Shown one piece after another: positions 1 through 64,000 of a DNA stretch of 64,000 nt. This DNA is from Aplysia californica (Eukaryota). How positions within the stretch are numbered: the stretch's first letter is position 1; each line of letters opens with the position of its first letter. Below the pieces are notes generated by a model. That model was not told where the DNA came from. It ran no database searches and saw nothing but the letters and a program-made list of their open reading frames with translations. Made by a program: the position numbers and the translations under genes. Where the stretch lies: NCBI RefSeq assembly GCF_000002075.1, contig NW_004797434.1:650423-714422 (forward strand), read 5' to 3'.

Positions 1-12316: not shown

Positions 12317-15300
12317 TGTGTCCTTGAGTGGGTTCTGCAGAAATATATACCAGGCTGTGCTTGAGGGATGAGCAAGACAGAAGTTTGTTGTATATCAGAG
12401 CAGAGATAGAGAGAGAGAGAGGGTGAGTGAAAGGGAGAGAGAGAGAGAGAGAATGAGAGAGAGAGAGAGTGAGTGAGTGAGTGAGTGAGAGAAAGAGAGA
12501 GGGAGGGGATGATTAGGGTGATATTATTGTGAGTGTCATGAGACCAATTCTTACATTTCTCCAATATTTTACTTCTTGTATTGCTCCAAATTTTTTTCTA
12601 TCTTTCCTCTTATTTTCTCAAATATTCAGCTTGTTTTTGCTTGCTTTTGTAAGTGTGGTTGAAAAGTTCAATATTCACTAGTGAAAGAGGAATACCATGA
12701 ATGGGGCATGTGGTTTTGTTTCGACTCCATCACATATGTGCATACAACAGTAAATAGTGCCTAGCTTTTTGGGATATATCAGCAGTTATTCTCTGTACAC
12801 ATGCTATGTTAAGGTAGAGAATCACTTCTTTCAATATATTTATGAAAATGTTATTATCTCTATACTCATGGATTTTATTTTATTCCTTGAAAAATATGTT
12901 TCAAGAATATTTTTTTTTCTACACTCTTCCTCTGTTTCTGTACAATGCACTTAGATTTAGTTGCTTCAAGTACTGTTGATTTATATTATTATAGATGATT
13001 CAGTAGCCAAGATTTTGTTAAATTTAAAAAGAATTTCTTCCCTTAATGTCACATTCTGGTAAAAATTTAAGGGGATTTACTTTTTCTATATTTCTATCCC
13101 CTCAAAGTCTGCATTACTCATTTAAGAATATATTTTGTTTTGTGTTCGTAATTGCAATATATTGACATACTTTATACGTTTCAGTTTGCTTTTTCTGAAA
13201 TACTAACTTTCTGTCCTTTCACTAGACCCTAATTGAACATTTGAGTTACATGGTTCTGTTGGACAGAATAAATGAATGGTCCGAAGAGTAACTTTCAAAA
13301 TTTATCTAATCATTTGCTGAATTTAGTGATACCTTTGCAAGTCGTGCTCATAATTGTCAAAATCAGGTGATCGTTTTCTTGAATAGGGAGCCTCAATGCT
13401 TTGTTTGAACTTGAATGGTTTTTGTGATGTTCAGAATCATTTTGCATAATGTAGATATCCGCATCATCCCTGTATTTTTGTTAATTACCCTGCGTAGCAT
13501 TTTAAAAGATGACTATGCATCATTGTATAAATGAAGATCCTTTTCCAAAAAAAAAAATGAAATGTTTCTTGCATTACATGCATTTTTTTGTAAGCTTATC
13601 ACATGTTTATCAAATTACAAAGTGGGTGCTTAGTTGAAAGAGCTGTTTGTCATTTATTGGCGTCTGCAATTAATGATACTAGTTTGTTTTCATATATATT
13701 GTTTACCTTATTTTTTATATTTAAATGTTACATATTTTATTTTATTTAAAGTTTGAAGTGTAGGGAGAAATGTGTTGTGTCAAGAAAAAAAAATGGAGAG
13801 TAAAAAAGGAATGCTGCTGTTTTTTTTGGAGACAAGTTGAAGCTAATTGGAAATATGGTTTGATAAGCGTACCCGGGTTGACTGGACAAGAATGTTATCT
13901 GAATACATACATTCTTCTTTTGACATAGTCAGGAGAGGTTTCCTGTTTACACCGAAATGTGAGAGGAAAAAGATAAAACGGCAAGTTGTTGTAGATAGGG
14001 GCTGCGACTGTGGAGGAGGATTAAATAATGAATGTGATTAGTAGTGCTATAGACTTCAACAGTAGCCCTTGTTCTAATATACCACAAGTGATGAACTAAA
14101 TGTTAAACTTTCTTGCGATTAAAAATGGTCTAATGGAAAATCTGCTCATCTAATTTAAGAGTTCTTCGTCATTTGGTAGGCCGCTAATGGAAAGTTGAAT
14201 GTCAGTGTATTTTTTTACAATGATGGATGCCTTTGTGATAATGCTATCCCTCCTTACATTTTTGCTCAGAGTGGTCATCCCATGAAAGACAAGAGTTTAT
14301 TCTATCCTGTGGAATGATTTCACCTTCAATGGGTTATTTAATTTTGATTTTTGTTGCAAAATTAATTCTGCTTGTGCTGCTCATCTTTTATATTCTGCTT
14401 GTGGGACTGAATGGGATAATGGAGTAGAAAAGCTTTTTAGGACACAGTATTCAGATTTAAGATTTGGAAATATTCACTAGGTGTCTTGCGATCACTTTCG
14501 CTTTCTGTCTCTTTCTTTGTAACTTTCATTCTGTTTTGCTTGATTGTGTACGACAGGTGGGTAAACAGTTGAATTAACTTGAATGTGTGATAATACAACA
14601 TTGTTGAGATCTCTCTATTTTTGTGAAAAGCTTGGTATTTATATGATTCATAATGCTGCTAATTTACTCGTTGTGACATTTATCGGAATGTACTGTTCAT
14701 AATGGTAATGCAAAACTGCAGTGTAAGGAAGGGTCTTGAAATCATGGGTACAACCGCCTTATGCCTCCTCCTGTAAATGTAATTTGATTTCCAAATTGGG
14801 AGGGCCTCCTGTATTATATTAGCATTTCATATATATATATATAGATATAATGTATGGATTTCAAACTTTTCGGATTTAAATGTAGGTGCATGGTGTCTCA
14901 GTCATTAGTTTCACATCTTGTCCTGCTTTTTGAAAGTCTGTAAGAGGTTCTGCAAGCTCTTATGAAAAGATAACTGATTTTTCTTTTTATGGGTACTTAT
15001 TTTTATTTGTTAAACAGTTGTGTTTAGAATCATCTGCTCTTCATTTGGTTTAATTTAATCCATGGTTCTTGGGTTATTACACACTTTATACAAGTTTTAC
15101 TGTTTTAGTTTAAGGTCATTTATCTGTAAGTTACAAACTGCAGGTTCATTTTCAGAGGTGATAGGCCCTTTTTTGTTGGGTACTGGTTAATCATTTTGGC
15201 TTATGATTGCATCGCTTTTTGTAGGTTATGGTCTACTGCTTTAGCTGAGATATAATGAGTTATTCCACTTTGCCATTTCGAAGTTTTGTTCCTTCTTCTG

Positions 15301-15853
15301 TTGGTGGGAAAGTTTTAGGTATTTGACCAGACCCGTTCTTGTCGGTTGAAGTTCAAGTGTTTGTAGGCTCGAATTAATCCTTCTGGCTTTCATGTTACTG
15401 AATATGTGACTTGGCTTTGAGTTATTTATATGTTATACTATTAGTCCCATCTGTTTTACTCTTGCAAAAACCCGTCACCCAGTTAACGGCTCCTCCAAGG
15501 GACCCCCTCCCCCTACCCCCTTCTCTTCCATTATTATTTTCTTTTGAGACTATCTTGAACAATACCAGGTCTTAAAACCACTGGGAAATGGACTGAAGAA
15601 AGTATGGTGAAACGAATGGGAGAAAGGAGATTGTTCCCATGATTGTGTGGTATTGAAATTGAAAAAAGTCAAAAGAGGCAGCATGCTCGCTAATTTGTTT
15701 TGAAAGGAGAAGGTGGGTGCACTCACATTTCTGCACAATTTTTTCCTCCCTGATTTAATATGACATTAGTCTTCAACAAGACGAAATGTGTTGTGTTGAG
15801 TCATAGTGTCATAGTAAGGTTTATTGTCTTAGAGTCTTGTCAGAGTGGTTAGA

Positions 15854-16034
15854 GTGGGTGGTTAGCGGGTGCTCTGGTGTGGTTTGCTTCTTCTTTACTA
15901 TGAAACTTCTATCGTCCTTATCTCCCCTTCTTCTTTTTTATGTATGGTACTCTCTTGTGACACCTCTTAATCTTCTGGCGCTCATATGACCTTATACAGT
16001 TGTGAGCGCCGAAAAACCTCTACTAAAACTAAAA
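15854..16034 (+). mobile_element. SINE-like family A (about 180 bp, starts GTGGGTGGTTGGCGGGTGCTCTGG, (ACTAAA)n tail)
   Basis: TSD AGTGGTTAGA on both sides; other copies at about 126-290(+), 22064-22245(+), 25413-25780(+, interrupted), 25503-25686(-), 35736-35917(-), 37964-38141(-), 52074-52240(+), 55650-55830(+). Confidence 0.85.
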
Positions 16035-16185
16035 AGTGGTTAGAGGATGCAGTAGATGCTCTGGATTCTGTTGACGCAAATGTCCTGTGAGTAGTGTTGC
16101 GACTCTTTACACTGCCTCATCAAAGGTGCCTTCGGGTGGCTCATCCGTACTTCCCTTGCTGATTGGTGGACCGAGGGCTTTACTC

Positions 16186-16618
16186 ATATGTGTGACTCGA
16201 CATGGTTGAATCAGGCGCTCGTCAGTTTTTGGGCATATTGCGTTTTTTAGTATCATTTATAAACCTGTTCATTTGTCTTCCTTTTGGTGAAAAAAATAAC
16301 CGTCTGTCTTGAATAGAAGTCGAAGTATTTACGATTGAAGGAGGTCAGGGTCATCTGGTTTCAGAGGTAAAATTAATGAGAAAGTGGCTACCAAAGTTTG
16401 GTGACTTCCAAAGCTTGAGAGTCTTTGAAAACTGCAAATTTTCATTTTATGTGCCTTTAATCAACGTTTTTCAGTTAAATACACACATCTTAAATGTGTT
16501 TTTAAATTGATCTCAAAGGCCTTGAGTTAACAAATTACCAAAGGGGCAGAAAAATGCCTGTTTCTTCGATTTCATTATTTTGACGAGCGCCTGATTTCAC
16601 CATGATGCCTCACATATA
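16186..16618. mobile_element. MITE with about 40-bp TIRs
   Basis: CATGGTTGAATCAGGCGCTCGTCA (16201-16224) vs TGACGAGCGCCTGATTTCACCATG (16581-16604). Confidence 0.6.
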
Positions 16619-18189
16619 TATGTTCTGCCTCCTCCTGGTATGGGAAAGTCGTGTGACTTTTCTGGTACGCGTTAAGTATCATTATTCACTAGCTCCAGGC
16701 CTGCATGTACTTTGGATGCTGTTGTGTGGAAGTAAAAACACAGGGAAAGTTCAAAGTGCTCAGACTCCACAGTGATCAGAAGAAGTTGTAGTTCTTATTG
16801 CCACCTCTTGTGATAAATAAGTTAATGTGATGTATAAACTGTTGCAAAAATGTGGATTATTTCTTAGGTAAAGTGGTTAAGGTTTTTCAAGTTACTAAAT
16901 CTTCTAAGAAATAAAAATTACTTACATGGAAAACTTGACAAAATTATTTTGAGATGGAAATCAACTGTTTGGATTGACTTTATATGGGTTTGTTGAGTTT
17001 TATTTTTTTCCCATTGACTCAGTCAAGCTGATATGTGGCGTGTCAATGTCTGAATAGTATTTTTTTGAGAGCGGGGCTGGGGATTGGAATAAGCTTTTGC
17101 AAGGGTAAGATGGTCTTCTGAAAATTCAAGTTCAAGTCACATTATCGTTCATAAAAAATACACCAGTGTGTGTCTGTGATGTCTTATCTTCTGCACAAGT
17201 AAACATGACATGTGAATAACTGTAGTAATAAACACTTGCTGGGCCTTGAATTATGGAAGTCATTAAAGGAATAAATACACATGTATCTTTTTTTTTGTCA
17301 AGTTGTTTATGGTTTTTCATGAAAGGAGAGAGAAAAGTGCTTTGGAATTGAAACATTGTTTCTACTTTCCTATTGTAATTTATATAACATAATCGTATGT
17401 GGGTGTAAGTTTTCAAGGTGAGGAACTGATGAGATGTATGATATAATGTAAGCAGATTGTAGTTTCATATATACTCCACTACACGTGCATTCTGTGTTAT
17501 ATAAAATCCTTTTTGTGTCTTTCTCATTCTGAGTCGTTTATGGTGACTGTTGAATAGCCTGTGAAGGCACTCTTGAGACATGTGTGCCTGAAGATGTTGT
17601 TTCAATGTGTTTTCAATGGAGTTTTAAAAACGAATTTCTCTGTTGTAGCTTGACGGCTTTTCATAGTCCCATTCTTTTGCATGACACTTTTTTTTTGTGA
17701 GCATGGAACAGGTTTAGCTGAGCATTATGTTTTTTTCCCTGTAATTTCAGTTCTTCCATTTATTTCACAATTTGATTTCCAATCTTTATCTGTGTGTTAA
17801 GATGTTTGAAATAATGTGCATACTGGGTTCCATTGTGCTTTGGCTTCATGAACAGTTGTGAACTGTGTTCCAAGTCAAAACTGATTCCTTTTTGTAGGTG
17901 CTGCAGGGTGCTGACTGCTGTGCATGGCTTCGTACTTTGTAGGTTTTCTTTCCTTTTTAAAAAAAATCGGTTTTGATTTCTTACTTTTGCTCAAGAACTT
18001 TATCAGTGACAATCAATTGAGATTGTTTCTTTTGAACTTGAACAAATCTGCTAACCTGACATTTTGAGATATAGTTTTCTACTCGTGCAAGTTAGCCCTG
18101 CTGGGCACTCAGGCAGGCTTGGAGCAGCGTGCTACTTCAAATGATCTAAATTTTGTTAGTGGCATATGACATTAAATTTACAGTCATTC

Positions 18190-18560
18190 ATCACCAGCCT
18201 TTGCCCCTCAATGCCACAGGCCACCAATAAGAGCTCTCCATCTACTACTGTCCTGGGCTAGTCTCCACCTCAGTATCCCATCTTTAGGTCTTAATGTAAG
18301 TCCTCCCTCCTTAGTACTTTTAGGCCTTCCTTTTTTTCTCTTTCCTTTTATATTTCACCTTAATTAAGGCTTGGTGGGTAATACTTGTTTTTCGATTTCT
18401 CAAGGTGTGTCCAATCCATTAAAATTTTCTTTCTGATTTTTATAATATGTTTTCTGTTAATTTGTTTGCTACCATAAATTGTCCATTTCATATTATGATG
18501 TTTGGCCAGTTAATTTTTATTATTTTTCTTAGCAACTGTTGATAATAAATGCTTGTAGTG
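18190..18560 (-). mobile_element. Decayed RTE-like LINE 3' fragment
   Basis: Reverse strand reads WIGHTLR...ITHQAL...GKRKKGRPK...LAQDSSRWRALIGGL with disablements. Confidence 0.65.
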
Positions 18561-19028
18561 GTTTTTAGAAGCTTTTACTTTAATTAAAGTCTATCAAATC
18601 AGTAGCGTCCCCCCCCCCCCCCCCCCCCCAGCTGGAAACGGCTTTGAGGGAGGAAGGAACTAGAGTAATGAAGGAACCAGACTGAGTGATAGTGGATAGT
18701 GATGTCCCTTGTCTATGGACACAAGAACTGACATGAAGAGGAGCCATCATGAATGGGATGGACCTTTCAAATTCCTCCTGTGTTAGTCACTATTACTCAT
18801 TTCAGGGCATTGTGTTTGAGTTTGAATATGTTTTTCTACTTTGATGAGCTCTACATTTTGTGTGATGGACAAAGAGTATTTGTTTGGGATCCGATCCAAA
18901 GTGAATGCGGAAAACCTTTGAGATGGAAATGAAAAAGGAACTGAAAGATAAATGAAGGTTCTTGATTTGTCCTGTATCTTCTCTTACTTTCCTAACCGTG
19001 TATGGTTTTATTTCAAGATTTTCAAACA

Positions 19029-19197
19029 CAGTGGAACCTGTTCTAGCGACCACCTGTCCAAGACAACCACCTGTACAAATGACCACTTTCCCTTTCCTCT
19101 TGCATTTTTTTGAATGACCCTGTCCAAGAGGACCACCTGTCTAAGATGACCACTTTTCTCCTTGACAATAGGTGGTCGTCTTTGACAGGTTCAACTG
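19029..19197. mobile_element. pogo-like MITE (CAGT.GAACCTG TIR, GACCACCTGTC subrepeats)
   Basis: TIRs and a 3' TA; related copies at 52680-52843 and a split copy at about 57857-58411. Confidence 0.75.
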
Positions 19198-21772
19198 TAT
19201 ATTTATGTTTCAAAGGTGTTTTCTTCCTTTAGAATTCACTCTTCAAAAGATTGTCGGCCTTGATATAAGCCATATGATTTTTGTGGACTGAAAGTTAAGT
19301 CTTCAAAAAGATTTCTTCCTTTTCACTAATGTTTATCATAATGCATTCCATTTTTCAACATGTGTACAAAACGCGTTTGCCATATTTAATTAGTCTGCTA
19401 AGGGTATTCGTGCGCATGTATTATTGGGTATTAGCAGTTACGGCTCAGAAATTTCTTTCTGAAGTGACTGATTTTGAGGGTTGTTTTTGTCCCCTTGGGA
19501 GGATATTAAGGAAATGATGCAAGGCAGTAGTTCCGGTATAAAGAAACTAATCTTGGAGTAAGTTATAGCTTTAGTCTTGAAAAATGTAATCACTTTGCCA
19601 AAATATATTAAATGCTGAAGGACTACAGGCAAATTTTGTTTTTGAACTCTGCATAAAAAAACCCCCACCTAAATAACCTGGTCTAGTTGTAACAACATTA
19701 CAGTGTTTGCCGCTGTCTTGTTTTTATGATGGCATATGTATGTGTATTCGGTTGAGTGAGCCATTAAAAGCAGAGATGTTGGTTAGCCTATATTGCTTCT
19801 ATCTCAATATCTTTTGTTTCTTCAAAATCTAATGCGGGCTTATCTTTTTTTCAAGTTTGTTGAATAAATTGGCTTTATGAGAGGAAAATACATGGAGATA
19901 CATGTGTCATATATATATATACATATAATCGTTAACAAAATATTGTTTGAGTATGACTTGTTGAGGTTTTCATGAAGGAGACGCACACAGTGTGAGTGAC
20001 TGTATGAGAAGACTTGACCTTTCCAAACAATCAGCTTTCCTTTAGAAATTAGAAAATCTAAAACTGTAAAGGGTAAAATTTCACCTGACTTACTGCTGGT
20101 CATTTTATTGGGCTTGACCATGGTTCATTTCATTTTCGTAATAGGATTACGTTTTCATTTTATCAGTGGATCACTGCTTTGAATTCTTTTTTTGCCAGGA
20201 TTATTCTGTGAATAGGCCTACAGATTGTTAGAAGAAAGCATCAAGCTTTGGTATGCTTTCAGTCAGTATGCTTTATGAATTCACTGTGATTGCTCTCTGG
20301 ATATTTGTCATGATCAAATGGCGGGACATGTTTCCTCACCCTATGTTCTCATAGATGTATTTTAAGCCTTGCATTCTGAACTGAGGTAAGATCACTCCAC
20401 TCTGTCAGGCTAGGGTAAAGTAGCAGAATCACGAGTTATAATATATTTTGCAACAGGCTACATTGTATAGGTAACAGCATGTAAAGCCCAGTACTTTGTA
20501 ACGAGGTGCAGTGTCAGTGAAATGGAGCAGTGATTTTGCCGGTACACTTCAACTTGTAGGAAAATATGGTACATTAAGAAAAATTTAGACATGTAGGTTA
20601 GCTTAGTAATATGCATTCTTTACTGAATTGAACGGGGGAAAAAAATAAAGAAGAAAGTGTGGTCACTTGTTTCAACAGGCCTGTGAAGGACCCTTTTCCA
20701 ATTCTTGATAGAAGAATTGAGGCATTATGCTGTACTGTATTTTGGAACAAACCTTCTATGCATTAATTATTATTGAACTGTATCGTCACTTTAAAATAAA
20801 ATTACACTTTAGTGTTATAATGATTTACATGTATTTTGGACCAGTGTCTGTGGTGTAATAGATAGGCTCTCTGACTCTTTTCCTTATATGCGAAAGGTGG
20901 GAGTTCAGTGCCAACAGGGTGAAAATGTTTTTTTTTTATAGGGTATCTCCATCTTTCTGCCTGGAATTCGTACCCAGCACAGCCGGGGTTGAGGTAGCAA
21001 GTCTCCTACATGACCTAAATTGTGCAGACAGGGACATGAAAGAAATATTTAGAGTGAAACATTTGATAAGAGAACCTTTTGAACATGGCTCCCACTCTAA
21101 AAAAGGTTCAGTTATACCATAGTAAAAGTAGTACATGTATACAACAAATTGTTCCCAATGTTACCATGACTTATATGAGGGGTGTTAATAAGTCATTACT
21201 CTGACTATGAAAGAAGCAAACTAGAAAGTTGAAATTTGACATCCACAATGCCACTTCACCGCTCTGTGCACTGAACCATTGTCGTACAGCAGGAAAGATT
21301 ATTTTTTTCACAGCCTCCCTCACATTCCAACAACTCCCTTCACTAAAAGAGCTCTCAGATTCAAACAGCTCATCAGAATTATTCAAAACTCTACATACAG
21401 TGTTCCAAGAAGCTAGAAACAGCATTCTGCAGGTTTTGTTTTACAATATTCTTTTATAGTCTAGGTAAAGACTTATTGATAATTAAACACCCCTCGTAGC
21501 TATATCAACAAGAATTCTGATGAAGCACACACAAAACGAAAGCAGAAAACCCAAGGCTGCATTTTACACAGGTGCAATTTTTGTTGTTGTCGGAGCTACT
21601 ATTTGATTACTTTTGCAGTTTATGATTACGTCTTGTATGCCAGGTGTCCTTTGTCGTATGCTGACTCATTGTAAATAGCTGTGTGTATGGGTTTTTTCCT
21701 TTCCTTTTCCTTTGTACGTGTATAACATGTTGGAGTTGGCAAGATCTCTTGCAGAGGGATGTGTTTGACTGA

Positions 21773-21810
21773 AATAAACATGAGATTTTTGGTTTTCATT
21801 TGTTTTGTCC
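21773..21810 (+). terminator. Candidate distal polyadenylation site of TMEM115
   Basis: AATAAA at 21773-21778 followed by a U/GU-rich tract, at the end of a long T-skewed stretch. Confidence 0.35.
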
Positions 21811-22063
21811 ACGTTTGAATCTATACATGTCTGTACTTAATTTCTCGTCCATAACACGTATTAGTATTAGAGTGTAAGCGACATTTTGGGCAAAATCGAG
21901 TTAGAACCACAAACCAGCTCCTTAGCCTACACTCCATCACCTCTAGAATTCTAGTATCAATGCCATTAGCCGTTACAGAGTTATCTGTGATTTTCAAACT
22001 AGCGTATCTACCATTTTGCTGTATCACCAGAAATTTCGAAAGCCCCCCCCCCCCCCCCAGGAT

Positions 22064-22245
22064 GTGGGTGGTTGGCGGGTGCTCTGGTGTGGTTTGCTCC
22101 TTCTTTCCTATCAAACATCTGTCGTCCTGATCTCTCTTCCTTTTTTTGTGTATGTTACTCTCTTGTAACCTCTCTAATCTTTGGCACTTATGTGACCTTA
22201 TTGTGTTGAAAGTGCCGTAAAACTCTTACTAAAGCTAAAAAACTA
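22064..22245 (+). mobile_element. SINE-like family A copy
   Basis: Full length; flanked by AAAG(C)nAGG duplication. Confidence 0.8.
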
Positions 22246-25200
22246 AAGCCCCCCAGGGCAGTGCTACTGACTTAAGTGTCTTTAGGCCTTTCCTAAAGGG
22301 AGGATATTAACATGTTCTTATGCACAGTAGAATTGTATATGGGCTGATATATCAATGCCATGCTCATACCGTGCCGGAACAACATAGGGGGAACTGCTGC
22401 TTTTTCTTTCCTCATCCTTTCTATCGTCATTTTCCTCTACTACTTTTATATGTTTGTCACTTTATAGTGAACTGCTATTTCCGGGGTGCCTCGATAGTGG
22501 AAGCAGACATAAGGCTGAAAATATGCTGCCACGCACAACTGAAGTGTGCTGCAAAAAAAGTCGTGCCTTCCTCTTTATTTCATATTGCTGATTTCACTGA
22601 CACTACCAAACGTGAGGAGTCGTGAGGACCCCAAAAAGACGTGCGTGAGTGCAGCACTTCTTTTTCGCGTGTGGACAGGCTCGCCCTGCTATCGGAGTGC
22701 TGAGCGACGCCGTGGGGATAAAACAAAAGGGGCGGGCGGGCGGCCACTGAGCTGTATACGCCTGCTCAGCGCAATTTTTTTTTACACACTTGGATGGAGT
22801 CGCACTGACCTATGGGATCACCACTTCCGAACTAGCAGCTCGTACGTTTCGCTGCGCACTTCAGTTGTGTGTGGCAGTACATTGAATGTATTGAGGCTTG
22901 AGAGGTGAGCAGAGTAAGCCTGATTCCCCATTTGGACTTCTCTGTTGACAGCCACCCCTTGGTGCTCATATGACCTTATGCAGTTGCGAGTGCCGTAAAA
23001 CCTTACTAAAACTAAACTAAAAAATGTCAAATTGCTCTCCTGAATAATTAGCAAAATGTTGCGTACACTAGTACATGATTCAGACGAAGAATTGAACACA
23101 ATATCAATAGAAATTATGAATCGTGACAGGTGTCTGTAAATGTAGGAGTTGGGTGCTTTGCCGTTGCATGAAGAAGACCTGAATTCGATTCCAATGAGGG
23201 CAGCATATTTATTGAGTTGTCTTGGGTCTTTCTGTTGGGACATTGTATGTATCGCTCTCAGTCCTGGTTGACCCCGACAGGCCGGGTAAAAGCCCGCCTC
23301 ATAAATGATCTTAATTGTGTCAGTCGGGGAGTAAAAACACCTACATTAACTCCTTATTTTTGGTAAGTTGTTCCCAGAGGCTTGCTGTCGGAACCGCCAT
23401 GCCATTGATTCACTGTCAGCTGCTCAGTCAAATTTCTTTTTTTTACCGGGAGTTCTTTCATTAGATGAAGGAACTATAAAAACAGGTTCATTTAAACAAA
23501 ATTTAATTACTCTTTTAGTGACGTATTGTACCAACAGTGGGAAAATCTACCCTCTGGAGACAAAGAGCTATAAAAAAAAACAGGAAACATGAAATCACTT
23601 TATAAACCCAGAGAAAACTCCTCCCATCATTCTAAAGCTACTAATTCAAGAAAAAGATATCCAGTTAAGTTGTATTCGTACAACACATGGGTTTATAATG
23701 ACTCTTTCATTTCTTTATTATTATTTAACTAATCAAGTCCAAAAGTGCTAAGTTCAAACCACGGTTATCCGAACCATACTCATAGTCCAGTAGATATCAA
23801 GTGAACAAGGCCGTAATATACATCTGTAAAGTTATCAAATAGTAATTTGGCAACTGTCAAAAGTATGGAAACATGTGTCCCCCTCGTTCAGACGACTGGT
23901 TACACAGCAGTGTAACTTCTCGCCCAACATAAAATGATGATGTCAAACGCATGTTTCACAGTCTCCTTCTGGTGATCATGTTTATCTCGGTGTAATTTGT
24001 AATGTGACCCCAGGGAAAGCAATAAAGAAAAAAGAAATTTCAAGTAACACACTTTTCAAGGGCAACAAAGTGGAACATTTTAATTCCTCAACAAGTATTC
24101 ATGAAAGCAAAATAAAAACTGCATTTACATAGAACACAAGTGGTCTTCAAAATTGCATTTGACAAGTTGTGATTGCTCTTCTGTATTAGACTTGGGTCTG
24201 TGAGGAGCAGTTTAGGAAAATTCTGTCATATTAACTAATAAATTGAGTACAATTTACATAGCCCCTTTGGGTCAGGACAAAAGAATGTGGAGGACCCATG
24301 CACTCATTGGGCTATGTAAATTGTACTCGATCCACCTCATCTTGGGAACATGCCTGTGAAAAGCAAAAGTAAGAATTCTGGAGTCATCCTCTGGCAATGT
24401 CAGCAGGAACCAGGGACAGCACCAAGGTATGAGAAGCAAATACAGTCGGTCAAACCCAGAAAAAGAAACGCCTATAAAAACATACGATTTCCTCCTGTAA
24501 ACCGCTATTCACCAACTGCCTGAGCATTACGGTCCTAACTAAAGTACATTTGCTTCGTATTTGTGTTCCATCATTTGCAATCTATTGTAATTCAAATATT
24601 TGTCAAACATTCTTTTGGTTTGTTTCAAAATGTCATCCGTGATAAATCTCTCTATATGAGATATGAAATCCAGATGAATTCACAGTAATGAAAAAAAAAG
24701 TGTCCAACATTGCTTTGTTCTGACAACATAAACGAAATAACAAGCCACAGACGCTGGTTAGAAAATATTTTGTAAACATAACACAAAGTCGAGTCTGTTT
24801 CAATCAAAAAATAAAAAGTAATCGCTATTATTATTTAACAATCACATAGTACTGATACAAACAAGGCACGAATAAATCAACCAAAATCAGAAAAATGTAG
24901 AAAACTCAAATTTAATTAAGGTCAGATCAGACAAGAAACAATACAAAGCCACACAGTGCACTGGATGAACCTAACACACTTTATTTTCTATCTGCAAAAT
25001 CACATTGTCCAGGCCAGTAAGAAACAAAGATGTCTGCAAGAAGGGTAAGACCTGCTCAAAAGAGATCAATTTCAGAACATGGGAATAAATAGCAGAACAT
25101 TGCATCCAACGGATGTCAAGACCACTCATAAGATGAAAAAGAAGGATTTAGCAGTCAAGGTATACATATACAGTAAAACCACATTATACTGCTACCCTAG

Positions 25201-25412
25201 GGACAAGCTGAAGTTGGCGAAATAGCGGAATTGGCTTATCAATGAGATTCCTCTGTTAAATAACCCAGAGTGCGGTACAACGAGGTTAGACGGAATATGC
25301 ATATGCAACACCTGGCGAGACACAGCAGCAGTAACAGGCATTTTCTGGCATGCATTTATTTCAATAGAGATACAATACTCATGTGGCATCATCGCAGAAC
25401 AAACCAGGGTCC

Positions 25413-25780
25413 GTGGGTAGTTGGTGGGTGCTCTGGTGTGGTTTGCTCCTTGTTCCCTGTCAAATATCTATCATCCTTATCTCTTCTCTTTCTTTTTTTA
25501 TGTTTTTAGTTTAGATTTAGTAACAGTTTTACAGCACTTGCAACACAATAAGGTCATATAAGTGCCGAAGATTAGAGGTGTTACAAGAGAGTAACAAACA
25601 CAAAAAAGAAGGAGGGGAGATAAAGACGATAGACGTTTGATAGGAAAGAAGAAGCAAACCACACCAGAGCACCCCCCAACCACCCACTTTTTAAATGTTT
25701 GTTACTATCTTTTAACACCTCTCATCTATGGCACTTATATGACCTTATTGTGTCGCAAGTGCTGCAAAACTCTCACTTAA
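25413..25780. mobile_element. Family A copy (-) at 25503-25686 nested inverted within a family A copy (+)
   Basis: The 5' half (+) stops at the T-tract at about 25502 and the 3' half resumes at about 25687. Confidence 0.8.
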
Positions 25781-27423
25781 AAAAAAAATAAACCAAGACC
25801 AACACAGGCACAGGTTATCATCTGATGAAGAGGAACAGTGTCAACTTCTATAGACACACAGACAGATACTTAAATACAGTATAACATGGATGGGTGAAAA
25901 CAAAAGACTCGAAATCACACAACCGTCGAACTGTGCCTGTGGTCCCGTTTTTTTCTTCTTCTTCTTTATCTTTGTAAAATACTGATCGAACTACGGATCC
26001 CTCGAACTACCGAGGCCTGTCCCGACGAATTCGAGCTATCTGTGTAATACTGTAGTATATGCTTTCACACAGCCATGTAAAGACAAACATACTAATAGAC
26101 ATGTTGGCTAAGGCCAACACAGAGATTTATGATAACTGATCACTCAACTGTTTGTACATGAAAGTCTATCAAATACTTGAAGAGACCTTGTGAGGTAGTT
26201 GGGATCTTCACAATTTCGTTCACATTTTACAAGCCCACATTCCATTCCCCACTTTTGCCTCACAACAGCAAAATAGAACAAGAGTACACAGAGATCACAT
26301 TCCATTATACATTTCAAGGCTTTGCCAGAACAATGCTATATCATACCAATGTCAAATGAACCACAAAACAAAAGGTAAGGAGAGCTACTTGCTCTATAAG
26401 CTTCTACAGATGCTTGAACTTGAACAAATGACACCAACAAACAATTCTGAGTCTGCACTTTATCCGTGGCAGGCTCTCCAATAACACACAATCTACCAGA
26501 GTTTACTTCAGAATGATCTCTAGACTTTTAAAAAGAGATAAACATACAGTGGAGGCAAAGAAGCAACCCCAAAACCAAGCAATAGTGCTCCAAATTGTCT
26601 AATTTTGAAATAGATTAAGACTTAACATAAGCTGAAAAGAAGAAAAATGAGACAAAACCGATCATTTTGCAAGTTCGAGTAGCACCATGACATGAGCATT
26701 AGAGTTCATAAAACACTAAAATTTGCGCCATTTTGCAGGACTCCCTACTATATTACAAATGCATCTCTTTAAGGCTCTCAACTAATCCATTCCTGAAATA
26801 TTAACTCCCCTTTCAACACAGTAGGGCTAATACTAATAATGACTCTCCAGAATGTCCATCTCTGGCAGGAGCAAGCCTAGATGGGAAAAAACAAAACCCC
26901 CCCTCCCCCAAACAAACAAACTCATCATACTAATCATACAAATAGGTACGGAATTCTTCCAGGTTTCTCCAAAAAAGCAGTCCAGAAAGCCACCAACAGA
27001 GTAAACAATGCACCCACTCATTATTATGCCATAAGCTGACAAAACACCTTTTTTTCGATTCACAGAAGTTTCGAGATAGAGAGGCTTTTTGTTAGCATTT
27101 ACAAAAGGCCTTCTTCCGAAATTTGAATTCTAATTTATTAAAAACAACTAATCACAGTTTCACTTCACCTTTTTTCCACACAAGTAGGGTAACTGATCAG
27201 GTTTTTGATTTAGCACCCAAAAATAATTTGGTGCCAAAATGAAAAAAAAAGGCATTTTGACAGCTTACGGCAGTATTGTCCAGGGAAAAAGTGCATTTCA
27301 TAACATTAAACACAGCTGAAGAGCCAATTACCCATTCATTTAATAATAATAATAATAAATAGTATTTGTATAGCACATATTGCCGCTTGACAGCAAGCTC
27401 TATGCCTTTACATTATATTATCA

Positions 27424-30400
27424 TCATTCTTCCTCTCTGGTCAACCCATGCTTCTTTCTCAGATATCTCAAAGCTCTGGTCATATGTCTCACGTACTGGA
27501 TCTGGACCTGTGAGGTAATAAAATATGACGGCCCCAATGGATAAGCTGTATGGGGGTGACGGACAGGTGGGGCAAAAGCAGGAGGCTGGTAATACCCTTT
27601 TGAGTAAGGCTGGCTTTGGTAAGGTCCGGGAACACATCCGTACCATGGAAGACTTGAGGAGGGAGGGGCGGGGTGAGCTGGCAAGACAGGGGCGTAAGGC
27701 AACGCTTGGGGAAAGGTTTGAGGATATGGAAATGGATAGACAGAGGGATACAATGGATATTGCTGCATCTGTGGATAATTTGAATTTGGCACATAATCAC
27801 TTGGTCCTTGCATGGGCAAAGGGGCTGCGTAGCTAGGTTGTTGTGGCCATACTTGCCAGGAGGAATGCATGCTGCCGTAATACTGCTCAAAATGGTCAGG
27901 GGTTACATTTTCTACATCGCTACTACAACTTGAAGAATTTTCTTCACTAGACCAAGAGGAGACTGAAGATATTTCTTTAGAGTAATCTTTCAAATGACTC
28001 TTCTTTCTTCTCTCTGCTACGCTACTTCTCTCATGCCGCGGACCACTGGTTTTTACTTCTGTGCCCCTATACCGAGAATTGTCACCCCACAGATCAAGCA
28101 CTTGACGCTGTCGCGAGTAGTTTATTGATGAATTGTTCTCAGTGGAGTTATCTTTTCTTTTCGACCTTTCAGATTTACTCTTGGTGGGTGCCATAGGTTT
28201 TGAAAACTGAGCTACGTTACCATGAGACTTGTGACACACAGCATTGTCTACATGTGGCAGTTTTCTGTTATCAGAATGAGCAGTCTTTGACCGTTGTGTT
28301 GAGAGTACATTTCTTCCCTTCACACCATCCCTACTGTAGCCAACATTTCTAACTCTTTGAAGATCCTCAGCATATTTATTAGCATAACACTGAGGCGCAG
28401 ACTTGTCACTGATTATTTCATTGTCAGATGAATTCAAATCAGAAATGTCTGACGTTGAACTGAGTGTTACGCCTGACGTAGAGGAGGTGGAACCATCGGA
28501 CACTTCAATCCCGGCCAGTCGAGCCTCCGACTTGGATGGCTTTGTGGGAATGTCTGGTGTGTAGAAAATTGACGATCTTGAAGCTTTAAGGGAACTTTCT
28601 ACACTATCATCCTCACATCTTTCTTTTTCCTTGGCTTGAGAAGTTGCCTTGAAACTCTTCTCTGCTCCTAACTCCGTGTAGTTTAACATTGCTTTCTCAC
28701 TCAGGGTTATCTTTGCAGAGCTACAATTTTCCATTTTTTCAGTACCACCCACACGCGTATCTGAGCTACCACGTACTCTACCACCCCCTTCAAAACTTGC
28801 TTTAAAGCTGCTCTCACCAGTCTGAAGAGTCTTGTTTGTCTCCTTCACACTAGAATCCTGACTGTCGTTATCAGGACGCTGTGCATCCGACTCTGAAGAC
28901 ATCAACCCACTGCGGCTTTCACCGAGCGAACCTCTCTCACGTGAAACTGTGTCTGCCATCGAAGAGGGTAAATCCGTTTCCTCCTGACCACTAACTACTC
29001 TTAAACTACTATGATCTTTCGCAGCAGTTTCCACCTGTGATCCAGCCAGTCTTTTTCTTTCTTTCCGTTTTCTCAACATACTCTCATGCATCTGATCCAG
29101 TAACGCACACTCTTCATCCATTCCTCGTCTTTTCTCATTTTGGAAGTCGGCAGTGTCCTTGTGTTCCTTACTTTGAACTGTGCTCATTCCAAAGTCTTTA
29201 TCCACCTCACAAAGTTTGTTCTTGTCCATATCCCCAATTTTATCCTTTAAATCATTTACATTATCATCATCTTTCTCTTTTCCTTTGTCAATCCCCAGAG
29301 TCTCCCCTTCCAAAGATGAGTTGTCCTGTGGCACCTGAGATTTATTTGACGAACTAGACACACCAGGTTTGGTCCATCCTGGCCTCCTCCTTTGGTTGTC
29401 CTCCCCATCTCGCCAGTTCAAGCCCCCATCTTCAGAACCTTCTTCCTCCTTAGGTTTCCTCCAGTTGAGGGAATCTGAAGGTCTGCCTTTTCCTCCCTTC
29501 CCACTTTTCTTTCCTCTTGAAGAGGACCAAAATCCTTTCGTCCCCAAAGAATCATGAACATCAGATTTCAGCCCCTTGTCAGCTGACCCTGCTTTATTAG
29601 TTGATTTACGACCATCTGAATTATCAGCAGATTCGGAATCTTTTACTGGCAATTCAACAGTCTTTAATTTCTCATAAAATTGATTTTGTTTCTCCAGTAC
29701 TTTCATATAATCTTGTTGAATCATCCTCTCTAGTCTCTCATCAATTTGATTTTCTCTTAAAACTTTATCTGTGCCTCTCATTAAATGCAAGAAAGGATCT
29801 TGTTCCGCAAAATTATTACTGTCTGTTTCATCACATTCACCTCTCTCTTTTTGAAAATCATCAAAAGTCAACTGTTTTTTACCTGCTCCATAAAGTAAAA
29901 GAGAGTTAAATGCCGACCTTAATTTCCCTCTGTCAGCTTCTGTAAATTCATCGCAAGTTACGCTCTTGACAGAAATATTTGCACAGCTCGAATCAGTCTC
30001 CTGAGTGCCAGCATCTTGTGGCAAACATAAAGACTGTCCCCGGTTCTCCTCACAAAGTTGAAAAGTCTCAAGCGAGGACGATCCACTGTCTTGCAATTCA
30101 CCTTTCTCCTGCGAGCTACAAACAGTTATTAAAGAAACATTGCCATCTGTAAGACAGGAATCTACCTTTTTAGAGAGCAACACAGCCTGGTCATTTCCAG
30201 CATTGCTAACTTGTTCTTCACTGACCACAAGAACCCCAACCTCTGAACTCTGCGGAGGATTATTCTCACACACTGAAGAACCCTGCGGAGTTTGAGGATC
30301 TCTATCAAATTCACGGTCAACATTTCCCTCTTTGTTTGAAAGGTCTTGCACATTTGGAATCATTTTGTTTCTTTCGTCTACTGACACATTACTTATTCTA

Positions 30401-32219
30401 TTTTTTGTCTCCGAACTTCTCTCAACTTCTAAATGTGTTTTATTCCCCTCCACAAGAGAACAATTCTCCCCTTTTCTGACTTTCATTTCATTTCCATCCC
30501 CAGCATGTTTCACATCTTGATTCTCTTGTCCTTGAATTTGTTCACTCAAAGACTTCTCATCAGCCTTCATAGAGTGCATCTGTCGATACTCTTCATTGAT
30601 CTGTCTTAGAAAATCTGCCACAGCAAACGACCGAGGCATTTTTTTGTGCGGCTCCCATTTATTACTCTCTTTTGGTGAGGATTTTGGCAAATCCACCTTG
30701 CCTTCCGTGGTAGTCTGCTTCTGATCTGAGAGGCAAGCCTTGGGACTTTGTTCAGGACGTAAATCCTCTCCAACAGAAATGCCAGATTTGTCATCAGCAG
30801 AAACGCTGACCTCAGCCTCATCAGATGTGGCCTTGAAGATGACTTTACTGCTTTGTTCGTCAACTTGGGGCTTTTTGCTCAATACTATTTTCACAGATGG
30901 CTCACGTGTATCAGTGGACAGATTAAGGGCACTCTGAGCATTTTCATTTTCTGCTCCACATGAAAACTGTTTGGTTACCCTCTTATCCTCTGTATCAGCC
31001 GTGGAGCCGATCAATAACAAAGCTCTTGACTTGATCTGTTTCAAACCTTTGGTCGCATTCATGACTTGAGTAAGAATATCCTGAGAAAGTGTTTCAGAGT
31101 ACGACTCAACCTTGCTGGTTTCTTCTACATGATGGTTTGGGTCTGAATGTTTGTGCGAGTCTGTCACAGGAGAATCTTTTGATCCCACCCACCCACTATC
31201 ACTGACATCATCAAGCGTTGCACTTTTCTGCAGCTCACTGACCTCAAGGTTACTTTGAGATGCTGCATCCTCATCAACTTCTTCATGAGAAACACACAAT
31301 GACGAGGCAGCAGAGAGAACTGCATCTTTCTCAATTCCAGCGGCTACAGTGTCAATAAATCTAGCCACTTCCTCACAGCCGCTGCCACAGTTCTCTGCAC
31401 TCTCCGTGTCACAAGGGTTAACAGCATCGTCGCACACTCTGCCTGCCGCCCTTTCTTCATCTGTAAGCAGCAATGCAGTTTCTTGTATAGAAGCCCTATT
31501 CACCTCATTGGATTCTGCAGGTACACAAGGCGAGAGATCCACAGAAAAAGCGGTTGTTCCTTCCTCGCATTCCTTAACCGCTTCATCATTTGACGGAACC
31601 TCTGAGCCAGGATCCCTTGTCACTTTTGCACAATCCATTCCTGGCACCTGCGACTGACCAGTATTTTTATCGTCACATGTGGAACGGCCTTCCAAAACCT
31701 CTGCTGAAATCTCTTCCTCCAACACCACAGAAATTTGTTCAGCATCTACACATCCTTTGTCAACAGTTTCCCCATGATCACAACTCGTAGGACCACAGAT
31801 TTGTTCTTCTTCCGCATTGGTCGCCGCAGAACGATTATTAGCTTCAGTTTTGTGGACAGCTTTAGCGTTGTCTGTGACATTTTGTATCTTTGCATTACTG
31901 GTCAAAGCAGACTGATTGACAGCTTCAGAGCAGTCAGCGACATCTTTTGTTTTAGATTCATCAGATAATAAATCAGAGGAGCAGTTGGCATCAACCCTGT
32001 CCCCTCGTCCATCTCCATCCTCTTCAGCAACAACACTCATGGTAGCATTCCTAACAGTCCCTGCACCATCAGCCTTCCTCTCAGTCACAGGAGCAGCATT
32101 CACAGCGCCTGCCAGACTGTCAGGTGCTAACTCTGGGCGGGTGATGATCTGCTGAGTGCTGACCACATCTTCCAGGTTGACTGCCACAGGCCGAGTGGCC
32201 AGGTCATGGGGAATTGGAT
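27424..32219 (-). CDS. DDX20: DDX20 terminal exon 10, 4796 nt, about 1597 aa of low-complexity C-terminus
   Basis: Acceptor TTTCCCTCAG at 32220 gives DPIPHDL in frame with the 1587-aa ORF; ends in a Y/P/W-rich segment with QYVRHM, resembling the Gemin3 C-terminal motif; stops TGA TGA TAA. Confidence 0.85.
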
Positions 32220-33216
32220 CTGAGGGAAACCAAACGATTCATGTTTACTCTTCCAACTTTACAAAGGCACAGTTCAGTTCTCAAAATAATAATTTCTATA
32301 TATGTAAAAAGAGGTGTTATAAGTGATTCACATTTAAAGAATGATTAGTTTCTTCAAGAATTCATAAAGCACAAATTCAAAATCACAATACAATTAAAAT
32401 TAATTTTGGTATCAAAAAGCAAAAAAGACACTTCTCTCACTGACTCTTAATCATCGCAACGTTTGTGATATTTTATTTGGGCGATGTCCAATTTTCGTCA
32501 TCACACCCTCCACAATGTTAAAATTAAGGAAAGTTTTTCTCATTCTAGCAATACCCAACTTGAGTCCTGTGTGCTCTTATAACCTTATGCAGTTGCAAGC
32601 ACCATGAAATTCTAATAAAACAAGCTTAGTCCTACTGAAAGTCAAGATGAAACAGGTTCAAAATTAAGTGCAAGAATCCCCAAGAGCCCTTCTTTTCCCC
32701 CAACGTTTTCGTCTAACAATTCACATTTGCCTTTTGTGAACTTTAAATTTAAGTTGGTTGTTTTCACTTCAGATCACAGCAGGGCTTGGTCTCTCTTTGC
32801 AAAGTAAGAATGGTTGCAGTATACAAAAATACATAGTAAAAATTTAGATTAAAAAATGGTAGTTTGCATTAAAAAAATAGCACTATCGAAGTTTTGGAGT
32901 AAAGATCAATTTGGACTAGCTGGGTAATTATGACTCCTTCTGCATAATGTGCGTGATGGCTACAATACCTAAAGTACTGATCCTTTATAAACTGGGCAAT
33001 AAGGTTGAATCTTCTATGGCCTTCAGTGATTTATTTCAGTTGCAAGGACTTGATGACCTATTCACAGAAAGAAAGGCATATAACTATGGCATGTGCCTTT
33101 AATCCCTCTCTTGCTCTGCTAGAAAACAAAGCTACAACAGAACAAAACAAACTCATCATAAGATCGGATATTTCAAGTATGATGCACTGCATGAAAAGCA
33201 GAATTTCGCTACCCAC

Positions 33217-33318
33217 CTGGAAGTTTCTGGATGTGCGTCTTGCATTTCCTCTCCACGGCCCACAGTTCCTTGTCCTGACCCCCTGCGCTCACAACTGTGA
33301 TGGCTGCCCCGTAGCTAC
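33217..33318 (-). CDS. DDX20: DDX20 exon 9
   Basis: GSYGAAITVVSAGGQDKELWAVERKCKTHIQKLP; CAG acceptor, G|GTGGGT donor, phase 1-1. Confidence 0.88.
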
Positions 33319-33499
33319 CTGTAACAAATAAAGTAAAGCAGTACAATAAATGCGTAATAAAACCCCATGAAAGCAAAATCACTGCATGCAATATGAAATG
33401 TCTCCGAAAAACCCTAAACATCATGAGACGAGATAGGCAGAGAAATGAAGAAGTAAGAGCAGCTATTAGCACTGAGTCCTGCCTGCATTTCATAGAAAG

Positions 33500-33757
33500 A
33501 AAGAGAGAATAAAATGGGTTTGGCTCCCTGTTATGTATGTCACCTAGCCAGCCAGCCTCAAGAGCCTATAACACCAAGCACTCAGGCTATAAAGGAAGAG
33601 GAAGGCCACGCAAAAGGTGGATTGAGGGTGTCAAGGAAACCCTGAGAAATCATAATATCCCAACTGAAAGAACTGCGGAGCTGGCCTACCACAGAAAACT
33701 GCATCTCCCCTTGACTCTTAAAGGCAATAGAGGATAAAAAAGTAAAAGTAAAGTAAG
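33500..33757 (+). mobile_element. 5'-truncated RTE-like LINE 3' end
   Basis: GYKGRGRPRKRWIEGVKE motif followed by an (AAGTA)n tail. Confidence 0.75.
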
Positions 33758-34221
33758 TATTATATTCAGTCAGAATGAATGAAAAGTCAGCATGACAATG
33801 GCCGCATTTTGAGAAGAAAAAGTCATGCTAAAAATAACACTGAGAAACATCCACAAACAACACACTGTGAAATGTGCTACCTTCCAGTCAGAGAGTGTGT
33901 ATGTATGTGGCACCTGTGAGCAGCTATTTAAGCTACATTGTTGTCTTCTCTCATTTAATTTATACTCTACTTTGGCTACACCTTTATACATCCTTTCTCA
34001 GAGTATACAATAGGGAATTTTGGTAAATTATGGAAACCCCCCTCCCAATGAGTTCCTGGCTTTTGTTAGTCCCCCCAATAAAGATTTCCTCATTAGTTTT
34101 CACTCAGTGAACACAAATTCACAAACAATGCAGGATTGTGCCCATATAGGTACCATGTTCAACTCTCCAAAAACACCTCTCAGTACATTTGTCTTTCCTA
34201 GGTCTATCTGTGTCAAGAAAG

Positions 34222-34385
34222 TATAATAATAGAGAGCATTTGTATGGCGCAAATCCCCGCTCAACAGCAAGCTTTATGCGCTTCACAATCTATACTATTA
34301 CCCCAGCAGACCTAAGAGCATTCTGAAACAGCCTCAACTTCCTGGGAAGCACACAGTGCAGGCAGCCATTTATAGGCGCTAAAAC
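34222..34385 (-). mobile_element. SINE 3' part with an L2-type tail (TGTGAAGCGC...GCGCCATACAAAT..(ATT)n)
   Basis: Homologous fragment at about 27340-27420. Confidence 0.55.
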
Positions 34386-34730
34386 ATTAACAGGCTATGC
34401 CAGTGAAATTCTTTCCATTAACATTGTTTCTCTACCATGAAAAGACAAATACAGAACATCATCCAAGTTTTAAAGAGGAAATAGATATTGATTTACAACA
34501 TCAGGATTCACAACAACAGCAAATGATCTTAGCAGTTTGTTCATGTTTGAGTGCTTACTTGGCTACTTGCACTGTGTTCCTTAGGAAGCAGAGAATGTTT
34601 TTGAGTATCTAGGGTCAGCAAGGATAAGAATAGTTGTTCAGAGCACAAAGCATGGATATATGCGCTATATAAATAAATTATGTTAATATAAAGGTACAAA
34701 TTCTGAAACACACTGTCAGCACAAACTCAC

Positions 34731-34836
34731 CAAAGCGTCCTGCTCTGCCTATCCTGTGCAAATACGTCTCAGAGTCATGGGGAACGTCTAAATTGATGAC
34801 CAGGTTCACTTTGTCTGCATCTATTCCCCTTGACGT
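34731..34836 (-). CDS. DDX20: DDX20 exon 8 (motifs V, VI)
   Basis: [35 protein letters not shown]. Confidence 0.94.
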
Positions 34837-35974
34837 CTGACAGAGAAAGAAAGCAGAATGCTGAATCTTACAAACAAACAATTGCAACATTCTAGCATGC
34901 ATTTCTCAAATTAGATAAGATATAAGATAAAATAAATCATTATTATCCAGATGCTATCACATTGGTTTGGTGTTTCACCACTCATACACACACACCACAT
35001 CCATTTAAATATCCTTTCTTCCACACACATATCTGTACACTTAATCATATAATAGTATGCTTGCACTTAAATTATAAATGAACAATTATAGTTAACAATA
35101 ATAGTATTCAGCTAGATACATAATCGGTATTCTGATAGTAACCCATTGATATTCTGATAATACATGCTATAAAGGTCAAAGGAATACTTAGATGATTAAG
35201 ATGATAAGAGTTTAATGGATGGTGGTAAAAATGACCTTCAGTATCTTTCTTTTTTACAAATAAGAAGCATAAGTCTTTTACTTTTTATTGATGTTTTAAT
35301 TTGAGGGAACAAGGGATTTCGGTTGTCCGAAAGCAGGAATTGATTTTCCTTGTGTGACATTGTATAATTCACCAAAATAAAGGAATGCTGACGTTGAAAT
35401 TTTGCATGCTGTCTGTAAAGCAAACTGAAAACAAATCCATCCACCAAACGCCCTATAGTTGACAAAGACAGCAGTTATTAGTCAGAGGGATGCGCCAAAA
35501 AGACTGGAAGCAGTTTACGTCCCAATTGACACAACTAAGGTCATTTAGGAGGCAGGCTGCTTTTACCCAGCCTATCAGGGTCAGCCCGAGCAGTATGGGA
35601 CACAATATTTCAGCAGAATGATGGAGATACACAATAAAATACTCTCCCTAAGCATGAATATAATCTCTTGTCTTCAAGCGGGAGCACCATTAGCTCAGAT
35701 GCCATAGTTAACATCCAAAAACATTATTTTCTAATTTTTTTAGTAAGAGTTTCACAGCACTTGTGATACAACAAGGTCTTATAATATGAGCCAAAGATTA
35801 GAGGCGTTACAAGAGAGTAACAAACACAAAAAAATAAAATGGAAGACATATAATGATTATAGATGTTTGATAGGAAAGAAGGAGCCCACCACACAAGAGC
35901 ACCTGCCATCCACCCACTCAAGACATTCTTAAACTTAGATTGTATGAGTAAGCAAGATGAGGGGAACCACATAC

Positions 35975-36116
35975 CAGATCAGTTGAGATGAGGATGCGAC
36001 ACTTGTATGTTTTCAGCTGCTCCATGGCAAAAGTTCTTTCTTTCTGATCTAGGCAGCCAGCAATACAGGCCGTGGGCCAGTTCCTCATCTCCAGCTCTGA
36101 CTGCAAATTCTGTGCC
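35975..36116 (-). CDS. DDX20: DDX20 exon 7
   Basis: AQNLQSEL...CIAGCLDQKER...CRILISTDL; donor CTG|GTATGT. Confidence 0.92.
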
Positions 36117-36850
36117 CTGTGAGCCCCAGACAGAAGATTTGTTTTGTTTTGAGTAGGTGTTTTACGGTACTATTGATTCAGTTCGGTCATATAAGCGCCA
36201 TCAGACAAAAGAGAAAGAGAATTTAACTAATATAAAAAACAACATGGCTTTGGTTTTTCCCAGATTAAAATTTTTAAATTACAGAATCAATTGAATAACA
36301 ATTTCAAAACTGTTTGTCATCACAGTTATTACAGTCAGAGGGACGCACCAAAATGACTGGAAGCAGTTTACATCCCAATCAACACAATCAATGTCATCTA
36401 AGAGGCAGGCTGCTTCGACATTAAGTATAACTGGCATCAAAACACAAGAATAACCCCCATCCAAAAAAACAACAACAATGCTCTTTCCACTGTTTTGTTA
36501 TAGCAAAAGCAAAAATATTAACACTTTCATCATTAACCTTAGCACCGCTGTTTTCACTGCAAATCTATATGTAACTACACGTCAACCCATCTTACAAAAA
36601 CAGAAATCCCTTTCTTTTTACACATTATGAAAAGCCCAATATGCCCCCCCAAGATATCATCTTCTTCAACATTATAAGCTCTCTTTGCCAAAGGGCATAC
36701 CAGGAGGACCAGGCAAACTCAGCACCGTAAGATAAGATTTTTATTGATCTCCAAAAAGAGAAATTTACTGTGTGTGACATGGTAAATACATGCACACGCA
36801 CTCGTCAACACACAATCTCTCTTTTTTTTTTGGGGGGGGGGGGGGGGGTC

Positions 36851-37355
36851 AGTGTTTTACGACGCTGGCAACTGCATAAGGTCATATGAGCGCACACGAC
36901 ATATTAAACATTTTCAGTTGGTAGGAAATTTGGAGTTTTGCCCGCGTGACGGCCGAAGCCAACGTTTATCGCTTTTAGACCACCAAGGGATCTTTAATGT
37001 GCGCAACTTGCACACCAGACCTCCAAGATTTTTCGCCCTTGTCCGAGAAGGCTAGGTGTAGATCTTTCCAACCAGAAGATCAAGGGTGTGGCTGAAAGAC
37101 AGCAGTAAGGAGCCAAGGAGTAACCATAGAAAGGCTGCAGAAAGAGCTGGGAGCCCAGAGGAGGGGGCACAGGAGGTGAGGGGGTGGGGGCAGAAATTGG
37201 AAACAAAAGCAGACAACAGAACATTGCTAGAGAGCAGGAAAGGAGGTGAAAGGAGACAATTTCAGACAAGAAAATTTTTCGGTCGCTACCCAAATTCAAA
37301 CCCGGGACCTTTGAATGAGAGGCAAACACCTTAACCTCTAGACTACGAGAGCCCC
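36851..37355 (-). mobile_element. SINE family B copy
   Basis: Full length; TSD ACACAATCTCT. Confidence 0.85.
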
Positions 37356-37476
37356 CACACAATCTCTGTGAAAGTGTCAAAATGAGGGGCTTATCAAAAA
37401 ATACTATGATAGACTTTTTATCATAACAAGACTCTTATAAACAGATGTATCACAAAAGACACAAAAGTAAGCTTAC

Positions 37477-37615
37477 CGGGTCTGCATGTTGGAGAAAATG
37501 AGACACTGTTGGAAAGCCACTGTGTTCAGAATATTCAGGATCACATCAGTTTTGGCTTTGAACACAATATTGGCTAGGGGATGGTTGGGGACAACAACGT
37601 GGTACTGCTTGATGC
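37477..37615 (-). CDS. DDX20: DDX20 exon 6 (motif IV)
   Basis: Hand translation GIKQYHVVVPNHPLANIVFKAKTDVILNILNTVAFQQCLIFSNMQTR; canonical AG/GT, phases fit. Confidence 0.9.
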
Positions 37616-37963
37616 CTGTATGGGTTTAAAAGATGGGGAAGAGAAGTGAAAAGTAAGATTAAAGACAAAACTAAATAAAAGTGTAATCCACGCTGGAAAT
37701 TCTGAGCAGACACAAATAGCAGGTTGACAGTGCAAATGAAAACATGAGTGAGAGATCACAAATAAACACAACTACCCAAACAAATGTCACTTTGCACAGA
37801 GCCACGGGCTCAAGTACACATGCACTAATATCCATCTCCTCGCTTTGACTGGCTACAAGCACTTCAATTCTCTCACTCACTGCATTTGTTAAACTAGTGC
37901 ACATCCCACTTATCAGCTTTTATTGTTGATAACTAAATGCACCCAAATTCACCCACCAAACAG

Positions 37964-38141
37964 AATGTTTTAGTAACAGTTTCACAGCACTTGCAAAACA
38001 ATTCGGTCATTTAAGTGTTAAAGATTAGAGGTGTTACTAGAGAGTAACAAACACAAAAAAGCAGGAGGAGAGATCAGGACGATAGATGTTTGATAAGAAA
38101 AAAAGGAGCAAGCCACATCAGAGCACCCGCCAACCACCCAC
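37964..38141 (-). mobile_element. Family A copy inserted at +6 of the DDX20 exon 5 donor
   Basis: 13-bp TSD ACCCACCAA(T/A)CAG at 38142-38154 and 37951-37963. Confidence 0.85.
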
Positions 38142-38147
38142 ACCCAC

Positions 38148-38290
38148 CAATCAGGGCCGGGTCTGTGATGTTGAGCCGGACAAACGTCGGGTTCCTCATG
38201 TAGGAAGTCAGGTGATGAGCCAAGTACTCCGGGTAAGTGGCAGACAGGGCGAGGATCTGCTTGTTCTCAGGTAGACTTGAGTATATCCAA
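38148..38290 (-). CDS. DDX20: DDX20 exon 5 (SAT motif)
   Basis: [25 protein letters not shown]...[11 protein letters not shown]; donor G|GTGGGT. Confidence 0.92.
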
Positions 38291-38724
38291 CTGAAACGTA
38301 CAACGATCAGAGATGTAAGAATCCAAACTAAAGAATAACAATAAAGGGAATTAATACAGCCCCTAACCACTAGAAGGCCCTCAGCACTGTACAATGCAGA
38401 ATTATCACTCACCTGATGAACTAGATGACAGAAAATGCATATTGTGAGACCATTTACCAACAAAAACACACACACAAACATATACACGCAAAACTCAATG
38501 ACTAACACACAAATAAAAATACAAAATTTACTGGCAGAGGATAGTGTTGTTTTAGGTTATTAACATTTTATTTTCCAGGCTGCTGAGATAATTCAAACTC
38601 ATGAAACCCATTGGGTCTTAATGTCCAACATGTTCATATTTTTTACCAATCACATTTGGTTAACATTAAGACATGATTTAAATGGCATACAGTATCCATT
38701 TGTGAAACTCAAACCAAAACTCAC

Positions 38725-38839
38725 TTAATGGACTCCTGAAAGTGGCCTTCTTCTAGCAGTTTATCTGCTTCATCAAGAATAAAGAGCCGAATACTGTTTG
38801 TCTTCAGAGCTCCAATCTCAATCAACTGTTTCACACGAC
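38725..38839 (-). CDS. DDX20: DDX20 exon 4 (DEAD box)
   Basis: Hand translation [38 protein letters not shown]; not in the ORF track; canonical AG/GT. Confidence 0.92.
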
Positions 38840-39433
38840 CTGCAAAGCAAAAAGCACTTTGATTTTTACAAAGTAATACACAAAAACATTGCAATATTCA
38901 TTTCGGATTTTAAAATTATTTCCATTTCAAGATATCAATTGATTTCTTTCAATATTCGAAAACTGGGGGGATTGCAGAAAAAAGAATATTTAAATCAGCA
39001 TCGAAGTTGTATCTGCTATCGTTTGTAAAGTACAGAAATGAAACTTGAAACCATGGGTTGTTGAACTGTAGTGTACAGCAAAAAGTCTTCTAATTGAGAT
39101 GCCACATTTCCTAAGGATGGAGACCCCCACCAGCCACATGCAAAGAGCACTTTTTTCTCCCAAGACATTACGATAACACTGTGCGAGCGAAACCTGTACT
39201 TCATTGGTAACATCTTAAATTTTTATGATAACAATGACCCTCGTCCAAAACATTGGATTAGGGACCTGGGTATTTTCATTGCTTTCCACTCACATGGCAT
39301 GGTGTTATCGGAGGTGGACGTAAAGTCAGACATTCCACCACATAAATAACTTATATATCACAGTTGAAAGAGGCATTAACTCCATACCTTGAACATTATG
39401 CATTATACCATCACTTCAGTCCAGCTGTCTTAC

Positions 39434-39602
39434 CTGGAGTGCCAACAGCAATGTGGCAGTTCTTGGCAAGAATCTTGTCCTGTAGGACAGGCATGCCTCC
39501 AATAAATGTATGGCACTTGAGCTGAGCCATGGTGGAGCCTATTGTGTTCACAACTGACTGGATCTGCTGAGCAATTTCTCGGGTAGGCGCCAAGACGAGT
39601 GT
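39434..39602 (-). CDS. DDX20: DDX20 exon 3 (motifs Ia, GG, Ib)
   Basis: [14 protein letters not shown]...FIGG...IAVGTP; canonical AG/GT. Confidence 0.93.
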
Positions 39603-41454
39603 CTAGAGAAAGATAATTGACAATAAAAGTTCTGGATACCTTCAAAGTTAGATTGTTGTCTTTTTTGACACTCCTGCATTAGTCAACACTACAGTCATCT
39701 GAAGTACAATTGATTGATATCAGTTCAACATATATAGCGGAACTGTGGTCTACCTGCGCTGAGCGAATGCCCGACTTAGGCACTGAAATCTAGATAAGAA
39801 AGAAGGTTTTATTCCGAGGTCCTTGAGATTAGGCAAGTCAATTAATAAAAATGCATTGCATCTGTGTTGTATTTAAGTGTAAGAACCGATATGATGCTGC
39901 AGTGGACCGAAGTGTTCACAGTTAAGTTGTTTTCCTTTTAAAAAATTTGAATGAAAGTGTTTTTATGCCCCCAGCAACACAATTTAGATCATTAACATTC
40001 AAAAGAGGCTGGCTCCAGCGCTACCTGCCAAGGCCAACCCAGGCTGAAAGGGATACAATACCCCAGCAGAAAGACCGAGATACTCAATTTTTAAAAAAGT
40101 ATTCTTATTCTTATATATATATATAATTATTATGTGTATATATATAATTATTGTGTGTGTATGTATACATATTATACATTTATATTGCTTTCCATTGTGT
40201 GTGCAAATTAGATGCTACTGTTGTCTAAATGTAGATATCTAGAGGCTCCATTAGAACAGGAAATCAATACTCAACAACAATAATGATGAATATTTTCTAT
40301 GTTAAAGAAACATCAAACCATATCAGATGAGGGGAGAGGGTAGGGTGGGGTGGATAAGAGTTTGAGTCTTGTTAGATAGAACTATACTCGGTTTAATTCT
40401 ATTGTTGTAGTCTTCACCTAAGATCCCACAATCAATACTTCCGGTTCAGTTAAGATTCTGCTGTTAAAAAATAAACCAAACAAAGCAACAACAAATTTTA
40501 ATATACAAGAGTCATCACTAAGATAAATTATCTCCCCCCCCCCCCCCCCCCCCCCGGAGTGTAATAAGGGACTAAAAACGCTGCTCTCCATATCATACTT
40601 TACTGAACAAAACAAAAAAAACCTTCAAAGGTCAGCCACGCTCATGCATGCGATCACACCTCCAAAGGTGCTGTTATCTCTTTTTAAAAAAAATATTTGA
40701 AATCATTGTGCGGTCCACTTTGTGAAAACCAGGAAACAAAATTATTGTAATCAATAATGTTATTATTTATAGACCAAGACATACTGTTAGCAATCAGAAA
40801 AAGCTGGCATTGACCCTCTGTTGTGTTCGCTATTCCTTACTCATAAAGTTAGTTATGGCACACGCCTAGAATCAAGCAATCATAATATCTTAAATTCAGT
40901 TTTAAAGTATATTTTTATCCATTTCTAATACTTAAATATTTTAGCATATTGAAAGATTATCTTTATAATTTGGTATGTTTGATAATTTTATGTTACTTGG
41001 ACAAGTTTACTTCTTATTTTACACATCTTTTTTTTATTTTTAAACTAGATTATAACATAAAACTCTGAAAGAATTGAACAGTCCGTATCACACACATAAT
41101 TTTTCTTTCTCCCTGTCATTATCCGTCAGTTGATCACAATCTCTCTCTCTCTCTCTTCTCTCTGTCTGTCTGTCTCTCTCTCTCCTTCTCTTTCTCTCTT
41201 TTATTTGATTTTTCCCATTCTCCTTCGTCCCTTCCCAAGGCCCGCCCCTCCTCTTTCATCCCTGCCCCATCCCCTCTTCCTTTCGTGCATTTCCCCACCC
41301 CCACAACGTGGCCCAGCCCGGTAAGATTCTATAAAAAGAAACGCCACAGTTCGAGATTTAGCCCACACTCGGCGGCCATATTTGATCCCCACCGCGGCGT
41401 ACTGCTCGTGGCGCCGCGAAGAGAGAGAGGAGGCTCCATTAGTTCTAAACTCCT

Positions 41455-41493
<39 letters not shown>

Positions 41494-41959
41494 TATATAT
41501 ATATGAATATTCTTAGTCTTATCCAAAGGTCAAATTGGAGAATTAAAAACAATAGCATGGTTTTAAATTCCTGAATGTATTGAGCAAACAATATCAACAA
41601 ACTACGAAAAAGCTTATTTTACCCTGCATAATAAATTGCAGATTTAAAGATAGAATAAAAGCTTGAACAAAGAATCACTTACATTACAACAAAGGTTTAT
41701 CATAAATGGAACTCAGGTTGTCATTAAAACATGAATTGTCTGTGAAAGAGCATTCAGGAAGCTGTAGGGTTTACTTAGGGAATACTGAATATTGGAAGAA
41801 AACATCACTACTGGTTCTATAGTACACTCATGAATAATTAGCAATTTATATCAACACTGTAATTAAACGGTTCATTATAAACAGGGAAAGTGTTGTAAGA
41901 AGTCTCCATTATCACCAACTGCCAACATTTTTTCCTGTACACTAGCTGACACCTCTTAC

Positions 41960-42054
41960 CTGTACACAAGCTGTAGTCGAGTCTATACTCTCCAAGGCAA
42001 CAACTGTGAACACACAGGTCTTTCCAGTACCAGACTTCGCCTGAACAATTAGGT
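41960..42054 (-). CDS. DDX20: DDX20 exon 2 (motif I)
   Basis: [16 protein letters not shown]; CAG acceptor, CAG|GTAAGA donor, phases fit. Confidence 0.93.
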
Positions 42055-42435
42055 CTGTAGGGATTGTAAATTTTTGTGTGGTTTTAGTAAGTTTTATGGC
42101 ACTTGCAGGATCATAAAAATGCAATGCATGAACTTGATAAGCAAGCAAAAATAAAACAATATAAAGCTTAATCTGTAAATTAGGTTTACCCAGTACTAAT
42201 CCACGTGCACAGCAGAACTTGAACTAAGGACTCACCAATATACCTTCAAAAAAGAGGAGAGTTGTTCTCATTTTACAGGGGACATATAATTAGGCTACTT
42301 TAGTAAGTTTTTGGCCAAGATATTCTGTCCATGCATGTCCATAATTACTTTTAACTGTTGTACCATTCATTTTCTTTATGAGAGAGCAATGGAGAAAGGT
42401 GATTGGGAGACCTGCAGCCAGGAGCAGGGCTGGTG

Positions 42436-42922
42436 TTTTTTTGTTTTGTTTTGGTAAGTGTTTTACGGCGCTCGCAACCGCATAAGGTCATATGAACACG
42501 CAGGACACACTAAATATTTTCAGTTTGGGAATTAATTTTGAATTTTGCCTGGTGGGTGGTGGCCTTAGCCTATATTTTAGACCACCAAAGGATCATTAAG
42601 GTGAGCAGCTTGCACACGGGATCTCCGAGATTTTTTGCCCTTATCCGAGAAGGCTAGGTTTTAAATCTTACCTACCTTAAGATAGGTGTGTGGCTGAAAG
42701 ACAGCAGTAAGAAGGAGCCAAAGAATAGCAGTAAAAAGGCTGCAGAAAGAGTCAGAAGCCCAGAAGAGTGGCAGAAAGTGGAAGCGAAAGCAGAAGACTG
42801 AACATGACTAGAGAACAGGAAAAGAGGTGAAAGGAGAAAATTTTCCATCGCTGTCAGGTTTTGAACCTGGGACCTATTGAATGAGAGGCGAACATCGCAA
42901 CTTCTAGATTACGAGAGCCCCC
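42436..42922 (-). mobile_element. SINE family B copy
   Basis: Full length; TSD AGGGCTGGTG. Confidence 0.85.
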
Positions 42923-43654
42923 AGGGCTGGTGAGGGGGACCATTGATTTGAATACAAATTGTAGGCCTGCACACATTTCCCAGCCGGTGATCTAAAAAGT
43001 AATATCCCTCCATCAGTATAGATATATATATACTATTAATACAGAGTACTAACAGCCAAACATATTTGCCTCCCATACAGGGCAGATCGTTAAGAATTTC
43101 CCTCTTTTAGTCTATCAAGATCTACTACATTTTCAAAATAAGTAATAAAAGCCTGCTTCAAAGCAATGCCATGGACGTATCCAGCAACAGAAAAAAGATG
43201 TCAAAATAAAATACACACATTAATACGGAAGGACATCCGAAATGAGTGACCACCCCAACAAACAAAATAAAGAAGAGACCTGGCTAACCCTATCTCTACC
43301 CCTCTATTAAAGGCTACTCTGTGTAGTCATAGTGGTCGCATTTGAAGTCCTCCCCTAAAATACGGTCCAAACTATCCAGGACGACCACCCACTGATAGTT
43401 GCCCCGCAGTTGACAACCCATGAGATCTAGCAAAGAAGAAAAAGATGCAATGAATTAAATAGAATATGTGGCCGTTGTTACGGTTGTTAGACAGTTAGAG
43501 CAGGTTCCACTACACCTGGCAGGCATTTAAAAAAATTTAAGTACTTGCCTACTTACTTTAATATGATAAAGTTTATGATGAAGTGAAGCATTGCATGCAC
43601 TACATTTTTTACTCTGATCATTCCCGCCTTTTTTTCTTTTCTTTTGGCACTTTT

Positions 43655-44298
43655 TGGTAAGTGTTTTATTACGGTACTCTCAACTGCATAGGTCATATGA
43701 ACGTGCCACATTCAACTTTTTCAGTTGGTATAAAATTTTGAATTTTGCCCGGGAGGCACCGAAAGCTACTCTTGTCTTATTATTAGAAAAGTCTTATCGA
43801 CTTTTGGACCACCATGGGATCTTTAACATGTGTCGATGATGTGTGCAACTGGACTTGCACGCGGGACCTCCAAGATTTTTTCCCCTTGTCCGAAAACACT
43901 AGGTGTAGGTGTAGATCTTTCCTACCACAAGATCAGGGGTGTGGCTGAAAGACAGCAGTAAGAAGGAGCCATGAAGTAGCAGTAGAAAGGCTGCAGAAAG
44001 AGTCAGGGGCGCAGAGGTGGGGGGCAAAGAAGGTGAGGCACCGTGAGCCGTGAGGTGGTGGGGGCAAAGAAGGTGAGGCACCGTGAGGGGGTGGGGGCAG
44101 AAAGTGGAGATGAAAGCAGACCACAGAATATTGTTAGAGAGCAGGAAATGATGTAGACCTAAAGAAGAACATTTTAGAGAAGAACATTTTCGGTGGCTAG
44201 AGTCTATCTGGCTGGATTCGAATCCGGGATCTATTCCTGTTGCATGGGCATGAGAGTGAGAGGCGAACACCACCTCTAGGCCAGGATGAGAGCCCCCC
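43655..44298 (-). mobile_element. SINE family B copy in DDX20 intron 1, with internal duplications
   Basis: Homologous to 58626-59163; duplicated GAGGTGG..GGGGCAAAGAAGGTGAGGCACCGTGAG unit. Confidence 0.8.
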
Positions 44299-44389
44299 CC
44301 CCTCTCACTCCCATATCCATAACCTGTCATAGAAGTAGAAAAGCACAGCACCCCTTCATCCAGCCTCAAAATGAACAGGCCCTTCTTAC

Positions 44390-44570
44390 CTAAGCCACAA
44401 CGTCCAAGCGGAATGGCTTTTAGTTGTATAGGAGAGGGCATTTCAAACCCGGCATTGTTGAGTCCTTCCAGCACGGGCTTCGATAACAGAAGTCCCGCGA
44501 AGTCAACGGACTCTGTAATAAGTACATCATGGGTGCGTTCTTTTTCCTTTAAACGATGAGCTACAGACAT
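44390..44570 (-). CDS. DDX20: DDX20/Gemin3 DEAD-box helicase coding exon 1 of 10; full CDS 5988 nt, about 1995 aa
   Basis: MSVAHRL...RTHDV...[32 protein letters not shown] (Q motif, DDX20-specific context); donor G|GTAAGA. Confidence 0.93.
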
Positions 44571-45154
44571 TTTTCGTGATTATTTGCTTCTGTCACGTCA
44601 CAAACATCAATGAAAAGCACCGCAAACATCACTGTGCGAGATCGTACATTATTGTCAGATTCGGCAGATGGACGTGCGTCTTGCGTTTCCTCAGTCAATC
44701 AAAGGAACCAGTAAGAAGAGTTCGTTCTTTCGTTTTGCGTCTTTCAAGCTAATCACATTTTGTTGCTGTATGCTTGATTTTATTTATCCCGTCATTTGAT
44801 CATTTCGAACAATACGCCATCCTTTATCATCCTTTCAACAGCTCATTTAAAAAAAAAAGGAGTGACTTATGAAAAAGAATTAAGATAAAGTTTCATTACA
44901 CTGACCATAAGGGCAATATATTAGGCTATCAGACTGGACGAATAGAGTAACGTTTACTTAATTATAAAACTGTCAGCTGAAAACAGAGATAATAGGTCAA
45001 AAGTCATTGCTCATGCGCAGCAAGGTACCGGCCATGTTGACAACAAATAAATGACACCTCGCATCAAAGTTACGAATAATTGTATCTCTGCAAACTATGG
45101 CCTTTAGATTGTAAACTGAAATGTTTTAGAAAATTGATTGTCCATATAGTGCCA
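44571..45154. promoter_or_regulatory. Bidirectional promoter region DDX20 / TBC1D22
   Basis: Start codons 584 bp apart, head-to-head; CRE-like TCACGTCAC at about 44593, NRF1-like TGCTCATGCGCA at about 45008, YY1-like GGCCATGTTG at about 45030. Confidence 0.7.
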
Positions 45155-45231
45155 ATGGCATCTCTGAGCTCAGGGTCAGCTAGAGAGAGCAAGGCTGGGT
45201 TTTGGAAAAAGAACACCAGTGTTCCCGGAAG
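45155..45231 (+). CDS. TBC1D22: TBC1D22 (A/B-like Rab-GAP) coding exon 1; gene continues past the window end
   Basis: MASLSSGSARESKAGFWKKNTSVPG matches the family N-terminus (FWKR...PGS); donor AG|GTGCGT, phase 2. Confidence 0.85.
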
Positions 45232-45653
45232 GTGCGTCCTAATTGTGGCTGTGTGTGTGTGTAATGTCGTGTGTAGTCGACCCGACTCGTTAGACAGGTT
45301 GTAAGCCCTTTAAATTGTAAACGTGTTGAGTAATTGTTACACATGTCCTTGAACTCCCATTAACTAATACATTTCCACCCACCTGAAGTCCATTCTAATT
45401 ATGTGGATAAGCCCCTCATCATCATAGCACAGGGAAGGGTCCCGTCACCACTCATTTCCCTCTTCACCACCACCAGTCAATTAAAGCAATTTGAAAGCTT
45501 TGAAATTTTTATCCAAGTGCCTAACCAGTGTCCACAGCCTTGGGTCCCTCCCCTAGCCTCCTCAGCCTCAGCTACTGAATGTCTAGATCTAAATCTATAT
45601 TCTAGATCTAATTGAGTTGCTGGCCTTAAAAACATGTTTTTAACGAAGTAATG

Positions 45654-48600
45654 CAGTTGTTGGGCGCAATCTTTCGATTTGCGCGATCCATCGACCGCGC
45701 AGCGCATTTGGTTGATCGAGGAAATGCGCGACAATCCATCGATTGTCGCGCATTCTGTTGATCGGCGGATCACGCTGTGCTTATTGTCGATCCATGAAAT
45801 ATATAGGCCTACTTACTGCGCATTCTGTCGATATACTATGATGATGAGGTGAATAAAAAAACGAAGTGTATACAGACCCGGTAACCGGGAACAAAGATAC
45901 GAAGTATACAGACCCGGTAGGGGAACTCTTTTGTATTGTCGGAACGTTTCAGCGCCCAGACCCGTGTGTGTGGGGGTGTATGTGTGAGAGAGCAAGAGAG
46001 AGAGCAGGGGGAAGTGCTAGCTAAATGTATGACATGCCCCAGTTGACAGGAGGGAACGAGAGAAAGATAGAGTGGGAAATTAAATAGGTGTGGAGAAAGA
46101 AAGACAGAGACAAACAAAGAAAAAGAGAATGCGAGCGATATACAGAGGAGAGAGAGAGACAGAGAGAGAGAGAGAGGATGACTGCTCGATTGAAATTATG
46201 ACATTGTTCTTTTCTTCAAATTGTGATTCCTCCAACTCCAAAAATGCAGGAAAAACGATCGTTCATCGAAAAGACATCCGCAATCTTCATTTAGATCTAG
46301 CTAGGCTAACCTCGAAACTAGATCAATGATTTATGTCTGTCTAGATCTAGATCTAGACCTAGACCATAGATCAAGAAGAACCTAGGTCTACCCTGAGCCA
46401 AGTGGGCGCTGAAACTTTCCGAAATCACTAAAGAGTTCCTCTGTATACTTTGTGACTTTGTTCCCGGTTACCGGGTCTGTATACACTCCCATAAAAAGAC
46501 CAAGAAAATTGGTTTACTGAGCACGTCAGTCTTTGAGTTTGAGCATCCAAGAAGAGTTGTGTGATGAATTTTAAGTGTTGACGGTTGAGTGAGGCAGATA
46601 AATTGACACGACGTTAAATCGAACACTTGCACTCAGTATTTGGACGGATGTGATTGGCTGCGTACTTCACGTGGTATTCCAAATACGGTCAAGATTTAAT
46701 GGCTTGTGATAAATTGTTGGGTGTTGATTAAACATTTATTATACAAGTATTGTTTTCTTTATTGTTTCCTTGAACAAGAGCACCTCGAGCACAACCAACC
46801 TCTCCATATTGAATAAGTGTTCGGAGTGATACTCACCGACCTATAAGTATAGGCCTAACCCTGATTGCACTCTCATTAGATCTACTTTTCTTCTTCTTCT
46901 TCCCCGTTCTCGATTAGATCTACCCAATAACAGTGTCTAAGTACACGCTAACCGACAACTCAGGGTCTTTCCACCACCACTACAGCATCATCATTACTTC
47001 CACCACCATTTGTCTTTCCACATGTTTAATTTGATTTTGTTGAGTATTGAGTTTTTCTGTAATTTAAAAAAAAAATCACATAGCACAAAACCGACAGCCA
47101 TGGCCCCTTCCCAACACCTCTTCCCCCATGAGCCGAGAGTGTGATCGCTACGCGCAGACTCATTGGTCGAAACAATTAACTTTGCCCCCGGCAAGGTCAG
47201 CTCAACTTAGTTTTGTTCATACTAATGACGATCGACGCAGGGAGGGCCAGTTTAGATAGATCTAGTAATAGGTACCAGAAACTAAATTTTCAAAGTAGTT
47301 GTATGCCAAATTTATCAGTTCCATTTGAAAGGCCTATATCCACTGAGCATTTTGGTACCATTCTTTAACCTCTCAGTCAATTTTTAAGAAAATGGTAGTT
47401 GTTTAAAATTTGATCAAATTTGTTAAAGTCAGTCACTGGCTGCAACCCCATGTTTGACAGACAATAAAAGAGTAACAAGAGCACTAAACATCTCCACATT
47501 AACAGAGTGCAATCACTATAACAAATATATGGAGCCTAATTTTTTTCAAGACTGTGAGATCATTACAAATCAGTACTTTATCGCCTCAAACACGATGATC
47601 TGTCGTTATTTCGATAAAAACACAGTCAGAACGTTGACCCGGCCGGCGCCGCACCGGGCCCGTAGCGAGCGAGTCGGCTCTATACTGTAGTCTACCCCGC
47701 GTGCGGGGTCACATGCTTTTTGAGTCTCGCGGAAGGATTGATAAAAAATAATTCCAAGCTGATTACTTTATTCTAATAGAAAATAAACTGATCTTTTATT
47801 AGATATATTTTTTAAGCCGGTATTTTACATATTATGGGTAAAAAGTGATCTTTAAACATTTTGACAGTATTTTTAAAAGCTTTCTATTTAGACGCCAAAA
47901 GCAAAACACATACCACGGGAAAGCCCGTTTAAAGCTCTACAGTTCTCTGCCAATGAAAAGACGGTATTTAATCATTCCTCGTTCCGCGAAGCATCTGAAT
48001 GCACCCGTGTCAATTTTTTAACCGGCCGACCACGCATTCCGACCGTGAGGGGCTTCGCTTTCGTCGGCGATTCTCCAGCTCCTACTAATCGGACATAAAA
48101 ACAACTTACACCTTTGTAACGAAGAAAAGCTGAACTTTTACAAGGTGTACGGCACTTGGTGTTTTATAGCGAAAGAGCAAAGAAACAGCGATCGGAATTA
48201 CCTCGATTTCACCGATACCACGCGGTCGGAAGGCCGCGAGTGCCTGCGAGGCCGTGTTTACGCTACCTACTAGTAACTGGATATTAAAGCTCACGTCTCA
48301 ATTGTTATCGATATAATCGAAAAAAATTGTTAATAAATGCTGGAAATATTTAGAAACAAGGGTCGGAAGTCAGAACGGACATCATACTGGATTCAAATCA
48401 CCGAATATAATTTTTGTCTATTCGGACTCGAATTGTCACTTCGATTAGTTCGTTATTGTAACCCTGACTTCCAGTTTCTTCCCCATTCAGTTTCAGTTTG
48501 ACTTTGGAGAGTGAAACTAAATTACACACTGGACGACATCAAAACATCACAAAATTCAGGGGTAAGATCTATAGAATGCGCAACAATCGATGGATTGTTG

Positions 48601-48674
48601 CGCGTTTCCTCGATCAACCAAATGCGCTGCGCGGTCGATGAATCGCGCAAATCGACAGATCGCGCCCAACACAG
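45654..48674. mobile_element. About 3-kb non-autonomous TIR element (CAG-start, hAT-like) in TBC1D22 intron 1
   Basis: About 100-bp inverted repeats at 45654-45756 and 48573-48674; no target-site duplication or transposase seen. Confidence 0.6.
45862..46490. mobile_element. Mutator-like MITE nested in the 3-kb element
   Basis: TIR AGTGTATACAGACCCGGTAACCGGGAACAAAG; flanked by 9-bp ATAAAAAAA / ATAAAAAGA duplication. Confidence 0.7.
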
Positions 48675-48759
48675 TCATCAGAACTGATAGATCTAGATCT
48701 AGATTTAGTTTTTTTTTGTGTTACCCAGCTTACTGTTGCCAGTTCAGTAAAGAAAGGGA

Positions 48760-49512
48760 AGTGGCTATTCTCACCTTGGGTGAGAACCAAAAGATATGAT
48801 CGACCTCTCACCCCGAATGAGAATAAAAAAATACGATCGACCTCCCACCCCGGGTGAGACTTGCCAGCGTTGGCTATTCTCACCCGCTGTGAAACAAGAC
48901 TTGTTTTTCCTAACTTCTGAATACTCTCCATCGGTGTGGATGATCAAATTGACAAAGACAAAGAAAAAAAATGATGTTATAGCTCAACAACAGTAAACTA
49001 AATTGGTTGTCTACAAAGATGCTATGGCTATTTCATTTCACGAATCGAGCCGAATTACGCATGTCGCCATTTTGTTTTTGCCTGGAAGTTCTCGCTAGGC
49101 CTACTCCTCCTCTCTCACTCTCTTTCTATCTCTCTCTCTCTTTCTGCAGACCGTCTATCGGTGTTGACAACCAAATTGACAAAAACAAAGAAAAAAATGA
49201 TGTTATAGTGAGCACAAAAGTAAATTAATTTGGTTGTCTACAAAGATGCTATGTGCTATGGCTATGTCACTTTTCAAATTGAGTCGAACTACACAGGTCT
49301 CCATTTTGTTTTGCCTGGAAGTTCTCGCCACTCTTCTTCTCTCTCTTTCTCTCTCACTGCTCGCAGACAAAATTGCATTGTTTCAAATCAAGAGCGCTGG
49401 GACGTTTGTTCAGTGGTTCACGGTGAACCCTACACTGGTTGGCCTATCACGGTGAACGCACACCGGGTGAGAATAGCCAAAAGGCTCACCCGGGGTGAGA
49501 ATAGAGGCGGTC
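48760..49512 (+). mobile_element. Second, partial copy of the foldback element, with a tandemly duplicated arm
   Basis: Arm sequence ATTGACAAA..AAAGAAAAAAATGATGTTATAG... at about 48948 and about 49175; CTCACCCGGGGTGAGAATAG motifs. Confidence 0.75.
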
Positions 49513-50538
49513 TAAAGAAAGTGGTGATGGGGGGATGGTAAATTTTTACTTTCACTTCCACTCACAGATGTACTGCTTTGGGGGGTCAAACTGCAGTTAT
49601 GTTTGCTGCAGATCACTCATAAAGCCACTAAAACTTTCACAATTAATTATTTTCAAGAAAATTTCAAACCTAATTGCAAAAATATCAAATTATGAGTTGA
49701 AACGGGTGCATGCCCCCCTGTAACCCCCCAGATTTTTTTAGGAAGTGATTATTCTTACCCCAAGCATGTCTCGCTATTCTCACCCCCTCGTTTTACCGGA
49801 AATGACCCTAAAGTGATCAGGGCTGAGGTTAGCGGGCATGACCCAAGGTTGGGGGGGGGGGGTCAGGGCTAATGCTCCACAGCAACATGTTCGTCACTGT
49901 TCGTGTCCGAATAGTCACAGTCAGGGTTGTTAGTTTGGAGCCAAATCCCAGAAATTTGGCTCATTTGGGTTGTGTCTGGCCGGAGAATTTCATTTGACTC
50001 TCTGGCTCTTTTATTTTGTCTGCAGCCAAAAATATACTGCAGTTTGATCCCCAAAGCAGTGCAGCTGTGTGTGGGAGTGAAAGTAAAAATTAACCCAAGA
50101 TTCTCCTTTATTATTGTTATTGTGCATTCAAAGAAATTTATGGGGCTTGTTGTAAAAATGACTAGCATTGATTTATAAAAGCATTTAAAAATAGAACTTT
50201 CTTAATTTTTGTGTTGCAATAAAGGTACAAAAAGATGAAAATTTATTTGGACTTTCGATTCAAAGGGACTCTCATCAGCCTAAAATTCAACTGAAATTGG
50301 TTCAGGAATTCTATCAAGGACTATATGCAGTTGTTTATTTGAATGTGTTTTTTTTTTCACTTTTGGGTTTTTGGTACAAGATCCTTGAATTATTATATTA
50401 AGCTATTAAGTCAAGGTTTGAAATGTGAACTGATTATTTTGGTGCCAGTCCAGATGATTAATTACATTTTCTTTTAGAGAAGAAAATTGTGACTGATAGT
50501 TACTTATAACTTCTAATTGTAGTCTGCTTATTTTTCAG

Positions 50539-50592
50539 TATCAAACCAGTGTATGGGGCTCAGCATCCTCCTCCACAAACTGACATCACGTC
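50539..50592 (+). CDS. TBC1D22: TBC1D22 exon 2
   Basis: Hand translation SIKPVYGAQHPPPQTDIT (conserved VYGAQHPP); TTTTTCAG acceptor, GTAAGT donor. Confidence 0.9.
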
Positions 50593-51021
50593 GTAAGTTT
50601 CAATCGATCCCAACACCACAATGGCTTTTCTCTGTTGCCACTTCATATTGTTATATTCAAGCACTTACACTCTAAAGCTTATGTCCTGTTCTCATTCTCA
50701 GGAATTTCAGTTTTTCTTTCCGAGCATTTATCTACATCACATTGTGTATCAGAAATTAAGGCTTTGCTGCAAGTTATAACTTTCTATTTTCAGAATGGAC
50801 TGGCTCCACAAGAAGTGCCACTTGTATGCTGCAAAAAAATTGAGTTTGGAATAATTAAAATTAATGTGTGAGTTGTTCAGTGGTGTGTCTGGGGGAGGGG
50901 GGGGGGGTAGAAGAAGGGGGTACTACATTTTTAGTTTTGAAACTTTCCTGATACTTTTTCTTTCTGCATTTTGGCATCCCTTGAATTTTAGTCAAATTGT
51001 CATGGTCTTGTACTTTTGCAG

Positions 51022-51278
51022 ACCTGGTTGGCCAGTGAAGAAAGATGACAAGGGAAAGAGCGGTAAACGAGACCCGTTCCACGATTTTGAGAACAAGACC
51101 TCTGATGCCTGGGACGATGGCGACGATGACCTCATTCAGATGGCCAGTCTCAAGATGTCGCTACGAGATGTGCAGACGTCGGCCAAGGTGGTCCTAGACA
51201 ATCATAGCAAGAGAGCAAATTCCCAGCAGCAGCAACATCCTGTGAGGGGATCTTCATCTGCGAACTCTGTACATACAG
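51022..51278 (+). CDS. TBC1D22: TBC1D22 exon 3
   Basis: FHDFENKTSDAWDDGDDD and VLDNHS motifs; canonical sites. Confidence 0.9.
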
Positions 51279-52296
51279 GTGAGCCATTTGTAGATGTGCT
51301 TACTTACTTGGTTGGAGAATGTGTATCATTGCAGGCGGTACAATGCCTTAGCTGCCCCTCTCCCCTCTCCAGGATCCATAACGGTTGACTTGCTGATCGT
51401 GCTAGTTATAAGCTCGTTGGATATTAAAAAGTATGGAACGCTTCAGGAATTTGAATGTCCTTGCGCAGGAGCCATGCCAATCTTCTCTGTATCATTCCAG
51501 TTTAGGTTTGTGTCCCATATTGGCCGTTTTTAGATGTATATGTAGACAGCTTGCCTGTAATGCGTTCTTTAGAAATGAACAGATACGGAAAGGTGTCTGG
51601 ATTTTTTTTTTCCCCCTCTTCAAAAAGGGTGTGGTACTGTGGTATAATGAGCAGAAGTTATGTGGTGTTTGTTCACTGTAAACTACTAACATGTTTTTTG
51701 AGATGTGTGTTGTGGTATTTTTGTGTAAATGTTTTTTCACTGTCATATATCCTGTTTTTTATTTATGTTCATTTTCAGTATTGTATGTCTGGTGAATAAC
51801 ATCCTGTATTTTTTGTCGATAATCTCTAGTCCAAAAACGGGTATTTTATTTCACTCCCCCCAAGTAGGTGGTGCGACACGTTTAATTGTTCTCAAGAATG
51901 TTTATGTTTTACGGTGCATTTGGGATATTTGCTCTGTTCTGTTGTCTTTGTCGTTTTTTAAATTTTTTTATCTTCTTCTTTATTTAAATCACAGAGCCAA
52001 GTGCTATTCCTGTAAAATTACCATTCTGTGTTTAGTAAGCTGCTTGTTAAATACATGTAAGCATATATTGCTCGTGGGTGGTTGGCGGATGCTCTGGTAT
52101 GGTTTGCTCCTTCATTCCCATCAAACATCTATCGTCCTCTTTCCTTTTTCTTTTTTGTGTTTGATACTCTCTTGTAACACCTCAAATCTTTGATACTTAC
52201 AGGACCCAATTGTGTTGCAAATGCCGTAGAATTTTACTAAAACACATTGCTCTTTTTTGACATGTTTCGTGTTTATGGTCTCTTCCCGCGAGGCAG

Positions 52297-52521
52297 ATGA
52301 AAGCTCCTCGTCAGCGCAGCAGCAGTCCCATCCCCCCACTCAACCCTCCCCTCCTCACCACCACCCGAGCGGGCCAGGCCTCGGGGTGAGACTCAACAGT
52401 GGGGGCTACCAGCCCCCCAAGATGACCTCTATACGATACGTCACAAACAAGACTCCCGACCGCGAGGCAGCCCGCATGGAGAAATTCAAAGCAGTTTTCA
52501 CCGAGCCATCGTTAGACCTGA
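52297..52521 (+). CDS. TBC1D22: TBC1D22 exon 4
   Basis: DESSSSAQQ...DREAARMEKFKAVFTEPSLDL; GCAG acceptor in phase 1, donor A|GTTAGT. Confidence 0.85.
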
Positions 52522-52679
52522 GTTAGTATTCAATTGATTCATGATGGAGAGAAAGGAGAAATTGTATACGTTTAACGCCCCCTATCAACACTGTTAGTAG
52601 TGTTGGGTTGTTTAAGAGGCAGGATTCATGGTGGAGAAGGGAAAGAGAGTGTGTGCACAGTTACTTGTTTTAGTAATAC

Positions 52680-52843
52680 CAGTCGAGCATGTGAAAGACG
52701 ACCACCCAATGTCAAAAAGAAAAGTGGTCGTCTAAGACAGGCAGGCCTCTTGGACAGTATCATTTAATAGTGAAAAAACACAAGGGGGAAAGTGAAAGTG
52801 GTTCTTTCTCTTGGACAGGTGGTCATTAGAAAAGGTTCGACTG
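52680..52843. mobile_element. pogo-like MITE, same family as 19029-19197
   Basis: CAGTCGA...GGTTCGACTG-TA; shared GACCAC/GTGGTC subrepeats. Confidence 0.7.
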
Positions 52844-53529
52844 TATATATGAGGTGTGCTCACAAAATTAGTTACTTGTCGGATTTTAGCCGTAAAGAAA
52901 TTAATACATCAACTTTGTATGTGGAGTTTGTACAATTTGTAAGTATGGAATAATAAAAAAACACGGTGAACAAAAGGGCTTCCATAAAAAATCTATAAAT
53001 CTGACCCAAGTGTCCATTTTCGGCCGATATCTCCATTGTTGGATTGCATGAAGTAACTCAATGTTGTCAGCACACCTCACATGATGACTGCCCTTGAAAG
53101 GACCAGAATAAATAATGTCTGTCAAAGGAATATTATGACTTCAATTTTCTAATGGGCTTATGCCTGACTGAGTACTGTAGCTAAATGTTGATACTGGTAG
53201 TCTCACAGACTGCTAATAAGCTGTTCACACTGTCATTTTTCTTCCTTTCAGGATTTGGTTTTTACATATTCTTTATATGAGTATCTAAGACGTTTTTTAA
53301 GTGTGTGTGGGTGGTTGGGGGGTTCTACTGGCTGGTCCCGCTTCGTTATTTTCTCTCTCTTATTTTTATCTGTTGGTCTTACTTTTTCCCAGCACTAAGT
53401 GAAAATTATTGTATTGATGTTCTTTTCTTTAGTGAAACAAACAAACTCAGAAGTGTGTTACATTTAAGGATAATATTGCAAGATTTTATAGCCCATTTAT
53501 GAAATGTCCACTCGTTTTTGCCTTTTCAG

Positions 53530-53600
53530 CGGAACTTCGTAAACTCTGCTGGTCAGGGATTCCTAAATCCGTCCGTCCAACTGCATGGAAAATTCTCTCT
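53530..53600 (+). CDS. TBC1D22: TBC1D22 exon 5 (start of TBC domain)
   Basis: ELRKLCWSGIPKSVRPTAWKILS. Confidence 0.93.
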
Positions 53601-53759
53601 GTGAGTACTGTTTTTCAAAAAAAATGTACAACTCATATTTTAAGGACTAGTTCTTTGGAAAGTAAAACTTTTATTCAATGCCTGATTTATGAAGCAGTTG
53701 CTCTTGAAAAATTTTGATGTTATTTGGAACATTTTTTTTTCTTTCATTTCTGTTGTCAG

Positions 53760-53888
53760 GGTTACCTCCCCACAGCAGCAGACAGAAGGCAGGAGACTCT
53801 AGAACGCAAACGCAAGGAATACTTCAGCTATATAGATCAGTATTACGAAACGAGGTATCAAGACCAGCACGAGGAAACCTTCAGACAG
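53760..53888 (+). CDS. TBC1D22: TBC1D22 exon 6
   Basis: GYLPTAADRRQETLERKRKEY...HEETFRQ; phase 0-0. Confidence 0.93.
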
Positions 53889-54575
53889 GTATGGCCGCGG
53901 TCCTGTATTCAGAGGTGTCGCCTTACTATGGGATGCGTCAATAGCAGTTGGCCTTCTGGCTGGGCCTTCTCCATCTCCTTCTTCTACTTCTCCGTTTCAG
54001 TATCGCTCTGTCCTAATCTGTTCTACTTCTTTTCAACGTTGCTACAGTCCTTTTCTACTTCTTTGCAATGTTTTTACAGTCCTTATCTGCGCCTTGTGAG
54101 ATGTGTCTGTTACGGGGTTGACTTGCCATAGCTGCCTCTGGACATTAACACTTTGCGGTCACTTGCCGTAATAATGCGACAGTGAAAGTTATCTGTTCTG
54201 GTCATTTGATACAGTTCGGCGACAGGCCTGAGAAGTCTGTTGTGGTCACTCTCCTGGCTGGGTGACCAGATGGGATATTTTTATACTGCTGGCAGTGTGA
54301 CTGCAAAGTGCTACATCTTCTAGTGGGTTTTGTGTATTGGGCAAAAGTATGTCTGTTCATATGGCTGAGTGAATGAAGAGATCAAATTTCTTGTTACTTT
54401 TTTATACACCATCTTAGTCTTTAGTTTATTATTGTAAGTGTTTCATCAGTCTCTTTAAATTGTCAGAAAAGACAGTGTTGCAAATTATTTGATTAAGAAG
54501 AGTTGATGGTTAGGTTTATTTTCTTGCCATGTTGTGTTGTTTAAGAGCTCACAGTTTATCATTGCTGTTGCAAGG

Positions 54576-54736
54576 NNNNNNNNNNNNNNNNNNNNNNNNN
54601 NNNNNNNNNNNNNNNNNNNNNNNNNNNNNNNNNNNNNNNNNNNNNNNNNNNNNNNNNNNNNNNNNNNNNNNNNNNNNNNNNNNNNNNNNNNNNNNNNNNN
54701 NNNNNNNNNNNNNNNNNNNNNNNNNNNNNNNNNNNN
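54576..54736. other. Assembly gap (N run)
   Basis: Ns. Confidence 1.
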
Positions 54737-55429
54737 CAGAGTTGAGCAAAGTTACTCATTATGTTGTGACGGCAGCGATATTTGGTTGTGGAATTTAAAT
54801 TTAATGCTCTGAATTTAAAAAGTTGGATAGAAATGTAAAGATGTAACAATATTATTTGTTGTAGTCATATAAGCCATTTTTAAGCTTATATACATTCATA
54901 AAATTTTGTGCTTTTTGTCCTCTTTAAACTGGGAATTTTGTTGTTGATAAGTTTTGTATGTGTTTGTTTGTTTTTTGGTTTTTTTTTCAGTTTTCATTTT
55001 GTCCTGTGGATGATTTTTGGAGTTTTACAGAATGGTCCAACTTATGAATTTGTTGTTTGATTTTTTATGCCTTTCGTCTAGATTTTTTGCTGTTATGTCC
55101 AACTTCTGTCTTCCCCCCCACCGTAAAGAAGAAAAAAATTGCTACTGCTTTATTATGTGCTGCCCCTTTTACTCAAACAAACCATATCATCAAGTTGGGG
55201 TGGGGGTGGGGGGGTGGGGGTGTGAGGTGGTTGTACATATAAATGAAAGTAAAATACACTGATACTGCTATTAGTGTTTATATGGGCGTTAAACATACAG
55301 TATTTCCCCATTTTCACACTGATACAGAGTCCTGTGGGAGAATTTGGTTTTTGATGTCATGCGTACATACATGCATACTTAAATGCATTAATTTATATGT
55401 GTCATGTATTCAAATTCACACCATTACAG

Positions 55430-55640
55430 AGGTGTCGGTGGCCTAGTGGTTACGCTACCGGACTCGTAATCGTGAGATTGTGAGTACAAGGGTTCGAGTC
55501 TCAGCTCAGTCCGATGTTGTGTCCTTGGGAAAGGCACTTTACACGTATTTCGCGTCTGGCTCGGTCCTTTCGGAGATGGACATTAAACTCGGAGGTCCTA
55601 TCTCTTAATAACGTAATAGTGTTGATAGGGGCGTTAAATC
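55430..55640 (+). mobile_element. tRNA-derived SINE (third family)
   Basis: A box TGGCCTAGTGG, B box GGTTCGAGTC, then GTGTCCTTGGGAAAGGCACTT and CCTTTCGGAGATGGACATTAAACTCGGAGGTCC; no tRNA acceptor stem. Confidence 0.7.
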
Positions 55641-55950
55641 TATACCATTGTGGGTGGTTGGCAGGTGCTCTGGTGTGGTTTGCTTCTTCTTTCCTATCAA
55701 ACGTCTATCGCCTTTATCTCCCCTCCTTCTTTTTTGTGTTTGTTACTCTCTTGTAACACCTCCAATCTTCAGCACTTATATGACCTTATTGTGTTGCTGG
55801 TGCCGTGAAATACTAACTAAAACTTTAAAAAACCTATACCATTTCACCATTTTCACCAATACAGACAATCAACTCGTATATTTGCTGGTGGCTGTTGTGT
55901 AGCTGCCTACTTTTGAGCTAGGGTTATACGCAATGTCCACCACCACCACA

Positions 55951-56327
55951 CAGGGTACCTGCAGCCTCCTTGACTTAAAGGAGTCCTTGAACACTCCTTG
56001 AATTTGCATTCAAGGTAAAATCTCCTTGAAATCTCTTTGATTTTTAGGAACATCCTTGAAAACTCCTTGCATTTGGCATGCAAGGTACAATCTCCTTGAA
56101 TTTTGGGAGCCTCCTTGAAAACTCCTGGAATTTGGCCGGATCAGACATGAACAACATTTTTGTCGGAAAATCGAAACTACTATTCCATACGGACAAGTGT
56201 AGGCCTTTGGGAAATAGACTTTCGGCTTGAATTTCTTGACCAAGTCTCCTTGAATTTAAAAAAATTCTCCTTGAAGCCCTCTTGAAATCTCCTTGAATTT
56301 GGTGGAGAGTTCGTGGCAGGAACCCTG
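55951..56327. mobile_element. MITE with CAGGGT(A/T)CCTGC TIRs and many internal CTCCTTGAA repeats
   Basis: 12-bp TIR with one mismatch; about 10 copies of the CTCCTTGAA motif. Confidence 0.7.
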
Positions 56328-57382
56328 CTGACATTTTAGTGAACTTCAGTTCAATAACCACTTGGCTTCTGGATGGAGACCTCATGCATTAAATGGTATT
56401 TATGTTATGTAGTGAAAGTTTGTCTACGTAATAATGTGGTCTCAGATTGTAGGTTTTTTTTTTAAAGAACAGTACCTTTTGCAACACCATATTTAAGACA
56501 TCATCTTTATCCCTCCTCCTCCCCCCCCTTCCCCTACCTTTTCTCACGTACAGTGGAATTTGTTTAAACTGAACACGGTTAATCCGAACACAGTGGAAAA
56601 CCAAAAGAAAGGGAAATCCCCAATGTTTTAAAAATTATGTTTGTGCAATCTCTCTCGAAACTAAAAACGGGGCTAAACTGAAGAAAATATATGGCAGCCA
56701 CACTCACACAGATTTTGGTTGAAGCAGACTCCACTCTATGCCCATACAGTTTTCCCCACCCCCACTCTCAGATTCTGCATTAGAGAATATATTTTGTTAT
56801 GAAACTGGGATTTGTTCTGACTTATTATACCAATACTTTATATTATCTTCAACGATGAGAACATATTGTCATTATTTTTTTTCATCCTACAGTGGGGAAA
56901 AAATGGACTGTGTTGCTTGTTTTTCAACTGTTAATCAAATTCAAGTAGAAAATTCTCATAAGTTATTTTGACCTGTGCTACCCATTCTAATTCTTTTCCT
57001 CTTTGTTCAGCACAGTTCTTCATTTTTTGGGATTTTTTAAAGCAGAAGATGGGACATTTGCATTTGTGCCAGAACTGTGTAAGATTTTTTTTTAGAATTG
57101 AGCTTGCCTAATCTTAAGATTTCTGCAGGCCTGAGCTGTGGTGTGGTGTTCTCCATCTGTTTAGTTTCAGAATGACAGTGGCAAACTATTGGTTTCGCTA
57201 TGAGAACTTTGGTCAGGGCGTACGCAATAGCAATAATGTAGACTCTCTCTTTTCATGTCTGCCTCTCTTTCCCTCTTTCTCTCTTCAACTGGCTCCTTCT
57301 CTCTTCAACTCCATCCTTCTTGTTCTCTCCTTCTTTCTTTCTCTCTTTTTCTCTCTTTACTTTGTCTGTCTGTCTGTCGGTC

Positions 57383-57548
57383 NNNNNNNNNNNNNNNNNN
57401 NNNNNNNNNNNNNNNNNNNNNNNNNNNNNNNNNNNNNNNNNNNNNNNNNNNNNNNNNNNNNNNNNNNNNNNNNNNNNNNNNNNNNNNNNNNNNNNNNNNN
57501 NNNNNNNNNNNNNNNNNNNNNNNNNNNNNNNNNNNNNNNNNNNNNNNN
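57383..57548. other. Assembly gap (N run) between microsatellites
   Basis: Ns. Confidence 1.
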
Positions 57549-57557
57549 TCCCTCCCT

Positions 57558-57590
<33 letters not shown>

Positions 57591-58625
57591 GGAAATGTTC
57601 TGAGATTTCCCTTCTTTCTCTTTTGTCTTTCACCACACCCTGAAATATTTGTTATGCATGCTGTCATGGGCTGTTAGATCACTTCGAGTCTGGGGTGAAG
57701 CACACGTGGAGCTTTCAGTAGATTTTTTTCTTATCTCTTCTCTTGCTGTGGTTGTTGCATTGTTCTGACTTATTATTCTGTCTACCGTGTAAAAAGCAGG
57801 CGGTTGGTAGATGCTCTGGTGTGGACTGCTCTTTCTTTTCCTCTAGATTTGTACTTCAGTTGAACCTGCCTGTGCAAAACGACCACTTCCCACCTTGTGT
57901 TTTTTCTTTAATATGTGTGTGTGTGTGTGTGGGTGCCTGGAGAAAGGTCCCAGTTGGCGGAAATTTTGGATATTGAAATAAGGGCATATTCTTGTAGCAA
58001 ATTCAATGCTGAACACGCTGATTTTTAAATTAAAAAAATATCTCGAGTTGTTTTAAAGATATACCACATTTTGTATTTTCCCAATGTGTAGCTCATTTCT
58101 TACCTTTTGTGAAGTACAACATTTTGCAAAAATAATAGATAAAAAATATTTAGATTTGAAATATTATAAAACCATAAATTTGTTATTAAGAAATGGTGAA
58201 ACGTGTGTTTTCTGTTGGAACTAAATTTTTTTACCTCATACAACTTTTTTGGCCTTCTCACCCTGTTGCTCAAAACTGGCTTTGCCAACAACTGGGACTT
58301 TTCTCCAGGCACTCACACGCATGTATAACAACATTTTCTAAGAGGACCGCCTGTCTAAGGTTACTACTTTTCTTCTTGACAATGATTGTTTATCATGGAC
58401 AGATTCGACTGTATTTTTTTTGGGCCTATTCTGTTCCTGATGAAATGCACTATTCTTGGATAAGGATACCTTTGAGACGTTTTCTTGGTTGTGCACCAAC
58501 TTTGCTCCCTCCTTTCGGAGAAGGACAGAAACAGGGGAAATCTGATTTTTAAATATCTTGGTCATTTATAGTTGTGTCACTTCACCCACTGATATTGCCA
58601 TCCTAATTTGTTAAACCTAAACACA

Positions 58626-59163
58626 GGGGGCTCTCGTGGCCTAGAGGTTAAGGTGTTGGCCTCTCATTCAAAGGTCCCGGGTTCGAATCCGGGTAACGAC
58701 CAAAAAATTTTCTTCTCTAAAATTGTCTCCTTTCCCATCCTTTCCTGATCTCTAACAATGTTCTGTTGTCTGCTTTCATTTCCACTTTCTGCCCCACCCC
58801 CTCACCTCCTTTGCCCCCTCCTCTGGGCTCCTGGCTCTTTCTGCAGCCTTTCTACTGCTACTCCTTGGCTCCTCCTAACTGCTGTCTTTCTGCCACACCC
58901 CTGATCTTCTGGTAGGAAAGATCTACACCTAGCCTTCTCGGACAAGGGCGAAAAATCTCGGAGGGCCCGTGTGCAAGTTGCGCACGTTAAAGATCCCTTG
59001 GTGGTCTAAAATCGACAAGAGTAGGCTTCGGCCGCCACCCGGGCAAAATTCCAAATTTCCTACCAACTGAAAAATATTAGGTGTGTCCCGCGCGCTCATA
59101 TGACCTATGCAGTTGCGAGCGCCGTAAAACCCTATACTAAACAAACAAACAAACCTAAACCTA
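58626..59163 (+). mobile_element. tRNA-derived SINE family B (about 510 bp)
   Basis: A box TGGCCTAGAGG, B box GGTTCGAATCC, CTC anticodon-like loop (tRNA-Glu-like); central CCTTCTCGGA...CACGTTAAAGATCCC domain; 3' tail shared with family A. Confidence 0.85.
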
Positions 59164-59249
59164 AGTTGCTCCTGCACAGGTCAGCATGTTCTGTTCCAGG
59201 TGGGTGCGACGCAGGGACTTTCTCACCACCTCTTTGCCTCTTATTTCAG

Positions 59250-59315
59250 ATTCACATCGACATCCCCCGCATGAACCCACTAATCCCCATATTTCAGCAG
59301 CTCATAGTTCAGGAA
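59250..59315 (+). CDS. TBC1D22: TBC1D22 exon 7a (canonical arginine-finger exon)
   Basis: IHIDIPRMNPLIPIFQQLIVQE; TTTCAG acceptor, GAA|GTGAGT donor; 66 nt, phase 0-0. Confidence 0.93.
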
Positions 59316-61948
59316 GTGAGTAGCCAGTCCTCCGATCTCCAAAGAATTTCTTTTTTTTTTTTTGTGCATATGGGTTTTGTTTTTGTTTTTTTCCTCTCAA
59401 TTTTTGGACAATTTCTTGTGCGTGCTCATGCCTGTTTTCACGGTAATGGCTGCCTTTCCTTCCTCGTGCATCCGTCCTCACCCCGTCCTCACCCATACCT
59501 CCTCCTCCTCCTCCTTCTCCTCCTCCTCCTTGTCCTTCTTTTCTTTCTCCTCTGCCTGCTTCCATCATTAGCTGTTCCGTGACAGCGTGTGTGTAGATGT
59601 AGACGTGTGTTTCATGATGTTTGTGTGTGGACCCAGTTCAGCCCATGCAGTGTGATCACATCCCTCTCTCGTCTCTGTCTTGCACATGTGGTAGAAATAG
59701 TTTTAGCTGCTCTGTTGTGGGTGAAAAAAGAGGTATAAAAATGGAAATTGATTTGAAAATGAGCGGGGGGCTGATGAAATGGAATAATTTTTTAAAAGGA
59801 CTTCAAGAGATCAGAAATAAATTTAGAAAAAAGGTGGAAGATGCAGTATAAATGTTTTTTGGAAATGAAGGGAGAGGGTAGAGGTGGTTTTGAAAATAAA
59901 AATGCTCTGCAAGCGTCTATCCACATGAAGTTGCAGTACTAACAAAATCCTTCCTCAAACACCCTGCACTGACATGTTGCCAAATATTAATACTTCTCCA
60001 AAATGGAGGACTGTGCAATTGTATACAATGATTTGCTTTTATGGCAGAGATGGCGTGACTACTTACTTAGTGTTTAGTTAGTGTCTGTTGCCATAGCAAC
60101 TCCTGAATCACTGGTGAGATGAGTGTGATCGGACTGGATGGGCTGTCTTGTCTTTGTTGTGACTGACCTGAAGTTCCGTGACTGTACTCACATTAACTTT
60201 CTCAGTACGCAAGGGATTCCAAAATCTTACGCACCCAATTTGAGGCAGCAAAGGGTGTTTTCTGAAAACAGCTATAATTCAGTCAAATCTTAATGGATTT
60301 GTTTGTGTGGGCACTCAAGCTATTTGTAGTTGGACAGAAAAATCGCGACATGGGTGAAAATTGGTTGTGAATGTAGCAGAGTCCAGTTCGTGTGCGGAGG
60401 ATTGAGAAGGTCAAAAGACTTTTTCCTTTGATTGTTAATGTTTTGATTGTAGATCCTTTAGCATTAGAGTGAGAGCTGGAGCAGATAGTGATAAATTGTT
60501 TGTGGACATGATTGTTAGCTGTCTGCATGCTTTTTGCACAGGAAAAAAAAGGAGTCTGTGACCGCTGTTCTGTACAGTGCATGTTGTATTGTTTTCAAGA
60601 TTTCTGTGTTTGTGTCCTGCTGACCTTTTGACTCTGCTGCGTTAGCGTTGGTTGCTGTTGTCCTGAAATGTTTTTTTTTCATTCTGTGTGGTTTGAGTCC
60701 CAGTTTGTAAAGTTTGTTACAGAGGAGTTCTTTTGTGACGCTGTTTTCTGTTTGTTCATGAAATGCAAGGTGTTCAGTCAAACCGTGTGGGAAGAGACTT
60801 ATGTTTTAGGCTGCTTGCTAGAGCGGATGGTTAGAGGGTGTCGTTGATTGTCCGTCACTTCTTTTTTTCCCCCCGAGTTATACATCGTAATTTTTCTCAG
60901 AGCTAAATGACAACGAGGGTGGCTGCAGGGTGCCACTTGTAGGTTGTACTAAGTATCTGTCGTCTTGTCAGTGTGATTCTCTTTAAATAACAAATGATTA
61001 GGCAGGCTGAAAGACTTGGCAACTTGGCTTCTTTTATTGTCTTTCTTATTGACTGTGTTCGCTGGTGGAGGTGAAGATTTGGGGATGTTGGTTTTCTGCT
61101 CTTGACTTGGTGCTATCTATCGGGTATTGGTGTTTCCACAAGTTTTTTTCCCCCTTTCTGTTGCCAGAGAGTTTCAAAATGAATTGAGCTCACTATGCTT
61201 GGACCTTCTTGAAAACGTCTTCCGTTTTCCTTTTTTCCATCTGTTTTACCCTCTTGATGTCCTTTTCTCAATATGCTTGTCAAACTGTCGTTCTTTTTCT
61301 TTTCTTGCTGCTTATTCATCTCCTTTCCTTCTTCCAATTACCTTCATTGGTTTGATTAAATGTTACCTCTGCGGACTCTTCCGTAATTTTTCTCTCCTTT
61401 TAAACTTCAGACATTAGAAACATCAAAAGTTTTTGTGGAAACTTCTGAATCTAATTTTGCCCTTTTTGGATTTGTACCATTTACCTGTCAACCTTACTTT
61501 GGATTTTCACCTCAGTTTTTTTTGGTTTTGTGCTGCAATATAACTCAGAATATATGTAGAGGTACAATGTACTAGTTATTTTTTAAAACAAATGCTACGG
61601 TAATTTTGGGTTGTGTTAGTCAGCTTGATTAAATTATGTTGCTTCATTTTATGTTTTGCGTTGAGCTCTCACAACGAAAGAGCTGTTTTTGTGCCGCTGT
61701 GTTTGTGAATGCCTCAATATGTTTTGTTTTGTTTTTTGTTTTGTTTTGTTTTGTTTCCTCAAAGAAGCTTGTCCACAGTGTCGGCAGCGTCCCCTTAACA
61801 CAGGCATGCCGTGGGACGGATGTGAGAGAGTACACACTACACGCCAACGCGCGCACAAACTATAGCGCTTTGCTAGCTACCTCTTGTTTACTTAACCGAG
61901 GAAGAGAGTTCTCCTCCACCAACTGGTCCCGTTAATCTGCTTTCACAG

Positions 61949-62014
61949 ATTCTAAAAGATATCCCCCGCATGACCTCGTTAGCTCACTTGTTCCAAGAGC
62001 GGCCTGCGCAGGAA
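61949..62014 (+). CDS. TBC1D22: TBC1D22 exon 7b (duplicated, putative mutually exclusive arginine-finger exon)
   Basis: Hand translation ILKDIPRMTSLAHLFQERPAQE; CTTTCACAG acceptor, GAA|GTAAGT donor; 66 nt, phase 0-0; 11/22 aa identical to 7a. Confidence 0.8.
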
Positions 62015-62314
62015 GTAAGTATTGTATTCACCTGGACCGACTGAGCTCTCAGCGGTGCAGCCCCCCCCCCCCCCCCCCCCCCCCCCCCAAATCCTCCCGA
62101 GACCTGTGTAGCAGCTCGTGGTTGTGCTGAAGTGAAGCGTTGCACTCTCACAGGATTGCCTGACAGCTATCACTAACTACTAACCGTGCCCTTAAGTTTT
62201 GTCCTGGCCCCCCCCCCCCCCCTCCCCCCAGCCTCCCCAGGAGCTTTCATTCTATTCACCTTTCTTAGAAGTGATTCGTAGAGAAGTTGTGGTTGGTTTT
62301 TCACAATGAGCTGT

Positions 62315-62800
62315 AGAAGTTGTGGTGGTTCTTTAAAATAAGAAATAGAAGTTGTGGTGGTTCTTTAAAATAAGAAATAGAAGTTGTGGTGGTTCTTTAA
62401 AATAAGAAATAGAAGTTGTGGTGGTTCTTTAAAATAAGAAATAGAAGTTGTGGTGGTTCTTTAAAATAAGAAATAGAAGTTGTGGTTTTTTAATTTGCGA
62501 AATAGAAGTTGTGGTATTTTTTTGTTAAATTGAGAAATAGAAGTTGTGGTTTTTTTTTTTTTTGTAATGAGTGATAGAAGTTGTGGTGGTTCTGTATAAG
62601 AAATAGAAGTTGTGGTGGTTCTGTATAAGAAATAGTAATAATAGTTGTGGTTTTTTCAAAAACAGAAATAAAAGTTGTGGTGGTTCTTTCTGACAAATAT
62701 AGGTTGTGGTGTTTTTTAAATGAGATATAGGTTGTGGTGGTTCTGTATGAGAAATAGAAGTTGTGGTGGTTCTTTATGAAAAAATATAGGTTGTGGTTCC
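62315..62800. repeat. 32-bp minisatellite AGAAGTTGTGGTGGTTCTTTAAAATAAGAAAT
   Basis: About 5 perfect copies followed by about 9 degenerate copies. Confidence 0.9.
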
Positions 62801-64000
62801 TGTTTGGGAAATAAAATTTGTTTTGTTTTGGGGAAAGAGATGGTTCAATTTGGGAAATAGAAATGGTTCCGTTCTGAAGGGAGAAGTGGTTCTGTTCTTG
62901 AAATAAGTAGCAGCATGGAGGGGCATATGTTTGATATAGGGCTTGACTGTAGCTCCTATTATATTCTGTATCCTTGTTTGTTTTTTCAATTTGTTTCACT
63001 GTCTTTTAGTATTTCATGAATTAAAAGAGGAAAAATAAACTATTTCAAAGATAAATTCAATTCATTTTTCTTTATGAGCACCGAGGGAGCAGTATTACTA
63101 CTAAAATATCGTAATAGTCGAATTTCAAATTTCAGGTTGTGGCCATCCTATTTGAAGTAAACTTTTTTTGATTAATTAAATTTCTTCTTAATTTTGTGTC
63201 TGTTACTTCACAAAAAAATGTTAATTGATTTATAACTTGTGAAAGATGCTCTTTTTCTCTAGTTGTTGTCCAAAGGACAAAGCTCTAACTTTACAAAATA
63301 ATTGCAAGTTTTTAATTGTGGTAGGCCAGCTTTTTTTTAGTGGTAATACTGCCTCCTGGAATGCTTGAAAATTTGTTTTTCTTCTTTATCACAGTCAATG
63401 CATTTTTTCGTTTTATGAGGAAGATAAGGGAACTTTTAAAAAAGATTTTCTTTGACAAAATTTTTTGTTTGTTAAATGAGGTTTTTGATTTTCAGCCGGA
63501 GGAGTTTGTACCTTTTAATTTTGCTGCTATAAAGTGGACCTCTTTTATTTTTAAAGTGTTTTAATCTGCCCTGCTTTTTAAAAAACAAAACAAATGCATA
63601 TAAGTAAAATTGTGAAAGAAGAAAGGATGATTGGAATCATGTGCATGAGCGCCTGTAAACCTGTTAAAAATTGCTAAAGATTAAATTTAGAAAGACTGTA
63701 GCTCTGGGCGAAAAAAATAGATTTGAGACATGCACTTAAGAACTGTTGTTCAGCAAGCTGTAAATTAAGGGACAACTGAATTCCATAAATTGTTAGCACA
63801 ATTGCCAAGAAGTATGTTTCATGGGTCCTTGAAATAATTACTGCCTCACGAGGTATGCGTACATAGCTCACTCCCTAAATAATGGCACATATATAGCATC
63901 AAGTATGTTTCGTTCGAGCTTGAAATATTATAAGATAAGATAGGATACTACTTTATTATCCCAGAGGGAAATTTTCCTTGGCTGTACAGGACCGTAAAAA

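What the first reader, a model, noticed from the sequence alone, without database searches (positions are those of the whole stretch)
59172..62060. Long-range RNA pairings clamp the two catalytic exons: candidate structural switch for exon choice
Seen (paired by hand): 59195-59209 UCCAGGUGGGUGCGA, just upstream of the 7a acceptor, can form 15 contiguous pairs (4 G-U) with 62022-62036 UUGUAUUCACCUGGA, right after the 7b donor. This is extended by CUGCAC 59172-77 with GUGCAG 62055-60. Nested inside, 59427-35 CAUGCCUGU pairs with 61800-08 ACAGGCAUG and 59449-54 pairs with 61783-88. A competing 12-bp helix forms between 59467-78 and 61813-24. Because both exons are multiples of 3 and 2.6 kb apart, neither NMD nor simple steric clash can enforce exclusivity. 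Known: competing docking-site/selector pairings do this job in Dscam1 and 14-3-3. Inference: the same logic may act here. Short helices can arise by chance.
Basis: partly seen in the sequence, partly recalled or inferred. Interest (0 to 1): 0.7.

Follow-up and report, generated by a model that had tools for sequence, protein, structure and literature searches.

The report
RNA clamp around twin catalytic exons
A sea-slug gene for a membrane-traffic switch-off enzyme (TBC1D22) has two alternative copies of its catalytic exon, shared across molluscs, and the RNA just outside the pair is predicted to zip together over 2.8 kb, which would hide a splice-junction look-alike in front of the first copy and crowd the exit of the second and so likely tips which copy is used.

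Summary
The locus is Aplysia californica TBC1D22B. Exons 7a (59250-59315) and 7b (61949-62014), 66 nt each, both encode the IxxDxxR arginine finger; the pair occurs in gastropods, bivalves and cephalopods. All five helices exist as written. The outer helix H1 is modestly above chance (best of six flank pairs: 2/1000 to 9/250 shuffles, 10/1000 to 18/250 real windows), less so after local folding. The geometry is not Dscam/14-3-3: no docking site has two selectors, and H1 encloses both exons. New: the outer 5' arms are two tandem CAG|GT junction look-alikes just upstream of 7a's branch point, each matched by its own nested partner beyond 7b; one bivalve-like contig has similar motifs before its 7a. 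Best reading (0.4): a mask-and-crowd toggle biasing 7a over default 7b; chance 0.35. Exclusivity is leaky in gene models. No covariation or read data could be obtained. The scan earlier noted this exon duplicated in fish TBC1D22A, not the pairings.

The parts
53760..53888 (+).
   Evidence: sequence; matches P0002/P0122
58624..59162 (+). Young SINE with tRNA-like head and a 10-nt target-site duplication, ending 2-10 nt before the outer 5' arms; offers a competing partner (59093-99) for the H1 arm
   Evidence: 3135 candidate copies, 40 scored, full-length ones 97-100% identical; weak tRNA match E 0.14; duplication and folding
59172..59182 (+). Arm W; holds junction look-alike 1 (CAG|GT at 59179|59180); pairs with 62101-62111, or locally with the H1 arm
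59195..59209 (+). Arm X1 (5' arm of H1); holds junction look-alike 2 (pyrimidines + CAG|GTGGGT at 59199|59200), 50 nt before the 7a acceptor; candidate recursive site or decoy donor (inferred)
   Evidence: predicted U1 pairing -12.5 vs -3.6 to -9.2 for 8 real donors; strongest of 4 such motifs in 244 kb of both strands
59222..59226 (+). Candidate branch point of 7a (A at 59225, -25), predicted in a hairpin loop
   Evidence: motif scan only
59250..59315 (+). Exon 7a, 66 nt, IHIDIPR type, arginine finger; the ancestral-looking copy (like human TBC1D22B)
   Evidence: RefSeq X1 and X3
59416..59478 (+).
61783..61858 (+). Inner 3' arms: H3b 61783-88, H2b 61800-08, H4b 61813-28, H5b 61849-58
   Evidence: single-copy in the genome
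61949..62014 (+). Exon 7b, 66 nt, ILKDIPR type, arginine finger; mollusc-specific copy, 41/66 nt identical to 7a
   Evidence: RefSeq X2
62022..62036 (+). Arm Y2 (3' arm of H1), starting at +8 of the 7b donor
62032..62060 (+).
   Evidence: pairing probability about 0.9
62101..62111 (+).

Best explanation
Two nested long-range helices (59172-82 with 62101-11, and 59195-209 with 62022-36) are predicted to clamp the 7a/7b exon pair and likely act as a ratio toggle rather than a docking-site/selector system: when formed they would mask two CAG|GT junction look-alikes just upstream of the 7a branch point and crowd the 7b donor, favouring 7a. When they are not formed (the likely default, since the 3' arms are transcribed 2.8 kb later), the strong look-alike at 59199|59200 would silence 7a, either as a U1 decoy or as a recursive site whose regenerated donor outcompetes the weaker 7a donor, and 7b would be used. 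Shown: the exons, the complementarity, the motifs and their rarity. Inferred: that the helices form in vivo, that the motif is bound or spliced, and the direction of the effect. The inner H4/H5 pairing may add an RNA bridge but is less well supported.
For: H1 above chance in flank tests and 5/100 against the whole 4.2-kb downstream intron. Both outer pairs are reciprocal best partners over 12.3 kb (partly circular). The only two ACCTG words in 400 nt after the 7b donor (62030, 62102) are the partners of the two CAG|GT words (59177, 59197), in nested order. The 59200 motif has the best predicted U1 pairing, -12.5 against -3.6 to -9.2 for 8 real donors and -7.3 for 7a's own, and is 1 of 4 such motifs in 244 kb (thresholds set after seeing it). 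Exon 6 ends in CAG, so splicing to 59200 would regenerate the same donor. Locus L019, with a bivalve-like 7a (20/22 aa to Mytilus/Mercenaria 7a), has a 24-nt minisatellite directly before its acceptor with three textbook acceptor+donor junctions; its last unit is 11/15 identical to X1 and pairs the Aplysia Y2 arm with 12 bp (3/2000 shuffles, 1/2000 real windows). With the young SINE removed, net binding is -23.2 (3/174 shuffles) and both helices appear in 2 of 4 wide folds. 7b is the usual form in contig-derived mollusc proteins: 42 of 45 informative (48 examined), 3 are 7a, none double or skip.
Against: No orthologous sequence for the 3' arms, so no covariation. In the genome as it stands H1 is absent from 4 of 5 wide minimum-energy folds and appears only when the fold ends lie near the arms. 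Net binding with 200-nt flanks is at chance (63/175 shuffles, 83/234 real). Jointly, outer plus inner reach p 0.12-0.31 against real windows, 0.03-0.08 with the SINE removed. The 7b downstream flank against the whole upstream intron gives 78/100. A local W:X1 hairpin also covers both junction motifs, which blurs the unmasked state. L019 is one contig, noticed after the fact, its motif comes from one repeat expansion, and its partner arm is not on the contig. Intervening AGs weaken 59199 as an acceptor. A helix round both exons classically predicts skipping of both. 10 of 79 NCBI mollusc models include both exons and 4 skip both.
Confidence: 0.4

Rival explanations
1. The helices are chance complementarity. 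The ancient exon pair is chosen, leakily, by weak splice sites and RNA-binding proteins (for example on the long pyrimidine stretch after 7a).
For: Significance depends on the metric and window; a mid-intron helix is nearly as strong as H1; a constitutive intron of the same gene has an equally strong inner pairing (-23.3); H1 vanishes from most wide folds; a young SINE sits against the 5' arms; double and skip forms occur in 5 and 4 species.
Against: Two nested, reciprocal-best helices land within 80-100 nt of the two outer splice sites; the X1 motif is rare and has a look-alike at the same place in L019; the SINE stops just outside the arms.
Confidence: 0.35
2. The outer clamp is functional but loops out both exons, producing the in-frame skip-both isoform that lacks the arginine finger and would be a catalytically dead GAP.
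For: Geometry: H1 and W:Z enclose both exons. Skip-both models exist in Aplysia (X4), Pomacea, Mercenaria and Dreissena RefSeq sets. Looping-out is the usual effect in PMC6071210 and PMC4691838.
Against: Skip-both is 0 of 45 informative contig-derived proteins, so it looks minor; the helices cover the junction look-alikes exactly, which looping-out does not need.
Confidence: 0.15
3. The inner pairing (H4+H5) is the working element, an RNA bridge across the 2.6-kb intron between the exons like FGFR2 IAS2-ISAR; the outer helix is incidental.
For: Net binding -21.4, 3/162 shuffles, 5/234 real; H4 and H5 reciprocal best; precedent cited in PMC12772994.
Against: H4 probability 0.02 in the ensemble and absent from all 9 wide folds; 24/373 real windows and 1 of 6 control exon pairs do as well; the 5' arm borders low-complexity sequence.
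Confidence: 0.06
4. Dscam1/14-3-3-type docking site and selector competition.
For: Homologous tandem exons; H4 crosses H2/H3, so those cannot nest.
Against: No arm with two exon-specific partners; single-exon loop geometries at chance; no flank homology; H2 and H3 not populated.
Confidence: 0.04

Closest known systems
ATE1 exons 7a/7b (R1R3/R3R4 competition; R2R5 long-range ratio control; PMC7797038, passages read)
   Same: Two homologous exons, intronic helices next to splice sites, a long-range helix that sets the ratio rather than exclusivity.
   Different: ATE1 has homologous R1/R4 competing for one R3 and conservation across vertebrates; here the flanks are not homologous, no shared partner was found, and the long helix joins upstream of the first exon to downstream of the second.
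Dscam1, 14-3-3 and srp docking-site/selector and bidirectional pairings (PMC6071210 introduction and passages; PMC4691838 abstract and Discussion)
   Same: Tandem duplicated exons with long-range intronic complementarity.
   Different: Those helices loop out one exon or compete for one docking site; here neither geometry is above chance.
FGFR2 IAS2-ISAR and SCN9A ISRE1-ISRE2 RNA bridges (PMC12772994, passages)
   Same: Single non-competing long-range helix tuning a two-exon choice; deep conservation possible.
   Different: Those are shown by covariation or mutation; IAS2-ISAR lying between the two exons is recalled, not read; no masked junction motif is described in the passages read.
Recursive splicing at ratchet points / RS-exons, e.g. 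Ubx (PMC8605326, abstract and Introduction)
   Same: Juxtaposed acceptor and donor; a regenerated donor stronger than the exon's own donor causes skipping.
   Different: Here the junction lies 50 nt before a second, true acceptor in a 5.4-kb intron and is covered by a long-range helix; no recursive intermediate has been seen.
TBC1D22A/B (Gyp1-like) Rab-GAPs, PDB 6D0S, 2QFZ, 2G77; dual-finger mechanism (PMC5902227, passages)
   Same: Same family; exon 7 carries IxxDxxR.
   Different: The mollusc gene has two versions of this exon; human paralogues A and B differ in the same segment.

Membership tests
Docking-site/selector mutually exclusive splicing (Dscam1, 14-3-3) | Tandem homologous exons | tested here: met
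   41/66 nt identical, same length and phase
Docking-site/selector mutually exclusive splicing (Dscam1, 14-3-3) | One docking site with two or more competing exon-specific selectors | tested here: not met
   Y2 best -23.3, next -13.7; no arm has a second partner placed at the other exon
Docking-site/selector mutually exclusive splicing (Dscam1, 14-3-3) | Pairing loops out the non-chosen exon only | tested here: not met
   Ua:Ub and Da:Db at chance; whole-intron scans 61/100 and a low-complexity hit only
Docking-site/selector mutually exclusive splicing (Dscam1, 14-3-3) | One and only one exon in mature RNA | tested here: inconclusive
   65 of 79 NCBI models single, 10 double, 4 skip; 45 of 45 informative contig proteins single; no reads
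Docking-site/selector mutually exclusive splicing (Dscam1, 14-3-3) | Conservation with compensatory changes | not testable with these tools
   No relatives held; no run listed; no contig with both exons among 29
Bidirectional pairing (srp type) | Two crossing helices, each around one exon | tested here: not met
   Observed helices are nested, outer round both exons and inner round neither
Ratio-setting long-range helix (ATE1 R2R5, SCN9A ISRE, FGFR2 type) | Specific long-range helix of about -15 to -25 kcal/mol beside the alternative exons | tested here: met
   -23.3 and -20 duplexes, reciprocal best; above chance only moderately
Ratio-setting long-range helix (ATE1 R2R5, SCN9A ISRE, FGFR2 type) | Disruption shifts the ratio and compensation restores it | not testable with these tools
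   needs a minigene or antisense test
Recursive splice site (ratchet point) | Acceptor directly followed by a donor stronger than the exon's own | tested here: met
   9 of 12 pyrimidines + CAG|GTGGGT; predicted U1 pairing -12.5 vs -7.3
Recursive splice site (ratchet point) | Splicing intermediate from exon 6 into 59200 in nascent or total RNA | not testable with these tools
   no run was listed, so no reads could be laid
Recursive splice site (ratchet point) | Conserved junction motif | tested here: inconclusive
   one distant contig, L019, has similar motifs in a minisatellite
TBC1D22/Gyp1 Rab-GAP | TBC domain with IxxDxxR and YxQ motifs | tested here: met
   PF00566 on exon 8; E 1.5e-155 to TBC1D22B 6D0S; both exons keep IxxDxxR

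The most novel reading that the evidence does not exclude
A single long-range RNA clamp switches a 500-million-year-old catalytic exon pair by covering a recursive splice site: unclamped, exon 6 splices into the junction 50 nt before 7a, the regenerated donor throws 7a out and 7b is used; clamped, the junction is hidden and the 7b donor is blocked, so 7a is used. The junction motif is kept from sea slugs to bivalves. No such coupling of recursion, RNA structure and exon choice turned up in searches.
Probability: 0.15. Interest if true: 0.82.

Novelty: new variant of a known kind. Interest (0 to 1): 0.5.

Why it matters
How two in-frame, distant exons are kept mostly exclusive without competing selectors is open for many two-exon clusters; this locus offers a small, testable candidate (about 50 paired bases, one junction motif) in a neurobiology model animal, outside the insects and vertebrates where RNA-structure control has been described in the papers read. 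The exon carries the catalytic arginine of a Golgi Rab-GAP, both copies are conserved across molluscs, the same exon is duplicated separately in nemerteans, an annelid and amphioxus, and an in-frame skip would remove the arginine finger. Searches listed no paper on this exon pair, though RefSeq already holds the isoforms.

Tried and rejected
Sequencing runs: one search (any kind, library word PACBIO, chosen to favour related species) listed none; that is no evidence either way, and no reads could be laid. Orthologous introns: no relatives held; a degenerate exon motif found 29 metagenome loci, of which 25 run on into exon 8 without an intron (mostly rotifer-like, single copy), 2 are unrelated, L016 has no upstream intron and only L019 is mollusc-like; 0 in genome contigs. 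Earlier notes on relatives, by sequence and nearby: none. Distant branch point for 7b: rejected, AGs at -42 to -50. In-frame microexon at the junction motifs or a homologue of the bivalve LGLG microexon: none found in 53890-66204 (two N stretches unread). Transposon-derived inverted repeats as the source of the arms: 7b flanks single-copy, 7a downstream matches only in the low-complexity run, SINE ends before the arms. Known RNA family: none above threshold. Duplicated flanks: no convincing homology by eye, no null run. The 100-nt inner test (0/300 shuffles, 3/600 real) was discounted because the windows were placed on the helices. One search timed out and was rerun. No structure prediction or complex job was run. 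Supplements of the papers were not read; catalogues of duplicated exons there could mention TBC1D22 (0 mentions in the main text of PMC9741552).

Full report
Gene and exons. The region lies in a TBC-domain Rab-GAP gene: exon 8 matches PF00566 and exon 10 is 100% identical to a protein labelled TBC1D22B of Aplysia californica on a contig of the same length as G000:C164. Exon 7a (59250-59315) and 7b (61949-62014) are 66 nt, phase 0, 41/66 identical and both keep the IxxDxxR motif that holds the catalytic arginine (PMC5902227, passages). Exon 6 ends at 53888 and exon 8 starts 2205 nt beyond the window. Of 4 RefSeq isoforms read (cluster of 5), X1 and X3 use 7a, X2 uses 7b and X4 skips both.

Depth of the pair. 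Both exon types occur in gastropods, bivalves and cephalopods. Of 79 NCBI mollusc isoform models that I tallied, 65 carry one exon, 10 carry both (Pomacea, Gigantopelta, two oysters, Octopus sinensis) and 4 carry none (Aplysia, Pomacea, Mercenaria, Dreissena) (three Gigantopelta rows reclassified by eye because the pattern missed their 7a variant; seven rows are taken as RefSeq from their names only). These are models, not counts of reads. Of 48 proteins known only from assembled contigs, 45 are informative: 42 carry 7b, 3 carry 7a, none both or neither. So single inclusion is the rule, 7b looks like the usual form, and exclusivity is leaky.

The helices. All five exist as written. H1 is the best ungapped helix in 3.2 kb (-26.2), a mid-intron helix is second (-25.5). 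As the best of six flank pairs H1 is reached by 2/1000, 6/500 and 9/250 shuffles and by 10/1000, 23/500 and 18/250 sets of real windows. With local folding subtracted it is reached by 11/300 shuffles at 100 nt and 63/175 at 200 nt, because a young SINE ending at 59162 offers a local partner; without the SINE, 3/174. The best inner structure is H4 under H5 (59416-25:61849-58), net -21.4, 3/162 shuffles, 5/234 real windows, but 24/373 real windows and one constitutive intron of this gene match it, and outer plus inner together give p 0.12-0.31, or 0.03-0.08 without the SINE. Verdict: real complementarity, moderately above chance, outer better than inner.

Not a docking-site system. In the described systems one site has several selectors, or two crossing helices each enclose one exon (PMC6071210, first fifth of the text and passages; PMC4691838, abstract and Discussion; PMC7797038, passages). 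Here the H1 3' arm has one partner in 12.3 kb (-23.3, next -13.7), H2 is not even reciprocal, the single-exon geometries are at chance and the flanks of the two exons show no clear homology.

What the outer arms are. Both 5' arms are centred on CAG|GT words (59179|59180 and 59199|59200), and the only two ACCTG words within 400 nt of the 7b donor are their partners, in nested order. The second follows a pyrimidine run, lies 25 nt before the candidate branch point at 59225, and pairs better with the U1 5' end (motif recalled) than any of 8 real donors of the gene; 4 such motifs occur in 244 kb of both strands (thresholds chosen afterwards). Exon 6 ends in CAG, so splicing into it would rebuild this donor, as at ratchet points (PMC8605326, Introduction). 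The 3' arm of H1 starts at +8 of the 7b donor. One marine contig, L019, has a bivalve-like 7a preceded by 12.3 copies of a 24-nt unit, three of them perfect acceptor+donor junctions; the last copy pairs the Aplysia 3' arm with 12 bp (3/2000 shuffles and 1/2000 real windows at 100 nt; 12/2000 and 4/2000 at 300 nt). This is one after-the-fact case, and it speaks for the motif more than for the pairing.

Mechanism. I commit, at 0.4, to a toggle: unpaired, the junction motif silences 7a (decoy or recursion) and 7b is used; paired, the motif is hidden and the 7b donor crowded, so 7a is used. Every step after the complementarity is inference. A local hairpin between the two 5' arms shares bases with the long-range state and is the true competitor, but it also covers the motifs, which weakens the picture. 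Chance with protein-based control takes 0.35, looping out of both exons to give X4 0.15, an inner bridge like FGFR2 or SCN9A (PMC12772994, passages) 0.06, docking/selector 0.04.

Limits. No covariation and no reads: the one run search listed none, no relatives are held, and no contig among 29 carried both exons. Two N stretches in intron 6 are unread.

Novelty. The isoforms are in RefSeq; searches listed no paper on this pair, and 42, 63 and 72 none joining a masked ratchet point to exon choice (listings only; the library lacks most subscription papers). Alternative exons that retune an enzyme are known in molluscs (coq-2, PMC7434440, three passages). Two earlier notes of this scan report the same exon duplicated in fish TBC1D22A (not checked here). 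I rate it a new variant of a known kind, interest 0.5, with a 0.15 chance of the bolder recursive-switch reading.

Noticed in passing
proteins P0201-P0211, P0098, P0077: The same catalytic exon is duplicated with different second copies in nemerteans (Lineus, Tubulanus), the annelid Owenia and amphioxus; order differs (variant first in Owenia and amphioxus). Suggests repeated duplication of one exon; human TBC1D22A and B differ in the same segment.
   Followed up: partly
proteins P0012, P0039, P0051, P0156, P0186, P0188, P0202: Oysters and scallops have a 6-7 residue LGLG microexon upstream of 7a, seen with 7b (10 models) or 7a+7b (2), never with 7a alone; Lineus has a similar 6-residue insert. 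No homologue found in Aplysia.
   Followed up: partly
proteins P0062, P0180-P0184: An unnamed bivalve-like cluster has a 7b in which the DIPR motif reads DLQR, keeping the arginine.
   Followed up: no
window 58624-59162: Very young tRNA-headed SINE family, at least 3135 candidate copies, 97-100% identical, with a 10-nt target-site duplication; could be polymorphic and so a natural test of the clamp.
   Followed up: partly
window 51427-51525 (- strand): U6 snRNA copy, probably a pseudogene, antisense in an intron of the gene (68.6 bits, E 4e-16).
   Followed up: partly
window 50539-50592: 54-nt cassette exon absent from RefSeq isoform X3.
   Followed up: no
window 59345-59569: About 225 nt without AG, pyrimidine-rich, right after the 7a donor (read by eye); possible binding platform for a pyrimidine-tract protein.
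   Followed up: no
window 62275-62800: Tandem repeat of roughly 30-40 nt units 260 nt after 7b.
   Followed up: no
L019:471-752: Minisatellite made of splice-junction-like units directly before a 7a-type acceptor.
   Followed up: partly
L008-L034 (rotifer-like loci): Single exon 7 fused to exon 8, no intron between them.
   Followed up: no

What the first reader, a model, noticed from the sequence alone, without database searches (positions are those of the whole stretch)
59250..62014. Two alternative catalytic exons in TBC1D22: the Rab-GAP arginine-finger exon is tandemly duplicated (candidate mutually exclusive pair)
Seen: 59250-59315 (IHIDIPRMNPLIPIFQQLIVQE) and 61949-62014 (ILKDIPRMTSLAHLFQERPAQE) are both 66 nt and phase 0-0, with good acceptors and GAA|GTRAGT donors. 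11/22 residues are identical, and several conserved residues use different synonymous codons (GAC/GAT, CTA/TTA, TTT/TTC, CAG/CAA). The flanking introns are unrelated, which points to an old duplication kept by protein-level selection. Known: IxxDxxR supplies the catalytic Arg finger of TBC domains, and 7a matches the canonical TBC1D22 sequence. Inference: the gene makes two isoforms that differ only in the active-site loop and following helix, possibly changing Rab specificity or rate. Exon 7b is absent from the ORF track and easy for annotators to miss. I know of no description of this arrangement but cannot search the literature.
Basis: partly seen in the sequence, partly recalled or inferred. 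Interest (0 to 1): 0.88.

Follow-up and report, generated by a model that had tools for sequence, protein, structure and literature searches.

The report
Swappable catalytic exons in Rab-GAP TBC1D22
The sea-slug gene for TBC1D22, an enzyme that switches off membrane-traffic Rab proteins, carries two alternative versions of the exon holding its catalytic arginine; the pair is kept across molluscs and worms, and fishes have a similar pair that probably arose separately.

Summary
Observation confirmed. The window is Aplysia californica TBC1D22; exons 7a (59250-59315) and 7b (61949-62014) are 66-nt, phase 0-0 paralogues, each keeping the IxxDxxR arginine finger. Transcript contigs from three studies join exon 6>7b>8 directly, one run also shows 6>7a, and none of four runs shows 7a>7b. 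7b is under purifying selection and conserved in gastropods, bivalves and Octopus. Divergent second copies occur in nemerteans and annelids (one absent from the Capitella model); all replace I-x-I-D with I-x-K-D. The arthropod models checked have one exon. Fish and shark TBC1D22A has its own pair, probably independent, and human TBC1D22A and 22B differ at this same loop and in published RAB1B binding. Most likely a mutually exclusive pair that tunes Rab recognition; function is inferred, not shown. Exclusivity may be leaky (both-exon and no-exon models exist). A 15-bp clamp helix is Aplysia-only. No paper found. The scan had not found TBC1D22 on other DNA; it noted a like pattern in UBR1/2. 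Known kind, new and testable case.

The parts
45155..45229 (+). TBC1D22 coding exon 1 (approximate: matched codons)
   Evidence: RefSeq Aplysia proteins P0210/P0269 map here
50537..50593 (+). Exon 2 (approximate); skipped in RefSeq isoform X3
51023..51277 (+). Exon 3 (approximate)
52296..52520 (+). Exon 4 (approximate)
53530..53600 (+). Exon 5, start of the TBC domain
53760..53888 (+). Exon 6, common upstream exon, ends in phase 0; spliced to 7a or 7b
   Evidence: its last letters precede both 7a and 7b in transcript contigs
59250..59315 (+). Exon 7a, ancestral-type arginine-finger exon (IHIDIPR; Asp codon 59259-59261, Arg codon 59268-59270)
   Evidence: RefSeq X1/X3; 6>7a contig in run X13; 19/22 identical to the Hydra sequence
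61949..62014 (+). Exon 7b, derived arginine-finger exon (ILKDIPR; Lys codon 61955-61957, Asp 61958-61960, Arg 61967-61969)
   Evidence: RefSeq X2; 6>7b and 7b>8 joins in runs X9, X13, X7; pN 0.07-0.15 against pS 0.45-0.98 in four molluscs
59195..59209 (+). 5' arm of a candidate 15-bp long-range RNA helix, 41-55 nt upstream of the 7a acceptor (Aplysia only; function unproven)
   Evidence: -22 kcal/mol, 0/400 shuffles but 6/538 random intron window pairs reach it; not found at this position in six other species
62022..62036 (+). 3' arm of the same candidate helix, starting 8 nt after the 7b donor

Best explanation
An old tandem duplication of the 66-nt exon that encodes the second half of the arginine-finger helix, the following loop and the first turn of the next helix gave TBC1D22 a mutually exclusive exon pair. 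SHOWN: exon 6 is spliced to 7a or to 7b, and 7b to exon 8; both forms are 513 aa, keep Asp275, Arg278 and the 35-residue spacing to the glutamine finger Gln313; both exons are under purifying selection; the 7b form is predicted to fold as a normal Gyp1/TBC1D22 domain. INFERRED: both isoforms are active dual-finger Rab-GAPs, and the swap (His-Ile to Leu-Lys just before the Asp; Asn-Pro-Leu-Ile-Pro-Ile to Thr-Ser-Leu-Ala-His-Leu in the loop, losing both prolines) alters the surface beside the catalytic arginine and so changes Rab preference or rate. 7a, which resembles Gyp1 and human TBC1D22B, would be the Rab1/Ypt1-type form. Exon choice is probably tissue-regulated by splicing factors; no conserved steric or RNA-structure lock was found, so exclusivity may be leaky. 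The duplication most likely arose once in the lophotrochozoan ancestor, and separately in jawed-vertebrate TBC1D22A.
For: Splice joins in contigs from three studies, no 7a>7b joint. RefSeq X1/X2 differ only here. Genomic pairs in Biomphalaria, Elysia, Mytilus, Crassostrea, Tubulanus, Capitella and Owenia; isoform pairs in Pomacea, Gigantopelta, scallops, Octopus and Lineus. 18 distinct molluscan 7b peptides share ILKD..RM...AHL......Q. Model of the 7b form: pLDDT 86.8, TM 0.88-0.89 to 2QFZ and to Gyp1 in the Rab33 complex 2G77. Human TBC1D22B and TBC1D22A differ at this loop, and only 22B binds RAB1B-GTP (PMC12631847). All twelve lophotrochozoan second copies group together, 96-97% bootstrap.
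Against: No biochemical data on either isoform; no Rab complex could be modelled. Human 22A and 22B differ at many other positions, so the RAB1B result is only suggestive. Rab choice in TBC proteins often depends on regions outside the TBC domain (PMC13090580). 20 of 106 molluscan protein records join both exons and 2 skip both. Only contigs, not raw reads, were available, and 7a>8 lay outside the stretch laid. The tree has 22 columns and long branches; the Owenia copy lies upstream of 7a; a shared origin with the vertebrate copy is not rejected (p-AU 0.41).
Confidence: 0.6

Rival explanations
1. The pair is mutually exclusive and functional, but both forms act on the same Rabs at similar rates; the swapped loop changes something else, such as dimerisation, partner binding, stability or regulation.
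For: All catalytic residues are kept in both exons. In TBC1D17 the helices and loop next to IxxDxxR/YxQ form a dimer interface, and Rab selection often lies outside the TBC domain (PMC13090580). The loop is the less confident part of the model (pLDDT about 73).
Against: The most constant change in every lophotrochozoan second copy is Ile to Lys next to the catalytic Asp, on the arginine-finger helix itself.
Confidence: 0.2
2. 7a and 7b are semi-independent cassette exons. Single-exon forms are active, while both-exon and no-exon forms are real, regulated products that give a GAP-impaired scaffold; splicing then sets GAP on or off rather than specificity.
For: All four combinations keep the frame, so nonsense-mediated decay would not remove them. 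RefSeq has a no-exon Aplysia isoform X4, and both-exon models in Octopus, Pomacea, Gigantopelta, oysters and fishes. The Aplysia helix 59195-59209/62022-62036 encloses both exons.
Against: No 7a>7b or both-exon contig in four Aplysia runs; all assembled-transcript proteins in the molluscan clusters carry one exon; automatic annotators can chain such exons (own knowledge); this would not explain why two different sequences are conserved.
Confidence: 0.13
3. 7b is a decaying or neutral duplicate, or an assembly artefact.
For: Aplysia 7b has a few private changes near its end.
Against: Spliced in three studies; pN far below pS; conserved from gastropods to bivalves and Octopus; single-copy with unrelated flanks.
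Confidence: 0.02

Closest known systems
Tandem-duplicated, mutually exclusive homologous exons (PMC9741552, PMC8373072, PMC5740500, PMC4494069; e.g. SNAP25 5a/5b, OGDH 4a/4b, SCN 5a/5b)
   Same: Adjacent homologous exons of equal phase, one used per transcript, ancient, under purifying selection; repeated independent duplication in orthologous genes is documented (PMC9741552).
   Different: TBC1D22 was not found in the texts of PMC9741552 and PMC4494069 or in the supplements held for PMC9741552 and PMC5740500; some supplements are not held or are cut. Here the swapped piece carries the catalytic arginine of a GAP. No distant branch point or short intron enforces exclusivity in Aplysia (intron 2633 nt).
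TBC1D22/Gyp1 family of dual-finger TBC Rab-GAPs (PF00566; PDB 2QFZ, 6D0S, 1FKM, 2G77)
   Same: Same domain, IxxDxxR and YxQ motifs, Arg-to-Gln spacing of 35 as in human TBC1D22B R274/Q309.
   Different: One gene encodes two versions of the arginine-finger segment; 7b has Lys where Gyp1, Hydra, arthropod and vertebrate sequences have Ile.
Jawed-vertebrate TBC1D22A exon pair (RefSeq isoforms of sturgeon, bowfin, teleosts, lungfish, ray)
   Same: Same exon duplicated; single-exon isoforms of each type and both-exon models are annotated.
   Different: The derived copy is 21 aa, comes first in both-exon models and keeps I-x-I-D; it groups apart from the lophotrochozoan copies. Known here from protein models only; the fish gene was too long to fetch.
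NCBI RefSeq annotation of Aplysia californica TBC1D22B (XP_005097860.1, XP_005097859.1, XP_035825536.1, XP_035825537.1)
   Same: Already lists 7a, 7b and no-exon isoforms.
   Different: Automatic models with no comment on homology, catalysis, conservation or origin.

Membership tests
Tandem-duplicated mutually exclusive exon pair | Adjacent exons homologous in sequence | tested here: met
   11/22 aa, 41/66 nt
Tandem-duplicated mutually exclusive exon pair | Same phase and compatible length, valid splice sites | tested here: met
   66 nt, phase 0-0, AG/GT in Aplysia and four other molluscs
Tandem-duplicated mutually exclusive exon pair | Each exon is spliced between the same flanking exons | tested here: met
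   6>7b, 7b>8 and 6>7a seen in contigs; 7a>8 from RefSeq X1 only
Tandem-duplicated mutually exclusive exon pair | The two exons are not, or only rarely, joined in one transcript | tested here: inconclusive
   No joint in four runs, but contigs drop rare forms; both-exon automatic models exist in other species
Tandem-duplicated mutually exclusive exon pair | Both exons conserved under purifying selection | tested here: met
   7a pN 0-0.13, 7b pN 0.07-0.15, pS 0.45 to saturation
Tandem-duplicated mutually exclusive exon pair | Tissue- or stage-regulated choice | not testable with these tools
   Sample labels are coded and only contigs were served
RNA-structure-controlled (docking/selector) exon cluster | Conserved intronic pairing with compensatory changes | tested here: not met
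   No intron similarity beyond splice sites; helix z = -2.2 in Aplysia, between -0.7 and +0.5 in six other species; no close Aplysia relative was on hand
TBC1D22/Gyp1 Rab-GAP | TBC domain most similar to TBC1D22A/B and Gyp1 | tested here: met
   PF00566 159 bits; E 3e-148 to 6D0S; TM 0.88-0.89
TBC1D22/Gyp1 Rab-GAP | IxxDxxR arginine finger and YxQ glutamine finger intact | tested here: met
   Both isoforms; Arg278 and Gln313
TBC1D22/Gyp1 Rab-GAP | GAP activity on a Rab | not testable with these tools
   Needs an assay

The most novel reading that the evidence does not exclude
Splicing switches the Rab substrate of a TBC GAP by exchanging its arginine-finger segment. The trick arose twice on the same exon (lophotrochozoans; jawed-vertebrate TBC1D22A), and mammals kept the two versions in separate genes, so that this 21-22-residue segment accounts for the published difference in RAB1B binding between human TBC1D22B and TBC1D22A.
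Probability: 0.3. Interest if true: 0.8.

Novelty: new member of a known kind. Interest (0 to 1): 0.55.

Why it matters
How TBC-domain GAPs choose among dozens of Rabs is still poorly resolved; they are promiscuous in vitro (PMC12631847). This gene supplies natural minimal pairs: proteins identical except for 11 residues around the catalytic arginine, kept from gastropods to cephalopods, with a second such pair in fishes. Comparing them tests directly whether that segment sets specificity, and may explain why human TBC1D22B, a breast-cancer prognostic marker, binds RAB1B while TBC1D22A does not. It is also a further candidate for repeated duplication of one and the same exon. The kind of event is well known and the isoforms are already in RefSeq, which caps the score.

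Tried and rejected
Third copy of the exon: none between exons 6 and 8. Recent segmental duplication or assembly artefact: rejected. Steric exclusion by a short intron: introns between the pair are 514-2633 nt in molluscs, 1726 in Tubulanus, 118 in Capitella. Distant branch point: AG dinucleotides occur about 40 nt upstream of the 7b acceptor, so there is no long AG-free zone. Conserved intronic elements or docking/selector pairing: not found; the second Aplysia helix 59467-59478/61813-61824 is weaker (6/400 shuffles). Bivalve/nemertean microexon upstream of 7a: not found in Aplysia, Biomphalaria, Elysia, Mytilus, Tubulanus or Owenia; two N gaps in the Aplysia intron (54576-54736, 57383-57548) were left unfilled and could hide it. 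Folding the both-exon model without an alignment failed (pLDDT 37) and says nothing. Fish genomic DNA could not be fetched; four contig look-ups on shorter isoforms returned nothing. Ten paper searches and the supplement look-ups found no description; the Gyp1 structure paper was not held.

Full report
OBSERVATION. Exons 7a (59250-59315) and 7b (61949-62014) are as described: 66 nt each, phase 0-0, good acceptors and donors. They share 11/22 residues and 41/66 nt, with four synonymous codon differences; the flanks are unrelated. Between the copies pS is 0.72 and pN 0.28. No third copy lies between exon 6 (53760-53888) and exon 8, which is just beyond the window at G000:C164:716627-716747. 7b is single-copy in the genome.

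IDENTITY. The gene is the TBC1D22 orthologue of Aplysia californica: four RefSeq proteins from a contig of the same length (1,320,245 nt) map exactly onto 11 coding exons here. X1 and X3 use 7a, X2 uses 7b, X4 skips both; a MetaClust record joins both. The TBC domain scores 159 bits on PF00566 and is closest to human TBC1D22B/A and yeast Gyp1. The finger residues are Arg278 (exon 7) and Gln313 (exon 8), 35 apart, as R274/Q309 of human TBC1D22B (PMC12631847).

SPLICING. A run search with 7b plus flanks gave several small runs holding 4 of 13 words, about the share expected from the exon alone. Laying four runs on 59120-62058 showed 7b contigs preceded by exon-6 letters and followed by exon-8 letters in three runs from three studies; in two of them one contig spans both joins. 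One run also had an exon 6>7a contig at similar depth (3.9 against 3.2). No 7a>7b joint appeared, and the fourth run showed neither exon. These are contigs, whose RNA status is the tool's guess and which drop rare forms: they show presence, not proportion. Still, 7b was seen more often than 7a, and all assembled-transcript proteins in the molluscan clusters are 7b-type (part of that set came from a 7b-seeded search). 7b may therefore be the main form in many tissues (inference).

CONSERVATION. The pair, in the order a then b and both 66 nt, is in the genomic DNA of Biomphalaria, Elysia, Mytilus and Crassostrea and in isoform sets of Pomacea, Gigantopelta, scallops and Octopus. Against four molluscs 7b has pN 0.07-0.15 and pS 0.45-0.98; 18 distinct 7b peptides keep ILKD..RM...AHL......Q. 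Outside molluscs the second copy is shorter and more divergent: 57 nt and downstream in the nemertean Tubulanus (also Lineus), 63 nt and downstream in Capitella, where the fetched gene model lacks it, 60 nt and upstream in Owenia. Every one of these has Lys at the third position (ILKD, IQKD, IGKD, IEKD) where 7a-type exons have Ile. 7a is the ancestral type: 19/22 identical to Hydra, against 10/22 for 7b. Isoform sets of lobster, prawns and horseshoe crab show one exon type only; their introns were not inspected.

VERTEBRATE PARALLEL. TBC1D22A of sturgeon, bowfin, teleosts, lungfish and a ray has two versions of the same exon, a derived 21-aa one and a canonical 22-aa one, as separate and joined models. 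The three rodent TBC1D22A models seen and the human crystal structure carry the derived type; TBC1D22B carries the canonical type. In a 22-column tree the twelve lophotrochozoan second copies form one side of a branch (96-97% bootstrap) and the four vertebrate derived copies another. Differences in order, length and the missing Lys favour independent duplications, but a shared origin is not rejected (p-AU 0.41) and long branches may attract. I put independence at about 70%. Whether mammals lost the canonical copy from TBC1D22A was not tested.

STRUCTURE AND FUNCTION. The AlphaFold model of the 7b domain is confident (pLDDT 86.8, pTM 0.86) and matches 2QFZ and the Gyp1-Rab33 complex 2G77 at TM 0.88-0.89. 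Exon 7 covers the last eight residues of the helix bearing the arginine, a nine-residue loop (pLDDT about 73) and the first turn of the next helix. From established knowledge, the IxxDxxR and YxQ motifs supply the two catalytic fingers (PMC13090580, PMC12631847). Both isoforms should therefore be catalytically competent (inference). The differences flank the arginine on both sides, which makes a change in Rab preference or rate the likeliest purpose. Indirect support: human TBC1D22B, with the 7a-like loop, binds RAB1B-GTP, while TBC1D22A, with a derived loop, barely does (PMC12631847); the fly orthologue acts on Rab40 (as cited in PMC13245906), so the family's substrate is not fixed. The paralogues differ elsewhere too, and contacts in 2G77 could not be computed here.

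HOW EXCLUSIVITY IS ENFORCED. Unknown. All four combinations are in frame, the intron between the exons is long, and there is no long AG-free zone before 7b. An earlier scan note (s1-725221) proposed long-range pairings. I found a 15-bp helix between 59195-59209 and 62022-62036 (-22 kcal/mol; 0/400 shuffles, 6/538 random intron window pairs) that would cover the likely 7a branch region once 7b is transcribed. It has no counterpart at that position in six other species, and intron sequence is not conserved. I give it about 25% as a real, Aplysia-specific control. Regulation by splicing factors with some leak is the default reading; 20 of 106 molluscan records join both exons, which may be leak or annotation chaining.

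NOVELTY AND VERDICT. Tandem-duplicated mutually exclusive exons are a well-studied class, including independent origins in orthologous genes (PMC9741552) and their separation among paralogues (PMC4494069). I found no paper or held supplement that mentions this event in TBC1D22, though most subscription journals are not searched. The isoforms are in RefSeq without comment. Verdict: real, ancient, expressed; a new member of a known kind, of interest because the swapped piece is the catalytic finger of a Rab-GAP and offers a direct test of TBC specificity. Interest 0.55.

LIMITS. N gaps were left unfilled. No human DNA was searched.

Noticed in passing
L011:3183-3245 (Capitella teleta): Second arginine-finger exon (63 nt, starts IGKDVPR) 118 nt after the annotated one; absent from gene model ELT94978.1.
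   Followed up: partly
L010:3788-3808 (Crassostrea virginica); proteins P0326, P0329, P0295: An 18-21-nt alternative microexon between exon 6 and the exon-7 pair in oysters, with matching 6-7-residue inserts in scallops and Lineus models; it would insert residues into the arginine-finger helix. Not found in Aplysia outside the N gaps.
   Followed up: partly
L007:20394-24306 (Owenia fusiformis): The divergent copy lies upstream of the canonical exon, and a UDP-glucuronosyltransferase gene is nested on the opposite strand between the two; an Ig/IgGFc-domain gene is nested in an earlier intron.
   Followed up: no
L007:1-203 and the dragonet gene: CERK lies head-to-head with TBC1D22 in both Owenia and a teleost, an old linkage; in Aplysia the head-to-head neighbour appears to be a DEAD-box helicase instead.
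   Followed up: no
window 27424-44570 (-): DEAD-box helicase gene (DDX20-like by eye and by an earlier scan note; not confirmed by Pfam on the one exon tested) starting about 585 nt from the TBC1D22 start, with a 1587-aa acidic, low-complexity ORF at 27424-32187.
   Followed up: no
window 9091-9873 (+): 260-aa ORF with DUF1751 and a weak rhomboid match (TMEM115-like).
   Followed up: partly
window 62260-62910: Degenerate 29-32-nt tandem repeat in the intron after 7b.
   Followed up: no
window 53873-53878 (exon 6): Transcript contigs read GAG where the assembly has GAA (Glu codon before Thr-Phe-Arg-Gln): a synonymous difference.
   Followed up: no
RefSeq XP_035825537.1, XP_025106955.1, XP_027007255.1: In-frame isoforms lacking any arginine-finger exon are annotated in Aplysia, Pomacea and a catfish; if real they would be GAP-dead.
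   Followed up: no
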